Part shown: positions 1-41,190 of the stretch, one piece after another | How positions within the stretch are numbered: position 1 is the first letter of the stretch | Layout: the number at the start of each line of letters is the position of its first letter | Source: a virus | Virus record (IMG/VR): IMGVR_UViG_3300045988_109834 | Span: 1 to 41,190 of that record | Strand: one strand, 5' to 3' | DNA: 41,190 nt | Program-made: the position numbers and the translations under genes | The notes under the pieces: generated by a model | Databases searched by the model: none | Told to the model about the DNA's origin: nothing | What the model saw: only the letters and a program-made list of their open reading frames with translations

Positions 1-119
1 AAGCAAATGAATGATATAAGGATGTGACATAAATGTATGCAGACCGTAGCTATTACGAAACAGGGTATCTGTTAGGAAGATCTCCGGTAATTCCGGAAGG
101 GATATACCCTTACTGGGAG
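1..119. repeat. Terminal direct repeat, copy A (identical to 41072-41190); circular-assembly overlap or terminal redundancy
   Basis: Bases 1-119 recur base-for-base at 41072-41190. Unique length is 41071 bp, and the capsid gene is followed directly by the connector gene. Confidence 0.95.
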
Positions 120-431
120 AAACAGGCGGAACGCGTATTAAATCAGTATACCATGAGCCGCCTGGCAACTGATTTTAACCTTATCACGGAAGATGTGAAA
201 GATTGCACCTGTGAGCTTGCAGAATTGCTGTATCAGGCAGATACAGTGGCTCAGAAGGCAGCAGAACAGGGAGGAGGCCTTCTTTCTTCTTATTCGAACG
301 ATGGAGAGTCAGGAACCTTTGACTTATCTCAGTCTTCGTATACAGAGGAAGGAAAGGCCAAAAAGGAAAGAGAGATCATTTATAAGTATCTTGGAAACAC
401 AGGTCTCTTATACAGAGGAATGCAGTTATGA
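33..431 (+). CDS. Head-tail connector/adaptor protein (position-based)
   Basis: 132-aa ORF with an AAGGA SD. It is the first gene after the major capsid gene on the circular map and is ATGA-coupled to the next ORF. No diagnostic motif recognised. Confidence 0.55.
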   Translation: MYADRSYYETGYLLGRSPVIPEGIYPYWEKQAERVLNQYTMSRLATDFNLITEDVKDCTCELAELLYQADTVAQKAAEQGGGLLSSYSNDGESGTFDLSQSSYTEEGKAKKEREIIYKYLGNTGLLYRGMQL

Positions 432-799
432 ATCCAAATTATGTACATACAATCACTTTGTACCATAAAACAACTGAAGACAATGCGGAACACTGGGTAA
501 AATCAGTGTTCCATAATTGCTTCTGGAAAATGGTTGTGAATACGGGGTTTAATGAAACAAAAGTGAACGTGCAGAACACATATGTAGCCAGAATCCCGAA
601 AGAAAGCTGCAAGGAACCGATTTCTATACTTCAGGGAGATATCGTGATTCTGGGAGAATGTTCTGAAGAAATCACGGGAACATCCGGCCAGACTGCAGCG
701 CAGGTTCTCAACAGATATAAACCGAATGCCTTTAAGGTAACGGCTTTTTCAGATAACGCAAGTTTCCCGCTTGGAAAACATTACAGACTGGGAGGCTGA
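428..799 (+). CDS. Head-tail joining / minor capsid family protein
   Basis: 123-aa ORF translationally coupled (ATGA) within the capsid-to-tail gene block. Confidence 0.55.
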   Translation: MNPNYVHTITLYHKTTEDNAEHWVKSVFHNCFWKMVVNTGFNETKVNVQNTYVARIPKESCKEPISILQGDIVILGECSEEITGTSGQTAAQVLNRYKPNAFKVTAFSDNASFPLGKHYRLGG

Positions 800-801
800 A
801 T

Positions 802-1233
802 ATGAGAACACGCTTTAATTGGAACAATTCTCCATCAAATATAGTGAGAAGAGTGACTGGGGGAAGACAGGGAATGCTATTTCTTGCAAATTCCGCAGCA
901 CGTTTTATGGATCCATATGTACCGGCAGATAACCTGGTACTTGCACAGAACATAGATATCACAGCAGATGAGAATTGTGGACATGTAACATATAACAGCC
1001 CATATGCGCATTATCAGTATATCGGTGAGGTATATGGTCCGAACTACCCACTTATGGACGGAGGAGAAATCATGGGATTCTATTCCCCTCCACATAAGAC
1101 CCCGACGGGAGGAAAACTTAAATATAGCAAGTTTAGGCATCCTCTTGCAACAGATCACTGGGACAAAGCAATGATGACGGCAAGGAAAGATGATCTTACA
1201 AGATCCTATGAGGAATACTTGAGGAGCAGGTAA
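802..1233 (+). CDS. Head-tail joining protein (minor-capsid-2-like)
   Basis: 143-aa ORF with a GGGAGG SD. It lies between the capsid and major tail genes and has an MDPYVP-type N-terminal region seen in siphovirus minor capsid proteins. Confidence 0.5.
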   Translation: MRTRFNWNNSPSNIVRRVTGGRQGMLFLANSAARFMDPYVPADNLVLAQNIDITADENCGHVTYNSPYAHYQYIGEVYGPNYPLMDGGEIMGFYSPPHKTPTGGKLKYSKFRHPLATDHWDKAMMTARKDDLTRSYEEYLRSR

Positions 1234-1235
1234 AT

Positions 1236-1670
1236 ATGAGTAAACATGATGCAGTAAAAGCATACTTCGTACCGAAAGTGAAAGAGCTGGCAGGGAGTAT
1301 GCTTAATTTTAACTTTTCACCGGAATCACCGAACAGTATATCTCTGATCACAAATTATTCAGATAAGGTCAGAAAGAAATACATAACCGGTGATGCACTA
1401 AAAGAATATGGATTCTCGATCATTATCGTAAAGGAATATTCTTCCGAATCAGATGACCTGAATCTGGAAGCGATGAATTTCGCCCAGACATTCATGGAGT
1501 GGTTGGAAGAGCAGAATGAAAAGAAAGAATATCCGGATTTCGGAGAGAACTGCACGATTGAGAAGATGGAGAATCTTCAGAACATGCCGAACCTGTCAGG
1601 AGTTAATTATGAGGCAGGACTGGCACGTTACATGATACAGGTAAGAATTATTTATACAGAAAATGAATAA
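1236..1670 (+). CDS. Tail completion / tail terminator-like protein
   Basis: 144-aa ORF with an SD, immediately upstream of the major tail protein gene. Confidence 0.5.
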   Translation: MSKHDAVKAYFVPKVKELAGSMLNFNFSPESPNSISLITNYSDKVRKKYITGDALKEYGFSIIIVKEYSSESDDLNLEAMNFAQTFMEWLEEQNEKKEYPDFGENCTIEKMENLQNMPNLSGVNYEAGLARYMIQVRIIYTENE

Positions 1671-1702
1671 TGGTCTGGAATACAGACAGAAAGGAACATT
1701 TT

Positions 1703-2203
1703 ATGGGAGCAGTTACAGGAAGAATTGACCGCAAATATATGGCACATTTCATTGATGCGGGTTCTCTGTGCAAAGGAGAAACACCAAAGTATGAACGGTT
1801 AGGGAAAGATCTGGAAGAGTACAATGTTGAACTTAATCCAGATACAGAGACCTCTAAGAACATCAATGGAGAATCTACATTTAAGCATAACGGATATGAG
1901 GTATCTTCGGATGCGGACCCGTATTATGCAGACACAGAATCAACGCTGTCTGATAAGTTACAGACGATCATTGATGAGAGATTAAAGGACGATAATCTTA
2001 AAACGAATGCTGTAGAAGCTCATCTGTGGAAAGAGACTGCAGACGGCAAGTATGAAGCGTACCAGCAGGCCTGCTATATTGTGCCGACATCTTACGGCGG
2101 TGATACATCCGGATATCAGATCCCGTTCAGTGTAAATTATGTTGGAAAGCGTACAAAAGGTACCTTCGACCTCGCTACAGCAACATTTACGCCTAGCGTC
2201 TGA
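1703..2203 (+). CDS. Major tail protein
   Basis: 166-aa ORF in the canonical position, followed by two chaperone ORFs and the tape measure gene. The ATG at 1703 has an AAAGGA SD. An alternative in-frame ATG at 1670 has no SD. Confidence 0.65.
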   Translation: MGAVTGRIDRKYMAHFIDAGSLCKGETPKYERLGKDLEEYNVELNPDTETSKNINGESTFKHNGYEVSSDADPYYADTESTLSDKLQTIIDERLKDDNLKTNAVEAHLWKETADGKYEAYQQACYIVPTSYGGDTSGYQIPFSVNYVGKRTKGTFDLATATFTPSV

Positions 2204-2216
2204 AAGGAGAACTTAG

Positions 2217-2642
2217 ATGTCGAAAACAATTAACACGAAGATTGATGATGGAATCCTCACGTTTACATTTACGAATAATCAGAATGAAATCTTTGCATCA
2301 TTCAGGCTGAATCCAACAGATGTAAATATTGCTGCCAGAGCAGAAGAAGTTTCTGCGTTTTTTGAGAAGATGGAAGAAACGGTTAAAAATGTTGCATCTG
2401 CAAAAGAAGCAGCAAAATTGAATGAACTGATTCAGGATAAGATCAACTATCTGCTTGGATATGAAGCATCAAAAGACCTTTTCAGGGAACCGATCACAGC
2501 AACGACAGTATTTGGAAACGGACAGATGTTTGCAAATATCGTTCTGGACAAGGTAGCTGATGCGATTGCACCGGAAATCGAAAAGAGAAGAGAGAAAATG
2601 CAGGCAGAAGTTGATAAATATACGGAGAAGTACACAAAATGA
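2217..2642 (+). CDS. Tail assembly chaperone (XkdN/gpG-like)
   Basis: Acidic 141-aa ORF with an AAAGGAG SD, directly upstream of a second chaperone-sized ORF and the tape measure gene. Confidence 0.6.
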   Translation: MSKTINTKIDDGILTFTFTNNQNEIFASFRLNPTDVNIAARAEEVSAFFEKMEETVKNVASAKEAAKLNELIQDKINYLLGYEASKDLFREPITATTVFGNGQMFANIVLDKVADAIAPEIEKRREKMQAEVDKYTEKYTK

Positions 2643-3220
2643 ATGCCTATGAATTACCCACCTCGCTGAATATCGGCGGGGTGTCTTTTTCTATCAGGAC
2701 GGATTTTCGCGCAATCATAGACATTCTGATCGCACAGAATGACCCAAATCTGAACGCATATGGAAAAAGATTAGTAATGCTAAAGATTCTTTACGAAAAC
2801 TGGGAGAATATCCCACCGGAGCATGTGGAAGAAGCCTGCAGGAAGGCTTGCGAATTTATTGACTGCGGACAGACGGACGATGACCCGGGAAAACCTAAAC
2901 CACGTCTGATGGACTGGGGGCAGGACGGAGAAATGATCATACCTGCGGTAAACAAAGTAGCAAACACGGAGGTTAGAGCAGCACCATACATGCATTGGTG
3001 GACGTTCTTTAGCTATTTTATGGAGGCGGGCGAATGCTTATTTAATACAGTACTTGGCATTCGTTCAAAGAAAGCACATGGTGAAAGACTTGAGAAGTGG
3101 GAGAAAAAGTTTTATTACGATAACAAGAAGATCATCGATATAAGAACACAACTTTCAGATGAAGAACAGGCATATAAAGACGCACTGAATGAAAAACTCA
3201 ACCGGCTAGGAGGTGGATGA
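2639..3220 (+). CDS. Tail assembly protein (Gp15-like)
   Basis: 193-aa ORF ATGA-coupled to the previous ORF and ending at the tape measure start. This is the typical siphovirus arrangement. Confidence 0.55.
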   Translation: MNAYELPTSLNIGGVSFSIRTDFRAIIDILIAQNDPNLNAYGKRLVMLKILYENWENIPPEHVEEACRKACEFIDCGQTDDDPGKPKPRLMDWGQDGEMIIPAVNKVANTEVRAAPYMHWWTFFSYFMEAGECLFNTVLGIRSKKAHGERLEKWEKKFYYDNKKIIDIRTQLSDEEQAYKDALNEKLNRLGGG

Positions 3221-3221
3221 T

Positions 3222-6008
3222 GTGGCAGCAGACGGTACAGTCGTAATTGATACGAGACTTGATACTTCAGGAATCCGAAATGGAATGCCAGAAGCTGAAA
3301 GAACAGCCATAAATAGCGCTTCCCGAATGGAAGGGTCTTTCAATAAACTTGGAAGCACGATAAAGAAGATTGGCACACTCATTGGCACAGCACTGGCGAT
3401 TGGAAAACTTGCACAATTTGGCAAGGAGTGTATAGAACTTGGCTCTAATCTGGCAGAAGTCCAGAACGTGGTAGATGTTACATTTACAACCATGTCAGAT
3501 AAGGTCAACGAATTTGCTAAAAGTGCCATGACATCTGCCGGACTATCCGAAACAATGGCAAAGCAGTACACTGGTACTTTTGGAGCTATGGCAAAAGCCT
3601 TCGGATTCTCAGAGGAGCAGGCGTACAATATGTCTACTCAGCTGACTCAGCTTACAGGTGATGTTGCGTCTTTCTATAATCTCGATCAGGGAGAAGCATT
3701 CACAAAGCTGAAGAGCGTCTTTACTGGCGAAACGGAATCTTTGAAGGACCTCGGCGTTGTAATGACCCAGACAGCCCTCGATCAGTTCGCACTGGCAAAT
3801 GGTTTCGGAAAGACCACATCTGCCATGACAGAGCAGGAGAAGGTTGCGCTGCGACTGAAATTTGTAACAAGTCAGTTATCGGATGCTTCCGGAGACTTTG
3901 CCCGAACGTCCGGATCCTGGGCGAACCAGGTCAGGGTGATGCAGTTGCAGATCCAGTCTCTGAAAGCTACAGTCGGACAAGGGCTGATTAACATCTTCAC
4001 TCCGGTCATAAAAGTGATCAATATTTTGCTTGCTAAACTTGCCACAGTCGCGAATGCCTTTAAGAGCTTCACAGAGCTGATAACCGGAAACAAATCATCC
4101 GGGCAGACGGAAGCCAGTGGAGCGGGGCTTACCGGAACTGATCTGTCAGCCACAGAAGATGCTTATGGCAGCGCTGCTGATGGAGCTGATAGTCTGGCTG
4201 ATGCTACGCAGAATGTAACAGATTCCACGAAGGACAGCACAGGGGCACTGAAAAAGCAGAATAAGGCACTGAAGAAGAACATTGCATCGTTTGATGAATT
4301 GAATGTCATAGGCAAGGATAACTCAGACACGTCCGACTCAACAAAGACTCCGGCTATAGCAGATATAGGAATCGGGGATATTGGCAATGTGGACTACGGA
4401 AAGCTTGCCGATGTGTCAGATGAAGCAGACAAGGCAACCAGCGCAGTAGGAAAACTGGCGAAAAAGCTAAAAGAACTTGGAGACATCTTCAAGGGTGGGT
4501 TCTTTGAGGGACTTGGAGACTACAAACCGATGCTGAATGAACTAATCAGTGATCTTGGGAATATCAAGAAGTATCTGACAGATATTTTTACGGATCCTGA
4601 TGTCAAGAAAGCTGCTTCGAAGTTTGCAAAAAAGGTAGTTAAGAATCTCGGAAAGATAACCGGTTCAATAGCAAAGGTTGGACTTACCCTGGCAGCTGCA
4701 CTTGTTGGGGGAATAGAATCTTATCTGTCAAAGAATGTTGACCGAATCAAGAAATTTATCATCAAGATGTTTGATGTCGCTGGAGAAATCGCAGATGAAA
4801 TAGGTGATTTATCGGCAGTTTTTGCAGATATATTCTCTGTGTTTGGCGGACAGACCACGCAGAACATCATAGGAAGTGTGATACAGATCATATCAGATAC
4901 CGTTATGACGGCATTGACGTTGGCCGGGCAGATGCTTAGAGATTCTATCAACCTGCTCCTGGTTCCATTACAGGAGAATGCCGAACTGATTAAACAGACT
5001 ATTGAGAATACATTACAGCCAATAGAGACAGTAATTACGGCTATCGCAGATGCGTGGCAGATTGCTATGGATGAACTTATCGCTATGTATGATGCTCATA
5101 TCAAGCCTTTTTTTGATTCTCTTGCTAACGGGCTATCTGAAATACTCACAGTATTTTTAAATGCGTATAACAGCTACATAGTGCCTGTATTAGACCAACT
5201 GGCAGCTAAGATTAGTGAGATCATGGCAGGACCTGTAGGTGATGCTATACATAATGCAATCGAACTTATCGGAAAAATCGTAGATGCACTGAAAGTTCTA
5301 TGGGAAAACGTATTAGTACCATTGGTTAAGTTCATTATTGGCAATGTGGCTCCGCAAATAGCAAGTGCTCTTAGTATTATTGGCAATGTATTTCTGGAAT
5401 TGTTTGATTCGGTAAGCGAAGTAGTTGCTGGAATACTGAAAGTCCTTGGCGGCGTGATCGATTTTATTGTTGGTGTATTTACAGGTGACTGGAAACGTGC
5501 GTGGGAAGGCGTAAAGAATATCTTCAAAGGCGTGTTCGAAGCACTGGTAGGAATTGCAAAAGTTCCGATCAATGGCGTTATTGGGTTAATCAACGGCATG
5601 ATCAGGGGGATTATTTCTGGTGTAAATACAGCTATCGGAGTCCTTAACAAGATGAAGATTAAAGTCCCTGATTGGGTAATGGGAATTGGGGGAAAAACTT
5701 GGGGGTTTACAATCCCGACGATGACAGCTCCACAGATCCCGTATCTGGCAAAAGGTACAGTTGTTCCTAGAAATGCCGGAGAATTTGCAGCAGTTTTAGG
5801 TGATAACAAGCGTGAGACAGAAGTTGTATCTCCACTATCAACGATGAAACAAGCATTGCTGGAAGCGCTGAAAGAGTCTGGAAACAGCGGCAGCAGTTCG
5901 CCCCAGTACATTGTACTGAATATTGATGGAAACGAATTCATTCGCTGGCTTCGCGATCAGAATGGACAATACAGGAACCGGACAGGCTTCGGAATCTTTG
6001 AAGGGTAG
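3222..6008 (+). CDS. Tail tape measure protein
   Basis: About 930-aa ORF, Ala/Gly/Ile-rich with long helical and hydrophobic stretches, downstream of the chaperones. GTG at 3222 lies 9 nt from AGGAGG. The ORF track start at 3213 abuts the SD. Confidence 0.9.
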   Translation: MAADGTVVIDTRLDTSGIRNGMPEAERTAINSASRMEGSFNKLGSTIKKIGTLIGTALAIGKLAQFGKECIELGSNLAEVQNVVDVTFTTMSDKVNEFAKSAMTSAGLSETMAKQYTGTFGAMAKAFGFSEEQAYNMSTQLTQLTGDVASFYNLDQGEAFTKLKSVFTGETESLKDLGVVMTQTALDQFALANGFGKTTSAMTEQEKVALRLKFVTSQLSDASGDFARTSGSWANQVRVMQLQIQSLKATVGQGLINIFTPVIKVINILLAKLATVANAFKSFTELITGNKSSGQTEASGAGLTGTDLSATEDAYGSAADGADSLADATQNVTDSTKDSTGALKKQNKALKKNIASFDELNVIGKDNSDTSDSTKTPAIADIGIGDIGNVDYGKLADVSDEADKATSAVGKLAKKLKELGDIFKGGFFEGLGDYKPMLNELISDLGNIKKYLTDIFTDPDVKKAASKFAKKVVKNLGKITGSIAKVGLTLAAALVGGIESYLSKNVDRIKKFIIKMFDVAGEIADEIGDLSAVFADIFSVFGGQTTQNIIGSVIQIISDTVMTALTLAGQMLRDSINLLLVPLQENAELIKQTIENTLQPIETVITAIADAWQIAMDELIAMYDAHIKPFFDSLANGLSEILTVFLNAYNSYIVPVLDQLAAKISEIMAGPVGDAIHNAIELIGKIVDALKVLWENVLVPLVKFIIGNVAPQIASALSIIGNVFLELFDSVSEVVAGILKVLGGVIDFIVGVFTGDWKRAWEGVKNIFKGVFEALVGIAKVPINGVIGLINGMIRGIISGVNTAIGVLNKMKIKVPDWVMGIGGKTWGFTIPTMTAPQIPYLAKGTVVPRNAGEFAAVLGDNKRETEVVSPLSTMKQALLEALKESGNSGSSSPQYIVLNIDGNEFIRWLRDQNGQYRNRTGFGIFEG

Positions 6009-6016
6009 GTGAATAT

Positions 6017-6457
6017 ATGAGCGAGTTTAGCTCGGGATCCGCTGCGAATTTCGGCGGCTGGTTGCTGAAGTTCGGAGGACAGGTTTTCCCGCATGAATAC
6101 ATCAAGAAAGGCGGCTGGAAGAGTACACCAAATCAGAGACTTGAAAACGACCCCTGGTCAGATACAAAAGGATACCTGCACAGGGATGTAATGGACCACA
6201 ACCGTACAAAAATTGAGTTCGAGACAGTAGATGATCTGACACTCGAAGAAAAAATCCAGTGCCAGAATATCATAAACAATGCGATTACAAATAAAGCAGA
6301 GCGAAAAGGGAAGATCACTTACTGGAATGACGAGACAAACACTTACGAAGATGCAGAAGTATACATCCCGGATATAGATTTCACAGTAAACGAGATCGAC
6401 AAGAAAAGAAACATGATCTTTTATGCAAGCATCAGGATCGCACTGATAGAGTATTAA
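6017..6457 (+). CDS. Distal tail protein (Dit-like)
   Basis: 146-aa ORF immediately after the tape measure gene and before the large tail protein. Confidence 0.55.
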   Translation: MSEFSSGSAANFGGWLLKFGGQVFPHEYIKKGGWKSTPNQRLENDPWSDTKGYLHRDVMDHNRTKIEFETVDDLTLEEKIQCQNIINNAITNKAERKGKITYWNDETNTYEDAEVYIPDIDFTVNEIDKKRNMIFYASIRIALIEY

Positions 6458-6519
6458 ACCAGGGTGCATGGGTGTCATAGCTCATGTGCTCTTTTGTTTT
6501 AAAACTGAAGGAGGCAGAC

Positions 6520-9500
6520 ATGGCAGATACATACAAACTTAGCAGTCTGATGGGTACCACATCCGGAATGACTTTAGTCACCAGTACTATAATGAAGAGC
6601 GGAAAGACGCAGGTCCTTGACAGCTATTATATGTATTCTAAGGTACCATATGGAAGATGGTATTATTCACAGGCACAACAATCTTTTGATAATGAAATTA
6701 CAAAAGTATCTGTTAAATATGATGGGAATATACTTTTTACATTTAGAAATGGTTCGCTGGGTGAATACGATGCATTTTATGTAATCGGGTTAACAGCAAC
6801 AGAAAAAATATACAAGCAGAGCGGTACTCTGGATACAGGCGAAAAGTTTGATAAAATTTGTGTATACGGTACCACTATCAACCTCAATCTTGCGAGTTTC
6901 CAGGTTAATGCGATATACGAAATGTTCCTTATCAGCGGAGGCAAAAAACCGCAGATCATATTTAATTTTATAAAAGCGCCAAAGGCATATTTGAGCAGAT
7001 ACGAATACCCTTTTACAAGATCAAGCAGTGATAAGAATATGACAACAAAACTTCCAGTAAAAGCGGCTCCATCAAAGATCTATCTGACCTATGCAGGCGC
7101 AGCCGATAAATGGAAAGTAACAACAGATTTATTTAGTACTGTTACCTTAGATAATCTGCTGGGGACAAACTGGTTTCTGTGTGGATCGTACGATTACTCT
7201 GTAACAGTAAAAGACAGCAGCCTCTTTGATTTCTTCAAGATAAATAACCAAGCCTTATCCCAAATAGTAGGATACGGAAAAGGCAGGGTTATATTACAGA
7301 GTTCAGGTAATATAATCTGCGTATGGGGAACTACGAATAACGGTACATATTCTTCTTATTACGCAGAATACATGAGAAATGTACCGGAGCTGACACTGGC
7401 AGATGGTTCAAAGTTCTTCAAAATGCGTGGAAGAATGAGAGTAAATTCAGGTAGTAAAACCCCATTAATTTATGAAATGTATCTCCTGAACAATCAGAAG
7501 ATTCTCATTTATATCGCTGGGATTCCTGATGATGACACAAAGGCAACTGGAGAAAACTATGTCAATCTGTTTGGTGTAAATACTTCTTTGGGAGAGGTGA
7601 CGGCAGGAGAAAAAATCTGGCTGTATCTGGATGATGCTGGTACTTCTTATGCAATGAAGACAGGAAATGATTCTGAAGTTTCAAAGATAGAGATTCTTAC
7701 CCTGCCGACAGAGAATACATTTTACCTCGGAAGCAAACTGAATCTGGATGGATTGACAGTGCGCGCAACATTTGCTGATGGAACTACTTTTGATATTCTC
7801 AAATGGAATGAAATAAATGTTGCCTACACGAACGAACTGGGAAATCAGGCAGTAACTGTAATGTTTAGAGGGAAAACGGCTACATTTCAGACAGAATGCC
7901 TGGAGGACAAAGTTGCATCAATAGACTTCACAATCAGCCAGGATCACTATATGATCGGAGAATCCCTGGGATACATCCGAGTAACAGCAACAAGACTTTC
8001 AGGAAAGACAGAATCCGTCAGCACAGGTGATTACACAATTTCCGGATATGACCCGAATACGCAGGGAACACAGACTATCACAGTTGCTTATGAGGGATTG
8101 ACAGCGACCAAAGAGATTCTGGTTGATTCACCTGAAACAGCAGTGCTGACAGTTGTGAATGATTCAAGTGAACCTTTTTTAATCAATTTTGATACGTTCG
8201 AGTCAATGAATGTAGTGGCAACTCTTACATATAGCGATGGACAGACAGCCAACATTTTACCGTCTTATTCTGGATACGATAATGAAGCAGCCGGAGAGAA
8301 GATTATTTCTGTTTCATACCGTGGTTTATCTGCAACCTACACGGTACAGGTGGTAGAAGAAATTACACGTCAGGTAAGTGACAACATTACTATGACCCTA
8401 AATGGGTTAACCGGAAAAGCAGTAGTAAGCGGATCTGGTGAGATACCGTCAGACGCTGGAATGTTCTCAAACTCACATGAAAGCGACTGGCATGGTTATG
8501 GATATAAAACAGCAGTTAAAACTATTGAAATAGCAGACGGAATTACATCAGTATGCGGATTTGATTATTGTAGTAATCTTACATCCATTCATTTGCCAGA
8601 AAGTCTTAGTAAAGTAGGATATGATGCTTTCTATCGATGCTCAAATCTGACAGAAGTAACACTTCCGGAAAATGTTGCGACAGTAAATTCCAACGCTTTT
8701 AATTCCTGCACAAACACGGTTCTTACAATAAAGAATGCAGAGTGCCAGATATATGATGACAACTATACTCTGCAGGTGGCAAAAATAAAAGGGCACATAG
8801 ATTCAACAGCACAGAGCTATGCAGAAAAATATGCTATAGAATTCAAATCACTTGAGACAGTTACAAAGATTGAAGTAACAAAGAAACCTAAGAAAGTATA
8901 TCATACTGGAGAAACCCTAAGCAAAAACGATATTGAAGTGACAGCAACCTTTGATACGGGTGACAGCAGGACGATAAACTCATATGAACTTGAATATGAT
9001 TTTTCTTCCACAGGAGAAAAGACTGTAAAAGCGATATATGGGGATTTCTCGGATTCATTCACGGTAAATATTGTTGCGTATAATTTTCAGGAACTGATCA
9101 ATATCACAGAAGGTATGCAGGTAATTCGAAACACTAAAAATGACGACGAAATAGATACCGTAGATGGCGTTGACTGGTTTAAATTCAACAACGTGACTGC
9201 AGATAAACTGTATATCAACGGAAATAACGGGATAGGTTTCGGGGTATCATCAGAACAGTTAAAGATCTGCCGACGTGATGGAGCTATATGGAATATTTAC
9301 AGGCTGGAAACTGTATTGGACGACGGTACAAAGCTTCTTAAAATCCGGGTAGAAGGGTATACACATTATGGTGCCTCTGGAACACACGAGAGCCAGATAA
9401 AATATGAATTATTTTTATTTGGCAATGGCGATATGTACCTGAATGTGATCCAGTCCCCCGCGTCTACAAGTACCTATGCCGGTACATCCAGCCTGATATG

Positions 9501-12063
9501 CAACAATAAGACCACGAACTTGTCTCTGAATGGAGCTACACCGGATAAACCGGTACAGGTATCATTCTTGCATCAGGATGATTCAGGACTTGACTGGGAA
9601 ATAGCATACAGGGCATACAAGTTTGTAAAGCTGACAGGAATCAGTGTCACTACACTTCCGAATAAGACCAGATACAAAGTTAAAGAATCATTTGATTCCA
9701 CAGGAATGATTGTTACGGCAAACTTTGATGATGGTTCGTCAGAAACAGTGACAAAATATACTCTGACCCAGCCTGACATGACCACATCTGGCACAAAGAC
9801 TATCACCGTGACCTCTGAGAATAAAAATACCTCTTTCGATATTCTGGTTGTTGATGTAACTGAAATTATTGTAACTACGCTACCATCCAAAACAAGATAT
9901 TATGAAGATGATACTTTTTCATCGGACGGCATTGTAGTCTCACAAGTATACAGTGATGGGGCTAAAGAGAACATATCAGGCTTTACATTATCCAAACCTG
10001 ATATGTCTGCAGGCGGCGAGAAGACAGTAACCGTAACTTACAGTAAGTTTACGACTACATTTACGATCACGGTAATTGGTATATCCGGGATAGAAGTCTC
10101 CAAAATGCCGACAAAGACAGAATACTATTTAGGTGACAGCCTTGACGCGTCTGGCCTTGTAGTGGTATCCAGATATACAGATAACACCACGAAGAAACTG
10201 GAAAATTATAGTATATCCAAGCTTGACAGCTCTTCAGTTGGTGAGAAAACAATTACAGTAACTTATAAAACGCATACAGTGTCTTTTAAGGTAAACGTAT
10301 ACAAGGCAAGTGGCATCAGAATCTCCCATTTTCCCGCTAAGACGTTCTATAAGATCGGGGAGTCTCTGGATCTGTCGGGAATGTCTGTAAATCTGATCAG
10401 AAATGATGGTTCGGAAAAAGCGATCACAGATTATAGCGTATCCGGATTCGACAGCTCAAAAGTCGGAACCGAGACCATAACTGTATCTTGTAACATGATG
10501 GTTAATGGTACGAACACCTTTATAGGTTCCGACAGCTTTCAAATTAAAGTAACAAACGATGGTAAAAACCCATTTGACAGCAGCACAGGCAGAGGCGATA
10601 CAGGAGAAACTGAGGAAAATACAGAGCCAGTGTACGTAACAGTCCATTGGATAGATGGGGAGTTCGAGGATCTGACCCATGAAAATGGTGGTATCAAGGC
10701 AAATACGTTTGTTCTTCAGGAGTCTATCTGTTCTGAGCAGTACTTTATCTTTGGTGGCTGCATCTCCAACCAAGTGTCATTTGAAACAGGACACAAACAG
10801 TTCTGGGGGACAGATGAAGACTCATACCCGTCCGGCAGAATTGAGGTGTATCTGGAATGCAATAAAACACAGATCAAGGTATTCACAGGCAGGATTGCAA
10901 GTGCAGAGAGGACTTCTATTTATTCGACAAGGAAGATTGTAGCCTACGACTATCTGTATGATCTCAGAAACACAGATATTGCAAGATGGTACAAGAGCCA
11001 GATTGCCGATAAGAAGAAAAAACTTACACAGAAACAGTTCCGCGATATGTTGTTTAAATTCTTAGGCATTGAACAAATATCTACAAAGCTGCACTGGGAT
11101 GATGCTTATGTGCCATATACAAACAATGCGAATGAAATAAATGCGGTTAATGTTATAAAAGACCTGTGCCTTCAGAACGACCGCTTTGGATGGATGAATA
11201 GGGACGGCAAGTTTGAATACCTAAAACTTCGCCAAAACAGTCAGGAAACAGGCGAAACTACTTCAGGAAAGAAGATTTATAAATATTATGATAATGCAGA
11301 GGTCCATCTTGATACGTTCAAAAGCTTTTGGGCGAAAGAGGGAAGAATCTGGTTTCCGCATACGATTCTCACAGATCCAGATCCTAATAGAGCGTTTGGA
11401 TTTACGCAGGGCGAACCAACTGCACAGGAAGCGTATGAAAACAATGTCTTCTATAACCGTAACAGCTTTTTTGTGGGTAATGAGGACTGGATGGATTATG
11501 TATGGAACGCGGACGAATATGGTGGAATCAGCAGAGAAAAGCCGATTATCAACATCTGTTATGGTACTTTTGTAAATCAGGACTTGAGAAAATATTATCG
11601 AGCACAAGCCTACACAGTGGAGGTTATCGGAAATCCTCTTAACACTGTTGGGCAGACCGTAGAGCTGCGCGACACGAAGCAGATGGAAGATGGCACAGAA
11701 TTAGAGTGGTATGTACATTCTTATGTCATGAGTAGGACTTTGAAGCTTGGAAACAGCCAGTTGATTGATACTTACAGTGCAAATAATGCACCTTTTAACA
11801 GTAACAGCCGACAGCTTGGAAAAGATACACCTGAGATATCCGCGACCGTAAACCGCACCCGATCAGAAATGCCAGTGGTAAGCTATGGATTCTCGGATGG
11901 TACGAGCGATTTCACCCCGGCTGCTGTTTCTGCTTCTGGAAACACTACAAAAAAGACAACATTACGTTGTATGAAGCGCATCAAAAAAGAAGATTATGAT
12001 AAGCTTCCTGCAGCAATTCGTACCAGGAATGACACTATTTTCATGACATACAAGGAGAGTTAA
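6520..12063 (+). CDS. Giant tail/baseplate protein with Ig-like repeats, a BspA-type leucine-rich-repeat segment and a C-terminal Tal-like tail domain
   Basis: 1847 aa from the ATG at 6520 (GAAGGAGG SD). Ig-like units of the type KIEILTLPTENTFYLGSKLNLDGLTV recur at least 8 times. The LRR segment reads ITSVCGFDYCSNLTSIHLPESLSKVGYDAFYRCSNLTEVTLPENV. The gene lies after Dit. Confidence 0.8.
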   Translation: MADTYKLSSLMGTTSGMTLVTSTIMKSGKTQVLDSYYMYSKVPYGRWYYSQAQQSFDNEITKVSVKYDGNILFTFRNGSLGEYDAFYVIGLTATEKIYKQSGTLDTGEKFDKICVYGTTINLNLASFQVNAIYEMFLISGGKKPQIIFNFIKAPKAYLSRYEYPFTRSSSDKNMTTKLPVKAAPSKIYLTYAGAADKWKVTTDLFSTVTLDNLLGTNWFLCGSYDYSVTVKDSSLFDFFKINNQALSQIVGYGKGRVILQSSGNIICVWGTTNNGTYSSYYAEYMRNVPELTLADGSKFFKMRGRMRVNSGSKTPLIYEMYLLNNQKILIYIAGIPDDDTKATGENYVNLFGVNTSLGEVTAGEKIWLYLDDAGTSYAMKTGNDSEVSKIEILTLPTENTFYLGSKLNLDGLTVRATFADGTTFDILKWNEINVAYTNELGNQAVTVMFRGKTATFQTECLEDKVASIDFTISQDHYMIGESLGYIRVTATRLSGKTESVSTGDYTISGYDPNTQGTQTITVAYEGLTATKEILVDSPETAVLTVVNDSSEPFLINFDTFESMNVVATLTYSDGQTANILPSYSGYDNEAAGEKIISVSYRGLSATYTVQVVEEITRQVSDNITMTLNGLTGKAVVSGSGEIPSDAGMFSNSHESDWHGYGYKTAVKTIEIADGITSVCGFDYCSNLTSIHLPESLSKVGYDAFYRCSNLTEVTLPENVATVNSNAFNSCTNTVLTIKNAECQIYDDNYTLQVAKIKGHIDSTAQSYAEKYAIEFKSLETVTKIEVTKKPKKVYHTGETLSKNDIEVTATFDTGDSRTINSYELEYDFSSTGEKTVKAIYGDFSDSFTVNIVAYNFQELINITEGMQVIRNTKNDDEIDTVDGVDWFKFNNVTADKLYINGNNGIGFGVSSEQLKICRRDGAIWNIYRLETVLDDGTKLLKIRVEGYTHYGASGTHESQIKYELFLFGNGDMYLNVIQSPASTSTYAGTSSLICNNKTTNLSLNGATPDKPVQVSFLHQDDSGLDWEIAYRAYKFVKLTGISVTTLPNKTRYKVKESFDSTGMIVTANFDDGSSETVTKYTLTQPDMTTSGTKTITVTSENKNTSFDILVVDVTEIIVTTLPSKTRYYEDDTFSSDGIVVSQVYSDGAKENISGFTLSKPDMSAGGEKTVTVTYSKFTTTFTITVIGISGIEVSKMPTKTEYYLGDSLDASGLVVVSRYTDNTTKKLENYSISKLDSSSVGEKTITVTYKTHTVSFKVNVYKASGIRISHFPAKTFYKIGESLDLSGMSVNLIRNDGSEKAITDYSVSGFDSSKVGTETITVSCNMMVNGTNTFIGSDSFQIKVTNDGKNPFDSSTGRGDTGETEENTEPVYVTVHWIDGEFEDLTHENGGIKANTFVLQESICSEQYFIFGGCISNQVSFETGHKQFWGTDEDSYPSGRIEVYLECNKTQIKVFTGRIASAERTSIYSTRKIVAYDYLYDLRNTDIARWYKSQIADKKKKLTQKQFRDMLFKFLGIEQISTKLHWDDAYVPYTNNANEINAVNVIKDLCLQNDRFGWMNRDGKFEYLKLRQNSQETGETTSGKKIYKYYDNAEVHLDTFKSFWAKEGRIWFPHTILTDPDPNRAFGFTQGEPTAQEAYENNVFYNRNSFFVGNEDWMDYVWNADEYGGISREKPIINICYGTFVNQDLRKYYRAQAYTVEVIGNPLNTVGQTVELRDTKQMEDGTELEWYVHSYVMSRTLKLGNSQLIDTYSANNAPFNSNSRQLGKDTPEISATVNRTRSEMPVVSYGFSDGTSDFTPAAVSASGNTTKKTTLRCMKRIKKEDYDKLPAAIRTRNDTIFMTYKES
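9631..10530 (+). repeat. Four in-frame tandem 225-nt (75-aa) Ig-like domain repeats inside the giant tail gene
   Basis: Units start at 9631, 9856, 10081 and 10306 (LTGISVTTLPNKTRY / VTEIIVTTLPSKTRY / ISGIEVSKMPTKTEY / ASGIRISHFPAKTFY). Confidence 0.85.
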
Positions 12064-12768
12064 ATGGCAATAGAATATAAAGCTTTTTCCGGTGGAAGAG
12101 AAATAGATGGTTTTTATTCTGGTGGAAAAGAGATACAGGAAATATGGGGCGGTGACACACTTTTGTGGAGAAAGAAAGAGGATGTAGTTGAAGAAGATCC
12201 ATGGTGGTTTGACTATGATCTGTATGCACGGTTTAAAAACCCTGCACCGTACAAGAGAGCAGAAGTTTGCTTCTCAGTACAAGCTAAATATGGAGTTCAA
12301 TATGTCAATTTAGCATATGGATTTTGTGTGCGGGTGGTAAATGGAATATATATGGTTACAGCGGCGGCTGTGGACAATTCCAAGATGGAAGGGAGATATT
12401 ACAATGGTGATACATCAATGGTTCCAACATGGAGACTTACAACGGATACTGGCGATACGGAATTTGCGTATTCTGATTCTGCAAATTGGGATGACACCTT
12501 AAAAAAATACAGCCTTTATAATACAAATCCGGAAAACGTACCGTTTTACTCATGGGGCGGAGCATTTGAAGAGAAACCGTTTTGGTTTAAGGATAGTGAC
12601 AAACAGGCAGGGGTGCTTGATGTAACTTCTCCTAAAATAGCGGGCAGTGATGAACCAGAAGGTAAATATTATTATTATCCATCCAGACTTTTCAGCAGCG
12701 TGGGTGCTATGAAAAAATGGTTACTTGACATGTATAATAATCCGGATAAATGGTGGACAGATAAATAG
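12064..12768 (+). CDS. Tail-associated hypothetical protein
   Basis: 234-aa ORF. Its start abuts the stop of the giant tail gene (TAAATG) and has an AAGGAG SD. Confidence 0.6.
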   Translation: MAIEYKAFSGGREIDGFYSGGKEIQEIWGGDTLLWRKKEDVVEEDPWWFDYDLYARFKNPAPYKRAEVCFSVQAKYGVQYVNLAYGFCVRVVNGIYMVTAAAVDNSKMEGRYYNGDTSMVPTWRLTTDTGDTEFAYSDSANWDDTLKKYSLYNTNPENVPFYSWGGAFEEKPFWFKDSDKQAGVLDVTSPKIAGSDEPEGKYYYYPSRLFSSVGAMKKWLLDMYNNPDKWWTDK

Positions 12769-12807
12769 TGATATATCAGGAGGAAAACAGAACATGAACA
12801 TTCGAGC

Positions 12808-12830
12808 AGAGCCGTAACAGGCTCTTTTAT
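12808..12830 (+). terminator. Weak intrinsic terminator-like hairpin
   Basis: AGAGCC-GTAACA-GGCTCT followed by TTTT. Confidence 0.35.
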
Positions 12831-12837
12831 TATACGC

Positions 12838-12856
12838 AAATTGCGCCCGCGCAAAT
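12838..12856. promoter_or_regulatory. GC-core palindrome, copy 1 (AAATTGCGCCCGCGCAAAT)
   Basis: Near-palindrome related to the 19-mer at 17578 and 39115. It sits just upstream of the SD of the 12876 gene. Confidence 0.5.
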
Positions 12857-12875
12857 AAAAAAGGAGGAAAGCAGA

Positions 12876-13124
12876 ATGAAATCAAACGGATCAAGCTTCG
12901 TAGACGGACAGGCTTACAAAGACGGTGAAGAGATATGGGATCTCGGAAGCCTGGTATGTACAAATGTCCCGCTCCGGGGAGTAAGGAACTATGAGGGGTT
13001 AAGTAAGGACGTAGATAAGCTTCCCCACTACAAAGACCTGTCAACCGGAAGCTCCTGCCTGATGCTGGATACAGGGGACTTCTACAAATACGAGAAGAGT
13101 ACCGATAAGTGGTACAAACTGTGA
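12876..13124 (+). CDS. Hypothetical small tail-fibre-module protein
   Basis: 82-aa ORF with an AAAAGGAGG SD. Confidence 0.6.
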   Translation: MKSNGSSFVDGQAYKDGEEIWDLGSLVCTNVPLRGVRNYEGLSKDVDKLPHYKDLSTGSSCLMLDTGDFYKYEKSTDKWYKL

Positions 13125-13140
13125 GAGGAGATGATGAAAC

Positions 13141-13917
13141 TTGAGAGCAGATGAGGTATATGCAATTCTTAAAGGGAAACTTATTAAACTTACAGAAGAC
13201 ATAAAATCAATGGGTGACTGGGAACCCATACAGCACAAGGGAACCGTCCAGACTGCAGATGATCTTCCGGCTGATGCAAAAGAAGGCTGGATGTATAATA
13301 TTGCCACAGACTCTATCTATGGAGCAGCTGGCATGAATGTAGTAAAGACTGCCGATGGATGGGATCCAATGGGACCGATCATTAACATGGCTCCGTATTT
13401 AATGAAGAAAGAAGCGGAAGAACTCTACCAACCGAAGGGAAATTACCCGACAAAAGAAGAGGTTAAAGAAGGATATCAGCCAAAAGGCAATTACCTTACA
13501 AACATTCCACAGGCAGCAGGAAATGTTCTTGGCGGTATCAAAGCTGAGCCAAAAACAGAAAAAGAGGTGGTTCCGGCAAAGATCGATCCTGACACCGGAA
13601 AGATGTACGTCCCAGAACTTCCTGGCTCAGAAGACCTGTCAAAAGAAGATACAACGCAGCAGATTCTCGAAAAATTACAAGAAGTGATCCCTCTTATCAA
13701 TCAGATTGCACAGAACGGAACCGCAGGGTCTGTAAATGGCTTTTCTTTTGTCCATGGCGATGATGGAAGTGTAATGATAACCTATACACCGGATGGAGCA
13801 TCGGAAGCAGAAGTTGCTGTATTCCCTCGGGAAACAACACAGAAGAAGATCTCTAAGGCGACAAAAGAGATTGCGGACAGTTTAAAGATCATAGCAGGAA
13901 AGGAAGATAAAGCATGA
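13141..13917 (+). CDS. Tail fibre-like protein
   Basis: 258-aa ORF with a TTG start 10 nt after GAGGAG. It contains an internal YQPKGNY(P/L)T duplication and is ATGA-coupled to the DGR target gene. Confidence 0.55.
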   Translation: MRADEVYAILKGKLIKLTEDIKSMGDWEPIQHKGTVQTADDLPADAKEGWMYNIATDSIYGAAGMNVVKTADGWDPMGPIINMAPYLMKKEAEELYQPKGNYPTKEEVKEGYQPKGNYLTNIPQAAGNVLGGIKAEPKTEKEVVPAKIDPDTGKMYVPELPGSEDLSKEDTTQQILEKLQEVIPLINQIAQNGTAGSVNGFSFVHGDDGSVMITYTPDGASEAEVAVFPRETTQKKISKATKEIADSLKIIAGKEDKA

Positions 13918-15134
13918 GTTTAGATATCATGAAAGAAAGCACACAGCAGGAGATCCTCAGCAATATGCAGCTGATATCTGCATTAACAGCCTCAATCGCA
14001 GGCGCGACTCCTGGAAGTGTGACAGTTGAAAGATGGAGCGACGTAGGAGATATCATTGTAACTGGTCTTGGAAAGAAGATATTTGCAATCGGAGATAAGT
14101 TTACAGATACATGGAAAGATACAGCTGATAACAGATCATATGAATTTCCGTGGAGATGCAACTGTTTCAGAAACGTAGAACTGGAAGACGGCAGTACAGT
14201 TCCTGGAATGTTATTACAGATGGCATATGCAACCCCATTCGCTGTGCAGTTCTCAAACGCAAGAGCATTCTTGCGTTGTCCGAATGGTTTAGCGGCTGGT
14301 ACCTACAATGTCACATTTGGAGATACCTGGGGAAGCAAAGACGCAAAAGCAAACACCACATGGCAGTTTACCCTTACAAAAGCAGTCCCGACAGGCGGAC
14401 GTTTGGCTGGATTCATCCAGATGCCGGACGTGGCAGCAACAAGCTGGAAAGTTACAGCTTACGCCGCAGATGGAATCACAAAGCTTGAAACAGTTCCCGT
14501 AACAAGCGGATCAGAAGGGACCTCACTTGGAACAATGAATCTTTCTTCCAGAAACGGAGATTTGAACTCCATGCAGGAAACAGGATATGGATGGAACAGA
14601 TGGAAGACATCTGCATACCGACAGTACCTGAACAGTGACAAGCCAAAAGGACAGTGGTGGACACCGCAGGACGAATGGGACGTAGCACCAGATCAGTTGG
14701 CTACAAAGGACGGTTTCCTGCGGGGTATGCCGAAAGAGCTTCTTGACCAGATCCAGCCAGTAAAAGTGATCACATATACGAATACGGTAAATGATGGCGG
14801 AAATGCTGATGTGACTTATGACAAAGTATTCCTCCCGGCACTTGGTGAAATGTATTATGAACCTCAGATTGATGGAGAGGGAGAACCGCATGACTACTGG
14901 AAAGAACGCAGCGGATCAGCAACAAAACTGAAACAGTACACAGCATATCCGAACATGATCACATATGCAGTTGAGAACCATACATCAGCTCAGATTGTGC
15001 GCTTGCGCTCGGCGTTTCGTGGCGTTGCGCTTTACGCCTGGGTTGTCAACTCAGATGGCGGCGCCGGCTACTACTACGCGTTCAGCGCGTATCGTTCCTC
15101 CCCGCTTGTCGCAATCTGCAGAAAATCAGCATAA
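13914..15134 (+). CDS. DGR target protein: tail-fibre/receptor-binding protein with a C-terminal variable region (C-type-lectin-fold-like)
   Basis: 406-aa ORF whose last 48 codons contain the VR. C-terminus: QIVRLRSAFRGVALYAWVVNSDGGAGYYYAFSAYRSSPLV. Confidence 0.88.
   Translation: MSLDIMKESTQQEILSNMQLISALTASIAGATPGSVTVERWSDVGDIIVTGLGKKIFAIGDKFTDTWKDTADNRSYEFPWRCNCFRNVELEDGSTVPGMLLQMAYATPFAVQFSNARAFLRCPNGLAAGTYNVTFGDTWGSKDAKANTTWQFTLTKAVPTGGRLAGFIQMPDVAATSWKVTAYAADGITKLETVPVTSGSEGTSLGTMNLSSRNGDLNSMQETGYGWNRWKTSAYRQYLNSDKPKGQWWTPQDEWDVAPDQLATKDGFLRGMPKELLDQIQPVKVITYTNTVNDGGNADVTYDKVFLPALGEMYYEPQIDGEGEPHDYWKERSGSATKLKQYTAYPNMITYAVENHTSAQIVRLRSAFRGVALYAWVVNSDGGAGYYYAFSAYRSSPLVAICRKSA
14987..15110 (+). 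repeat. DGR variable repeat (VR)
   Basis: 124 bp aligning gap-free to 15647-15770 (offset 660). There are 19 mismatches, all opposite TR adenines. Confidence 0.93.
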
Positions 15135-15159
15135 TCCCCGTACCCACGGATACGGGGAT
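15134..15159 (+). promoter_or_regulatory. Hairpin downstream of VR (candidate DGR target-recognition cruciform)
   Basis: ATCCCCGTA (15134-15142), 8-nt loop, TACGGGGAT (15151-15159). It begins at the last base of the target stop codon, 24 nt after the VR end. Confidence 0.55.
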
Positions 15160-15173
15160 AGAAAAGAGGAAAC

Positions 15174-15626
15174 ATGTCAGTAAATAAAAGTGATAGGAAT
15201 GTAGCGGACACTCCACAGAACAGACATCTGGATGCAGCATGGAAAGCCAGAGGGCTTTCACTGCATACAATGAAAATCTGCAAAAACAAGAATGTCTTTC
15301 TTCCGGAATATCAGTCCGCACTCACAGACGATATCATCAGACTCTCAAAGGACATCTATTTAAAAGTCCGCAGGTCAAACAACATCAGAATGGATGTCAA
15401 AGACCCGGCAAGAAAAGCGAAGAACTGGGAAGTAAGAAGTAATCTGCAGGTATCAGCAATACTGGATTGCAACGATATGCTCTATCTGATAGAACTTGCC
15501 AGAGCATTGTTTCATCTGAAAGGGAAGAAAGCGGAATACTGGTCTGATCTTACATTGGAAACGAGAGAATACATCAAAAGATGGCATGAATCCGATGTAG
15601 ACAGATATAAAACATACACAAGATAA
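15174..15626 (+). CDS. avd: Accessory variability determinant (Avd)-like protein
   Basis: 150-aa basic, predicted helical ORF with an AAGAGGA SD, located between VR and TR as in BPP-1. The call is mainly positional. Confidence 0.6.
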   Translation: MSVNKSDRNVADTPQNRHLDAAWKARGLSLHTMKICKNKNVFLPEYQSALTDDIIRLSKDIYLKVRRSNNIRMDVKDPARKAKNWEVRSNLQVSAILDCNDMLYLIELARALFHLKGKKAEYWSDLTLETREYIKRWHESDVDRYKTYTR

Positions 15627-15646
15627 AATCATGGGATGTAGGCTAT

Positions 15647-15770
15647 AGCTCAGAATGTGCGCTTGCGCTCGGCGAATCGTGGCAATGCGAATAACGCCTG
15701 GAATGTCAACTCAGATGGCAACGCCAACAACAACAACGCGTTCAACGCGTATCGTTCCTCCCCGATTGTC
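15647..15770 (+). repeat. DGR template repeat (TR)
   Basis: Non-coding copy of the VR with 32 adenines and 13 in-frame AAY codons. Translated in the VR frame it reads QNVRLRSANRGNANNAWNVNSDGNANNNNAFNAYRSSPIV. Confidence 0.93.
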
Positions 15771-15926
15771 TTACATAGGGCATCATAGCTGTTACATAGT
15801 AACGGTTGTCCCGAAGGCATTAGACAAGGAGCCGAAATCCCATCCGAAAGGATAAACAATACCCGTTACGATGCACGTGACTCCACACGGAGCCTGCCAG
15901 TGCTATCACGTGGCGGGACAAGATAA
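15647..15926 (+). ncRNA. Putative DGR template RNA (TR plus 156-nt spacer upstream of the RT)
   Basis: By analogy with the BPP-1 TR-Sp RNA. The spacer contains CACGTGA...TCACGTG pairing. Transcript ends are unknown. Confidence 0.45.
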
Positions 15927-17078
15927 ATGAAAGAATATATAACAGGGTTTGACCAGCTTTATGGATCAGCGTGGAAATGCCAGGCAAATGTAACCTGGAA
16001 GCCTTCGGTAAAGTCATTCATGTTAAATGCCGAAGAGAATATCCATAGAATGCACAAACAGACTCAAAGCGGTACCTGGAAACATGGAAAGCCAAGAAAG
16101 AAGATCATCACATACCCGAAGAAAAGGGAAGCCCTGAGCATCCCGTACAAGGACAGAGTGTATCAGCGCAGCATTAATGATAACTCCCTGTATCCGCAGA
16201 TGACAAGAAGCTTCATATATGCGAACTGCGCCTGCCAGACAGGAAAAGGTACAGATTTTGCCCGAAAACTGGTTAAAAAGTATATGTGGAATTATTTCTG
16301 CAAATATGGGAACCAGGGATACGTAATGCAGATAGATATTCATGGCTATTATCAAAACATGAAGCATGAGGAAGTAAGTAACTGGTTTGAAGCAAAAGTA
16401 GATCCAGATACTTACGAAATGTCAATGAGCGTACTGGATACACAGTACAGTGGAGACACCGGATATAATCCCGGAAGCCAGATGGTGCAGATTGCGGGCA
16501 TATCCTTATTAGATCCGTTAGATCACCATATCAAAGAACAACTCCATGCGCACTATTACATCCGGTATCAGGATGATTTCTGGATTCTTTGGTATGACTA
16601 CGAAGAATTGAAAAGTTGGTTTGAAATTATAAAGATAAAACTAAAAGAAAAGGGATTCGAAGCAAATGAGAAGAAATCCCGCATAACCCCATTGTCGAAA
16701 GGATTCCGGTTTTTGGGATTTGATTACAGAATGACGGAAACCGGAAAGATAATCATGACTCTGAACTCTCAAAACACAAAACATGAGAGAAAGAAGCTTG
16801 TCCGGATGACTCACAAAGTAGCCAAAGGTGAAATGGATGATTCCACAGTGGATGAAAACTTTAGATGCTGGAAGAATAACGCCAGCAAAGGGAATTCAGA
16901 GAAATTGATAAAACGAACAGAGAGATACTTGGAACGTCTCAGAAAGGAGCATTATGCAGTACCAGAAAAAAACATTAAGCCCACAGGAAGAGGCAGAAAA
17001 CGAGATCCTGAAAGCGGCTGTTGCAAGCCAGCAGGAAGAACTGACAAAAACAAAACTTCTTCTTCAGTATGTAGCTGA
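15927..17078 (+). CDS. DGR reverse transcriptase
   Basis: 383 aa with RT motifs KREALSIPYKDRVYQ, QIDIHGYYQNM, PGSQMVQIAG, YIRYQDD and FRFLGF. No maturase/endonuclease or intron features. Confidence 0.92.
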   Translation: MKEYITGFDQLYGSAWKCQANVTWKPSVKSFMLNAEENIHRMHKQTQSGTWKHGKPRKKIITYPKKREALSIPYKDRVYQRSINDNSLYPQMTRSFIYANCACQTGKGTDFARKLVKKYMWNYFCKYGNQGYVMQIDIHGYYQNMKHEEVSNWFEAKVDPDTYEMSMSVLDTQYSGDTGYNPGSQMVQIAGISLLDPLDHHIKEQLHAHYYIRYQDDFWILWYDYEELKSWFEIIKIKLKEKGFEANEKKSRITPLSKGFRFLGFDYRMTETGKIIMTLNSQNTKHERKKLVRMTHKVAKGEMDDSTVDENFRCWKNNASKGNSEKLIKRTERYLERLRKEHYAVPEKNIKPTGRGRKRDPESGCCKPAGRTDKNKTSSSVCS

Positions 17079-17151
17079 TATGACAGATGTTTACATTCCG
17101 GAAGAATCCGAAGAAACAGAGGAGGGAACAACAGATGAGCAAAATGTATAA
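16954..17151 (+). CDS. Hypothetical acidic coiled-coil protein
   Basis: 65-aa ORF with an AAGGAG SD. It overlaps the last 125 nt of the RT ORF in another frame, and its composition looks more protein-like than the RT tail. Confidence 0.4.
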   Translation: MQYQKKTLSPQEEAENEILKAAVASQQEELTKTKLLLQYVADMTDVYIPEESEETEEGTTDEQNV

Positions 17152-17275
17152 GACCTTGTTGCAGCTTAAAAAAATCTACAAAAGAGAAGCCTGGCTGAAA
17201 ATGGTAGAGCAGGCAAAAGAAAAGAATCGGATCACCGAAGAGGAATACAAGAAACTCACAGAGGAAGAATCATGA
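17135..17275 (+). CDS. xkdX: XkdX-family small protein
   Basis: 46 aa, MSKMYKTLLQLKKIYKREAWLKMVEQAKEKNRITEEEYKKLTEEES. The ITEEEYKKLT C-terminus is typical of PBSX XkdX. GGAGGG SD. Confidence 0.6.
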   Translation: MSKMYKTLLQLKKIYKREAWLKMVEQAKEKNRITEEEYKKLTEEES

Positions 17276-17373
17276 GCATTTTAACAGGCATATTAACATA
17301 CCTTGCAGGAGGAATCACAGGAGTCTTGCTTATGTGTATCCTCAAAGCAAGTAGAGAGGACGACGATAAATGA
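17272..17373 (+). CDS. Small membrane peptide (33 aa)
   Basis: MSILTGILTYLAGGITGVLLMCILKASREDDDK, with one TM helix. It is ATGA-coupled at both ends. Confidence 0.5.
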   Translation: MSILTGILTYLAGGITGVLLMCILKASREDDDK

Positions 17374-17579
17374 CAAAACTTCAGATTATCTCAAAACTCT
17401 GGTCCATCATCTTCGATCTGATTCTGATCATAAAAGGAGAATCAGATAAAACTCTCGAACAGATAGAGAAAGACGTAGACCTGGCAGAATACCACTGCCG
17501 GAGATACACCGATACAGACGATGATGAACTTCCAGAGAATATAAGAGCAGAGCCATTAAAAGACATATTGCCGTTTTAA
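17370..17579 (+). CDS. Hypothetical protein
   Basis: 69-aa ORF, ATGA-coupled, with a hydrophobic N-terminus and an acidic C-terminus. Confidence 0.55.
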   Translation: MTKLQIISKLWSIIFDLILIIKGESDKTLEQIEKDVDLAEYHCRRYTDTDDDELPENIRAEPLKDILPF

Positions 17580-17597
17580 AATTGCGCCGGCGCAATT
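17578..17597. promoter_or_regulatory. GC-core palindrome, copy 2 (AAAATTGCGCCGGCGCAATT)
   Basis: 18-bp perfect palindrome at 17580-17597. The 19-mer AAAATTGCGCCGGCGCAAT is identical to 39115-39133. Confidence 0.6.
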
Positions 17598-17617
17598 GCC
17601 GGAGAAAGAGTGAAACA

Positions 17618-17920
17618 GTGAAAGAAATACTCATACAGACATATACTATTGTATTACCGGTGCTTTTGGGCTATATCGTCTGGCTCTTAAAGAATCAGAA
17701 GAAAGACCGGGACGCAAACAGCAAAGGCACCATGCTCCTGCTCCGTACACAGCTGATTGAGTATCATGCGAAGTACATGAAACTGGGAAATATCCCTTCC
17801 TATGCCTACCAGAACTTCTGCGAAATGTATGAAGCCTATCATGCGTTGGGCGGGAATGGCATGGCAACCAAAATGAAACAGGAAATTGAAGAATTGCATA
17901 TTAAAAGAAAAGGAGAGTAA
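17618..17920 (+). CDS. Membrane-anchored lysis-module protein
   Basis: 100 aa from GTG 17618 (GGAGAAAGAG SD), with an N-terminal TM helix. The MRRRN N-terminus in the ORF track is read-through of the palindrome. Confidence 0.5.
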   Translation: MKEILIQTYTIVLPVLLGYIVWLLKNQKKDRDANSKGTMLLLRTQLIEYHAKYMKLGNIPSYAYQNFCEMYEAYHALGGNGMATKMKQEIEELHIKRKGE

Positions 17921-17922
17921 CT

Positions 17923-18255
17923 ATGGACGTAAATACAATGATGCAGTATGCAACTTATGGTCTGGCACTGATCGGAGGCCTTGCCTTCCTGGTGTCAATT
18001 ATCGTGCAGGTAATCAAAGAACTTCCAGGATTGAAGAACATTCCGACAAGTATTGTAGCTCTTGCGGCATCCCTGGTCCTGTGTCCGGTAGCATTAACAG
18101 TCTTATGTACATACATGAAGATTGTGATTACATGGTACTATGTATTTGCTTCTTTCCTTGCAGCATTCGTAGTTTACTTAGTAGCAACAGGCGGCTGGGA
18201 AAAGATAAAAGAGATCTGGGACAGAACAAAGTATAAAGATTCAGAGGGCGAGTAA
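17923..18255 (+). CDS. Holin
   Basis: 110 aa with three hydrophobic helices and a charged C-terminal tail (KYKDSEGE), directly upstream of the endolysin. Confidence 0.75.
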   Translation: MDVNTMMQYATYGLALIGGLAFLVSIIVQVIKELPGLKNIPTSIVALAASLVLCPVALTVLCTYMKIVITWYYVFASFLAAFVVYLVATGGWEKIKEIWDRTKYKDSEGE

Positions 18256-18278
18256 TCGTCCTCTTTTAGGAGAATACA

Positions 18279-19664
18279 ATGCAGAAAAATAATGTAGAGG
18301 TTCTGAGAAAAATCCTATATGCAGTAGAATCCGGAAATCAGATTTACGGAGAACAGGACTACTCGGCTTTCTCAGAAACCGGTGAGAACTGTGATAATGA
18401 GAAAGCAATCACAATCGGTGCCGGTCAGTGGTACGCGGATGAAGCGAAAGAACTGCTGCACAGGATCCAGAGAGGGAATCCAAAATTATTCAAGGATATG
18501 GATAATGAGAATCTGGAAGCTGATCTGCTTAAAAAGAGTTGGGACACATATACAGTGAGCAGGGAATCCGCAAAAGGCAGGCTTATCATTGATATTATCA
18601 GCACTGACCTCGGGAAGAAATGCCAGGATGATTATATGGAAGATCAGATTATCGACTACTCGGCATCTATTGAAAAAACATACGGAGAAATGCCAGATGA
18701 TGCAATGATGGAGTGCATCAATATTTTTCATCAGGGCGGTAACTGTGCATTGAAAAGAATTCTGTCAAAGACAGCAAGACCATATACAGCAGACAAGATT
18801 TATGTAACACTGTGCCGGGATCCGGCAGACCCGACACCGAACCAAGTAGGCGACTATGAAGGCAGACAGAAAGCGGTGATCAGCATGATTCGGAAGTATG
18901 CTGTGACTGCGGAAAGAAAGGAAGATGCGGCAATGACAAAGACAGAAAAAGCAATCAAACAAATGGAATCGTGGGCGGCAGACAACTCCCATGGGTATGA
19001 TCAGATATACAGATGGGGAGAAAAAGGAGATTATGACTGTAGCTCTGCTGTGATCAGCGCATGGCAGGCAGCAGGCGTTCCAGTCAAGACAAAAGGAGCA
19101 ACTTACACAGGCGATATGAAAGCAGTGTTCCTTTCCTGCGGCTTCGCTGATGTGACCAGCAAGGTTAACCGGTCGACAGGTTCAGGACTCCAGAGAGGTG
19201 ATGTGCTACTTAACGAGGCACATCATGTTGCAATGTACTGCGGGAATGGAAAAGAAGTAGAAGCATCTATAAACGAAAAAGGTACTGCGACAGGCGGACA
19301 ACCGGGAGATCAGACTGGAAAAGAATTCTTAGTCAGAAGTTATCGAAACTATCCGTGGGATTGCGTCCTGCGGTATCAGGAAAGCAACTCTGCCAGCGCT
19401 ACAACCACCGAAAAAGTAGCATATGTAGCCAGAATGAGTAAGGATACTCAAACCTATATTGATGCAGGAAAAACGAAATCTACGCTCTGGCCAAAGCTCA
19501 AGAAAAACACTCTGGTGGATGTGATCAGAGGAGCAACTATCAAAGATTCTGCCGGAAAGAAATTCTACCTTGTCCGACTCGGACATCCGACAGAAGGATT
19601 CGTCAGAGAATATGTAGCAGCAGGTAGTTTCAAGAAATTACAAAAGAACAAATCAAAAGTTTAA
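18279..19664 (+). CDS. Multidomain endolysin (lysozyme-like N-domain, NlpC/P60-type cysteine peptidase, SH3b-like C-domain)
   Basis: 461 aa. Peptidase signature: GDYDCSSAVISAW ... GDVLLNEAHHVAMY ... GGQPGDQTGKE. It follows the holin and has a strong terminator downstream. Confidence 0.8.
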   Translation: MQKNNVEVLRKILYAVESGNQIYGEQDYSAFSETGENCDNEKAITIGAGQWYADEAKELLHRIQRGNPKLFKDMDNENLEADLLKKSWDTYTVSRESAKGRLIIDIISTDLGKKCQDDYMEDQIIDYSASIEKTYGEMPDDAMMECINIFHQGGNCALKRILSKTARPYTADKIYVTLCRDPADPTPNQVGDYEGRQKAVISMIRKYAVTAERKEDAAMTKTEKAIKQMESWAADNSHGYDQIYRWGEKGDYDCSSAVISAWQAAGVPVKTKGATYTGDMKAVFLSCGFADVTSKVNRSTGSGLQRGDVLLNEAHHVAMYCGNGKEVEASINEKGTATGGQPGDQTGKEFLVRSYRNYPWDCVLRYQESNSASATTTEKVAYVARMSKDTQTYIDAGKTKSTLWPKLKKNTLVDVIRGATIKDSAGKKFYLVRLGHPTEGFVREYVAAGSFKKLQKNKSKV

Positions 19665-19736
19665 AGAGAGAAGATGCAATCTATATGTAGAAATACAACA
19701 ACTGAATTAACACGAAATTTTCTTAAAACATATGAA

Positions 19737-19757
19737 TAGCCAACACATAGCTAACAT
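19737..19757 (+). repeat. Two TAGC(C/T)AACA direct repeats (candidate integrase arm sites, distal arm)
   Basis: TAGCCAACACATAGCTAACAT. Same motif as the array at 19967-20011. Confidence 0.5.
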
Positions 19758-19865
19758 TTGGACATAAAATGCTTGAAAAACAGAGACTTTCAGTTTCCAT
19801 CGAGGAAGCTGCTAAAGCTGGCAAGTTCTAATTCATATAAAAGAAAATAAAGTGTAAGCGCGTTG

Positions 19866-19903
19866 AAAGTGCCGTAAACTCATGGGTTTGCGGCACTTTT
19901 GTT
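19866..19903 (+). terminator. Intrinsic terminator of the late/lysis operon
   Basis: 14-bp stem AAAGTGCCGTAAAC / GTTTGCGGCACTTT with a 6-nt loop, then TTTTGTT. Confidence 0.85.
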
Positions 19904-19966
19904 ATGTGGAGATAAAAGGTACGACTTTAGAACGAAACAGTCTCAAAAAGCACAAAAAAATTTGTG

Positions 19967-20011
19967 TAGCTAACACATAGCTAACACGTAGCTAACACAC
20001 GTAGCTAACAC
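19967..20011 (+). repeat. Four tandem TAGCTAACAC repeats (candidate integrase arm-type binding sites, attP region)
   Basis: TAGCTAACACA TAGCTAACACG TAGCTAACACACG TAGCTAACAC, located 45 bp from the 3' end of int. Confidence 0.6.
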
Positions 20012-20022
20012 TTTTAGACACG

Positions 20023-20049
20023 AAAAAAGCGGCAGATAAGCTCTGCCGC
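20023..20049 (-). terminator. Intrinsic terminator of int
   Basis: On the minus strand: GCGGCAGA-GCTTA-TCTGCCGC followed by TTTTTT, immediately after the int stop. Confidence 0.8.
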
Positions 20050-20055
20050 AGATCA

Positions 20056-21120
20056 TTATTTTGTAATTTTCTCCATCTCATTTTTCAGATCCTCCAGAGT
20101 ACGGTGGGTATACACTTTTTCTGTGATATCCCGCACTTCATGTCCAACAATCATTTTCAATATATACTCATTCATATTGACATCTTTTGCCTTTGTGATA
20201 AAGGTGTGCCTGGTATCATGTGGCTTATGATCCATTCCAAGCCTGGACATCACCTTTCTGAAACGTCCACGATATTTGTCATAAGTCAGGTGGGTACCTT
20301 GCTGACCGTCCGGATCATTGAAAAGGTATTCGCTTCCCATCCTGGTAGCCAGATTATAATTTTTGATGACCAATTCGGTCACTAATGGATGGATCGGAAC
20401 AACTCGGTTCTTTCCTGCGTCCGTTTTCAATCCTCCGGTGTAGGTCATGTTTTCGAGATTAATATCTGCAATCTTAAGCACAGCCAGCTCCTGCGGACGC
20501 CATCCAGAATAAATACCGATCAGGATCATATCAACAAAAGGAATTTCGAGATGCTGCCAGAGAGATTCGATTTCCTGATCAGAAAAAGGAACGCGGACGA
20601 TCTGAGGGGCAGCACGCTTAACTCCGTCACAGAGCTGCGCATAATCCTTATCAACAATCTCATGTTTCATAGCGTATTTATACATAAGATTAAATACACT
20701 CTTGATCCTGCCTTTTGTGCTGTCACCCACATCTGCATTTTTTATTGTCTGCTCCAGGTGCTCCACACGGATATCCTTCATTCGCATATCATACAGAGGC
20801 TTGCAGTATCGATACGCAGCAGTGACTGTTCTGGTACTGGAAGCACCGATTGTAGGAAAATAGCTGGCAGTCCATTTCTCATAAACATCTGAGAAAGTAA
20901 GAGTTTCAGCGTCCAGATCGTAAGGATTTTCGTTATAATGCGTCAGAGCAGTAATAGCTTCCTGCTTGGTAGCAAAATATCCGATCGTCTTTCGAACCTG
21001 CTTTGTTTTTTGACCTTCCTCATCAATGTTCCATTTCATTGTCTTAACTGCCATCCAGGGTCTTCGCCTAAAACGGTCTTTTAATTTATACACAGATCCA
21101 AAACCATTTGGTAGTTTCAT
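20056..21120 (-). CDS. int: Tyrosine site-specific integrase with an N-terminal AP2-like arm-binding domain
   Basis: 354 aa. C-terminal catalytic signature: HDTRHTF ... VGHEV ... VYTHRT. N-terminus: GSVYKLKDRFRRRPWMAV. Confidence 0.93.
   Translation of the reverse strand: MKLPNGFGSVYKLKDRFRRRPWMAVKTMKWNIDEEGQKTKQVRKTIGYFATKQEAITALTHYNENPYDLDAETLTFSDVYEKWTASYFPTIGASSTRTVTAAYRYCKPLYDMRMKDIRVEHLEQTIKNADVGDSTKGRIKSVFNLMYKYAMKHEIVDKDYAQLCDGVKRAAPQIVRVPFSDQEIESLWQHLEIPFVDMILIGIYSGWRPQELAVLKIADINLENMTYTGGLKTDAGKNRVVPIHPLVTELVIKNYNLATRMGSEYLFNDPDGQQGTHLTYDKYRGRFRKVMSRLGMDHKPHDTRHTFITKAKDVNMNEYILKMIVGHEVRDITEKVYTHRTLEDLKNEMEKITK
20367..20381. repeat. TGACCAATTCGGTCA, a degenerate copy of the 15-bp TGACCGAWTCGGTCA palindrome
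   Basis: The 20-nt string ATGACCAATTCGGTCACTAA matches 29773-29792 at 19 of 20 positions. It lies inside int. Confidence 0.45.
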
Positions 21121-21144
21121 AGCATTACCTTTCTAAAAAAGAGT

Positions 21145-21169
21145 ATAAAAAATACACCTTTGCAGGTGT
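21145..21169 (-). terminator. Terminator-like hairpin after the zinc-ribbon gene
   Basis: Minus strand: ACACCT-GCAA-AGGTGT followed by ATTTTTTAT. Confidence 0.45.
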
Positions 21170-21274
21170 GAAAAAATATGCTATAATTCTAACTGTCCAG
21201 GAAAGAATTGAGCACACAACTGCAAAGATTCTTAAAAGCCGTCTCTATTATCAGTAGGGGCGGTTTTATTATGA

Positions 21275-21571
21275 TTAATTATGAGATTTCCAATTTGACC
21301 GCATAATAAGTCCGACAATAAAATAAATACCGCCGGTACAGAAGCCAAACGTAATAATCCAGAACCAGCTCAGGTACCAAGGCATTTTCCGATACCTATT
21401 TGGAGTATAAGAAGTAGCGGACGCTGACGAGGCAGCAGACGCAGAATTATTAATAATAATATCTCTGCCAGTATTGAGCATCTCGACTTGTTTTCCACAC
21501 TTAGGGCAGACTACACAATCCGAATCAATTATTTCTCCGCAATGTTTACAATATTTAGTTCCTTGAGACAT
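21275..21571 (-). CDS. Zinc-ribbon membrane protein (lysogeny-expressed accessory gene; possible superinfection exclusion)
   Basis: 98 aa with CKHCG...CPKCG and a C-terminal TM segment, located between int and the repressor. Confidence 0.6.
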   Translation of the reverse strand: MSQGTKYCKHCGEIIDSDCVVCPKCGKQVEMLNTGRDIIINNSASAASSASATSYTPNRYRKMPWYLSWFWIITFGFCTGGIYFIVGLIMRSNWKSHN

Positions 21572-21627
21572 ACATTTCTCCTCCTTTGCTGACGTATAGT
21601 AAAAATGTTTTTGCTAAGAATAAAAAT

Positions 21628-21825
21628 ATGAAAATATTACTAAGTGAAATCATGTATAGCAAAAACATTTCAGTAAGGCAACTCTCAAACATGTCCGGAA
21701 TATCTAAATCCACGATCAACAACATCATGAATGAAACGTATTCCCCAACACTGGATAACCTTGAGATACTCGCCAAAGCATTAAAAGTGCGAATTACCGA
21801 TCTCTTTGAGTCGGAATATAAATAA
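21628..21825 (+). CDS. XRE-family HTH protein
   Basis: 66 aa from the ATG at 21628. The sequence ISVRQLSNMSGISKSTINNIMNETYSPTLDNLEILAKAL is a typical HTH_3 pattern. No clear SD. Confidence 0.6.
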   Translation: MKILLSEIMYSKNISVRQLSNMSGISKSTINNIMNETYSPTLDNLEILAKALKVRITDLFESEYK

Positions 21826-22024
21826 AAAGTGTCCAGAATTCTGGACGATTTTCCGTATCAGGAATTTCTTTCCTCTTTTAATAGTATAATTAGAAAAAAG
21901 GAGGAAAGAAGCATGAACGGAAGAATATTTTTCACAGAACGCTCTCCTTAAATCTTGCAATAGACGAATATTTGTTATAAAATAAAAAAACAAACATACG
22001 TTCGATAAAGGGAGGTACATAAAC

Positions 22025-22129
22025 ATGGGAAACGAAAAATACATTACTCTTATCATTGAATTAATCAAAAAAAATCAGTCTCGCGCAAAAGAAATCTATT
22101 ACCTCATTCTTGGATTTCTGGAAGGATAA
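22025..22129 (+). CDS. Small hypothetical protein (34 aa)
   Basis: MGNEKYITLIIELIKKNQSRAKEIYYLILGFLEG, with a strong AAAGGGAGG SD. TTGCAA-17 nt-TAAAAT promoter-like hexamers lie about 45 nt upstream. Confidence 0.4.
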   Translation: MGNEKYITLIIELIKKNQSRAKEIYYLILGFLEG

Positions 22130-22175
22130 TCCTCAAATCAAATAATCACGAAACTCCGGAAGGGTAGCCATAAGG

Positions 22176-22556
22176 CTACTCTTCTTTATTTTTTTCAAAT
22201 TTCTTAAATTCATTATAAATGTAATCCCAGTATTTATCCGGCAGATCCATCAGCATATTAATACAGAACTTCTTAAAATCATTCTGTTCGTTTCCCAACT
22301 TGCCGACCGTATTCAGATATCGCATATCTTCCGGAATAAACGCATTCTCAGGGCCGCCAGCTCCGGTTCGTAACCAGTCCTCATTCACTGCAAATTCACT
22401 ACAAATAGACTTAAGCATAAGATCTGTTAAATTTCTATTTCCATTTTCAATATTGGAAATAGTGGATTTAGAAACGTTACCAATACGCTCACCGAATTGT
22501 TCCATTGTCAGCTGAGCTTTTTTACGAACCAATTTGACACGTTCACCCTGCGTCAT
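22176..22556 (-). CDS. CI-like repressor (XRE HTH)
   Basis: 126 aa with LTMEQFGERIGNVSKSTISNIENGNRNLTD. It is divergent from the early operon. Confidence 0.8.
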   Translation of the reverse strand: MTQGERVKLVRKKAQLTMEQFGERIGNVSKSTISNIENGNRNLTDLMLKSICSEFAVNEDWLRTGAGGPENAFIPEDMRYLNTVGKLGNEQNDFKKFCINMLMDLPDKYWDYIYNEFKKFEKNKEE

Positions 22557-22626
22557 TGTCTCACCTCCTTCTCTGCTTATAAATCAAGAATACCACCGCA
22601 GTAAGCGAAAGTCAATAGAAAAAGTT

Positions 22627-22691
22627 TTCAAACGAAACAAAAATTAGTTGACAAAGTATTCAAACGAGAATATAATGTATTCAAAAGAAAC
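22627..22691. promoter_or_regulatory. Three operator-like direct repeats (A)GTWTTCAAA(C/A)GA
   Basis: TTCAAACGAAAC at 22627, TTCAAACGAGAA at 22659 (between -35 and -10) and TTCAAAAGAAAC at 22680 (just after -10). Confidence 0.55.
22648..22676 (+). promoter_or_regulatory. Early rightward promoter (consensus sigma-70 type)
   Basis: TTGACA (22648-22653), exactly 17 nt, then TATAAT (22671-22676). Confidence 0.8.
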
Positions 22692-22713
22692 AGAAAGTGA
22701 GGTGAGAAACACG

Positions 22714-22989
22714 ATGAGCAGCGAAAAGATAATCAAACCGATTATTACGGTAGAGAACTCAGGAAACCCAACAAGAGTAAAAATTCTCGGAGTCGACATC
22801 AGTACGGCTCTGACAGAAGTTAACTATTCGGCTACGGGATGCAACGATAGCCGAATAGGTCTGGAGATTTCAATTAGCAGGTTAATTGAAATCTTGACGG
22901 AAATTACGCCAGAGGACATAAGGAATGCACAGGAAATCCTTGCATCATACAAGGAATCCCGTGTACACCTCAAAGAAAATATTTCATAA
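22714..22989 (+). CDS. First early-operon protein, function unknown
   Basis: 91 aa from the ATG at 22714 (GTGAGGTGAG SD). The longer ORF-track start at 22648 coincides with the promoter -35 hexamer. Confidence 0.55.
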   Translation: MSSEKIIKPIITVENSGNPTRVKILGVDISTALTEVNYSATGCNDSRIGLEISISRLIEILTEITPEDIRNAQEILASYKESRVHLKENIS

Positions 22990-23261
22990 GAATTCTAAGA
23001 AAAAACGCGGGCCACGTTGGAACATGATTGATAGTTACATGAGCCTTAAGACTCTTTCACTAAACAAGCGGAGAGTGTGGAAAAGTCACCGCCTGTATAA
23101 GTGAAATACAGAAGCTTGTAACCAAGCTTTTCATATTTTTTAATCAGTACACTGGAATGCACTGTTTTATAAATTTTTATAATATCACCTCCTTCCCAAG
23201 AGGCGATTCGTGACCCGCAATCAAATTATATCACAGCAAATTAGAGAAGAGGTGAAATGGA

Positions 23262-23423
23262 ATGAAGAAAGAGAACCTTACAGAAGAAAAGATAAAAGAA
23301 AGATGGAAACAGATGGAAGAAATGAACGCAATCTGGGATGCTCTGACAGAAAGACAGAAGGGATATCTGGATGGATGCATGGCAACAGTTGCGGCACTGG
23401 CCGGACAGAAAAGAGCAGGATAA
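23262..23423 (+). CDS. Small hypothetical protein (53 aa)
   Basis: MKKENLTEEKIKERWKQMEEMNAIWDALTERQKGYLDGCMATVAALAGQKRAG, with a GAGGTGA SD. Preferred over the overlapping R/K-rich ORF at 23210-23461. Confidence 0.5.
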   Translation: MKKENLTEEKIKERWKQMEEMNAIWDALTERQKGYLDGCMATVAALAGQKRAG

Positions 23424-23432
23424 GGAGAAAAA

Positions 23433-23693
23433 ATGAAATCAGTAGAAGAAATCAGAAATGAAATTAAGAATAAGCACCTCACGCTCAGAGAACTGGATGT
23501 GTACATGACAAGAGCCGGGTACCATCCGAATTTGGAAGATGCAGACCTTGACATGATCGGAAAAGACGAAAAAGCCATCTATTTTGGAAAAGAAGAGGAC
23601 AGAAAAGTAGAAATCGGACTTCTGATCACACGCCGTTCAGCACTTCCGGATGCGTTCGGAGCAATCGTCACGAATGTTTATAAACTGCAGTAA
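23433..23693 (+). CDS. Hypothetical protein
   Basis: 86-aa ORF with an AAGGAG SD. Confidence 0.6.
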   Translation: MKSVEEIRNEIKNKHLTLRELDVYMTRAGYHPNLEDADLDMIGKDEKAIYFGKEEDRKVEIGLLITRRSALPDAFGAIVTNVYKLQ

Positions 23694-23704
23694 AGGAGAC
23701 ACAT

Positions 23705-23929
23705 ATGAACGCAGGAAAAATCACGACCGCAGAAGCAGCGGCAATCATTAATGCATCGCCACAATTCGTCCGGGTGGCGATGCAACAGGAGAAGCTCCCG
23801 ATCGGGACCGCTATTAAGATGTCCACAGTCTGGACTTATAACATATCTGAGAAACTTCTGGCGGAGTACAGCGGGAAAGACGTAAAGAAAGAGCTGGAAG
23901 AAATCAGAAAAAAGACAGGAAGGAGGTGA
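23705..23929 (+). CDS. HTH DNA-binding protein (excisionase/HTH_17-like)
   Basis: 74 aa. ITTAEAAAIINASPQFVRVAMQQEKLPIG fits the winged-HTH excisionase-type pattern. Confidence 0.4.
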   Translation: MNAGKITTAEAAAIINASPQFVRVAMQQEKLPIGTAIKMSTVWTYNISEKLLAEYSGKDVKKELEEIRKKTGRR

Positions 23930-23935
23930 AACGGC

Positions 23936-24139
23936 ATGGAACGTAACGTGATCATATCGCTGATAGCCGGCTACATCACATCCCTCCTTCCAGTGTGGAC
24001 CTGGGACGGCAAAGTAGAACTGGTTACAGCAACAATGACACTCAGCATTGTGTGGCTGCTGATTTTGACCTGGATTCAGGAGCTGGCCAAGAGAATTAAA
24101 AAAGCCCTCACATCCGCCAACGTGAGAGCCTTTAAATAA
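23936..24139 (+). CDS. Small membrane protein
   Basis: 67 aa with two hydrophobic helices and a GGAGGTG SD. Confidence 0.6.
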   Translation: MERNVIISLIAGYITSLLPVWTWDGKVELVTATMTLSIVWLLILTWIQELAKRIKKALTSANVRAFK

Positions 24140-24202
24140 TTAATTAAGATAAGTTAAGACAAGTATAAGAAAAACAAGAGAAAAAGTCAAGGAGGAAAAT
24201 TA

Positions 24203-24541
24203 ATGTTAAAGACAGATTTTAACGGATATGCAGAATTTGCCGAAAAGATATTAAAGGCAGAGAGCAATCAGGAAAAGAAAAAACTCTACACTGAAAGAAT
24301 ACAGATGTGGGTAGGTAAGCTGGAGAATATCTTGTCTCCTATTCCAGCGGCTGACGAAGTTTTTGCATTAGTCGCATTGCATGTGATTACGGAAGCACTG
24401 GAAAAAGCTGATCCAGAAGCAGCTCTTATGGCAGGAAAATTCCAAAAAAGATTAGGCTACAAAATGGAGACCGAGAAAATAAACTCAAATATGACCGAAG
24501 CAGCTGCAAGGGCATACACAGAAGTTATTTTTAAGAAATAA
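24203..24541 (+). CDS. Hypothetical protein
   Basis: 112-aa ORF with an AAGGAGG SD. Confidence 0.6.
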   Translation: MLKTDFNGYAEFAEKILKAESNQEKKKLYTERIQMWVGKLENILSPIPAADEVFALVALHVITEALEKADPEAALMAGKFQKRLGYKMETEKINSNMTEAAARAYTEVIFKK

Positions 24542-24574
24542 AAAGACCCATGCTGGAAACATGGGTCAGGCTTA

Positions 24575-24619
24575 GCGCCTTGGGTTAATTGACATACAAC
24601 AAGTATAACACCAAGGCGC
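24575..24619. promoter_or_regulatory. 9-bp-stem hairpin with a 27-nt AT-rich loop upstream of the Rep-like gene (candidate origin element)
   Basis: GCGCCTTGG ... CCAAGGCGC. Loop: GTTAATTGACATACAACAAGTATAACA. Confidence 0.35.
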
Positions 24620-24633
24620 CGAAAAGTCAATTC

Positions 24634-24658
24634 AGCAGGGGAAACCTGCTATATTTTT
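24634..24658 (+). terminator. Intrinsic terminator
   Basis: AGCAGG-GGAAA-CCTGCT followed by ATATTTTT. Confidence 0.7.
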
Positions 24659-24734
24659 AACTTTTTTCAAGACGGGCAAAACAGCCCTTTAGAACTTGAT
24701 TAAGGGTATTAAACTTACGACGCCGAGGTGGAAT

Positions 24735-25484
24735 ATGAGGTGCGGATATATAAGAGAAACATGGGAGTGTGGAGAGACTTTAGAGATAGAGGAGAAGCAC
24801 ACCGGTAGATATGGAGCCAGGGGACAGAAGAGGGAGAAGAAGAAAGAACCCACCCCAGAGGACATAGCGAGGCAGAACCAGTGGAAGAGAGTCAGAGATC
24901 TCCGGAGACTAACGAAGTGGAACTTTAACACAGGAGATTGTTGGATCACCCTCACATATCAGAAAGATTTAAGACCAAGCTGGGAAGAAATGATGAAGCA
25001 CATGGAGAAATTCATCAGACAGCTTCGAACCGCTTACAAAAAATATGGATGGACTCTGAAATATATCTGGAGACCACAGATAGGAAAAAGAGGTGCAATT
25101 CATATTCATATTCTCGTTTCCGCATACTCAAATACAGAGACCAGAACAGAGAAACTGGTTAGAGAATTCTGGCCGCATGGAAACCCGAACATGAAGGTAG
25201 TCTATGATCTGAAAACTGGAGACCTGGCAGAGTACATAGCAACCCCACTGCAGGAATGGGAACCGGAAGAAGCGAAGAACTTCCACCCTTCCAGAAATCT
25301 GATCAGAAAAGAACCAGAGAAGGAAACAGTAAGAAGACGAAGTCTGATAGATAAGCAAGGTAGGGTTCGAGAACCGAAACCTCCAAAAGGTTACTACATA
25401 GACGAGAATTCTATTGAAAAGGGAATTAATCCGGTCACTGGATATGCGTACAGAAGATACATTCTTGTGAAGATGCAGATTTGA
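24735..25484 (+). CDS. HUH-type rolling-circle replication initiator-like protein
   Basis: 249 aa from the ATG at 24735 (GAGGTGG SD). Motif I CWITLTY, motif II (HUH) AIHIHILV, motif III tyrosine LAEYIATP. Confidence 0.55.
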   Translation: MRCGYIRETWECGETLEIEEKHTGRYGARGQKREKKKEPTPEDIARQNQWKRVRDLRRLTKWNFNTGDCWITLTYQKDLRPSWEEMMKHMEKFIRQLRTAYKKYGWTLKYIWRPQIGKRGAIHIHILVSAYSNTETRTEKLVREFWPHGNPNMKVVYDLKTGDLAEYIATPLQEWEPEEAKNFHPSRNLIRKEPEKETVRRRSLIDKQGRVREPKPPKGYYIDENSIEKGINPVTGYAYRRYILVKMQI

Positions 25485-25498
25485 GAGGAGATGAGACA

Positions 25499-26011
25499 TT
25501 GAAGAAAGTAGATATATACATTGAGACCAGCAGTACCTTCCAGGGCGCTACAAACAGAAAATGTGGATATGTCCTCTCAACAGTAATCAACAGTGAGGAA
25601 AAAACCAGAGAGGGATTCGGACACATTCACGGAACCTATCATCAAACTGTTCTGACCACACTGGCAGAAGCTTTGGAGCGAATGGCGGTACCATCCGAGA
25701 TCTGCATCCATACGAGGGATATGTATGTAGCCAGCAGGATTCCGAAACTGGAAGAAATGGCTGGATCCGGATGGAAAGACGTGAAAGAAGAACCGATTAA
25801 GAATGCAGAAGAATGGGAAAGAGTATATGCAGCTGTACATACTCTTCCAGAAGCACATGAATTGTCTGCAAGATCTGGAAAACACAGTTATTCCGGATGG
25901 CTGCAAGAGGAGTTTGAGAAGCGTGGATGTGAAAGAGTTATGGGGACACGGATGGAGCCTGCGACCAGAACAGGATCCACGAACAATGGAATGTCTGGGT
26001 ACCATTATTAA
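25499..26011 (+). CDS. RNase H-like domain protein
   Basis: VDIYIETSS ... TVLTTLAEALE ... ICIHTRDMYV follows the RNase HI strand/helix pattern. Start taken as TTG 25499 (AGGAG SD), with 25481 as an alternative. Catalytic competence is uncertain (E in place of the first D). Confidence 0.45.
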   Translation: MKKVDIYIETSSTFQGATNRKCGYVLSTVINSEEKTREGFGHIHGTYHQTVLTTLAEALERMAVPSEICIHTRDMYVASRIPKLEEMAGSGWKDVKEEPIKNAEEWERVYAAVHTLPEAHELSARSGKHSYSGWLQEEFEKRGCERVMGTRMEPATRTGSTNNGMSGYHY

Positions 26012-26150
26012 GTCAGGTATCCGGTTTACATATTACAAAGATGAACAGGGAGGAATATGGTTTGAAGACGAACCAGTTAAAGGAAAACCAGAGTGGATGC
26101 AAAAAGCAGACAGAGAAAGAAGAAAACGTCATGGAATCTATCATGGATGA
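25986..26150 (+). CDS. Small hypothetical protein (54 aa)
   Basis: MECLGTIIKSGIRFTYYKDEQGGIWFEDEPVKGKPEWMQKADRERRKRHGIYHG. This is the protein-like 3' part of track ORF 25803-26150. Confidence 0.35.
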   Translation: MECLGTIIKSGIRFTYYKDEQGGIWFEDEPVKGKPEWMQKADRERRKRHGIYHG

Positions 26151-26475
26151 ATTCTCAGAGTATATCTGCGATCACCTCTGCAAATATCCAGAACAGATTA
26201 AGGACCAGGAGAAGCTGGAAGAACACTGTACAGAGCATTGTGAACATGGGAGATTTCATTGCGCAGTGCTGAATGAGTACAACGAAATCAATAGTTTTGG
26301 CAAGACAGCAGCTTATCAACTCATGAAAAAGTACAAAAATATTGTGCTTTGCAAAGAATGCATCTACAAAAGCCATTCAGAAAAGCTGAACATAGATTAC
26401 TGCAGATCAGGAAATACAATGGGTAAATTCTTGGAACCCGGAGATGGCTGTAGCTGTGGAAGAAGAAAAGAATAG
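26131..26475 (+). CDS. Cys/His-rich hypothetical protein
   Basis: 114 aa from the ATG at 26131, with multiple CxxxC/HC motifs (CDHLC, HCTEHCEHGRFHC, CKEC, CSC). Confidence 0.5.
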   Translation: MESIMDEFSEYICDHLCKYPEQIKDQEKLEEHCTEHCEHGRFHCAVLNEYNEINSFGKTAAYQLMKKYKNIVLCKECIYKSHSEKLNIDYCRSGNTMGKFLEPGDGCSCGRRKE

Positions 26476-26492
26476 AGAAAAGGGGAACGATT

Positions 26493-27257
26493 ATGAGAAC
26501 AATTGCAATTATCAATTTAAAAGGCGGGGTGGCAAAGACCACATCAAGTATCAATATTGCTTATATTCTTTCTACAAAGGGCAAGAGAGTCCTTCTTGTA
26601 GACAACGACAAACAGGGAGACTGTTCGAGGGGAATGAACCGGCGCACTCAGGAAGGGGCTGGAATAGATAAGATCATGGTTGACAAGAAACCGGATATGA
26701 CATGCCTGATCCAGAAGACGGATTATGAGAATTTGGACGTGATCACTGCAAACTTAAACCTCCTGACGGCAAACATGGAGGTGACAATGGACCGCGTAAG
26801 GCCTCAGCAGACCAGATTAAAGAACGCCCTGCGACAGGTGAAGGATAATTATGATTTCTGTGTGATCGATAATGCTCCGGATATCAATATATCGGTCATC
26901 AATGCGCTGACGGCAGCAGATGACGTATTGATTCCGGTAGAAGTTGATGATAATACCACGGAAGGGATGAATGAGCTTCTGGATCAGATTGATGAGATCA
27001 GATGTGAATTAAATCCGGAACTGAAAAATGTGAAGTGTTTTATCAGCAAATACAATAAATACAATGAAGCCCACAGCCAGGGAGCAGAAATCATTCGAGA
27101 ATGGTACCCGACCATGAATACACTGATCAGAAATTCTCTTGCAGTTGCAAAGAGCACATATGCAAGAATACCGGTTGTGGCATTTAGCAAGAGATCTGCG
27201 GCAGCAGAGGACTATCAGAACCTTGTAGAAGAATATCTGCAGATGATAAAGGAGTAA
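26493..27257 (+). CDS. parA: ParA-family partition ATPase
   Basis: 254 aa with the deviant Walker A motif NLKGGVAKTTS, followed by VLLVDNDKQGD. Confidence 0.9.
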   Translation: MRTIAIINLKGGVAKTTSSINIAYILSTKGKRVLLVDNDKQGDCSRGMNRRTQEGAGIDKIMVDKKPDMTCLIQKTDYENLDVITANLNLLTANMEVTMDRVRPQQTRLKNALRQVKDNYDFCVIDNAPDINISVINALTAADDVLIPVEVDDNTTEGMNELLDQIDEIRCELNPELKNVKCFISKYNKYNEAHSQGAEIIREWYPTMNTLIRNSLAVAKSTYARIPVVAFSKRSAAAEDYQNLVEEYLQMIKE

Positions 27258-27260
27258 GAA

Positions 27261-29390
27261 ATGGGAAGATTTAGTGTCAGAGACATGCTTGGTAAACAGT
27301 CCATTCCGGAAAGAAGAGAAGAGCAGACGATAGTATACAGAGACCCAAGGGAACTGGTACCAACAAAAGAGAACTTTTACAACACAAGAAATATAGACAA
27401 GCTTAAAGCGTCTATAAAGATAACCGGATATCTCATGCAGCCAATCCTGATAGAGAACATAGACGGAAAAGACCAGGTACTTGCTGGCCACCGCCGACGG
27501 TTATGCTGCATTGAATTAGTCAATGAGGGAGACACCAGATTCGAAAAGGTTCCATGCATGTATGCAGCAGAGATAAAGATTTCAGAAAATGAAGACTTAT
27601 CACCAGAGCAGAAGGAAGCAATAACTCCTTTCCTGCGCCAGTTTAAAGTAATTCAGGCAAACAACTACAGAGACAAAAACGACTGGGAAAGAATGCAGGA
27701 AGCTCTTGAGATGGAGAAGATCGTAAAGAATCTGAAAGAAAAGGTGGGAATCACCGGAACAGTACGCGAGAACTTAAAAGATCTTCTGGGAGTATCAAAC
27801 GCTCAGTTCGGAAGATACAAGAATATAAGCAATCATTTGATTCAGGAACTGATGGAAGAGTTCCAGGATGGAGGAATCAATATTTCCGTGGCAGATGCGG
27901 CCGCTTCACTAAAACCAGAGTTACAGCAGCAGGCATATGAAATGTTTATGAAAAATAAAGTCCTGTCTCTTCCGGATATCCAGCTTTTAAAAGATCGGCA
28001 GGAACTTGACATTCCAGGGCAGATGACCATAGAGCAGGCAACCAGGCAGCAGAAGCCACAAGAAGACGAAACACCTATTCCTGTAGACCTGCAGATAGAA
28101 AGATTCTTCGAAAGCTTAAAGAAGAATACAACGGCCCGGATTCGCAACGGAGACAAGCTAATGAGCGTAAAAATGCTCAGTATGTTGTATTGCTATGTAA
28201 AAATCCGCAACGGATATCTTAATTACCAGGGACATCAGGATAAGATTACCTTCAATCCGGATAGCCAGGAAGAAGTAGAAATGTCCTGGCAGGAGCTGAC
28301 AGAGGAACTGCTCAAACGTTATTCCGTCAAAAAACTAGTCAAAATGACCACAATTGACGCCCCGGAGAAGCCAGATAAGAAAGAAATCAATTCCGGAAAG
28401 TGCATTCACAGAGAAGGATTCCACTGCACTCTTTCAGAAGCCCAGAAGGTAGCAGAGGGAAACGGAGAGAAATGCAATGAAAAATGCTGCTGGAACTGCA
28501 AAAAGCATGGAGATTGCGGGTATGAGTGTAATTCATCCGCGCATCGTCCGACTGAACAGCCGGAACAGAAAGAAAAAACCGAACCGGCAAAATGTATCAC
28601 AGGAAAATCTGGATCAGGAATATGCGGGGCAGCCGCTTATTGCGATAACCCATATAATTGTTGCTCACAATGCCCGGAAGATTGCAATAGCCGCTGCGGA
28701 TGGATAGAAAAGAGCTGCCAACCGGCAGCAGAAACGCTGGACAAAAAGCAGCAGAAAGACCATACCGGCGAAACCGCCGAAATGGTGAAAGATACTGTAA
28801 ATACAGATCTTCCAGCCGCTTGGCCAGACTGCTTAAAAGATCTTCCAATTCCGACAGATACAGAGATTACAGATTTCCTTTATCGAAAAGAAACAGAGCT
28901 AAAGGAAATGATAAAAGTCGAAGAAGAAGAGCCTGGATTCCCGCACATGGTACTTATGCAGCAGCAGATGCTTGTTGCTGGGTTGAGAATAATCAAGAAT
29001 ATTGTTGAAGATTGTCAGGACGAAGAAGCAGAAGAACCAGAACAGGCACCACTTCCGATTATGAGAAACAATGATCAGAGGAAGGAATGGCTAAGAAACT
29101 ACAAGGACTGGGGCATCTGGTACGAAGACAAGAATACAGGAATCAAATATTACAAATATGACTTTGAAAATGGAGCACGTTTGATTGCAGAAGAATATGC
29201 ACCGGATTTAGGAATCAATAAAAGCTGGCGGGCGTCAAGCGTAACAGAATCATATTACATGCACCTGGTAGGAGGATCTGAACCAGATCAGGCTGGCGGC
29301 GCGCCAAAGTGGACATACCATACGCGATATAACAAATATCCGAACAGCGAGTCAGAGCTTGTAGAATTCTTGAAGGAGATTCAGAAATGA
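27261..29390 (+). CDS. parB: ParB/Srx-domain protein with a long Cys-rich central insert
   Basis: 709 aa. The N-terminal ParB box is QPILIENIDGKDQVLAGHRRRLC. The gene lies 4 nt after parA. Confidence 0.8.
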   Translation: MGRFSVRDMLGKQSIPERREEQTIVYRDPRELVPTKENFYNTRNIDKLKASIKITGYLMQPILIENIDGKDQVLAGHRRRLCCIELVNEGDTRFEKVPCMYAAEIKISENEDLSPEQKEAITPFLRQFKVIQANNYRDKNDWERMQEALEMEKIVKNLKEKVGITGTVRENLKDLLGVSNAQFGRYKNISNHLIQELMEEFQDGGINISVADAAASLKPELQQQAYEMFMKNKVLSLPDIQLLKDRQELDIPGQMTIEQATRQQKPQEDETPIPVDLQIERFFESLKKNTTARIRNGDKLMSVKMLSMLYCYVKIRNGYLNYQGHQDKITFNPDSQEEVEMSWQELTEELLKRYSVKKLVKMTTIDAPEKPDKKEINSGKCIHREGFHCTLSEAQKVAEGNGEKCNEKCCWNCKKHGDCGYECNSSAHRPTEQPEQKEKTEPAKCITGKSGSGICGAAAYCDNPYNCCSQCPEDCNSRCGWIEKSCQPAAETLDKKQQKDHTGETAEMVKDTVNTDLPAAWPDCLKDLPIPTDTEITDFLYRKETELKEMIKVEEEEPGFPHMVLMQQQMLVAGLRIIKNIVEDCQDEEAEEPEQAPLPIMRNNDQRKEWLRNYKDWGIWYEDKNTGIKYYKYDFENGARLIAEEYAPDLGINKSWRASSVTESYYMHLVGGSEPDQAGGAPKWTYHTRYNKYPNSESELVEFLKEIQK

Positions 29391-29776
29391 GCAAATTAGA
29401 TCAGTATATGCAGGGACGTACAGAGGGCATGGAATTTGCCCTCCGTCTTGCAAAAGATAAGGGAATAGAAGAACTGGAGAAAGAAGTCAGATTCCGTAAC
29501 CGAACAGGAGTCTCATTAAACCTTACCAGGCAGGAGATAGCAGCAGGATCACAGAATATCAAGAACATGACGTTTGATACAATGCTGGCAATGAGCCTGA
29601 TGGTTTTAAGAGATGAGTTTGATTTCGGGAAGAAGAGACTCGAAAGATTCAAGGACAGATTCACTGAGAAAGCTGCATCTCTGGCAGAAGACTATTGCAC
29701 ATGGTTGGACATAGTAGACGTACTCAAGGAAGAGACTGGAATAGAATTAGAAATCCGGTGGAACAACAAGAAATGA
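29387..29776 (+). CDS. Hypothetical protein
   Basis: 129-aa ORF ATGA-coupled to parB. Confidence 0.6.
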   Translation: MSKLDQYMQGRTEGMEFALRLAKDKGIEELEKEVRFRNRTGVSLNLTRQEIAAGSQNIKNMTFDTMLAMSLMVLRDEFDFGKKRLERFKDRFTEKAASLAEDYCTWLDIVDVLKEETGIELEIRWNNKK

Positions 29777-29788
29777 CCGATTCGGTCA
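29774..29788. repeat. 15-bp palindrome TGACCGATTCGGTCA
   Basis: Perfect 7-1-7 inverted repeat overlapping the stop codon of the 29387 gene. The same core occurs at 32573-32587. Confidence 0.6.
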
Positions 29789-29881
29789 CTAAAAAAGGGT
29801 GCCCTAAAATTCACATAGATACATATCCTTCCTGCGTGAGCCTGTCAGATCGCAGGAAGGAGAAAGGAGATTCAGACAGGA

Positions 29882-30388
29882 ATGACAAGACCTGAAATTA
29901 CAAAGAATTTGTCAGAAGCTATCGAGAGAAAAATTAATCCATATAACGATCCAAGGATATACTGGGCGAAAGAGGTGACGTTCGATTATAGTTCTTCTCA
30001 TGCTATTAGAGTTGATTATATGAAATTTAAGCCAGTAAACAACAGCGTGTCAGGAATAGAAAAAGGAGACTTCTATTGTTACGAAGTTAAGTCGTCAGTG
30101 GAAGATTTCCGCTCAGGACATGGACTGAATTTCGTAGGAGACTACAACTACCTGGTAATGGAAGAAAAAGTATACGCTGCGGTGAGCTTGGAAATTCCAT
30201 ATTATGTTGGGATATATATTCCGGACGGAAATGAACTGGTATGCATAAGAAAAGCCAAAAGACGCGACAGAACAAAACCGACATCAGAAATGCTACTGAT
30301 GATGTTCAGATCGGCGAATAGGGATTACAGAAAGAAATTAAAGGAGAAGAGTCAAAAGAAAGGAAGTAAAGATGGAGAAAAAATGTAA
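29882..30388 (+). CDS. PD-(D/E)XK nuclease-like protein (MmcB-like)
   Basis: 168 aa. IRVDYMKF ... FYCYEVKSS fits the D...(D/E)xK arrangement. Confidence 0.35.
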   Translation: MTRPEITKNLSEAIERKINPYNDPRIYWAKEVTFDYSSSHAIRVDYMKFKPVNNSVSGIEKGDFYCYEVKSSVEDFRSGHGLNFVGDYNYLVMEEKVYAAVSLEIPYYVGIYIPDGNELVCIRKAKRRDRTKPTSEMLLMMFRSANRDYRKKLKEKSQKKGSKDGEKM

Positions 30389-30608
30389 AACTTGTATCGA
30401 TAATGACTGTGATCTCTGTGACCAGAGAGAAATCCTCGTAGAGGACGAAGATCCTTGCGATAAATGCAGCGAATATGGAGGTGATTACTACAGAGACGAA
30501 AATGGGGAAATCATTTGTAGATGTCTTGAATGCCCTGATGGTCCGTACCAAGATCAGGAGAATGATACCAGAAAAGAGAAACAAGATGCAGAAGAAAGAA
30601 ATAGATAA
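30372..30608 (+). CDS. Cys-rich small protein
   Basis: 78 aa with CKTC, CDLC, CDKC and CRCLEC pairs, and an AAGGAAG SD. Confidence 0.5.
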   Translation: MEKKCKTCIDNDCDLCDQREILVEDEDPCDKCSEYGGDYYRDENGEIICRCLECPDGPYQDQENDTRKEKQDAEERNR

Positions 30609-31017
30609 TCTTAATGATACCATAAAATGGTTTAAGACAGTAAGAAGAAACAATGATATGGCTTGCATCCTTCCAGATCACCCGATGATGAAAAACATCA
30701 TTAAATGGCTTGAGAAATTAAGAGAATACGAAAACCGTCAGGAAAAAGGAGAAAAACGCGATAAGTCAGTATTAGTTATAGATACACCAGAATCATGTGC
30801 GCAGTGTCCCTTCCTTAATGGTTCGGATGAGTGTGTGATGCAGGGTGAAGATGCAAATTTTGATGCAGATTCGTTCAATGATCTGATGAATAGATGTCCA
30901 TTGAAACCATTGCCGGAAAAGGTTGGAATGACGGCAGGATTTACGTATTGGAATGGTATGGCTGATGGGTGGGATAGTTGCATTGATGAGATTGTTAGAG
31001 AAGGAAAGGACATTTAA
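30586..31017 (+). CDS. Hypothetical protein with a Cys cluster
   Basis: 143 aa from the ATG at 30586. The track ORF starts earlier, at 30475. Confidence 0.45.
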   Translation: MQKKEIDNLNDTIKWFKTVRRNNDMACILPDHPMMKNIIKWLEKLREYENRQEKGEKRDKSVLVIDTPESCAQCPFLNGSDECVMQGEDANFDADSFNDLMNRCPLKPLPEKVGMTAGFTYWNGMADGWDSCIDEIVREGKDI

Positions 31018-31021
31018 GAAT

Positions 31022-31189
31022 ATGAGCAGACAGGAACAGATATGTGAAACCTGCAAAGAGAATGATAACGGTTTCTGCGATCGCATTGGACGCCTGGTAG
31101 AAGATGACGACTGGTGCGCAAAATGGAAAACCAAAGAAGTCTCGGAATGGAAAGCAAGGATGATGAATACATTTCTGGCCGGACACTGA
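31022..31189 (+). CDS. Cys-rich small protein (55 aa)
   Basis: MSRQEQICETCKENDNGFCDRIG..., from the ATG at 31022. Confidence 0.45.
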   Translation: MSRQEQICETCKENDNGFCDRIGRLVEDDDWCAKWKTKEVSEWKARMMNTFLAGH

Positions 31190-31202
31190 GAGGAGGGCAG
31201 AA

Positions 31203-31466
31203 ATGATCCCGTTTTTATACGATGTAACAGACAGATCAGGCAACCTGGTGATAAGCAATGCAACATTTGCAGAAGTAGTGAAAGGTTTAAACTGCTCAAA
31301 AGCACAGGCGAACAATGCAAGGACTTCCGGAGACTTAATCTTCAGAAAGTACGAGATGTACAAAGTTGATCGGAAATTAAGCAGAGTGAAGGATATCGCA
31401 TTGCTTCAGGAATTTGATACCGTCCGTCTCCGCTTGCTGGGATATAAGAAAGGTGACAGGAAATGA
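31203..31466 (+). CDS. Hypothetical protein
   Basis: 87-aa ORF with a GAGGAGGG SD. Confidence 0.6.
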   Translation: MIPFLYDVTDRSGNLVISNATFAEVVKGLNCSKAQANNARTSGDLIFRKYEMYKVDRKLSRVKDIALLQEFDTVRLRLLGYKKGDRK

Positions 31467-31687
31467 ATAAAAGACAGAAAAAGAAACTATTTAAGAAAAT
31501 GACCAGGAACAATCCACCAGAATGGTTGTCATACAGCGGCAAATTATACCATAACCTCATCGAAAAACCGTGGGGAGGACTGACAAAGCTAAAGAAGCAG
31601 GAAGCCACCAGAGCAGTAGAAGACTTCAACCGGAACATTCAGGATAGAAACGCTCAGATCAGAGCATCACGGAGGTACACCAGGTGA
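31463..31687 (+). CDS. Hypothetical basic protein
   Basis: 74-aa ORF, ATGA-coupled. Confidence 0.55.
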   Translation: MNKRQKKKLFKKMTRNNPPEWLSYSGKLYHNLIEKPWGGLTKLKKQEATRAVEDFNRNIQDRNAQIRASRRYTR

Positions 31688-32037
31688 ATCAGGAAGGATT
31701 GTTATTCCCAAAAGGAACCATTAGAAAAAAACGAAAGAAGCACCACAAAAGTATCATAGACAGAGATGTAAAAGGCCAGTGTTTCATCTGCAGTAAAACG
31801 GGCTATACAGAACGCCATCACATCTATGGCAGTGCAAACCGCAAATACTCCGAGCAATATGGCTTAACCGTATATCTTTGTCCGGAGTGCCACAGGACTT
31901 CAGAGACTGCCGTACATAGAAACAAGGAAGTCCGAACCACCTTGCAGCGAATCGGCCAGAGGACATTCGAAAAAAAGTGCGGCAGCAGGGAAGAATTTAC
32001 AAAGATGTTCGGAAAAAACTATCTGGAGGAAGAATAA
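31684..32037 (+). CDS. HNH/zinc-finger nuclease-like protein (NinG/DUF968-like)
   Basis: 117 aa. CFICSKTGYTERHHIYGSANR ... LCPECHR ... AVH is a CxxC...HH...CxxCH arrangement. Confidence 0.4.
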   Translation: MNQEGLLFPKGTIRKKRKKHHKSIIDRDVKGQCFICSKTGYTERHHIYGSANRKYSEQYGLTVYLCPECHRTSETAVHRNKEVRTTLQRIGQRTFEKKCGSREEFTKMFGKNYLEEE

Positions 32038-32208
32038 ATGAACATAGGAAAAGCAACCGCAATATTCAAAGATATCCATAACGAAGAAACAGAAGTAGAA
32101 GACAAAATCACAGCAATCCAGGAAGTGATCGATATGCCTACACATAACAGCATCACGAAGAAGAGTATGCTGGAGGCACTTCGCTGGCTGATCGAAGAAT
32201 ATATCTAA
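32038..32208 (+). CDS. Small hypothetical protein (56 aa)
   Basis: The ATG directly abuts the preceding TAA. MNIGKATAIFKDIHNEETEVEDKITAIQEVIDMPTHNSITKKSMLEALRWLIEEYI. Below the ORF-track size cut-off. Confidence 0.5.
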   Translation: MNIGKATAIFKDIHNEETEVEDKITAIQEVIDMPTHNSITKKSMLEALRWLIEEYI

Positions 32209-32221
32209 GGAGGCACACGAG

Positions 32222-32407
32222 ATGAATGATGACAGAGCAAAGACCTGTAAACACAGTACCGGACAGATTGGCCAGCTTGCAGTATACGTCCTTCCGACAT
32301 GCCCGAACATGAATATGATCAAAGGAAGATTCGTAACCACCAGACAGAGATGCCGTAAATGCAGATTCTACAAGGAGAAAAATGAAACCGAAAGAAAAGA
32401 TAATTGA
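32222..32407 (+). CDS. Cys-rich small protein
   Basis: 61-aa ORF with a GGAGG SD. Confidence 0.5.
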   Translation: MNDDRAKTCKHSTGQIGQLAVYVLPTCPNMNMIKGRFVTTRQRCRKCRFYKEKNETERKDN

Positions 32408-32606
32408 AATCATAAGACATTTAACCATGGCGTTAAAAACCTTGTATCAATATATCCACAATATCCATGAAGACTGTGGAAAATGTATATGCGCAAGAGA
32501 AGATAGCGGAAGATGTTGGATGGGAGGATGCGACGAAATAGAAACCAGCGTGTCCAACTTGGACACGAAGAATGACCGAATCGGTCAGAAAGGAGAAAAT
32601 AAATGA
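32382..32606 (+). CDS. Cys-rich small protein
   Basis: 74 aa with an AAGGAG SD and the sequence CGKCICAREDSGRCWMGGC. Confidence 0.5.
   Translation: MKPKEKIIEIIRHLTMALKTLYQYIHNIHEDCGKCICAREDSGRCWMGGCDEIETSVSNLDTKNDRIGQKGENK
32573..32587. repeat. 15-bp palindrome TGACCGAATCGGTCA
   Basis: Exact reverse complement of the site at 29774-29788. Confidence 0.6.
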
Positions 32607-32866
32607 ATTTCAGCAAAAGTAATATTCCATTAATGAGACTGGGAGATATAAGAAGAACCCTGAAAAAGAGATTCAATGTAATTCCAGGGCATAAGATCAA
32701 ATTAGAGGTAAGGACACGTGATGATGGAAATTGCTACAAGATAGAACATCGTACTGCAACGGTCATCAAACTATATCCATATGTGATACAATTACAGTTA
32801 GAGAACGGAATATGCATATCTCCGGGATATGCAAAGTTATATCTTATGCTCCACGGAGCAGAGTAG
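32603..32866 (+). CDS. Veg-like small protein
   Basis: 87 aa. LGDIRRTLKKRF...KIKLEV...TATVIKLYPYVIQLQLENG...SPGYAKL parallels the B. subtilis Veg pattern, recalled from memory and not aligned. Confidence 0.35.
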   Translation: MNFSKSNIPLMRLGDIRRTLKKRFNVIPGHKIKLEVRTRDDGNCYKIEHRTATVIKLYPYVIQLQLENGICISPGYAKLYLMLHGAE

Positions 32867-32889
32867 CAAAGACAGGAGGAAAGACCGAA

Positions 32890-33309
32890 ATGAATAAGGA
32901 CTTGCTGAAACAGTACATAGATGCAAAAGAACTGATCAAAGAGACGGAAGCTGATATCAGACGTCTGGAGAAAAGAAAGACAGAGAAGGCACAGGACGTT
33001 GTATCCGGAAGCAATTCGGAATTTCCTTTTCAGGCAAAACATTTTGTGATTCAAGGAACATCATACTCAGTAAGAGATGCGGCAAAAGAATCCAGAGAAA
33101 GAATTCTTTTACAGGAAAGAAAAGAAAAGGCAGAGGAATTAAAATTACAGGTAGAAGCCTGGATGAACACGATTCCATTTCGGATGCAGAGGATTATTAA
33201 ATACAGGATATTTGAAAATCTGTCCTGGCAGCAGGTGGCGGAGAAAATTGGAAGGAATGCTTCCGGGGAGTCAGTAAGAAAAGAATATGAATTATTTTTA
33301 AAAAAATAA
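32890..33309 (+). CDS. Late-gene transcriptional regulator (sigma-70 region-4-like HTH; RinA/ArpU/DUF1492-like)
   Basis: 139 aa from the ATG at 32890 (GGAGGAAAG SD). C-terminus: IPFRMQRIIKYRIFENLSWQQVAEKIG. It is the last gene before terS. Confidence 0.55.
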   Translation: MNKDLLKQYIDAKELIKETEADIRRLEKRKTEKAQDVVSGSNSEFPFQAKHFVIQGTSYSVRDAAKESRERILLQERKEKAEELKLQVEAWMNTIPFRMQRIIKYRIFENLSWQQVAEKIGRNASGESVRKEYELFLKK

Positions 33310-33311
33310 AA

Positions 33312-33337
33312 GTTTTTCCGTTTTTTCCGTTTTTTCC
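33312..33337 (+). repeat. Three tandem GTTTTT(T)CC repeats
   Basis: GTTTTTCC GTTTTTTCC GTTTTTTCC, immediately after the regulator stop codon. Confidence 0.7.
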
Positions 33338-33438
33338 GCTTCGAGTATGCAATAATATAAACTGCAGTTACTGACATGAGAGTCATTGATGGATTCTCCT
33401 TTCTTGCGTTTGCCAGAGGTAGCGGTCTGGCAAACATA

Positions 33439-33509
33439 TGGAACAATAGCCGAGTGGGAGCTACAAGAGCCGTAAAACCGAGCCGCAGGTTCGAATCCTG
33501 ATGTTCCAC
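33439..33509 (+). pseudogene. tRNA-like element (acceptor stem and T-arm only; no foldable anticodon arm)
   Basis: TGGAACA (33439-33445) pairs perfectly with TGTTCCA (33502-33508). The T-arm is GCAGG-TTCGAAT-CCTGA, and there is a GCCGAGTGGG D-loop-like string. The central 22 nt cannot form an anticodon stem. Confidence 0.3.
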
Positions 33510-33592
33510 TCCGGTTTGGCACCGGACTCATATGGATTTTCCTTGACGTAACAAGAGCCATCTGTTTTATGAGCAGGTGGCTCTTGTTGTAT

Positions 33593-33665
33593 GGACATTT
33601 AGCTCAGTAGGTAGAGCAACCGGCTCATAACCGGTCGACCCTGGGTTCGAGTCCCAGAATGTCCA
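33593..33665 (+). tRNA. tRNA with anticodon CAT (elongator Met, or Ile2 if lysidine-modified)
   Basis: Full cloverleaf by hand: GGACATT/AATGTCC acceptor, GCTC/GAGC D-stem, ACCGG-CTCATAA-CCGGT anticodon arm and CTGGG-TTCGAGT-CCCAG T-arm. CCA is not encoded. Confidence 0.9.
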
Positions 33666-33703
33666 TTATAACCAATAACAGACAGAATGAGAGGTGGTGA
33701 TGG

Positions 33704-34606
33704 TTGGCCAGAGCACCAGATAAAAGAATAGAACAAGCCCGAAAGTTATATCTGCAAGGAAAAAAACTGGTAGAGATTGCAAGCCAGTTAAACCTTCCAG
33801 AAGGCACTGTAAGAAGATGGAAATGTACCCACAAATGGGATAGCGAACGTTCGGATAAAAAAAGCGAACGTTCGGAAAAGAAAAAGACAAAGAAAAAGAA
33901 AGCGGCTGAGAGCGAAGTTGAATCTGTAACTGAGAATTCAGAATTAACTGACAAACAGCGGCTTTTTTGCGTTTACTACATTCGCAGTTTTAATGCTACG
34001 AAAGCATATCAGAAAGCGTACGAGTGCAGCTACGAAATAGCGATGAGAAGCGGCAGCAGGATGTTGAGAAATGTTGAGGTAAAAGAAGAAATCCTCAGAC
34101 TAAAGCAGGAACGCTTAAACCGAGAATTTCTTTCCGAGTCAGATATATTCCAGAAGTACATGGATATAGCCTTCGCAGATATTACTGACTACATGACATT
34201 CGGTACGGAAGAGGTACCGGTTATGGCAATATATGGACCTGTGAAGATAAAGGATCCTGAGACCGGCGAAGAGAAGCAGCTTACAAAAATTGTGAACACA
34301 GTCCGGTTCAAGGATTCTACCGAGGTGGACGGCACTATCCTGTCAGAAGTGAAACAGGGAAAAGATGGAGCCAGTATCAAACTATCAGACCGCATGAAAG
34401 CATTGCAGTGGCTGTCTGATCACATGAATATGGCAACAGAGGAGCAGAAAGCCAAAATAGCTCAGATAAAGGCTCAGACAGAACGCCTGGCAGCAGCACC
34501 GACAGACGGAGAAGAGGATGGAGTTGAGATCATAAACGATGCGGACGAAAAAGCAGGTCAGAATATCAGAGATAGTGATACCGAAGTATCTTCCGGTGTT
34601 CAATAA
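33704..34606 (+). CDS. terS: Terminase small subunit
   Basis: 300 aa with a TTG start 7 nt after GAGGTGG. N-terminal HTH (LVEIASQLNLPEGTVRRW) and a terminase-small core (QRLFCVYYIRSFNATKAYQKAY). Confidence 0.85.
   Translation: MARAPDKRIEQARKLYLQGKKLVEIASQLNLPEGTVRRWKCTHKWDSERSDKKSERSEKKKTKKKKAAESEVESVTENSELTDKQRLFCVYYIRSFNATKAYQKAYECSYEIAMRSGSRMLRNVEVKEEILRLKQERLNREFLSESDIFQKYMDIAFADITDYMTFGTEEVPVMAIYGPVKIKDPETGEEKQLTKIVNTVRFKDSTEVDGTILSEVKQGKDGASIKLSDRMKALQWLSDHMNMATEEQKAKIAQIKAQTERLAAAPTDGEEDGVEIINDADEKAGQNIRDSDTEVSSGVQ
33842..33876 (+). repeat. Two 14-bp direct repeats AGCGAACGTTCGGA, 21 bp apart, each containing the 10-bp palindrome CGAACGTTCG (candidate pac element)
   Basis: Copies at 33842-33855 and 33863-33876, inside the Lys/Ser/Glu-rich linker of terS. 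Confidence 0.4.
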
Positions 34607-35936
34607 TAAATCATATAAACACATCATCCTAACTTCTGGACGTGCCGGCACGAAATCCAGTTTTGCTGCTATACGGACAGACTACCAGATCATAGCAGAC
34701 CCTCATGGATCAGCTGTAGTCTTGCGCAAACACCACAACAAACTTAGAAAGACGGTATACAAAGAAATGCTTCGAGGTATTAACCGCCTTCAGGTACCAA
34801 AGAACCGGTTTTATATAACAAAAAGTCCGATGGAAATCACATATAAGAAGTACAATACAACCATTTACTTCTCTGGATCCGACGGCATAGACGACACCAA
34901 AGGTATCATTGACGAAGATAAACCAATTAAATTAGTTATCCTGGACGAGCTGACAGAATTCTTTGACGACGGAGAAGGTGAGGATGAGCTTGCGAACATA
35001 GAAGCAACTTTCGTCAGGGGAAATAAAGCAGGATTCCAGATGATTTATCTGTACAACCCGCCGAAGAATCCAAATGCACCAGTAAATACATGGTGCAAGA
35101 AGATGGAGAAACGCCCTGACTGTATTCACATTCATACGGATTACAGAGACGTACCGGTAGACTGGTTAGGACAGGATCTGATTGATTCTGCAGAAGCCAT
35201 GAAAGCCGTAGATCCAAAGATGTACCGCTGGACATGGCTGGGGGAACCGGTCGGAGTAGATGAACTGATCTATTATATGGTTTCAGACCGAAACCGAAAG
35301 AAACCGGAAGAAGGAAGAGCATACGAAAGAGCATATATCGGCGGAGACTATGGACAGCAGAATGCAACAACCTATCAGGCGTTTGGACTTGACACATACA
35401 GGCGAAAGTTTCCTGGGCTTGGAGAGTATTACCACAGTGGCCGGGAATCCGGAACACAGAGAAGTCCGTCAGAATACGCGCAGGATTTAGTAGACTTTAT
35501 GAATGATCTTCATGAAGAATATGGAATCAGAGCTTTTTATGTGTGCCTGGACCCGTCGGCAAAAGGCTTACAGGAAGAAATCCGAAGAGCTACCAGAACC
35601 GGACTGGATTACAGTGTTCTGATCAGAGATGCAGAGAACGATGTAGCACTTGGAATCAGCCGTGTGCAGAAAGCATTTATATTCGATATCCTCAGTATTT
35701 CTCCAAAACAGGAGAATCTGATCAGAGAGCTGGGGACATATGAGTACGATAAAAAATCAATTGAAAAAGGCAAGGAAGTACCAGTCAAAGAAAACGATCA
35801 TGGATGTGACGCATTACGCTATGCAGTAATGACTGCATGGAGATATTTAAAGACGTGGCTCCCTGCCGAGATAGAAGAAAAAGAATACATCGTTGATATA
35901 GCGAGAAAGGAGGTAGAGGAAGATGGATATATTTAG
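34539..35936 (+). CDS. terL: Terminase large subunit (PBSX-type)
   Basis: 465 aa with Walker A LTSGRAGTKSS, Walker B LVILDE and a C-terminal nuclease region (DHGCDALRY). It overlaps terS by 68 nt. Confidence 0.9.
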   Translation: MRTKKQVRISEIVIPKYLPVFNNKSYKHIILTSGRAGTKSSFAAIRTDYQIIADPHGSAVVLRKHHNKLRKTVYKEMLRGINRLQVPKNRFYITKSPMEITYKKYNTTIYFSGSDGIDDTKGIIDEDKPIKLVILDELTEFFDDGEGEDELANIEATFVRGNKAGFQMIYLYNPPKNPNAPVNTWCKKMEKRPDCIHIHTDYRDVPVDWLGQDLIDSAEAMKAVDPKMYRWTWLGEPVGVDELIYYMVSDRNRKKPEEGRAYERAYIGGDYGQQNATTYQAFGLDTYRRKFPGLGEYYHSGRESGTQRSPSEYAQDLVDFMNDLHEEYGIRAFYVCLDPSAKGLQEEIRRATRTGLDYSVLIRDAENDVALGISRVQKAFIFDILSISPKQENLIRELGTYEYDKKSIEKGKEVPVKENDHGCDALRYAVMTAWRYLKTWLPAEIEEKEYIVDIARKEVEEDGYI

Positions 35937-37362
35937 TTACCTGCAAAGAAAAGGAATTGATACGGTAGACAGATCTTTTTACCGGATGACAGCCATCTGG
36001 GAGAGCTGGTATAAGGGAAAAGTGAGAAACTTTACCAGATACAGAGTATATTCTGGACAGGGCACATATTCAATAAAGCACAGAAAAAGTTTGGGAATGG
36101 CAAAGAAACTGGCAGAGGATATCGCAGACCTGCTTTTGAATGAACGTGTACAGATTACACTTTCTGATGAAACCACGGGAGACTTCGTGTCTGAAGTTCT
36201 GAGACAGAACAGATTTCTGGTCCTTGGGAATGATTACCAGGAAAGGAAAGCATATTCCGGAACAGTTGCATATATCCCATACCTGCAGGATGCAGAGGCG
36301 GATGAGGAAGGCAGGATCATTCCTGGCACCGGAAAGATAGGAATTGATTATGTGAGCGCAAAAGATATATACCCGATCAGTTGGAACAATGGAAAGATTA
36401 CAGAGTGTGCATTTACATTTCAAAAGACCGTTGCAAGAAGAAAATACATACAGGTTCAGATTCACCAGATGGAAGAAACAGAACAGGGTTTGCAGTACGT
36501 CATCGAAAATAACGTCCTGGAATGTCAGGCCGGCAGCAGGGAAGGGAAAGAACTCAAGGAAGAAGAATGGAAACAGTTGAAACCTTTTAGAAACCTTTCT
36601 GCGAGAGTGGAGACAGGTTCATCGGAACCTCAGTTCACGATAGATCGCTTAAATATCGTAAATAATGCAGACGAAGACGAAAGCAATCCCATGGGAATCG
36701 CAATATACGCGAATTCTATTGATATCCTGAAAAAACTGGACATTGAATATGACTCATATAACAACGAGTTTGACCTTGGAAGAAAGAGAATATTTGTTGC
36801 TCCGGAAATGATAAGGAATATAGATGGAAATCCGGCATTTGACCCGGAAGATACAGTATTTTACCAGCTTCCGGATAATTACGATAAGGACAAAGAAGGA
36901 CTGATAAAAGAGATCAACATGGATCTTAGATCGGAACAGCATTCGAAGGCTATTAATGATGACCTGAATTATCTTTCTTTGAAATGTGGGTTTGGCACAG
37001 AAAGATATAAATTCGACAGCAGCGGCGTAAAGACAGCCACAGAAGTCATATCAGAAAACTCAGATATGTATCGCATGATCAAAAAGCATGAGATCATCCT
37101 GGAAGACGTTCTGAAAGAACTGATACAGATTATTATCCGACTCGGCATTGTACTCGGAAATCCATTAAATCCGGATACTGAGATCACGATTGACTTTGAT
37201 GATTCGATCATTGAGGACAAACAGGCGGAACGCCAGTCTGATCGTCAGGACGTAAGCATGGGCGCAATGCCATTATGGGAATACAGAGCCAAGTATTATG
37301 GGGAGACTGAGGAAAAAGCAAAAGCTTCAGTCGAACAGCCAGAGGATACGGTGATTGAATGA
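35923..37362 (+). CDS. Portal protein (SPP1 gp6-like)
   Basis: 479-aa ORF directly after terL, with the size and position typical of a portal protein. Confidence 0.8.
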   Translation: MDIFSYLQRKGIDTVDRSFYRMTAIWESWYKGKVRNFTRYRVYSGQGTYSIKHRKSLGMAKKLAEDIADLLLNERVQITLSDETTGDFVSEVLRQNRFLVLGNDYQERKAYSGTVAYIPYLQDAEADEEGRIIPGTGKIGIDYVSAKDIYPISWNNGKITECAFTFQKTVARRKYIQVQIHQMEETEQGLQYVIENNVLECQAGSREGKELKEEEWKQLKPFRNLSARVETGSSEPQFTIDRLNIVNNADEDESNPMGIAIYANSIDILKKLDIEYDSYNNEFDLGRKRIFVAPEMIRNIDGNPAFDPEDTVFYQLPDNYDKDKEGLIKEINMDLRSEQHSKAINDDLNYLSLKCGFGTERYKFDSSGVKTATEVISENSDMYRMIKKHEIILEDVLKELIQIIIRLGIVLGNPLNPDTEITIDFDDSIIEDKQAERQSDRQDVSMGAMPLWEYRAKYYGETEEKAKASVEQPEDTVIE

Positions 37363-38906
37363 CACAGGGAGAAATTGAGAAGCTGACAGCAAAGACCGAA
37401 AATATCTTTTCGGAACTGGAGATCCGGATCATGTCTGATATCGTTCGCCGTATCAAAGAAAATGGAGTTTCTACAGCATCTGCAGACTGGCAGTTGACAA
37501 GACTACAGCAACTGGGAATGTCACAGGAACAGATTAAAAAGTACATTCAGTCAGCTCTTGAAGCTTCTGAAAAGGAAATGGAGAAGATCTTTTCTGATAA
37601 GGCATACGAAGAATACTATGGACATGAAAGATTCTATAAATTCGCAGATATGCAGCAGATACCTTTTGAAGAAAACATTGTTCTCCAGAGACTCATAGAA
37701 GCAACAAAAGAACAGATACAGGGTGAATACAAGAATTTGACTGCTTCCATGGGATTTGCAATCATAGATCCTGTGACTGGGAAAATCAAATCAGCTCCGC
37801 TTATGGATTTTTACAGATCCACAATGGATAATGCGGTTTTAGATATTCAATCAGGAGCTTTTGATTACAACACTGTTTTAGGAAGAACAATCAAACAAAT
37901 GACCGATTCGGGCATTCGATACATAGATTATGATTCCGGACGGAGAGACAGAGTAAATGTAGCTGCCAGGAGAGCAGTTCTCACAGGATTCAGACAGGTG
38001 CAGGGGAAGATAAACGAGCAGGTGGCAGCAGAACTTCACACAGACATGTATGAGGTAAGTTATCATGTCGGTGCAAGACCTTCACATCAGCCGTGGCAGG
38101 GAAGGGTATACAGCATGGAACAGCTTCATTCTGTGTGCGGTCTGGGAGAAGTAACCGGTCTGAAAGGGGCGAATTGCTATCACGATTACAAACCATTTCC
38201 ACCCGGATCCGTAAGAACTTATACAGATGAACAGCTAAAACGGATGAACCAGGAAGAAAATACCCCGAAGACCTATAACGGTAAAGAATACACAACCTAT
38301 GAAGCACTTCAACAGCAGAGGAAGATGGAACGGGGAATGCGTGCCCAGAGACAACGAATAAAACTTTTGCAGGCAGGCGAGGCGGATGAACAGGATATTA
38401 TTCTTGCAAAAGCCAGATATCAGGGGCAAATGCAGGCTTATAAAGACTTTTCAAAGAAGATGAAACTGCCAGAACAGAAGGCACGGATTACTCAGGACGG
38501 GCTGAGAGGACGGTTTATGCCAACGAAGGCGGAACAGAAAATTCTTGAAGAATCTGCAATAAATGATAAAATAAAGACAGAGTTATCAGAAGCGAAGATA
38601 AAAGGCGTACCGAAGATAAACCCAGAGAAAGTGGATGTTTCAGAATTTACATTTGATACAGCTCACATTAATACAGAAAGAGAACACGGAGTTACCAGAG
38701 CCGAGGCAGAGAAGTTCATTAAAGAAGCAGACATTTCTCTGACACGTTGGAATGGCAGGTTTATAAACTATTATGGACCTAATGGTGCAACATACGTGGA
38801 TATGGAAAATAATAATATCCGAACAGCTTTTAAGAAAGAACAATTTGACGAACCGACATTGAAGATTAGGGAGGTGGCAGAAAAATATGGAACCAATAAA
38901 GGTTAA
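37359..38906 (+). CDS. Minor head/morphogenesis protein (SPP1 gp7 / Mu F-like) with an extra C-terminal domain
   Basis: 515 aa. The signature ARPSHQPWQGRVY is typical of the gp7/MuF family. It is ATGA-coupled to the portal gene. Confidence 0.8.
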   Translation: MTQGEIEKLTAKTENIFSELEIRIMSDIVRRIKENGVSTASADWQLTRLQQLGMSQEQIKKYIQSALEASEKEMEKIFSDKAYEEYYGHERFYKFADMQQIPFEENIVLQRLIEATKEQIQGEYKNLTASMGFAIIDPVTGKIKSAPLMDFYRSTMDNAVLDIQSGAFDYNTVLGRTIKQMTDSGIRYIDYDSGRRDRVNVAARRAVLTGFRQVQGKINEQVAAELHTDMYEVSYHVGARPSHQPWQGRVYSMEQLHSVCGLGEVTGLKGANCYHDYKPFPPGSVRTYTDEQLKRMNQEENTPKTYNGKEYTTYEALQQQRKMERGMRAQRQRIKLLQAGEADEQDIILAKARYQGQMQAYKDFSKKMKLPEQKARITQDGLRGRFMPTKAEQKILEESAINDKIKTELSEAKIKGVPKINPEKVDVSEFTFDTAHINTEREHGVTRAEAEKFIKEADISLTRWNGRFINYYGPNGATYVDMENNNIRTAFKKEQFDEPTLKIREVAEKYGTNKG

Positions 38907-39066
38907 TTGCCCATTAATGGGAATGGAAATCGAAGATGGGATATGTTTTGATATTCACATGAATGTCGAAGGTCTGGCACCTGATTGGACAATTCCGGAC
39001 AAGGTGTTAAAAATTCCAGACTACAAAAAGATTTGCTTACAGTGCAAAAATCACAAAGAGGATTGA
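38887..39066 (+). CDS. Small Cys-containing protein (59 aa)
   Basis: MEPIKVNCPLMGMEIEDGIC...CLQCKNHKED, with a strong GGGAGGTGG SD 9 nt upstream. Below the ORF-track cut-off. Confidence 0.5.
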   Translation: MEPIKVNCPLMGMEIEDGICFDIHMNVEGLAPDWTIPDKVLKIPDYKKICLQCKNHKED

Positions 39067-39114
39067 ATGCCATCAGTCAGAAACGGCCGGTGGTATTTTT
39101 ATACCCATTTTTAG

Positions 39115-39133
39115 AAAATTGCGCCGGCGCAAT
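39115..39133. promoter_or_regulatory. GC-core palindrome, copy 3 (AAAATTGCGCCGGCGCAAT)
   Basis: Identical 19-mer to 17578-17596. It is preceded by a weak hairpin plus T-run and followed by the Prp SD. Confidence 0.6.
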
Positions 39134-39145
39134 AAGGAGGATAAC

Positions 39146-39430
39146 ATGATACAGGTAAAAATCTCTTCCACGGGAATACAGATGAATGGTCATGCGTGCA
39201 GATCAGTAAATGGACAGGATATCGTATGTTCTGCTATTTCGGCCCTGACCTGTAATCTGATTAATTCCTTGGAAGAACTGACAGATAACCGGATCAGAGC
39301 AGAGACAGCTTCCGGAAAAACGGTTATAGAATGGGAAGACCTGGACGACAGGGGAAAACTTTTAGTAGATTCCTGGTTCATTGGACTTACATCTGTTAAT
39401 CAGGGATACAATTGCATAGAGTTTATTTAG
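39146..39430 (+). CDS. prp: Prp-like cysteine protease (ribosomal-processing protease family, DUF464)
   Basis: 94 aa from the ATG at 39146 (AAGGAGG SD). MIQVKI...GHACRS...DIVCSAISAL carries the His/Cys dyad pattern of Prp. Confidence 0.75.
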   Translation: MIQVKISSTGIQMNGHACRSVNGQDIVCSAISALTCNLINSLEELTDNRIRAETASGKTVIEWEDLDDRGKLLVDSWFIGLTSVNQGYNCIEFI

Positions 39431-39506
39431 CCGGCCCGAAAAGGCTGGTTTTATTATGTCCAAAACATGAAGACAGATAAAAGCTCTGGGAATATGGAGG
39501 AAAACA

Positions 39507-40094
39507 ATGAAAAATAAATTGATGAACTTACACATTTTCGATGAAGGAGGAACTGGCGGAGACGGCGGAACTGGGAATCCGAACGGAAATGGTGGGACTG
39601 GCAGCAGCGGCCAGAACGGAAACACTGGGTACACATTTGAACAGGCGGAAGAGATTGCAAATAGCAGAGCGCAGAAGGCGGAAAGAGCAGCCTTGGCAAG
39701 CTTTTACAGACAGCAGGGCTTAAGTGAGGAACAGATCACTACTGCAATTGCGGACTTTAAAGCAAAACAGAAAGCAAATCAGCCAGATGTCGATGCAATC
39801 ACAAAAGAAAGAGACACATATAAGCAGGAACTGCAGCAGTATAAAAATGAAAAAATCCTGTCAGAAAAAGGCGTAAGGGCAGAAGATATGGATTATGTTC
39901 TTTTTAAAGTCAATAAGCTTGTAGATGACAAGACTGATTTTATAAAGGCGGCAGATAAATTTCTGAAAGAAAATCCACGTTACGGAAAAGGAACATACAG
40001 AGTTTCCACATCCACGGGAGCTGATAATCAGAACACCGGAGGAAATGTCAATGCGTCAATCAATGACCGGATCCGTGCAGCAATGAGAAGATAA
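39507..40094 (+). CDS. Capsid scaffolding protein
   Basis: 195-aa helical, charged ORF immediately upstream of the capsid gene. It has a Gly-rich segment after the N-terminal leader MKNKLMNLHIFD. Confidence 0.75.
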   Translation: MKNKLMNLHIFDEGGTGGDGGTGNPNGNGGTGSSGQNGNTGYTFEQAEEIANSRAQKAERAALASFYRQQGLSEEQITTAIADFKAKQKANQPDVDAITKERDTYKQELQQYKNEKILSEKGVRAEDMDYVLFKVNKLVDDKTDFIKAADKFLKENPRYGKGTYRVSTSTGADNQNTGGNVNASINDRIRAAMRR

Positions 40095-40104
40095 GGAGAG
40101 AAAC

Positions 40105-41085
40105 ATGAACAGAAACAGAATGAATTTAAGACTTTTTGATAACGACGTAAACATTATTGACAGAAGCGGAGCTGAGTCTCTGATTCCGGTACAGGAGTCA
40201 AATGAGATCATCCAGGGAGTAGTTACCCAGTCAGCAGTGCTCCAGAGAGGGCGAAGAATGGCAAATATGACATCAAGACAGTACAAAATGCCGGTTCTTG
40301 ATATGCTACCAATCGCATACTTCGTAAATGGCGATACAGGCCAGAAACAGACTACAAAGCAGGCATGGAGCAATAAGTTTATCACTGCAGAAGAAATCGC
40401 AGTTATCGTGCCGGTACCGGAAGCAGTGCTGGACGATTCAGAATATGATATCTGGGCCGAAGTAAGACCGAGAATCATTGAAGCGTTTGGAAAAGTGATT
40501 GATGGAGCTATCCTGTTTGGCACAGATAAACCATCTTCCTGGAGAGATGACGTTGTAACTACTGCGAATGCGGCGAAGTCCGTAGTAACAATCGGAAGTG
40601 ATGATAACCTCTATGACAAGATCATGGGAGTAGACGGCGTGATTGCAAAAGTAGAGAACAGCGGATATTTCGTAAATGGACATATGGCAGACATCTCTAT
40701 GAGAGCAAAACTGAGAGAATTAAAGGATACAACCGGAAATCCTCTGTTCAAGAGCGATATGCAGACAGGAACCAATTATTCCCTGGATGGAAGTCCAATG
40801 AATTTCCCAAATAATGGCGCTTTCGATAAGAGCAAAGCACTGATGATCTCCGGAGACTTCTCCCAGCTGGTATATTCTATCCGCCAGGACATCACATTCA
40901 AACTCTTTACAGAGGGCGTTATACAGAATAAAGATGGTTCTATCGCATACAACCTGATGCAGAACGACATGGTAGCTCTGAGAGCAGTTATGCGTCTTGG
41001 CTGGGAGATTCCGAACCCAATCAATAGTCTCCAGAAAGATAAAACAAAGAGATGCCCGTTCTCTGTATTAAAAGCAAATGAATGA
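40105..41085 (+). CDS. Major capsid protein (HK97-fold family)
   Basis: 326 aa in the position after the scaffold gene, with an AAGGAG SD and the N-terminal leader MNRNRMNLRLFD. Confidence 0.85.
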   Translation: MNRNRMNLRLFDNDVNIIDRSGAESLIPVQESNEIIQGVVTQSAVLQRGRRMANMTSRQYKMPVLDMLPIAYFVNGDTGQKQTTKQAWSNKFITAEEIAVIVPVPEAVLDDSEYDIWAEVRPRIIEAFGKVIDGAILFGTDKPSSWRDDVVTTANAAKSVVTIGSDDNLYDKIMGVDGVIAKVENSGYFVNGHMADISMRAKLRELKDTTGNPLFKSDMQTGTNYSLDGSPMNFPNNGAFDKSKALMISGDFSQLVYSIRQDITFKLFTEGVIQNKDGSIAYNLMQNDMVALRAVMRLGWEIPNPINSLQKDKTKRCPFSVLKANE

Positions 41086-41190
41086 TATAAGGATGTGACA
41101 TAAATGTATGCAGACCGTAGCTATTACGAAACAGGGTATCTGTTAGGAAGATCTCCGGTAATTCCGGAAGGGATATACCCTTACTGGGAG
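41072..41190. repeat. Terminal direct repeat, copy B (identical to 1-119)
   Basis: Exact 119-bp duplicate of the window start. Confidence 0.95.
41104..41190 (+). CDS. Partial duplicate of the connector gene at 33-431 (window edge)
   Basis: The same sequence as 33-119, truncated by the window end. Confidence 0.9.
   Translation, partial: MYADRSYYETGYLLGRSPVIPEGIYPYWE

Follow-up and report, generated by a model that had tools for sequence, protein, structure and literature searches.

Organization of the locus

The window analyzed here, the whole 41,190-nucleotide stretch of IMG/VR record IMGVR_UViG_3300045988_109834, is the complete, circular genome of a temperate phage. A cassette of genes and repeats, all on the plus strand, occupies positions 13914–17078. 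Its first gene encodes a 406-residue protein (13914–15134), referred to below as the target, and contains a variable repeat (VR, 14987–15110). This gene is followed by a hairpin (15134–15159), an accessory ORF of 150 residues (15174–15626), the template repeat (TR, 15647–15770), a non-coding spacer of 156 nt (15771–15926) and a reverse transcriptase (RT) ORF of 383 residues (15927–17078). The original prediction described a complete diversity-generating retroelement (DGR) with the order target, accessory gene, TR and RT, as in Bordetella phage BPP-1, and every part was recovered at the position proposed for it.

A tape measure gene (3213–6008) and the gene of an 1859-residue tail protein (6484–12063) are located upstream of the cassette. 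An XkdX-like ORF, small ORFs in the holin position and an NlpC/P60-type lysin are found downstream. This gene context confirms the predicted placement between the tail genes and an XkdX/holin/lysin block. The phage had also been described as a temperate siphovirus of Gram-positive type. The phage is indeed temperate, and a siphovirus morphology is probable, as judged from the presence of a tape measure gene and the lack of a sheath gene. The host possibly belongs to Lachnospiraceae, based on a phage-sized contig that is binned into a Lachnospiraceae metagenome-assembled genome (MAG).

Template and variable repeats

The 124-nt repeat pair, also recovered by an independent repeat search, was aligned formally without gaps. 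TR and VR are identical at 105 of 124 positions, and each of the 19 mismatches places a non-A base of VR opposite an adenine of TR, while the non-A template positions are identical throughout (92/92). The probability that all 19 mismatches fall on the 32 TR adenines by chance is about 3e-14 (hypergeometric). VR corresponds to target codons 358–399; in this frame, 30 of the 32 adenines are located at codon positions 1 or 2, as are all 19 mismatches, and TR contains 13 AAY codons. The predicted VR/TR relationship therefore survives formal alignment, with mismatches that are A-specific. The window contains a single VR.

The 3′ end of VR (CCCCGCTTGTC, 15100–15110) resembles an initiation-of-mutagenic-homing (IMH) element. 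Within it, C15105 lies opposite A15765 of TR. This nineteenth mismatch is a lineage-fixed, IMH-type marker and not a mutagenized site: among 66 distinct loci, 54 carry C and 8 carry T at the equivalent VR position, and the encoded motif SPLV is fixed in nine of the ten closest VRs, where TR encodes SPIV. A hairpin or cruciform (stem ATCCCCGTA/TACGGGGAT, loop CCCACGGA) is located 24 nt 3′ of VR and begins at the final base of the target stop codon. Its DNA fold has a z-score of −3.1, and none of 200 shuffled sequences reached equal stability. The hairpin, which had been predicted to follow the target gene, recurs in almost every related locus, where its stem covaries and its loop is conserved.

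Reverse transcriptase

The conserved core of the RT spans residues 1 to about 345 (to about position 16960), with the catalytic residues D137 and YQDD (D216 and D217) intact. The protein matches Pfam RVT_1 and phrog_1423 (E = 2e-63). The best match of its profile among solved structures is the BPP-1 enzyme, bRT (8ub7_A), which aligns end to end (E = 3e-20); comparison with BPP-1 Brt by hhalign gave a probability of 99.1% over Brt residues 7–323 of 328, at an identity of only about 21% across the alignment. Equivalents of bRT R74, an arginine here as well, and of G182 and Q187 are present. The strict DGR signature [I/V/L]GxxxSQ, IGSLTSQ in bRT, is absent, and PGSQMVQ occurs in its place. All RT peptide motifs quoted in the original prediction occur in the translation. 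However, the SQ of PGSQMVQ, which had been considered typical of DGR RTs, is out of register with the SQ of the signature motif. The residue equivalent to bRT I181, a reported promoter of adenine mutagenesis (PMC7826257), is a proline.

Some database matches would fit a different kind of enzyme, namely the maturase of a group II intron, or a defence RT of the retron, Abi or DRT type, that happens to lie beside a duplicated gene fragment. TIGR04416 is the best NCBIfam match, PADLOC reports a generic RT and several DRT models, and bRT outscores the group II maturase 6me0 by only about 9 bits. However, TIGR04416 reaches just 77 of the 300 bits that its cutoff requires, and scores for the Drt3a, Drt5 and retron models also fall far short of the respective cutoffs. 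The group II matches are limited to palm and fingers, whereas bRT is matched end to end, and an Rfam search at gathering thresholds detected neither a group II intron nor a retron RNA. Moreover, the mismatches of the neighboring repeat are strictly A-specific, a pattern also present in 71 of 82 loci from the RT clade, and the nearest RTs from named phages include those of the DGR phages nd12 and nd4 and the Faecalibacterium phages Lelie, Pioen and FP_Toutatis. The sub-cutoff scores, the end-to-end bRT match and the A-specific repeat effectively refute such an identity, to which we assign a negligible probability. The enzyme is a DGR RT, as predicted, and stands apart from RTs of the group II, retron and Abi types.

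The last ~40 codons of the RT ORF show no conservation as RT sequence and run over the next gene, a small acidic ORF of 65 residues (16954–17151, plus strand) that overlaps the RT 3′ end in another frame. This ORF accompanies the cassette across loci: it lies directly behind the RT core in all 45 loci with an RT identity of at least 60%. Compared with the related locus L002, 11 of its 12 substitutions are at its third codon position. NCBIfam and PHROG-type profile searches gave no family match for it.

Accessory protein

The accessory ORF encodes a basic protein (pI 9.6) whose AlphaFold2 model (pLDDT 82) consists of four long helices. The top fold match in the PDB is 2gsc (probability 1.0), a representative of PF05635 that was aligned with bAvd (4DWL) and suggested to be its homolog (PMC10053308). 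The top viral fold match is an entry named 'Avd-like protein' (probability 1.0). The Foldseek E-values are weak (0.02–0.05), and four-helix bundles match promiscuously. PF05635 and PF22296 (bAvd) are the families matched most among 96 relatives, and homologs of 62–67% identity carry the depositor name 'Avd-like'. The protein itself received no Pfam or NCBIfam call and matches phrog_3206 at E = 0.009; its profile matched nothing among PDB sequences and gave no hhalign alignment with BPP-1 Avd. Thus, of the Avd-type ORF that had been predicted, the small size, basic charge, helical content and Avd-like fold are supported, but the similarity is below Pfam thresholds and escapes profile alignment. 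Fold, charge and position suggest that the protein is a remote relative of Avd.

Template RNA

The RNA that extends from the 3′ end of the accessory gene through TR and spacer is predicted to form six helices, with 95.1% of alignment cells paired, compared to 79.9% in shuffles and 33–50% with slid partners; 20 pairs show double changes. No Rfam family matched this RNA.

Two long-range duplexes resemble elements described for BPP-1 (bioRxiv 10.1101/2023.10.23.563531). An upstream strand at 15633–15644 (GGGAUGUAGGCU) pairs with spacer positions 15830–15841 through nine base pairs (96.9% of cells paired in 25 loci; four pairs changed on both sides), and is by analogy the equivalent of the avd:Sp 'cPRT Stop' duplex. 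[quoted passage not shown] It encloses a stem-loop (15789–15805), nested in GGG (15778–15780)/CCC (15810–15812), that shows compensatory changes in all seven of its pairs and occupies the site where an Avd-binding stem-loop is described. Helix cells of this region are 94–99% paired, and CAAGGA is invariant. Further downstream in the spacer are a stem-loop AUCC-GAAA-GGAU (15842–15853), followed by a nearly invariant AAACAA (15854–15859), and a hairpin CUCC/GGAG (15881–15892).

Related loci and evidence for homing

In 71 of 82 related loci of the RT clade, an A-mismatched TR/VR pair adjoins the RT in the same layout, with VR about 610–690 nt upstream of TR and TR 140–233 nt upstream of RT; mismatches are almost all at A. 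Three sister loci, L002, L146 and L147, are particularly informative. The TR of each differs from that of the window by one SNP, which is mirrored in its own VR, and the mismatches of each TR/VR pair are all at A. The VRs of these loci differ from that of the window at 15–22 adenine positions and at one position elsewhere. At the protein level, 10–18 of 42 VR residues differ between the target and close homologs, against 9–57 of 364 residues elsewhere, and differences within VR are mostly at TR-Asn codons. The TR SNPs carried by cognate VRs and the adenine-site differences between VRs are, as read from these alignments, direct comparative evidence of mutagenic homing.

A decaying relic, with the architecture of a DGR but a VR that was fixed long ago, would account for an RT that has YQDD instead of the clade-consensus YMDD, proline at the position of bRT I181 and an unselected read-through tail at its C-terminus. 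However, the form with YQDD and 383 residues is also found in P0046, the closest relative shown in the alignment, this length is common to P0044–P0048, and the proline is invariant in a clade with A-mutagenesis everywhere. All ORFs and the catalytic aspartates of the RT are intact. TR and VR agree at every non-A position, whereas the rest of the target differs by 5–9% between relatives, and the sister lineages have TR SNPs copied into their VRs. We consider a relic very improbable. With high confidence, we interpret 13914–17078 as a complete, recently active DGR of a temperate, probably siphovirus-type phage from gut Clostridia (possibly Lachnospiraceae). Activity in this sense is recent evolutionary activity, as suggested by comparison of relatives.

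Target protein

In the target, a helix at the N-terminus precedes a beta-rich middle part, and VR is held by a DUF6273 domain at the C-terminus (residues 218–384). The Pfam match to DUF6273 (E = 6.7e-11) is above cutoff and is shared by all 44 homologs; the protein also matches phrog_19280 (E = 5e-34). It has no sequence match to Mtd, and the Mtd_N and mtd_2nd domains are absent. The 'mtd' position of the proposed mtd-avd-TR-brt layout is hence occupied by a DUF6273 protein without Mtd-like sequence. DUF6273 has been described as a C-type-lectin-like DGR target domain with VR at its C-terminus (PMC11792537, PMC10743442, bioRxiv 2024.10.15.618418). Since the predicted model of the VR-bearing domain lacks confidence (pLDDT <50), assignment of a C-type-lectin fold is based on Pfam membership and this literature.

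Gene position and the literature suggest that the target could form the receptor-binding tip, as predicted. A less likely, though not trivial, reading is that the DGR diversifies another virion-surface adhesin, Hoc-like or 'tentaclin'-like and directed at mucus or other ligands, or a protein that acts in the lysogen. The DUF6273 part has a further match, to phrog_10993 ('Hoc-like head decoration'), the domain is known from tentaclins and from a Toutatisvirus target with a Hoc-like annotation, sequence similarity to Mtd is lacking, and a fold search with the target model was uninformative. However, the target gene closes the tail module, and its translation is coupled to that of the gene before it, whose stop overlaps the target start (ATGA, 13914–13917), and the products of both genes share an N-terminal helical segment. 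The target has none of the Ig-like repeats by which tentaclins and Hoc are defined, and no tentaclin (DUF6273 with Ig-like repeats and an N-terminal VR) was found in the window. Published work draws a parallel between Mtd and small targets that adjoin the cassette and have a single DUF6273 domain. A role at the receptor-binding tip is thus favored.

Proposed mechanism

We propose that the RNA extending from the accessory gene through the spacer would fold into the defined structure outlined above, in which pairing of the last bases of TR with GACAAGG provides a template:primer-type duplex. Pairing of the stretch just 5′ of TR with the spacer block AGCCGAAAUCCC, followed by the GAAA-capped stem-loop and the A-rich stretch, may constitute a 'stop' element. 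Acting with the basic, Avd-like protein of four helices, the RT would self-prime on this RNA and copy TR into cDNA, with misincorporation confined to positions opposite adenines. In the target gene, the cDNA would then replace the 3′-terminal VR, the direction being set by the IMH-type end that is specific to VR (CCCCGCTTGTC, compared to CCCCGATTGTC in TR) and by the hairpin. Because the TR adenines occupy positions 1 and 2 of 13 AAY codons, about 13–14 residues of the C-type-lectin-like domain could be randomized without creating stop codons. The virion protein that this last gene of the tail module encodes may thereby acquire an altered ligand-binding surface.

Comparison with known DGRs

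The prototype, BPP-1 (mtd-avd-TR-brt), shares gene order and strand with the window, and in both the cassette follows the tail genes and immediately precedes the lysis genes. VR is likewise 3′-terminal in its target gene, mismatches are A-only, an IMH-type marker is present, and a hairpin follows VR. TR (134 nt in BPP-1, 124 nt here) and spacer (about 140 nt and 156 nt) are similar in length. The RTs are homologous end to end, and equivalents of the TR:Sp duplex and of the cPRT Stop duplex, including the stem-loop and adenosines that go with it, are present here. The two elements differ in the RT signature motif and in the accessory protein, where bAvd has 128 residues and no detectable sequence match to the 150-residue protein. 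The target is Mtd in BPP-1 and a DUF6273 protein without Mtd_N and mtd_2nd here. The BPP-1 hairpin has a GAAA tetraloop, whereas the conserved loop here is 8 nt. BPP-1 is a podovirus that infects a Gram-negative bacterium, and thus differs from the apparently siphovirus-like phage of gut Clostridia in the window.

The Faecalibacterium prophages (Lelie, CP11, Roos and Pioen) and Toutatisvirus are also temperate phages of gut Clostridia. They have DUF6273 targets with VR at the C-terminus of the domain and TR between accessory gene and RT (PMC11792537; bioRxiv 2024.10.15.618418). Their RTs are detectable homologs of only 25–30% identity, several of these phages have two targets or remote VRs, compared to the single adjacent VR of the window, and the host of the phage in the window is probably a member of Lachnospiraceae rather than Faecalibacterium. 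The target2 proteins of nd4 and nd12 contain a single globular DUF6273 (C-lec-like) domain with short flanking helices and were proposed to be Mtd-like receptor-binding proteins (PMC10743442). They lack the extra ~200-residue, beta-rich N-terminal part of the window target; the nd12 RT is a homolog of 32% identity. DUF6273-targeting DGRs of gut Clostridia phages have been published before, and since this element falls in a large, already described gut-phage lineage, it is a good example of it rather than a discovery.

Cassettes of the same clade occur in uncultured relatives: 372 IMG/VR contigs, the Lachnospiraceae MAG contig CAKRPJ010000022 and 'MAG TPA Caudoviricetes' records. The layout is alike, and RT identities range from 53 to 92% for the 80 best IMG/VR loci together with the closest genome matches. 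These share PGSQMVQ, and the spacer RNA and hairpin loop are the same in the loci examined. These relatives differ in flanking tail-fibre genes and integration modules: L002 has a serine recombinase, while L146 and L147 carry an integrase directly after the cassette.

A complete diversity-generating retroelement

The three open reading frames (ORFs) of the original prediction, at 13914-15134 (target gene), 15174-15626 (accessory protein) and 15927-17078 (reverse transcriptase, RT), are all present as described. An independent repeat search recovered the 124-nt repeat pair, consisting of the variable repeat (VR, 14987-15110), which covers codons 358-399 of the 406-codon target gene, and the template repeat (TR, 15647-15770). 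The relationship between the two survives a formal gapless alignment, in which 19 of 19 mismatches place a TR adenine opposite a non-A base of VR, always at codon position 1 or 2 of the target frame, and all 92 non-A positions of TR are identical in VR. The probability that 19 mismatches would all fall on the 32 TR adenines by chance is 3e-14. Read in the target frame, TR contains 13 AAY codons, and 30 of its 31 in-frame adenines occupy codon positions 1 or 2. A template of AAY codons is the classic design, by which residues are randomized without creating stop codons. No second VR was found elsewhere in the window when both strands were searched.

The element is a canonical, intact diversity-generating retroelement (DGR), and similar elements have been documented in gut phages before. 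The finding is confirmatory: the DGR had been correctly recognized from the nucleotide sequence alone, and its interpretation is supported with minor corrections. The only features beyond the textbook picture are a clade-specific RT motif, a very divergent putative Avd, and a small ORF linked to the cassette.

Comparative evidence for activity

The ten closest target homologs (82-95% identical) differ at 10-18 of the 42 VR residues, compared to 9-57 of the 364 others, and the differences are mostly located where TR encodes Asn. In three related IMG/VR loci with a cassette of the same clade (L002, L146 and L147), the TR is in each case a single SNP away from that of the window, and the SNP is also present in the VR of the same locus. 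Every mismatch between a TR and its own VR in the loci compared is at a template A. When VRs are compared to each other, 15-22 differences are found at adenine positions and one elsewhere, which is the copied SNP. Such a pattern is the hallmark of one-way transfer from TR to VR accompanied by mutagenesis at adenines, and the DGR appears to have been recently active.

Reverse transcriptase

Pfam assigns only RVT_1 to the RT, which matches phrog_1423 at 2e-63. A profile built from 51 RT sequences was searched against the PDB using hmmsearch, and it matched chain 8ub7_A over residues 10-322 of 328 (E = 3e-20); in the same search, the match of group II maturases was confined to the palm and fingers. 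We identify 8ub7_A as bRT, the RT (Brt) of the prototype DGR of Bordetella phage BPP-1, because the aligned residues are identical to BPP-1 Brt; the partner chain is Avd. A literature search for the PDB code 8UB7 returned nothing. Direct comparison of the RT profile with BPP-1 Brt using hhalign gave a probability of 99.1% over residues 7-323. The RT is thus of the DGR type, as predicted; its homology to bRT is full-length and takes in both the N-terminal extension and the thumb.

Assignment to another RT class was considered and rejected. The group II intron RT/maturase model TIGR04416 scores 77 bits against a cutoff of 300, and Rfam at the gathering threshold detects no intron RNA in the window. 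The DRT and retron models are also far from their cutoffs (Drt3a, 41 versus 200 bits; Drt5, 31 versus 550; retron St85, 24 versus 235), and no retron msr-msd RNA was found in the window by Rfam. The best PADLOC match is the generic "RT" model. With the specific family models far below their curated cutoffs, the RT is not of the group II, retron, DRT or Abi type.

RT relatives are encoded by 372 IMG/VR contigs. We searched 82 loci with an unbiased TR/VR detector, which penalizes every mismatch type equally. In 71 of them, it detected a TR 140-233 nt upstream of the RT and, a further 610-690 nt or so upstream of that TR, a VR; mismatches are almost all at template A. Most of the 11 loci without a TR/VR pair lack the upstream sequence.

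One part of the original prediction has to be corrected. The SQ in PGSQMVQ (RT residues 182-188, nucleotides 16470-16490) had been taken as the SQ typical of DGR RTs, whose signature motif is [I/V/L]GxxxSQ (PMC7826257). This reading is out of register, as three independent alignments place IGSLTSQ of bRT opposite PGSQMVQ. The window RT therefore deviates from the strict signature: the glycine and the final glutamine are retained, while proline replaces I/V/L and valine replaces serine. The motif is invariant in the 51 aligned clade members, also differs from the QGxxxSP of group II and retroviral RTs, and as a peptide pattern retrieved 405 stretches in IMG/VR. G182, Q187 and R74, as well as the catalytic aspartates, are conserved in the clade. 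Residue I181 of bRT was reported to promote adenine mutagenesis (PMC7826257); the clade has a proline at this position, yet A-specific mutagenesis is evident throughout. A natural RT clade that is adenine-specific with Pro in place of I/V/L may be of interest to specialists, although it is not especially surprising.

Structure of the DGR RNA

An alignment of 25 non-redundant loci, beginning shortly before TR and ending where the RT starts, defined six helices. A long-range duplex pairs GGGAUGUAGGCU (15633-15644), upstream of TR, with AGCCGAAAUCCC (15830-15841) in the spacer (Sp, 15771-15926), and a second duplex pairs the 3' end of TR (CC..UUGUC, 15762-15770) with GACAAGG (15823-15829). A stem-loop at 15789-15805 is enclosed by a GGG/CCC clamp. 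Further downstream are an AUCC-GAAA-GGAU stem-loop (15842-15853), followed by a nearly invariant AAACAA, and a CUCC/GGAG hairpin (15881-15892). Standard pairs make up 95.1% of the cells in the alignment, compared to 79.9% in column shuffles and 33-50% when the partners are slid by 1-3 columns, and both sides have changed in 20 of the 31 pairs. Rfam contains no family for DGR RNA and matched only a tRNA in the window.

[quoted passage not shown] Immediately after TR, the stem-loop at 15789-15805 occupies the position described for the Avd-binding stem-loop of BPP-1. A stem-loop of this Avd-binding type, together with the cPRT Stop duplex, has been predicted in 207 of 278 other DGRs (bioRxiv 10.1101/2023.10.23.563531). 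Based on the matching RNA elements and on this prediction, the mechanism is very probably the same as in BPP-1; the priming nucleotide is not assignable from the sequence. The covariation-supported model mirrors elements of the BPP-1 cryo-EM structure in a system with a very distant RT (about 21% identity), and supports published work in which the priming and stop architecture is claimed to be general.

Target-site signals

The last TR/VR mismatch, A15765 in TR against C15105 in VR, differs in nature from the others. Of 66 distinct loci, 54 have a C and 8 a T at this VR position; in these 62 loci, the fixed base faces a template A within CCCCG-N-TTG. Mutagenesis as the source of this 19th mismatch was rejected, since the VR base is fixed across loci. 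Instead, the same counts identify it as a fixed marker of the IMH/IMH* type. The marker is in the stretch of TR engaged in pairing with the spacer, and every plausible initiation site is located 5' of it.

A stable hairpin downstream of VR (15134-15159) is kept in nearly all loci, and its stems covary (ATCCCCGTA, ATCCCTGCA, TCCCCGGA, CGACGGCA and TCCGCCGA). The sequence of the 8-nt loop, CCCACGGA (15143-15150), is conserved in most of the related loci L002-L083, which suggests sequence-specific recognition of the loop; more distant sub-clades have other loops.

Accessory protein

The gene at 15174-15626, between the target gene and TR, encodes a protein of 150 residues with a pI of 9.6, which is predicted to form four long helices (pLDDT 82). 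The original prediction had assigned it to Avd. It has no Pfam or NCBIfam call, and its match to phrog_3206 ("Avd protein of DGR") has an E-value of 0.009. The sequence and two profiles of the family (A1 and A2) found no match among PDB sequences, and a comparison of A2 with the single BPP-1 Avd sequence using hhalign was also negative. Such negative results say little in this divergent superfamily, because BPP-1 Avd itself has no sequence match to 2gsc. The family includes 938 representatives at 50% identity. Among 96 diverse relatives, the Pfam families most often matched are the two models of the Avd / 23S-rRNA-IVP four-helix-bundle family, PF05635 (9 relatives, best E = 5e-5) and PF22296 (4 relatives, best E = 3e-5), which points to Avd. 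Homologs at 62-67% identity have been named "Avd-like" by their depositors.

A Foldseek search of the PDB with the predicted model returned 2gsc as the top match and the sole one with a probability of 1.0 (TM-score of 0.53-0.65 on the target, with a weak E-value of 0.05). The bAvd structure (4DWL) was not among the top 50 matches. In BFVD, an "Avd-like protein" ranked first and an uncharacterized protein second, both with a probability of 1.0. 2GSC is a representative of PF05635, and sequence and structural alignment suggest that it is homologous to bAvd 4DWL (PMC10053308). We conclude that the accessory protein is probably a remote relative of Avd. It fits the Avd role in gene position, charge and predicted four-helix-bundle fold, but its sequence gave no Pfam call and its profile no hhalign match to bAvd.

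Target protein

Pfam finds the Mtd_N and mtd_2nd domains in Mtd, the BPP-1 target, whereas the window target has neither, and a profile of the target (A3) did not match Mtd using hhalign (probability 0.1). The target is instead a DUF6273 (PF19789) protein, with the domain at residues 218-384 (42.8 bits versus a cutoff of 23.5) and the VR-encoded residues 358-399 at the C-terminal end of the domain. The same model matches 44 of 44 target homologs.

Published work already treats DUF6273 as a DGR target domain that resembles C-type lectins and carries VR at its C-terminus, with reports from Faecalibacterium prophages (PMC11792537), phages nd4/nd12 (PMC10743442) and Toutatisvirus (bioRxiv 2024.10.15.618418). 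The VR-bearing domain of the window target may thus adopt a C-type lectin fold, by analogy to the published models of other DUF6273 proteins. The target profile had no match among PDB sequences. An AF2 model of the target, computed with a 44-sequence alignment in which all sequences are at least 61% identical, has pLDDT below 50 over residues 286-395, the VR domain, and Foldseek of this low-confidence model returned only noise.

We infer that the target is likely to be the receptor-binding tip, since it is encoded by the last gene of the tail module, is coupled to the preceding gene by an ATGA overlap, and has an N-terminal helical segment in common with the upstream protein.

Residues 163-198 of the upstream gene product (13141-13917) are 44% identical to target residues 2-36 over 36 residues (pairwise E = 7e-4), with another, weaker copy of the segment at residues 228-253. 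The common segment may be a module used in attachment or in assembly, or it may mark a recombination joint. A different protein of 157-159 residues is encoded in place of the upstream gene product in L002, L146 and L147.

A small ORF at the 3' end of the RT gene

An acidic ORF of 65 residues (16954-17151, plus strand) overlaps the 3' end of the RT gene in another frame. It has no family match, is missing from the gene calls in L001-L003, and was found in 61 loci. In all 45 loci whose RT is at least 60% identical, it begins no more than about 10 nt from where the RT core ends; at 50-60% identity, it directly follows the core in 20 of 49 loci. Compared to L002, 11 of 12 substitutions are on the third codon position of the ORF. 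Only the three closest loci share the last ∼40 codons of the RT in conserved form. Since these codons are not conserved while the overlapping ORF is, the functional RT is about 345 residues long. The small ORF stays with the cassette where the downstream context changes (L146 and L147). Its linkage to the cassette may be of interest to specialists, although it is not especially surprising.

We also considered a broader reading, in which the cassette belongs to an abundant lineage of DGRs in phages of gut Clostridia that is set apart from the prototype by three features: by an RT with PGxxxVQ, by an Avd-like protein invisible to Pfam, and by the 65-residue ORF as a possible new DGR component, with the loop CCCACGGA as a possible recognition site for homing. 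We regard this reading as improbable.

Relatives and mobility of the cassette

The closest match in genome collections has 92% RT identity and is located on a 40.6-kb contig binned in an uncultured Lachnospiraceae MAG; the wider RT clade is found mostly in gut Clostridia. The deposited phage genome with the nearest RT, at 44.5% identity, is that of an unannotated faecal phage, and the named relatives, at 24-32%, include those of the DGR phages nd12 and nd4, several Faecalibacterium phages, and Roseburia phage Shimadzu. A nucleotide search of the deposited phage genomes (INPHARED) with the cassette found only a 108-nt match and no close relative.

The cassette is modular, with different backbones around it in L002, L146 and L147. 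Compared to window positions 12064-19664, these loci have 91-95% nucleotide identity in the non-VR part of the target gene and 93-95% in the RT gene, and their upstream tail-fibre genes are unlike those of the window. A serine recombinase is encoded in place of the tyrosine integrase in L002. In L146 and L147, an integrase follows within about 700 nt of the cassette, replacing the holin and lysin genes.

Genome and setting

The first 119 nt of the window (1-119) are identical to the last 119 nt (41072-41190). The window is therefore a complete, circularly closed genome with an assembly overlap, of 41,071 unique bp and 42.1% G+C, and it represents a complete temperate phage. The identical sequence is deposited as ENA contig ERZ28566661 scaffold_434. 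PHROG and Pfam assign the small and large terminase, portal, scaffold and major head protein to 33.7-41.1 kb, and a head-tail adaptor, a tail completion protein and a 931-residue tape measure to the 0-12 kb block, as well as a lysin, a tyrosine integrase (20056-21120, minus strand) and a repressor. A siphovirus morphology, as predicted, is reasonable because no sheath gene is among these assignments. The cassette is flanked by tail genes on one side, and by an XkdX-like ORF, small ORFs in the holin position, and the lysin on the other.

The analysis adds one complete 41-kb temperate phage genome with an intact cassette, whose lineage occurs in hundreds of gut viral contigs. The genome is of value as an annotated reference for this lineage, with exact TR, VR and IMH-type marker, the target-site hairpin and the covariation-supported RNA model.

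A few other genes deserve mention. A tail protein of 1859 residues (6484-12063, plus strand), encoded upstream of the DGR target, combines several Big_3 Ig-like domains with BspA-type leucine-rich repeats (LRR_5), which makes it another candidate for an adhesin or receptor-binding protein. A ParA/CbiA-type ATPase (26493-27257, plus strand) is followed by a 709-residue protein with a ParB-like region (27261-29390, plus strand). The combination of partition genes and a tyrosine integrase in one genome hints at integrated or plasmid-like lysogeny. A protein with a REP_ORF2-G2P domain is encoded at about 24735-25484. The sole Rfam match in the window is a tRNA-Met (anticodon CAT; 33592-33666, plus strand), which is closely followed by the small terminase gene (33704-34606).

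Follow-up and report, generated by a model that had tools for sequence, protein, structure and literature searches.

A 41,190-nt stretch of viral DNA (IMG/VR record IMGVR_UViG_3300045988_109834; hereafter the window, meaning this whole stretch) carries, near the end of one gene, a sequence that recurs imperfectly a short way downstream. This raised the question of whether the locus is a working diversity-generating retroelement (DGR) and, if so, what kind of protein it diversifies. We consider it highly probable that the window holds a complete, active DGR of a temperate, siphovirus-like human-gut phage, and that this DGR diversifies a DUF6273 protein with a probable receptor-binding role.

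A repeat finder run on the window returned one pair of repeats, two ungapped copies of 124 nt at an offset of 660 (Table 1). The copy inside the gene, the variable repeat (VR), departs from the non-coding template repeat (TR) at 19 positions, and the TR base is A in 19/19 (10 changes to T, 7 to G and 2 to C). Adenine accounts for 32 of the 124 nt of the TR, which gives a hypergeometric p of ~3e-14 for mismatches confined to A. A chance repeat or a simple duplication is ruled out by this adenine specificity. The placement of an A-templated VR/TR pair at the end of this gene, as put forward in the original prediction, is thus borne out. A search of the window for a third copy or a second VR found none.

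Table 1 Coordinates of the DGR and neighbouring features in the window
Feature	Coordinates	Strand	Basis or remark
Upstream ORF, 258 aa, TTG start	13141..13917	+	ATGA overlap with target
DGR target gene, 406 aa	13914..15134	+	ORF; DUF6273; phrog_19280
Variable repeat (VR)	14987..15110	+	Codons 358-399 of target; 105/124 identical to TR
Span of 13 AAY-templated hypervariable codons	14994..15086	+	Codons 361, 368, 371, 373, 374, 377, 379, 383, 385-388, 391
G+C-rich 3' end of VR, IMH-like, GCGTATCGTTCCTCCCCGCTTGTC	15087..15110	+	C15105 versus A in TR
G+C-rich hairpin	15134..15159	+	Between target stop codon and accessory gene
Accessory gene in Avd position, 150 aa, pI 9.6	15174..15626	+	ORF; adjoins target
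Template repeat (TR)	15647..15770	+	Non-coding; between accessory gene and RT
Conserved motif GACAAGGAGCCGAAATCC	15823..15840	+	In TR-RT spacer
Reverse transcriptase (RT), 383 aa	15927..17078	+	RVT_1 E 1.3e-12; phrog_1423 E 1.8e-63

Translated in the VR frame, the TR contains QNVRLRSANRGNANNAWNVNSDGNANNNNAFNAYRSSPIV, matching the sequence given in the original prediction, and 30 of its 32 adenines occupy codon positions 1 or 2. Comparison of the two repeats codon by codon agrees with the earlier count of 13 templating AAY codons, 12 of them rewritten in this genome (I361, F368, V371, L373, Y374, V377, G383, G385, Y386, Y387, Y388 and S391); N379 is the sole AAY-templated codon left unaltered. 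These codons, 361-391 of 406, fall in the last 46-48 residues, where the last 48 had been named. The scaffold between them is constant (VRLRSA, W376, V378, G382, A389, P397), and four further codons contain one mutable A each (CAG360, GAT381, TAT393 and ATT398). NNY codons specify 15 amino acids and no stops, so that K, E, Q, M and W are not encodable. The predicted figure of 15^13 variants is sound as arithmetic (1.9e15), and as a measure of actual diversity it is an upper bound only.

The diversified protein belongs to DUF6273: the Pfam domain matches residues 218-384 with an E value of 6.7e-11 and a score of 42.8 bits (gathering threshold 23.5), and the protein also matches a PHROG family of unknown function, phrog_19280 (E 5e-34). 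We modelled the target with AF2 on an alignment (A3) that included 50%-cluster representatives, obtaining a pLDDT of 93.6 and a pTM of 0.89; an earlier run on a shallow alignment of 30 close homologues (A2) had reached a pLDDT of 43 and was discarded. The model comprises an N-terminal helix (8-28), a beta-rich domain (~62-208) and the C-terminal DUF6273 domain (~216-406), and it places the diversified residues on the last strands and loops of the latter (362-394).

A C-type-lectin fold of the Mtd/TvpA kind had been proposed for this region. The domain that profile searching recovers is DUF6273, which is termed C-lec-like in the literature, and to that extent the proposal stands; any structural likeness to Mtd and TvpA is putative. 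Foldseek neighbours of the model were DUF6273 proteins only, with Mtd, TvpA or any C-type lectin not retrieved at significance, hhalign of the target family against Mtd was negative (probability 0.7%), and PDB sequence and profile searches with the target gave nothing meaningful and no Mtd. The only solved structure to match the model significantly is the N-terminal DUF6273 domain of the Thomasclavelia ramosa IgA peptidase (PDB 9qa6; Foldseek E 6.5e-6, 214 columns), which differs in being a cellular, non-diversified metallopeptidase domain, with 19% identity and a query-normalised TM-score of 0.33. The target has at least 2911 homologues. At 50% identity, 1272 clusters contain its C-terminal domain, and in these proteins of 133-1287 aa the domain almost always comes last. 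A broader interpretation, to which we give a low probability, would see the combination of helix, beta domain and C-terminal DUF6273 as an abundant, separate class of DGR scaffold, structurally distinct from the Mtd-type C-type lectin, in which DUF6273 would serve as a portable 'diversifiable tip' on many N-terminal anchors and the ligand need not be a bacterial receptor.

The genomic surroundings bear on what the target does. Genes run in the order tape measure, 1859-aa Big_3/LRR protein, small ORFs, target, DGR, holin-like gene and endolysin. Since the tail module ends with the target gene, the encoded protein is most likely a host-recognition (receptor-binding) protein whose specificity the DGR would redraw. 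Two neighbours of the model in BFVD bear the automatic names 'Tail-collar fiber' and 'Receptor Binding Protein'. The original prediction had called the target a tail-fibre protein, ATGA-coupled to a preceding fibre gene. The overlap is present (13914-17), and the position of both genes, where the tail module closes, fits; the fibre label itself is not matched by any family, as Pfam, NCBIfam and PHROG searches returned no tail-fibre or receptor-binding family for the target, and Pfam, PHROG and profile searches returned no family at all for the upstream 258-aa ORF. In relatives, the N-terminal 110 aa of that ORF match the N terminus of a 767/568-aa protein, and its C-terminal 128-157 aa match a separate 157-aa protein that is likewise coupled to the target by 4 nt.

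Because the 'Hoc-like head decoration' family phrog_10993 matches target residues 222-391, a location away from the tail has to be weighed. The target could decorate the virion or be released as an adhesin, as proposed for tentaclin or Hoc-like DUF6273 proteins, and bind gut mucus, host glycans or other microbial surfaces, in which case the DGR would tune gut retention rather than host adsorption. Consistent with this, non-bacterial ligands have been proposed for DUF6273 tentaclins (PMC10743442), such tentaclins have been reported in the secretome of bacteria in the absence of phage particles (bioRxiv 10.64898/2026.05.08.723808), and the only solved DUF6273 domain is part of a bacterial IgA peptidase (PMC12402451). 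The PHROG match is, however, limited to the shared DUF6273 domain. In tentaclins a DUF6273/C-lec domain opens the protein and Ig-like domains follow; the target has the reverse order, with DUF6273 at the C terminus, no Ig-domain match, no C-terminal Ig anchor and a different, beta-rich domain in its N-terminal part. Its gene, moreover, is translationally coupled to the tail module that it closes. We therefore regard a decoration or adhesin as unlikely and continue with a receptor-binding protein as the preferred reading.

Downstream of the target lie the remaining parts of a DGR. The best solved relative of the RT is 8ub7_A (E 9.7e-9), a chain that has the sequence of BPP-1 Brt; pairwise identity is 21% over 297 aa (E 4e-13), and as judged by this similarity the RT is a homologue of Brt. 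Its active-site motif is YQDD, and it reads PGSQMVQ at the aligned position where Brt has IGSLTSQ. The accessory gene is kept beside the target in three related loci (L001-L003), and two homologues of its product are named 'Avd-like' in NR. The protein itself found no match in Pfam, NCBIfam or PDB profiles, and hhalign against bAvd detected no similarity; its size of 150 aa, its pI of 9.6 and the position of its gene would suit a putative Avd-type protein.

The 3' end of the VR accounts for the one mismatch that the original prediction misread. The change of ATT to CTT at codon 398 had been counted among the diversified codons. Across 12 related loci, the difference between GCTTG in the VR and GATTG in the TR is kept in 11, and the twelfth has T; L398 is invariant within the 90% cluster described below and has an entropy of only 0.24 among 121 homologues. 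VR/TR homology stops 5 nt past this fixed difference. We therefore reject diversification at L398 and read the substitution as a fixed, IMH-like TR/VR difference at the 3' boundary; by analogy with BPP-1, C15105 is the putative mark of the IMH/IMH* boundary. The hairpin that follows has a fold z-score of -2.3 when folded as DNA. Folding the region after the VR locus by locus, as MAFFT misaligns hairpins whose stems differ, revealed an equivalent hairpin of 9-11 bp with differing (covarying) stem sequences in 11/12 loci. An intrinsic terminator was rejected because no T-run follows and no terminator was called there, and the comparison with BPP-1 makes a target-recognition hairpin or cruciform likely. 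In the spacer between TR and RT, at least 10 related loci share CAAGGARCCGAA at ~50-75 nt past the TR. This motif may lie within the spacer of the DGR RNA, which the RT uses; we looked for it in the BPP-1 spacer and did not see it.

Population data show that diversification is real and continuing. Among 121 homologues, the 13 AAY positions make up 13 of the 16 highest-entropy columns of the 406, and K, E, Q, M or W occurs there in 0/1573 residues, against 23% outside the VR. One 90%-identity cluster has 249 members, of which we compared 15 full-length ones. Each has 15-27 differences, 9-12 of them at the 13 AAY positions, and a single AAY position takes 3-9 residue types within the cluster. 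The cassette recurs, with mismatches at TR adenines, in twelve related loci. Adenines account for every mismatch in 8/12; in the other four, the columns with a mismatch or gap number 13-17, and 12-13 of these fall at adenines. Information passes in one direction only, from TR to VR. The TRs of L001 and L002 are identical to that of the window at 123/124 positions, yet the VRs differ; their lone non-A change (CGT to CGC) appears in their own VR too, and L003 has many non-A TR changes, every one mirrored in its VR. The core of the original prediction, AAY-to-NNY diversification at the C terminus, is strongly supported by sequence and population data alike. That the cassette is a relic, with VR/TR differences left by past mutagenesis and homing lost in this lineage, might be argued from an accessory protein unrecognisable as Avd, from the deletion or fusion upstream of the target and from the fact that one genome alone cannot reveal current activity, but is most improbable given that every ORF is intact, the IMH and hairpin are intact, the VR follows the TR at non-A positions, and sampled members of the 249-member cluster differ in the VR with backbone and TR almost unchanged.

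By analogy with BPP-1, an active DGR here would work as follows. The RT would copy an RNA spanning the TR and the spacer into cDNA, probably assisted by the small basic accessory protein, and would misincorporate opposite template adenines. The cDNA would then replace the VR in the target gene; the hairpin and the G+C-rich VR 3' end, where C15105 is fixed, would set direction and boundary. Since the TR confines its adenines almost entirely to positions 1 and 2 of AAY codons, a round of this process would renew as many as 13 residues, each drawn from the 15 amino acids that NNY encodes, free of stops.

The arrangement mirrors the BPP-1 DGR in its mtd-avd-TR-brt gene order, in a VR within the last ~45 target codons, in adenine-specific mutagenesis and AAY-templated variable residues, in a G+C-rich IMH-like end followed by a downstream hairpin, and in an RT homologous to Brt. 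It differs in that the target lacks detectable similarity to Mtd by sequence, profile or Foldseek, as does the accessory protein to bAvd, and in the spacer motif, absent from BPP-1. Closer parallels come from the gut. DGR targets of the DUF6273 type in which the VR lies at the domain end are already published (PMC10743442, PMC11792537), and the system here therefore joins a known kind: it is a further member of an already described class. These include nd4_tgt2 and nd12_tgt2 of human-gut phages (Baykov et al. 2023, PMC10743442), the DUF6273-type targets of the Faecalibacterium prophages Lelie, Roos, Pioen and CP11 (PMC11792537) and the second DGR target of Toutatisvirus (bioRxiv 10.1101/2024.10.15.618418); in phage vB_Fpr_FP01, a 407-aa DUF6273 protein adjoins the RT (PMC13432834). 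Shared features are a DUF6273 domain that has the VR at its C-terminal end, an accessory gene-TR-RT cassette adjoining the target, an AAY-rich TR, Tyr/Ser-rich outcomes at variable positions and gut Firmicutes phages as carriers. The nd4 and nd12 targets differ as single-domain proteins of 234-294 aa, the target here having an extra N-terminal beta-rich part of ~210 aa, and the Faecalibacterium phages differ in host, which here probably belongs to the Lachnospiraceae. Megablast of the cassette against GenBank phages gave no match, and tblastn against phages found three unannotated human-faecal contigs only; identity between phage records, annotated ones included, and the target here is at most 45%.

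The element leaves knowledge of DGRs in general unchanged. It provides a clean, population-validated case of the AAY-to-NNY coding logic, with no forbidden residue in 1573; the gut phage that carries it belongs to a large, uncultured family whose hosts are probably Lachnospiraceae. It also pinpoints, within a DUF6273 domain modelled with confidence, 13 residues as a putative adjustable ligand-binding site, which can help to annotate determinants of host range and to engineer binders.

Within 12–20 kb of the window, a repeat finder returned a single long direct repeat, two ungapped copies of 124 nt spaced 660 nt apart, and across all 41 kb of the window, anchors taken from both repeat ends matched these two sites and no third copy. 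The variable repeat (VR) is carried by the target gene of a diversity-generating retroelement (DGR), and the template repeat (TR) is intergenic. The copies differ at 19 positions, and at all 19 the intergenic copy holds adenine (10 A to T, 7 A to G and 2 A to C), a specificity with a hypergeometric probability of 3 × 10^-14 given 32 A per 124 bases. Translated in the target frame, the TR reads QNVRLRSANRGNANNAWNVNSDGNANNNNAFNAYRSSPIV. As the original prediction stated, it contains 13 AAY codons, 12 of which are rewritten in the VR to I, F, V, L, Y, V, G, G, Y, Y, Y and S. Codon positions 1 or 2 hold 30 of the 32 TR adenines, so nearly all mutable bases are non-synonymous. The proposed diversity of 15^13 is arithmetically right as an upper bound only. 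GAT381 and TAT393, codons with a single A, also vary in relatives.

Coordinates of the cassette and its genomic setting
Feature	Position	Strand	Description
Tape measure gene	3213-6008		
Big_3/LRR_5 protein, 1859 aa	6484-12063		Seven Big_3 Ig-like repeats and a BspA-type LRR_5 region
Upstream ORF, 258 aa	13141-13917		
VR	14987-15110	+	Within the last codons of the 406-aa target ORF (13914-15134)
G+C-rich hairpin	15134-15159		Between target stop codon and ribosome-binding site of accessory gene
TR	15647-15770		Intergenic; 150-aa ORF (15174-15626) on one side, 383-aa reverse transcriptase (RT) ORF (15927-17078) on the other
Integrase	20056-21120	-	
Terminase, portal and major head genes	34.5-41 kb		
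Relatives' large and 157-aa protein region	L001 3135-6004; L003 3555-6004		

Sequences related to the window point to a working element and not to a fossil. Target homologues number at least 2911 in public metagenomes, and the 90%-identity cluster containing the window's protein has 249 members. Among 121 aligned homologues, the AAY-templated positions account for 13 of the 16 top-entropy columns out of 406, with a mean entropy of 2.68 bits against 0.53 elsewhere. K, E, Q, M and W are the five amino acids that lack any NNY codon; beyond the VR they account for 23% of residues, and at the 13 positions for 0 of 1573, a direct population test that the predicted conversion of AAY to NNY passes. 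Comparison of 15 full-length proteins from the 90% cluster with the window protein as reference gave 15–27 differences for each, 9–12 of them at the 13 positions. Every one of these positions, N379 included, varies among cluster members, with 3–9 residue types each and mostly Tyr and Ser as outcomes.

In two related loci, L001 and L002 (target 95% identical), the TR matches that of the window at 123 of 124 positions and the VR is different; the sole non-adenine TR change, CGT to CGC, recurs in their own VR. The TR of a third locus, L003, has many non-A differences, and its VR matches its own TR at every one. These patterns show that information flows from TR to VR. The cassette also recurs, again mismatched at adenines of the TR, in 12 related loci drawn from metagenomes and MAGs: all mismatches fall at adenine in 8, and 12–13 of 13–17 mismatch or gap columns do so in the other 4. 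The sequence-level observation behind the original prediction was accurate, and its central interpretation right.

In the DGR of Bordetella phage BPP-1, it is established that direction is given by the difference between IMH, the G+C-rich 3′ boundary element of the VR, and its TR counterpart, IMH*. Eleven of 12 loci have GCTTG in the VR against GATTG in the TR, the remaining one having T, and the repeat ends 5 nt later. This ATT-to-CTT change, at position 15105 (L398), had been misread as another rewritten codon: the C is near-fixed across loci, and L398 shows no variation in the 90% cluster and an entropy of 0.24 in the wider family. By analogy with BPP-1, the difference at 15105 behaves as an IMH/IMH* difference would be expected to. 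Some 20–25 nt beyond the VR boundary lies a G+C-rich hairpin, and 11 of 12 related loci have a 9–11-bp hairpin at the equivalent position, with differing stem sequences and compensatory stem changes (for example, CCCCGTA/TACGGGG, CCCGGGTGAA/TTCACCCGGG, CGCGGGCGGA/TCCGCCCGCG and CCACGCCTC/GAGGTGTGG). It is not a terminator, because no T-run follows, and a terminator scan does not call it. A hairpin/cruciform target-recognition element has been described in BPP-1; the window hairpin matches it and, by analogy, probably shares its function.

The RT matches RVT_1 and phrog_1423, and its closest solved relative is the BPP-1 enzyme Brt (8ub7_A, E = 9.7 × 10^-9; 21% identity over 297 aa). At residues ~172–185 (16440–16470) it has PGSQMVQ where Brt aligns with IGSLTSQ. 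The accessory protein, of 150 aa, has a basic pI of 9.6 and occupies a conserved position, and NR names two of its homologues Avd-like; profile and PDB comparisons gave no link to Avd, so it is a putative Avd. A motif, CAAGGARCCGAA, is conserved in the TR-to-RT spacer (15823–15840 in the window and the equivalent site in L001–L017, at least 10 related cassettes) and did not turn up in the spacer of BPP-1. It may belong to the RNA element on which the DGR relies to prime cDNA or bind the RT.

The cassette belongs to the DGR class and its target to the DUF6273 family, with that Pfam domain at residues 218–384 (E = 6.7 × 10^-11, over the gathering score). The target also matches phrog_19280, of unknown function (E = 5 × 10^-34), and, through the DUF6273 domain only, phrog_10993, 'Hoc-like head decoration'; NCBIfam, and the PDB by sequence or profile, returned no matches. 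A first AlphaFold run with close homologues only gave a pLDDT of 43, and a diverse alignment was used instead (pLDDT 93.6, pTM 0.89). The resulting model predicts an N-terminal helix, a β-rich domain (about 62–208) and a mixed α/β C-terminal domain whose last five strands (362–401) would bear the VR, placing variable residues on and between strands 362–367, 374–378, 384–388 and 392–394. Interspersed among the variable residues are the invariant VRLRS, W376, V378, G382, A389 and P397.

Foldseek comparison of the model with the PDB yielded one significant match, the Thomasclavelia ramosa IgA peptidase (9qa6, E = 6.5 × 10^-6), whose N-terminal domain is itself DUF6273 (PMC12402451). The genuine C-type lectins CD94/NKG2A and CD23 reached E values of 1.3–1.9 only, Mtd and TvpA were absent from these PDB matches, and the predicted 'C-type lectin' label stays putative. 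A search of predicted viral structures placed DUF6273 proteins from uncultured siphoviruses at the top; three of these proteins span both domains. We rejected the target as a homologue of Mtd, the BPP-1 target (hhalign of the family profile against Mtd, probability 0.7%), and as a tentaclin, given DUF6273 at the opposite end and no Ig domains. A search with the C-terminal domain alone returned 1272 clusters at 50% identity; its near-constant C-terminal placement in proteins of 133–1287 aa marks DUF6273 as a portable module attached to differing anchors.

The gene content of the window is that of a temperate tailed phage. The 1859-aa protein is followed by three small ORFs, the target, the DGR, a holin-like gene and an endolysin, an order that makes the target the final gene of the tail module, as mtd is in BPP-1. 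From this position and analogy, tail receptor binding is the best reading of its role, and 'tail fibre' is a putative label. The 1859-aa protein is a second candidate adhesin, which the DGR does not target. In the close relatives L001/L002 (9837–10832) and L003 (9859–10854), a 331-aa tyrosine integrase is encoded between RT and holin-like gene, in the same direction as these; the window lacks one at that site, and its own integrase lies downstream of the endolysin in the opposite direction. At 33593–33665, upstream of the terminase region, there is a tRNA gene (Rfam RF00005, 74.7 bits), and three copies of a short GTAGCTAACACATAGCTAACA-like repeat at 19725–19997, between endolysin and integrase, may form an attachment or regulatory region.

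The predicted ATGA overlap of the target with the upstream ORF is present in the sequence. That 258-aa ORF matched no family in family and profile searches. Its first ~110 aa resemble the N-terminus of the relatives' 767- or 568-aa protein (64–68% identity), and its last 128–157 aa their separate 157-aa protein (58–67%), which precedes the target with the same 4-nt coupling; from these alignments the ORF appears to be a deletion/fusion product. The 767-aa protein of L001 matches phrog_26878, 'virion structural protein', and the C-termini of these large proteins are swapped, weakly GDSL-like in L001 and with a weak DUF6273 match in the 568-aa protein of L003.

The closest records are human-faecal contigs. 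The top genome match (94% identity) is an uncultured Lachnospiraceae MAG and the others are mostly Lachnospiraceae or other Clostridia, with one cultured strain, Faecalimonas umbilicata DSM 103426 (34% identity). Published gut-phage DGRs already include ones in which a DUF6273 target bears the VR where that domain ends C-terminally, among them nd4/nd12 tgt2, the Faecalibacterium prophages Lelie, Roos, Pioen and CP11, Toutatisvirus and vB_Fpr_FP01 (PMC10743442, PMC11792537, 10.1101/2024.10.15.618418, PMC13432834). Unlike the window target, nd4/nd12 tgt2 lacks the additional N-terminal domain. The window element works like the BPP-1 system and, DUF6273 DGR targets being already known, adds one more example.

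Follow-up and report, generated by a model that had tools for sequence, protein, structure and literature searches.

The question raised by this locus is whether a pair of closely similar repeats, a VR at the 3' end of a gene and a non-coding TR downstream of it, belongs to a complete and functional DGR, or whether the differences between the two repeats are the trace of a past activity or have another origin. The window analysed here is the whole stretch of 41,190 nt (IMG/VR record IMGVR_UViG_3300045988_109834), and all positions are those of the window. The features of the cassette, all of them on the + strand, are listed in Table 1 together with the evidence used for their assignment.

Table 1. 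Positions of the DGR features in the window and basis of their assignment
Feature	Position	Strand	Basis or remark
DGR target gene, 406 aa, C-terminal DUF6273	13914..15134	+	ORF; PF19789; phrog_19280
VR	14987..15110	+	19 mismatches to TR, all at TR adenines; A-templated-only differences between otherwise identical contigs
IMH-like VR 3' end, CCTCCCCG-C-TTGTC (GC-rich segment, probable discriminator C15105, TTGTC)	15097..15110	+	no A-to-N variation 3' of 15091
GC-rich inverted repeat (hairpin/cruciform)	15134..15159	+	DNA fold; covariation in relatives
Accessory variability determinant, divergent Avd-like, 150 aa	15174..15626	+	predicted fold; family profiles; hhalign
Conserved box GGGATGTAGGCT	15633..15644	+	just 5' of TR; may pair, as the 5' strand, with spacer 15830-15841 (AGCC..ATCCC) in a long-range RNA duplex
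TR	15647..15770	+	non-coding; contains 32 adenines and, read in the VR frame, 13 AAY codons
IMH*-like TR counterpart, A at 15765	15757-15770	+	TR copy of VR 15097..15110
TR tail:spacer duplex	15766-15771 (UUGUCU) with 15822-15827 (AGACAA)	+	covariation; putative priming A at 15827
Spacer (Sp) of the DGR RNA	15771..15926	+	consensus fold, 18 diverged relatives
Spacer hairpin, inside helix 15778-15782/15807-15812	15788-15806	+	consensus fold
Spacer invariant segment	15828-15841	+	
Spacer GAAA-tetraloop hairpin	15842-15853	+	
Spacer 3' hairpin	15874-15912	+	
DGR reverse transcriptase (RT), 383 aa, YQDD at residues 214-217	15927..17078	+	RVT_1; phrog_1423; bRT

The VR/TR pair and its turnover among related contigs

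VR and TR were compared directly at an offset of 660, where the alignment is free of gaps and contains 19 mismatches over 124 bp. The TR is composed of 32 A and 92 non-A positions, and the mismatches are located at 19 of the former and at none of the latter (0/92), with T (10 sites), G (7 sites) or C (2 sites) as the VR base. The probability of 19 mismatches being confined by chance to the 32 A sites, calculated as C(32,19)/C(124,19), is 3e-14. The homology breaks off sharply on both sides, at the 3' end after ...CCCCG(C/A)TTGTC. The preliminary description, in which all of the 19 mismatches were placed at template adenines and the homology was said to end abruptly at this junction, was thus reproduced in every figure and every listed position. 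The same pair was also returned as the top family (D1, 85% identity) by an independent repeat finder, and no further VR-like copy, second VR or remote target was found on either strand of the window.

In the VR frame, 30 of the 32 TR adenines are at codon positions 1 or 2 and a stop codon is unreachable; the 13 AAY codons together with three single-A codons would give about 1e17 protein variants (15^13 x 4^3). The VR sequence comes from an assembly, in which a mixed population may have been merged into a consensus or a chimera. In-frame 3-nt length differences between VR and TR in the AAC tract were considered as a candidate novelty and rejected, since they have already been described and ascribed to RT slippage (PMC5758913, PMC12875486).

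A comparison with related metagenomes, in which VR polymorphism would be confined to A-templated positions if the adenine-specific reading holds, had been suggested along with these figures and was run on contigs. Between the window and a contig from another sample (L012), 18 of the 124 VR positions are different, all of them at A sites, and the flanks are identical (0/1073 and 0/974 differences, respectively). In three other contigs (L008, L009 and L010) the flanks are again identical and 17-21 VR positions differ. An identical TR was present in six contigs, and each VR recovered, where the contig spans the VR, was distinct; among same-TR contigs with identical or near-identical flanks, the VRs differ only at A-templated positions, and the expected confinement was therefore borne out. 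From 18 A-site differences in the VR (18/18) against 0/2047 flank differences, it follows that the VR was turned over after the last shared ancestor, within zero flank substitutions. Comparison of the contig sequences thus shows a recent activity of the DGR of this lineage, and the earlier claim of recent activity is supported for the lineage. Across the wider clade, 53 distinct related VR/TR pairs were evaluated, in which 766 of 1860 A sites (41%) and 19 of 4721 non-A sites (0.4%) were changed, in agreement with the rates of about 50% at A and 0-0.5% at non-A measured in BPP-1 (PMC6182149).

Genes of the cassette, the phage and its relatives

The cassette has the canonical order target(DUF6273)-hairpin-Avd-TR-spacer-RT, and its ORFs are intact. 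The mismatches had earlier been read as the signature of adenine-specific mutagenic retrohoming, and the presence of a full and intact set of DGR components in canonical order around the repeats argues for the same reading.

The target protein was matched by Pfam PF19789 (DUF6273) at 6.7e-11 over residues 218-384, above the cut-off, and by phrog_19280 at 5e-34, and its residues 358-399 are encoded by the VR. The gene is located just 3' of a Big_3/LRR_5 tail fibre gene (6484-12063) and 5' of the lysis genes. DUF6273 is a documented C-lectin-like target domain of DGRs (PMC10743442, PMC11792537), the C-lectin-like character having been modelled by others (PMC10743442). PDB sequence and profile searches with the target protein gave no match, and the AF2 model of its C-terminal domain, with a pLDDT of about 30, was unusable in the VR domain and left the C-lectin fold unconfirmed. 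By analogy, the gene probably encodes a receptor-binding protein associated with the tail.

The Avd-like protein gave no match when searched directly against Pfam, NCBIfam and PDB sequences, nor in profile searches of PDB. Its AF2 model (pLDDT 82.7) shows a bundle of four helices, as is typical of Avd, a small basic protein; the best Foldseek match of the model was 2gsc, with a probability of 1.0 but a weak E of 0.1. Its homologues, called 'Avd-like' in one source, belong to a family of 922 clusters at 50% identity. The top Pfam families among 69 diverse members were PF05635 (6 members) and PF22296 bAvd (3 members, best 3e-5), and alignment of the family profile by hhalign with the annotated Avd of Roseburia phage Shimadzu gave 92.9% and an E of 3.8e-7. 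The product is named Avd-like, its identity as an Avd being assigned by remote homology only.

The RT was matched by RVT_1 (1.3e-12) and phrog_1423 (1.8e-63), its best PDB sequence match was Bordetella bRT (8ub7, 9.7e-9), and it shares 27-45% identity with the RTs of phages known to carry a DGR (Shimadzu, nd12, FP_Brigit and VP585 among others). The motif (I/L/V)GxxxSQ in the palm is the hallmark of DGR RTs (I181-Q187 in bRT), and in a HMMER alignment of low identity to bRT, PGSQMVQ of the window RT is opposite IGSLTSQ, with the G and the final Q kept and with I replaced by P and S by V. The contacts of I181 and Q187 in bRT are described in bioRxiv 10.1101/2023.10.23.563531. The first NCBIfam model was that of a group II intron RT/maturase, well under its cut-off, followed by weak matches to Drt3a, Drt5 and retron models, and the PDB E-values for bRT and group II RT were similar; PDB and NCBIfam scores alone do not separate the window RT from group II intron RTs.

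The phage that carries the cassette is temperate and about 41 kb in size, with a circular assembly and with genes for capsid, portal, terminase, tape measure, tail fibre, endolysin and integrase. Its tail-fibre genes are on one side of the cassette and its lysis genes on the other, and the host is probably a gut Lachnospiraceae. Megablast of 13000-18000 against deposited phages gave no match, and a single-protein RT scan of IMG/VR gave no close relative, so that the phage backbone is so far absent among named phages. Relatives were reached by exact look-up of the Avd-like protein and by means of a spacer DNA motif, and a clade of uncultivated gut-phage DGRs with the spacer motif ACAAGGAGCCGAAWTCCC was obtained, which comprises at least 54 IMG/VR contigs as well as the metagenome contigs L001-L016. 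Its members resemble the window in architecture, with VR and TR at an offset of about 620-666 nt, and have both the A/C junction and the upstream box GGGAYGTAGGCT; most of them also have the hairpin centre CCCACGGA. Two further contigs (L019 and L020) carry DUF6273 and Avd-like genes without an intact RT ORF and are apparently decayed relatives.

Template RNA, VR 3' end and downstream hairpin

In the consensus fold of the spacer from 18 diverged relatives, 95% of the cells pair, against 38-46% in slid controls, and double-change cells number 58, against 0-14. The duplex of TR tail and spacer covaries as UUGUC/GACAA, UUGUGU/ACACAA and UUGUUCA/UGAACAA and encloses a covarying hairpin; it matches the BPP-1 template:primer duplex for cis-priming, TR118-129:Sp47-56 (PMC6182149; bioRxiv 10.1101/2023.10.23.563531). 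The box upstream of the TR was kept in 18/18 lineages inspected, and the pairing GGGAU:AUCCC was found in the MFE fold of the DGR RNA; box and spacer partner are both invariant and hence offer no covariation test. By analogy with the upstream/downstream duplex of BPP-1 (bioRxiv 10.1101/2023.10.23.563531), this box is a candidate for the strand of a duplex with the spacer. An Rfam scan of the window returned tRNA only, with no family matching the spacer and no intron RNA or retron ncRNA.

The 3' end of the VR, with CCTCCCCG, fits the definition of IMH and IMH* in PMC5758913, and by analogy we infer an IMH role for it. Such an end is rich in GC and imperfectly repeated, sets the limit of the mutagenised stretch and tells VR and TR apart. 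A-to-N variation 3' of 15091 was found in none of the VRs with the same TR as the window. At position 15105, where the TR has A, C was present in all related VRs examined but one (T in L014) and A in none, and TR 'GATTGT' against VR 'GCTTGT' is repeated across diverged lineages. Because C is kept in all but one of the related VRs across diverged lineages and A never occurs, C15105 is probably a fixed discriminator of IMH and IMH* rather than a product of mutagenesis. The earlier count of 19 mutagenised A sites is therefore kept in part: the 19 mismatches are real, and with 15105 set aside as a probably fixed VR/TR difference the count becomes 18/31.

The inverted repeat begins 23 nt 3' of the VR, within the reported range of 4-34 nt, overlaps the target stop codon and consists of a 9-bp stem (ATCCCCGTA/TACGGGGAT; reported DGR stems, 7-10 bp) and a conserved centre. 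Among the relatives, the stem varies by compensatory pairs and the 8-nt centre is kept (CCCACGGA, or CCCGCGGA in a few); 98.6% of the cells of the stem pair, against 34-47% in slid controls, with double changes at 7 of the 9 pairs. The 4-nt GRNA loop, the phage-DGR consensus of Guo et al. 2011 (PMC3240598), is absent from this hairpin, whose centre is the conserved 8-mer, and the hairpin loops of sister lineages are CACC or TCGC. Since a confident inverted repeat was present in only 34% of DGRs (PMC5758913), the GRNA loop is not regarded as family-defining. Complementarity of the centre to the spacer RNA was inspected by eye, and nothing consistent across lineages was found. The corresponding hairpin of BPP-1 is needed for homing, its loop being sequence-dependent and its stem structure-dependent (PMC3240598).

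Proposed mechanism, rival readings and known systems

On the basis of the anatomy, the A-only pattern, the VR turnover and the covariation, the locus is very probably a DGR that is complete and functional, carried by a temperate phage of the gut. On the analogy of BPP-1, a transcript running from the end of avd through TR and spacer would be made and would fold, and the TR 3' tail UUGUCU would pair with AGACAA of the spacer. The RT and the Avd-like four-helix protein may then prime cDNA synthesis in cis at the spacer adenosine at about 15827, and the TR would be copied faithfully by the RT save at adenines, where any base can enter. The mutagenised cDNA would then take the place of the VR, from 14987 to about 15096, in the C-terminal end of the target. 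The direction is presumably set by the GC-rich hairpin and by the IMH-like end, which reads CCTCCCCG-C-TTGTC in the VR and has -A- instead of -C- in the TR. The resulting variants would be expected to diversify the ligand-binding face of this tail-associated protein, with its DUF6273 (C-lectin-like) domain, and through it probably the host range.

A different origin of the repeats, by partial duplication of a gene 3' end with some other biased mutation, phage recombination or assembly error, beside an RT from an unrelated retroelement (group II intron, retron or defence RT), would accord with the NCBIfam ranking of the RT, headed well below cut-off by the group II intron RT/maturase model and followed by weak Drt3a, Drt5 and retron matches, and with the alike PDB E-values of bRT and group II RT. 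The chance of such an origin is nevertheless regarded as negligible: 19/19 mismatches are at one template base (p = 3e-14), the 53 related pairs obey the A rule (41% vs 0.4%), the TR is non-coding and invariant whereas the VR is variable, the window has no intron RNA, retron ncRNA or other such Rfam family, the RT has no curated scores for group II intron, retron or defence families, and the gene order is that of the annotated DGR of Roseburia phage Shimadzu. It is also very unlikely that the locus is a relic, in which the VR was diversified in the past, the copy is now inactive and the 19 mismatches are fossils. The departure of PGSQMVQ from IGSLTSQ of BPP-1 and the apparent existence of decayed relatives without an intact RT ORF (L019 and L020) would suit a relic, but every ORF is intact and the RT retains YQDD, the contig with 0/2047 flank differences has a VR changed at 18 A sites, and the conserved consensus is kept in the hairpin and the IMH-like end as well as in the TR tail and each of the spacer elements.

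Within a functional DGR, the hairpin at 15134-15159 might do no more than terminate or attenuate transcription between the target gene and avd, with no role in target recognition, a reading that was weighed for DGR inverted repeats by Wu et al. (PMC5758913). Its position right at the target stop codon is suited to a terminator, and the covariation of the stem is equally expected of an RNA terminator hairpin. This function is considered improbable, as a T-run is missing 3' of the hairpin (ATAGAAAAGAGG), a terminator scan made no call, the 23-nt spacing is inside the range reported for DGRs, and a constant 8-nt centre with varying stems resembles BPP-1 (PMC3240598) and is unexpected for a terminator. 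A role of the hairpin in target recognition, as in BPP-1, is preferred. It is tentatively suggested, as a possibility with less than an even chance, that the large Bacillota gut-phage DGR clade to which this element belongs may have its own target-recognition and priming 'code', recognised specifically by its RT-Avd pair, which would be a second, orthogonal DGR targeting system. The proposed parts of this code are the centre CCCACGGA replacing the GRNA tetraloop, the putatively fixed TR-A/VR-C discriminator placed directly next to the primer duplex, the invariant box GGGAYGTAGGCT with its candidate pairing to spacer AGCC..AUCCC, and an Avd too diverged for Pfam models. If this is true, the orthogonal targeting clade would be definable as an RNA family and usable for engineering.

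The DGR of the window is a textbook example of a well-known system, and the current understanding of DGRs is unchanged by it. What it contributes is a DGR that is complete and apparently active, in a temperate phage whose circular genome is complete and whose host is probably a gut Lachnospiraceae. The identical genomes with different VRs are natural 'before and after' pairs and point to a tail-associated protein that is still being diversified in gut communities. With the covariation, the BPP-1 model, both for cis-priming and for a hairpin at the target site, is extended to a distant phage clade with Gram-positive hosts, as forecast by Handa et al.

With the DGR of the prototype BPP-1 (Bordetella phage, mtd-avd-TR-brt), the window shares the order target-Avd-TR-RT, the location of the VR at the C-terminus of a tail-associated gene (for receptor binding, by analogy), the A-only mutagenesis with about half of the adenines changed, a TR dominated by AAY codons, a GC-rich IMH-like 3' end and a GC-rich inverted repeat 3' of the VR (PMC3240598), as well as the pairing of the TR 3' tail with the spacer beside an adenosine, priming in BPP-1 being at Sp A56 (PMC6182149). 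Its bRT is the best solved relative of the window RT, yet a distant one (E 1e-8). In contrast to BPP-1, direct sequence searches missed the Avd of the window, the target has a DUF6273 domain in the place of Mtd, the hairpin has the centre CCCACGGA instead of the GRNA tetraloop, and the host is probably a Gram-positive gut anaerobe. The IMH-like homology past the GC segment is 6 nt in the window, with one probably fixed A/C difference, and 21 nt in BPP-1.

The DGR of Roseburia phage Shimadzu (LR596903.1, orf22-orf24) has a Lachnospiraceae host, as is probable for the window too, and the same order of a tail fibre with C-terminal DUF6273 (4.6e-5), Avd, TR and RT, then lysis genes; it also shares the junction TR G-A-TT vs VR G-C-TT and a GC-rich hairpin 3' of the VR. 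The RTs are 31% identical and the Avds are related at the profile level (92.9%), and no pairwise similarity was found by BLASTP between the proteins of Shimadzu and either the Avd or the target of the window. The spacer of Shimadzu, however, belongs to another sequence class. The DUF6273 target is further shared with the Faecalibacterium prophages Lelie, CP11, Roos and Pioen and with phages nd4/nd12 ('tentaclins'), in which the VR maps to the DUF6273 C-terminus, with a modelled C-type-lectin-like fold (PMC11792537, PMC10743442). The RT of nd12 is 32% identical to the window RT. These phages differ from the window in backbone and host, and in the target1 genes of the tentaclins the VR is close to the 5' end, whereas the window has one target with a C-terminal VR.

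Adenine-templated differences and VR turnover

The preliminary description had aligned the variable repeat (VR, 14987-15110) with the template repeat (TR, 15647-15770) without gaps at an offset of 660, and this alignment was reproduced by direct comparison, with 19 mismatches at precisely the positions it had listed. At all 19 the TR base was A and the VR base was T (10), G (7) or C (2) (p = 3e-14 for all of them landing on A sites). The same TR composition of 32 A and 92 other bases was obtained, and the abrupt end of the similarity was seen on both sides. An independent repeat finder returned the pair as its largest family, and neither strand of the window yielded a third VR/TR copy. When read in the VR frame, the TR has 30 of its 32 adenines at codon positions 1 or 2 and contains 13 AAY codons; the remaining A-containing codons were CAG, GAT and TAT, from which a stop is unreachable by a change at their A, and about 15^13 x 4^3 = 1.2e17 protein variants are permitted.

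Twelve metagenome loci were gathered via the exact Avd-like protein (Avd, accessory variability determinant) together with near relatives. The TR was identical to that of the window in 6 of the 12 and the recovered VRs were all distinct; the L011 contig begins at the avd-like gene and contributed no VR, and the VR of L008 carried a 3-nt insertion. Across the same-TR VRs 28 of 124 columns varied, of which 27 were TR adenines, the sole exception being a G-to-A at 15104 in L010. Between the window and L012, a locus from another sample, the differences were 0/1073 in the target gene upstream of the VR, 1/816 from the VR end to the start of the reverse transcriptase (RT) gene, 0/974 in the RT and 18/124 in the VR. 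VR polymorphism confined to A-templated sites, for which a check on related metagenomes had been suggested, was thus found here at all 18 sites, and the recent activity proposed earlier was borne out by VR change beside unchanged target and RT flanks. This comparison shows that VR turnover was faster than one substitution in those flanks. Likewise, L008, L009 and L010 had all flanks identical and VRs apart at 17-21 positions.

In the wider clade, 53 distinct VR/TR pairs were aligned with a scoring that favoured A-site mismatches at the repeat ends and not in the interior; 766/1860 A sites (41%) and 19/4721 other sites (0.4%) were changed, in agreement with the rates measured for BPP-1, the Bordetella phage with the prototype diversity-generating retroelement (DGR), of ~50% at A and 0-0.5% elsewhere (PMC6182149). 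In-frame differences of +/-3 nt in VR/TR length were present in 7 of the 53 pairs (L008 5811-5938, L006 2163-2290, L014, L015, L022, L052 and L066), invariably within the (AAC)n tract, the VR being longer by one codon in six cases and shorter in one. The extra codon was present in L008 and absent from L009 and L010 despite identical flanks. Such differences have already been described and ascribed to RT slippage (PMC5758913, PMC12875486), and the AAC-tract changes are consistent with slippage as proposed by Wu et al. 2018. A 1-nt insertion in L072 was recorded as a frameshift or an assembly error.

The hairpin-avd-TR-spacer block (15111-15926) differed at no more than 3/816 positions between the window and L008-L010, and between these two sublineages the target gene (13914-14986) and the RT (15927-16900) were 5.5% and 7% different, respectively. 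The low divergence of this block is partly an ascertainment effect, since the loci were found through an identical Avd protein; recombination could also be involved, as could strong constraint on this RNA-encoding stretch.

Position 15105

At 15105, the final mismatch, a TR A stands opposite a VR C. Under random mutagenesis an adenine is expected to stay A in about half of the copies; among the related VRs examined, none had A at this site and all had C except that of L014 (T), across lineages with Avd proteins 40-63% identical and other relatives sharing the spacer motif. It comes after the GC-rich CCTCCCCG and before the last five common bases. The difference between the 3' ends of VR and TR (IMH and IMH*, respectively) is the feature that sets the recipient (VR) apart from the donor (TR) (PMC5758913), and 15105 fits this definition because the VR is never A there and because of its place between CCTCCCCG and the final five shared bases. 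The site is therefore probably an IMH/IMH* difference rather than a product of random mutagenesis, and on this reading the mutagenised adenines are 18/31. The earlier figure of 19 adenine mismatches holds in that all are at a TR A, but the one at 15105 is probably fixed. The same junction, G-A-TT in the TR and G-C-TT in the VR, is found in Roseburia phage Shimadzu, which has an annotated DGR.

Cassette genes and phage genome

Features of the window in order of position
Feature	Position	Description
Tape measure	3213-6008	
Tail fibre	6484-12063	1859 aa; Big_3/LRR_5
Target gene	13914-15134	406 aa; VR encodes residues 358-399
Inverted repeat	15134-15159	26 nt, downstream of target gene
Avd-like ORF	15174-15626	150 aa
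TR	15647-15770	non-coding
Spacer		between TR and RT; 156 nt
Reverse transcriptase	15927-17078	383 aa
Endolysin	18279-19664	
Integrase	20056-21120	minus strand
tRNA-Met	33592-33666	single tRNA

The C-terminal half of the target ORF matched Pfam DUF6273 (6.7e-11, passing the cut-off), a domain already documented as a C-lectin-like target of gut-phage DGRs (PMC10743442, PMC11792537); with a pLDDT of about 30 in the VR domain, the AF2 model was too poor to confirm a C-lectin fold. The RT matched RVT_1 and phrog_1423 (1.8e-63), with YQDD at residues 214-217, and its nearest solved structure was the BPP-1 DGR RT (bRT, 8ub7), in which IGSLTSQ is aligned to PGSQMVQ of the window protein. Searched directly by sequence, the 150-aa protein matched nothing in Pfam, NCBIfam or PDB. 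Its predicted structure was a four-helix bundle (pLDDT 82.7) with 2gsc as the top structural match (probability 1.0, weak E-value). Its family had 922 representatives at 50% identity, and the commonest Pfam matches among 69 diverse members were 23S_rRNA_IVP PF05635 (6) and bAvd PF22296 (3, best 3e-5); the family profile aligned full-length by hhalign with the annotated Shimadzu Avd (92.9%, E 3.8e-7). These indirect lines of evidence point to a diverged Avd related by remote homology.

The related phage L005 has, two genes upstream of its DGR target, another and larger DUF6273 protein (599 aa, 2218-4017); no second VR to the L005 TR was found at up to 6 non-A mismatches, and this protein may be a non-diversified paralogue. 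In the relatives L019 and L020 (1315-3408 in both), a 560-aa DUF6273 protein was followed by an Avd-like gene and downstream by no intact RT ORF, just ORFs of 83 and 178 aa; these may represent DGRs that have decayed or that are served in trans.

Genes for ParA, ParB, both terminase subunits (small and large), portal and major capsid protein were also found. The window starts and finishes with the same 119 bp in direct orientation (1-119 and 41072-41190, an exact repeat), which indicates a circular assembly and hence a complete phage genome of ~41.07 kb (GC 42%); ENA ERZ28566661 scaffold_434 is the same sequence. A Lachnospiraceae host is probable, on the basis of MAG binning (relatives of the Avd-like gene in Lachnospiraceae MAG contigs, one of 146 kb) and of one named relative, Shimadzu, the nearest named phage. 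Directly upstream of the DGR module, the very large tail fibre combines seven Ig-like Big_3 repeats with a leucine-rich-repeat region of BspA type. Two similar intergenic stretches, 12796-12890 and 17537-17640, 4741 bp apart (local score 50 vs 22 +/- 3.5 for shuffles) and both with the GC palindrome TTGCGCC(C/G)GCGCAA, flank the DGR-containing block; they may mark the edges of modules or be terminator/RBS units that are repeated. In relatives, differing genes occur immediately upstream of the target.

Structured elements and comparison with BPP-1

The inverted repeat begins 23 nt past the VR, with the stem ATCCCCGTA/TACGGGGAT. Stem variants in relatives (CCCTGCA, CTCCGCA, CCCCGGA, CTCCGCCA and CCCCGGCA) remained complementary and the 8-nt centre CCCACGGA was retained; 98.6% of cells paired vs 34-47% with slid partners, with double changes in 7/9 pairs. 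No T-run follows the hairpin, and it was not called by a terminator scan. In the analogous BPP-1 element the stem structure is needed, the stem sequence is not, and the loop sequence is needed (PMC3240598); conservation here follows the same kind of pattern, although the 8-nt centre differs from the 4-nt GRNA loop described there (PMC3240598).

The spacer motif ACAAGGAGCCGAAWTCCC was found in 54 IMG/VR contigs, and nearly all of those reaching far enough upstream had a VR about 620-666 nt before the TR. A consensus fold was obtained from 18 diverged TR-tail-plus-spacer sequences, with 95% of cells pairing vs 38-46% in slid controls and 58 double-change cells vs 0-14. In this fold the TR 3' tail UUGUCU (15766-15771) pairs with AGACAA (15822-15827), with covariation to UUGUGU/ACACAA and UUGUUCA/UGAACAA; between the two strands of this duplex lies a hairpin at 15788-15806 (double changes in 7/8 pairs). 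A GAAA-tetraloop hairpin (15842-15853) was also present, its covariation being judged by eye. Just upstream of the TR, at 15633-15644, lies the invariant box GGGAYGTAGGCT; the box sequence GGGATGTAGGCT has its complement in AGCCGAAATCCC, an invariant segment of the spacer (15830-15841, AGCC..AUCCC), and the GGGAU:AUCCC part of this pairing is contained in the MFE fold. The long-range duplex is only a candidate because both strands are invariant and covariation is uninformative. No Rfam family matched the TR, spacer or box RNA elements.

In BPP-1, the template:primer duplex is TR118-129:Sp47-56 (Sp, spacer), priming is from Sp A56 and copying begins at the template base immediately 5' of the duplex (PMC6182149; bioRxiv 10.1101/2023.10.23.563531). 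Its counterpart is the UUGUCU:AGACAA duplex; by analogy, A15827 would prime cDNA and synthesis would begin at A15765 or G15764, right at the A/C junction. The candidate box:spacer duplex closing the TR loop resembles the upstream/downstream duplex of BPP-1. At the DNA level, megablast with 13000-18000 matched no deposited phage, and no RT from a deposited phage is more than 45% identical to that of the window; all features of the element map onto the DGR paradigm, and the type of system is already known.

Follow-up and report, generated by a model that had tools for sequence, protein, structure and literature searches.

The 41,190-nucleotide window analysed here is the complete, circularly permuted genome of a temperate siphophage with a gut Clostridia host. 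This host probably belongs to the Lachnospiraceae; a genome scan recovered just two relatives in prophages, both at 63% identity and one of them in a Blautia MAG, and all relatives closer than these come from human gut metagenomes. The head module lies on the plus strand and begins with genes for an SPP1-type portal (35923–37362; PF05133) and a minor capsid protein 2/SPP1 gp7-like protein (37359–38906; PF06152). A 59-residue ORF with four cysteines (38887–39066; phrog_27009, 5e-9) is followed by a 94-residue cysteine protease of the Prp family (MEROPS C108 type; 39146–39430), a 195-residue head scaffolding protein (39507–40094; PHROG 2303 'head scaffolding protein', 1.5e-34) and a 326-residue major capsid protein of the HK97 fold (40105–41085; PF05065, 8e-32; TIGR01554). 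The order of portal, gp7-like minor capsid protein, scaffold and HK97 capsid protein is that of gp42-gp44-gp46-gp47 on the gene map of staphylococcal phage 80alpha, and the capsid protein is homologous to gp47 (BLASTP, 28% identity over 272 aa, E 1e-22); a tblastn search with it returned 115 Staphylococcus phage records among its matches. The system in the window is a variant of the one known from 80alpha. An ORF similar to the four-cysteine ORF is present at the Prp-less locus L116, and because it occurs in relatives without the protease too, it probably does not belong to the protease module. Pfam and PHROGs searches of the six ORFs from the portal to the capsid gene found no classical prohead protease of the HK97 gp4 (S78), ClpP (S14) or herpesvirus-assemblin (S21/S80) type; the remaining ORFs of the window were scanned in part. 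A terminator-like hairpin with an 8-bp stem, a 6-nt loop and a T-rich tail (39429–39456, plus strand; site search and RNA fold of the gap) overlaps the stop codon of the protease gene, lies in the 76-nt gap between this gene and that of the scaffold, and is the sole such site in 38500–41190.

The protease ORF starts with ATG at 39146, ends with its stop codon at 39430 and reads MIQVKISSTGIQMNGHACRSVNGQDIVCSAISAL... A Shine-Dalgarno sequence, AAGGAGG, is located at 39134–39140 on the plus strand, 5 nt upstream of this ATG, and its placement favours 39146 over a TTG at 39119 as the start; in the comparison of related loci, MI.V is the N-terminus of all Prp homologues. The ORF matched the Pfam family PF04327 (Peptidase_Prp) with 64.2 bits against a cutoff of 27 (E 1.3e-17, profile positions 1–86 of 90) and PHROG 4478 'peptidase' at 1.6e-26. 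An earlier sequence-only reading had proposed a Prp-like protease from the pattern GHA...DIVCSAISAL, which is present as quoted, and the profile match bears this assignment out. The predicted catalytic pair is His16 and Cys28. The stretch G15-H16-A17...G23-x-D25-x-x-C28...S32 aligned without gaps to G21/H22/A23/G29/D31/C34/S38 of Staphylococcus aureus Prp (SaPrp; 4PEO/7KLD), with Gly-15, Ala-17, Gly-23, Asp-25 and Ser-32 at the positions of G21, A23, G29, D31 and S38. Mutation of these residues, among them Gly21, the His/Cys dyad, Asp31 and Ser38, inactivates SaPrp (PMC9405229), and all seven phage residues are unchanged across 43 homologues of 64–91% identity. The loop between the conserved Gly and Asp is 11 residues long in the phage protein, as in L27-cleaving Prps; that of Thermotoga maritima Prp is short (PMC9405229). 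An AF2 model of high confidence (pLDDT 94.7) retrieved S. aureus Prp (7KLD_B) with Foldseek at E 1.3e-8 and TMq 0.84, and all 14 PDB matches below E 1e-3 were Prp structures. The phage ORF is a Prp-family protease with an intact active site.

Pfam family, fold (TM 0.84), catalytic dyad, supporting residues and loop length are all shared with bacterial Prp/YsxB (C108, PF04327), as is an acidic pI (4.6 for the phage protein and 4.45 for SaPrp; PMC9405229). The two nonetheless differ in several respects. The phage protein is about 12 residues shorter at its ends and shows about 25–30% identity to the solved bacterial Prps. Its gene does not lie between rplU (L21) and rpmA (L27), where that of the bacterial enzyme is found, but between the minor capsid and scaffold genes, both here and in the relatives examined except Brochothrix phage BL3 and the Latilactobacillus phages; the presumed substrates are capsid proteins instead of L27. 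It also failed to reach the cutoff of any of the 12 NCBIfam Prp equivalog models (NF0111xx), the best score being 44.2 bits against 166. Because it falls far under all of these cutoffs, its sequence places the phage Prp in a divergent subfamily and not among the orthologues of the ribosomal enzyme.

The scaffold protein begins MKNKLMNLHIFDEGG and the capsid protein begins MNRNRMNLRLFDNDV. Each carries a putative leader of 11 codons, MKNKLMNLHIF in the scaffold (39507–39539) and MNRNRMNLRLF in the capsid protein (40105–40137), with predicted cuts between Phe11 (39537–39539 and 40135–40137, respectively) and Asp12. Translated in all six frames, the 41,190 bases contain exactly two matches to NL.[ILMVF]F[DEA], and both are residues 7–12 of these adjacent proteins; 100 shuffles of the window gave a mean of 0.42 matches anywhere. 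The motif count and the identical offset rule out a chance likeness of the two leaders, and together with the profile matches of the two genes they agree with the sequence-only reading, which had named a scaffold and a capsid protein with matching leaders. Among 46 scaffold and 53 capsid distinct nucleotide versions of the leader, Leu at P4 and Phe at P1 never change and Met at P6 hardly does, while the codons vary synonymously (TTA, CTG, CTT, CTC or TTG for Leu, TTT or TTC for Phe). That the residues are kept while synonymous codons vary indicates selection on the leader peptide.

In an alignment with leaderless homologues, the capsid leader is a 12-column N-terminal insertion. The leaderless proteins open with M-x-x-x-IIDR and so start within 2–3 residues of DNDVNIIDR, the mature end predicted here. 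The leader motif aligns residue for residue with the L27 motif NLQFF/A (the slash marks the cut; L27 leaders from Table 2 of PMC9405229), and close relatives have NLQLF/AGSANSIDRSG where the window has NLRLF/DNDVNIIDRSG. On the strength of these alignments to L27 leaders and to Ala-type relatives, the predicted Prp cut is most likely F/D, with Phe at P1 and Asp at P1'; a cut one residue further on, after FD, had been suggested earlier and is rejected by the same alignments.

Capsid homologues from IMG/VR and GenBank were scored for the presence of a Prp gene and of a leader. Wherever a related locus had a phage Prp, both scaffold and capsid proteins carried leaders; the capsid leader was scored at 74 distinct loci with Prp, plus 7 more, and was absent from 76 distinct loci without it. 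No Prp-less locus with a leader-bearing capsid protein was found in this IMG/VR and GenBank sample, and of 85 ORFs at the scaffold position of Prp-less loci, 84 were without the motif. The pattern supports the view that protease and leaders form one co-inherited protease–substrate module, although these raw counts overstate the support because the loci fall into a few large clades, and the division may reflect one or two evolutionary events. The gp23 of phage FP_Lugh, labelled 'dihydrolipoyl dehydrogenase' and encoded at the Prp position, was considered as a misannotated Prp and rejected, as it has no GHA...C motif; the FP_Lugh capsid and scaffold proteins are without a leader. The module is widespread, occurring in hundreds of IMG/VR contigs of gut viral origin and, among isolated phages, in a small number including BL3. 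Homology, fold and comparative genomics thus support the earlier proposal of a phage carrying its own Prp together with two putative leader-bearing substrates, but other phages share the arrangement.

To our knowledge, 80alpha is the sole phage whose scaffold and capsid proteins are known to be trimmed by Prp, and there the enzyme is that of the host; Wall et al. in 2015 are said to have described this processing. The sequence-only reading had likewise attributed it to the host enzyme, correctly so (Kizziah et al. 2017, PMC5744158). In that phage, cleavage of capsid protein (CP) and scaffold protein (SP) is dispensable for viability, while an intact scaffold N-terminus is needed (PMC5744158). 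Scaffold (gp46) and capsid protein (gp47) of 80alpha bear short L27-like leaders, ..KFNLQFF and ..KLNLQHF, which share with MKNKLMNLHIF and MNRNRMNLRLF the hydrophobic-Phe end, Leu at P4 and Asn at P5. They differ in length, 13–14 residues being lost from the 80alpha proteins against a predicted 11 here, and 80alpha is without a protease gene, using its host's essential Prp, whereas the phage in the window encodes a protease.

A phage-encoded enzyme has a precedent in the orf13 protease of Streptococcus phage Cp-1, which, according to Martin et al. in 1998, reportedly cuts an N-terminal extension off the major head protein. That protease is grouped with Prp in MEROPS clan CR (PMC12445089). Both phages thus encode a small Prp-related Cys protease directed, in Cp-1, at the major head protein and presumably so here, which makes Cp-1 a precedent for phages carrying this type of protease for capsid maturation. 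However, Cp-1 is a phi29-like podophage whose protease matches Pfam Prp weakly (18.5 bits, under the cutoff); 48 residues are removed at a site without an L27-like motif, and no scaffold leader is evident.

Closer parallels are found in other phages with Prp in the head module. BL3, in which Prp is gp6, has the same module with leaders NLQLF/AEPG and NLQKF/AAGK. Latilactobacillus phages TMW 1.1365 P3 and 1.1447 P1, Dorea phage DO134P1 and an IMG/VR clade (L201–L280) have Prp with canonical xLxxF leaders on both scaffold and capsid proteins, and Acutalibacter phage Fontainebleau combines Prp with NLQLF/DDGG and NLQLF/DTDA. In BL3 and the Latilactobacillus phages the Prp gene lies between the portal and minor head protein genes. 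Most other phage Prp modules have a canonical, host-like site with Gln at P3 and Ala or Thr at P1', and among the phages listed here Fontainebleau is the only one with an acidic P1'.

The sites in the window depart from this pattern. At P1' both proteins have Asp, and at P3 the scaffold has His and the capsid protein Arg, where 80alpha has Ala and Gln, respectively; the canonical 80alpha-type site (P1' Ala/Ser, P3 Gln) is absent from both leaders. The variant of NLQFFA that had been noted from the sequence is therefore present. Throughout this clade, P1' is Asp or Glu in 54 of 58 scaffold and 45 of 53 capsid leaders, and P3 is Arg in 41 of 53 capsid leaders. The long L27 leaders collected in a review have Ala or Ser at P1' in all cases and Gln at P3 in all but one, and P1' of the Prp site is subject to a size limit (PMC9405229). 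Published Lachnospiraceae sequences, the L27 leaders of E. rectale and R. torques (NLQFF/AHKK in both; PMC9405229), were taken in place of that of the actual host. As aligned, the clade stands apart from L27, 80alpha and a second large phage Prp clade in having a predicted P1' of Asp/Glu where these have Ala, and often Arg/His where they have Gln at P3. P1' is not strictly discriminating, since in one relative (L020) it is Asp for the scaffold but Ala for the capsid protein, and no column of the Prp alignment splits phages with acidic P1' from those with Ala. As a weak lead, the fifth residue of the GHAxR loop is more often Arg in the acidic-P1' group, with exceptions including GHAECS and GHAGYH.

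The best overall explanation, to which we assign a probability of roughly 0.7, is that the phage Prp trims L27-mimicking leaders off scaffold and capsid proteins. Both proteins would be made with an 11-residue N-terminal leader that imitates the Firmicute L27 extension, a basic stretch followed by M-N-L-x-(I/L)-F. The phage Prp, presumably dimeric like SaPrp, would bind this leader and cut behind Phe11, leaving mature proteins that begin with Asp12; for both proteins it is the enzyme most likely to remove the leader. We infer this cleavage, the protease responsible and its timing, before or during procapsid assembly, from the comparisons above. Protease and leaders would be passed on together as a module, and in this clade the site would have moved off the host L27 site, to Asp/Glu in place of Ala at P1' and His/Arg in place of Gln at P3. 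The host almost certainly encodes a Prp as well and could process the two proteins with it, and the most likely reason why this phage, unlike 80alpha, would need or benefit from its own enzyme is the shift of the site that we infer. The dispensability of CP and SP cleavage in 80alpha casts some doubt on the functional point of the system.

A further step, which we regard as possible but rather doubtful, is that the phage Prp and its two leaders are a private, orthogonal pair in which the leaders are cut poorly by the host's ribosomal Prp and the phage enzyme has co-evolved with them. If true, capsid maturation would be uncoupled from the essential enzyme with which the host processes L27, natural divergence of specificity would exist inside the tiny C108 family, and a compact 94-aa enzyme with an 11-aa tag would be at hand for orthogonal leader removal.

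The foremost alternative is that, as in 80alpha, the two leaders are cut by the host's ribosomal Prp. The phage copy would then be a dosage booster or backup of no distinct specificity, easing the competition with L27 maturation at a time when capsid and scaffold subunits need processing by the tens of thousands. Host Prp does process the homologous capsid and scaffold proteins of 80alpha (PMC5744158), and BL3, the Latilactobacillus phages and the L201–L280 clade encode Prp yet keep host-like xLQxF/A leaders, so that private specificity is not required for the module. The mixed P1' residues of L020 and the failure of any Prp column to follow P1' type point the same way. However, no phage in this sample has a leader without Prp; the acidic P1' and basic P3 depart from L27 positions that are near-invariant and structurally constrained in SaPrp; and the 25–30% identity and missed equivalog cutoffs suggest an old, separately evolving lineage. 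We judge this alternative unlikely overall.

Less probable still, and by a good distance, is a role of the leader mainly as a Prp-binding tag, with the phage Prp serving as a folding or assembly chaperone for scaffold and capsid proteins and cleavage incidental or absent. [quoted passage not shown] A role of the phage Prp in manipulating the host by cutting L27, FlhB or a further protein with an L27-like N-terminus, the phage leaders being decoys or unrelated, is very improbable despite the L27-like motifs on other bacterial proteins including FlhB (Table 3 of PMC9405229), given that at every locus examined the Prp gene lies inside the head-morphogenesis operon upstream of both motif-bearing genes and that the leaders co-occur perfectly with it.

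Numerous gut Firmicutes phages encode the protease, which is always accompanied by a leader-tagged scaffold and capsid protein. A full-text literature search found no description of phage Prp homologues beside capsid genes, although Wall et al. 2015/2017 and Martin et al. 1998 may remark on it. Close relatives without protease and leaders provide a natural gain/loss comparison on the purpose of the leader and its removal, and the acidic-P1' clade offers a concrete and inexpensive way to test what determines Prp specificity, a matter of relevance because narrow-spectrum antibiotics against bacterial Prp are being sought. At present, phage Prp genes are labelled 'peptidase' or 'hypothetical protein', left unannotated or, in prophages, annotated as the ribosomal Prp, labels that overlook their presumed role in capsid processing.

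Outside the run of genes from terminase to capsid, the window encodes head–tail connectors, tail proteins (a tape measure protein and one large protein), replication functions and an integrase, a gene content that marks the stretch as the whole circularly permuted 41-kb genome of a temperate siphophage. The head-morphogenesis operon lies on the + strand and encodes the small terminase (33704-34606), the large terminase (34539-35936), an SPP1-type portal (35923-37362) and minor capsid protein 2 (37359-38906). A 94-residue protein of the Prp family (39146-39430) is encoded near the end of this operon, just before the genes for the scaffold (39507-40094) and, 3' of it, the HK97-fold major capsid protein (40105-41085), both on the + strand and both leader-bearing. 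The Prp ORF truly starts at ATG 39146, preceded at a distance of five bases by a strong AAGGAGG; the TTG at 39119 proposed by mechanical ORF calling was rejected in its favor.

The sequence-only reading had assigned ORF 39146-39430 to Prp, and a family HMM search bore this out, with 64 bits against Pfam Peptidase_Prp (cutoff 27). The product also matches PHROG 4478 ('peptidase'). The active-site region aligns without gaps between the phage protein, GHACRSVNGQDIVCSAISAL, and S. aureus Prp (SaPrp), GHADHGEYGHDIVCAGASAV. Residues G15, H16, A17, G23, D25, C28 and S32 correspond to SaPrp G21, H22, A23, G29, D31, C34 and S38; mutation of G21, H22, D31, C34 or S38 inactivates SaPrp, and Ala23 is part of its oxyanion hole (2022 review, PMC9405229). 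Among 43 homologues (64-91% identity), six of these phage residues (G15, H16, A17, D25, C28 and S32) never vary, and at least 90% retain G23. The Gly-to-Asp loop has 11 residues, like that of the L27-cleaving enzymes and unlike the short T. maritima-type loop. All 14 significant matches in a PDB fold search with the AlphaFold2 model (pLDDT 94.7) were Prp structures, and the predicted fold was closest to substrate-bound SaPrp (7KLD, TM 0.84). The phage protein is not an orthologue of ribosomal Prp; its top score against the 12 NCBIfam Prp equivalog models was 44 bits versus a cutoff of 166, and neither rplU nor rpmA adjoins the gene.

The scaffold begins MKNKLMNLHIF-DEGG and the capsid protein MNRNRMNLRLF-DNDV, each leader counting 11 residues through the Phe. 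The near-identity of the two leaders, already pointed out from the sequence, held up in a pattern search: NL.[ILMVF]F[DEA] occurs just twice in the six-frame translation of the whole window, at residues 7-12 of these two adjacent proteins, compared with 0.42 matches anywhere in shuffled sequence. Leaders of Firmicutes L27, for example MLNMNLQFF'AHKK in the Lachnospiraceae E. rectale and MMKMNLQFF'AHKK in R. torques (PMC9405229), and those of the Staphylococcus phage 80alpha scaffold and capsid proteins are cut after Phe (PMC9405229, PMC5744158). The window leaders share their ending (Met P6, Asn P5, Leu P4 and Phe P1) and depart from them in three respects: His or Arg instead of Gln at P3, Ile or Leu at P2, and Asp instead of Ala at P1'. 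The cut had earlier been placed after FD, which is one residue too far. In a relative whose Prp is 68% identical, NLQLF|AGSANSIDRSG aligns to the window's NLRLF|DNDVNIIDRSG with Ala in place of Asp, and the window Asp is thus P1'.

IMG/VR scans queried with the Prp protein and Prp alignments recovered viral contigs in two clades, at least 449 in that of the window and at least 586 in a second one; these sets may overlap and are not to be added. Each locus of the window's clade with readable downstream genes has the leader on scaffold and capsid alike. Leu at P4 and Phe at P1 are invariant, and Met at P6 nearly so, over 46 scaffold and 53 capsid nucleotide versions, in which the residues N-terminal of the motif vary freely. 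Because the Leu and Phe use several synonymous codons in these versions, the constraint acts on the peptide. In the window's clade, P1' is acidic in 54 of 58 leaders on scaffolds and in 45 of 53 on capsid proteins, a feature shared with Acutalibacter phage Fontainebleau, and the capsid leader has Arg at P3 in 41 of 53, a trait of this clade. In SaPrp, P1' is limited in size and P3 Gln makes hydrogen bonds that order the active-site loop (2022 review, PMC9405229), so the changes in the window's clade hit positions relevant to recognition. No Prp residue tracking the P1'/P3 change was found in the Prp alignment; the Arg of GHAxR is enriched with the altered site and is not diagnostic. One relative (L020, IMGVR_UViG_3300045988_037312, 4275-5995) carries both site types, with NLRLF|DEGT on the scaffold but NLQLF|AGNA on the capsid, and offers a natural test of one Prp accepting both acidic and Ala P1'.

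A tblastn search for Prp over 50,697 GenBank phage records matched only Fontainebleau, Dorea phage DO134P1, two Latilactobacillus phages, Brochothrix phage BL3 and some fecal contigs. Scaffold and capsid leaders were present in every GenBank Prp phage inspected (BL3, Latilactobacillus, Dorea and Fontainebleau). They read NLQLF|DDGG and NLQLF|DTDA, respectively, in Fontainebleau; ..MANLQLF|AEGD and ..KLGLQVF|TAPD in DO134P1 (OP172779; Prp an unannotated ORF at about 3998-4288); ..MKLQLF|ADGG and MKKQLVMNLQHF|ADIL in Latilactobacillus; and MLKNLKMNLQLF|AEPG and MIKKLRMNLQKF|AAGK in BL3 (Prp gp6, 3444-3749, 'peptidase'). In both Latilactobacillus phages the Prp is labelled 'hypothetical protein' (3441-3755 in TMW 1.1365 P3), and the annotated Latilactobacillus start seems truncated. 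Leaders of the second IMG/VR clade follow xLQ(L/V/I)F|A or T, with P3 Gln in all leaders found. Thus, the module is widespread and has mostly kept a host-like site.

Phages without a Prp gene also have capsid homologues of 47-76% identity; among them are a C. difficile phage, Faecalibacterium phage FP_Lugh and about 80 IMG/VR contigs. In this Prp-less group the capsid proteins lack the leader and start M-A-V-D-IIDR..., placing their N-termini 2-3 residues from DNDVNIIDR, the predicted mature end; the scaffolds likewise have no leader. Among distinct capsid genes, 74 had both Prp and leader, 76 had neither and none had a leader without Prp, counts that come from few clades, and perhaps very few independent events, and speak for consistency rather than statistical independence. 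Seven of 10 capsid genes apparently with Prp and no leader do have leaders missed by the parser; the other three stay apparent. In FP_Lugh (NC_047912), the usual slot of Prp holds gp23 (2376-2699, 107 aa), annotated 'dihydrolipoyl dehydrogenase', a label that looks implausible at this length; the Prp motif is absent from gp23.

We propose that the phage Prp would cut F11|D12 and take the 11-residue leaders off scaffold and capsid, as host Prp does in 80alpha. 80alpha CP and the window's capsid protein are true homologues (28% identity, E 1e-22), and the head module has the gene order of 80alpha gp42-gp44-gp46-gp47. In 80alpha, both proteins carry L27-like leaders and the enzyme is the host's, whereas in the window the protease is phage-encoded and the site altered. 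Host Prp might also perform the cleavage here, with the phage copy as a booster, which we consider unlikely. A chaperone role for the phage Prp is decidedly improbable, and a host protein as its target is the least credible reading of all. Under cleavage by the phage's own Prp, the reason for keeping the enzyme could be drift of the sites from that of L27, high demand, or both. 80alpha tolerates uncleavable or pre-cleaved capsid protein, and its scaffold must have an intact N-terminus for assembly (PMC5744158). The small protease of Streptococcus phage Cp-1, which is the phage's own and shares MEROPS clan CR with Prp, takes 48 residues off the major head protein (PMC12445089); Cp-1 orf13 matches Pfam Prp weakly (18.5 bits), and its cut site, unlike the window leaders, is without the L27-like motif. 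The window unites both precedents: its bona fide Prp is phage-encoded, scaffold and capsid each carry an L27-like leader, and the site is altered. In the literature searched, no account of a phage Prp gene accompanied by leaders on scaffold and capsid was found, and a 2025 preprint by Prp's discoverers mentions only staphylococcal phage leaders. Such a module is unsurprising in principle, and it provides a clean natural system for the role of Prp leaders and the determinants of Prp specificity.

A hairpin with a T-tract (39429-39456), the only terminator-like site in 38500-41190, overlaps the Prp stop codon and precedes the scaffold and capsid genes, which are highly expressed; this hairpin might set expression of the protease apart from, or attenuate it relative to, that of its substrates. 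Between the minor capsid and Prp genes, a + strand ORF (38887-39066, phrog_27009) encodes 59 residues with C8, C20, C51 and C54, a spacing that may be zinc-ribbon-like. A comparable small cysteine-rich ORF has the same position in a Prp-less locus (L116), and the slot is taken by a PF21825 'Sequestin' gene (2470-2967) in the close relatives L283-L286 (Prp 84% identical). The tail region includes a very large protein of 1859 residues (6484-12063) whose sole PHROG match is weak and covers residues 1393-1587, followed 3' by two ORFs (12064-12768 and 13141-13917) with zero PHROG matches. A complete diversity-generating retroelement occupies 13914-17078. It comprises a target gene (13914-15134) with the variable repeat at its 3' end (14987-15110), a likely Avd of 150 aa (15174-15626), the template repeat (15647-15770, sharing 85% identity with the variable repeat) and a reverse transcriptase (15927-17078; phrog_1423, 1.8e-63). 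All mismatches in the matched 124-nt repeat are A in the template versus non-A in the variable copy.
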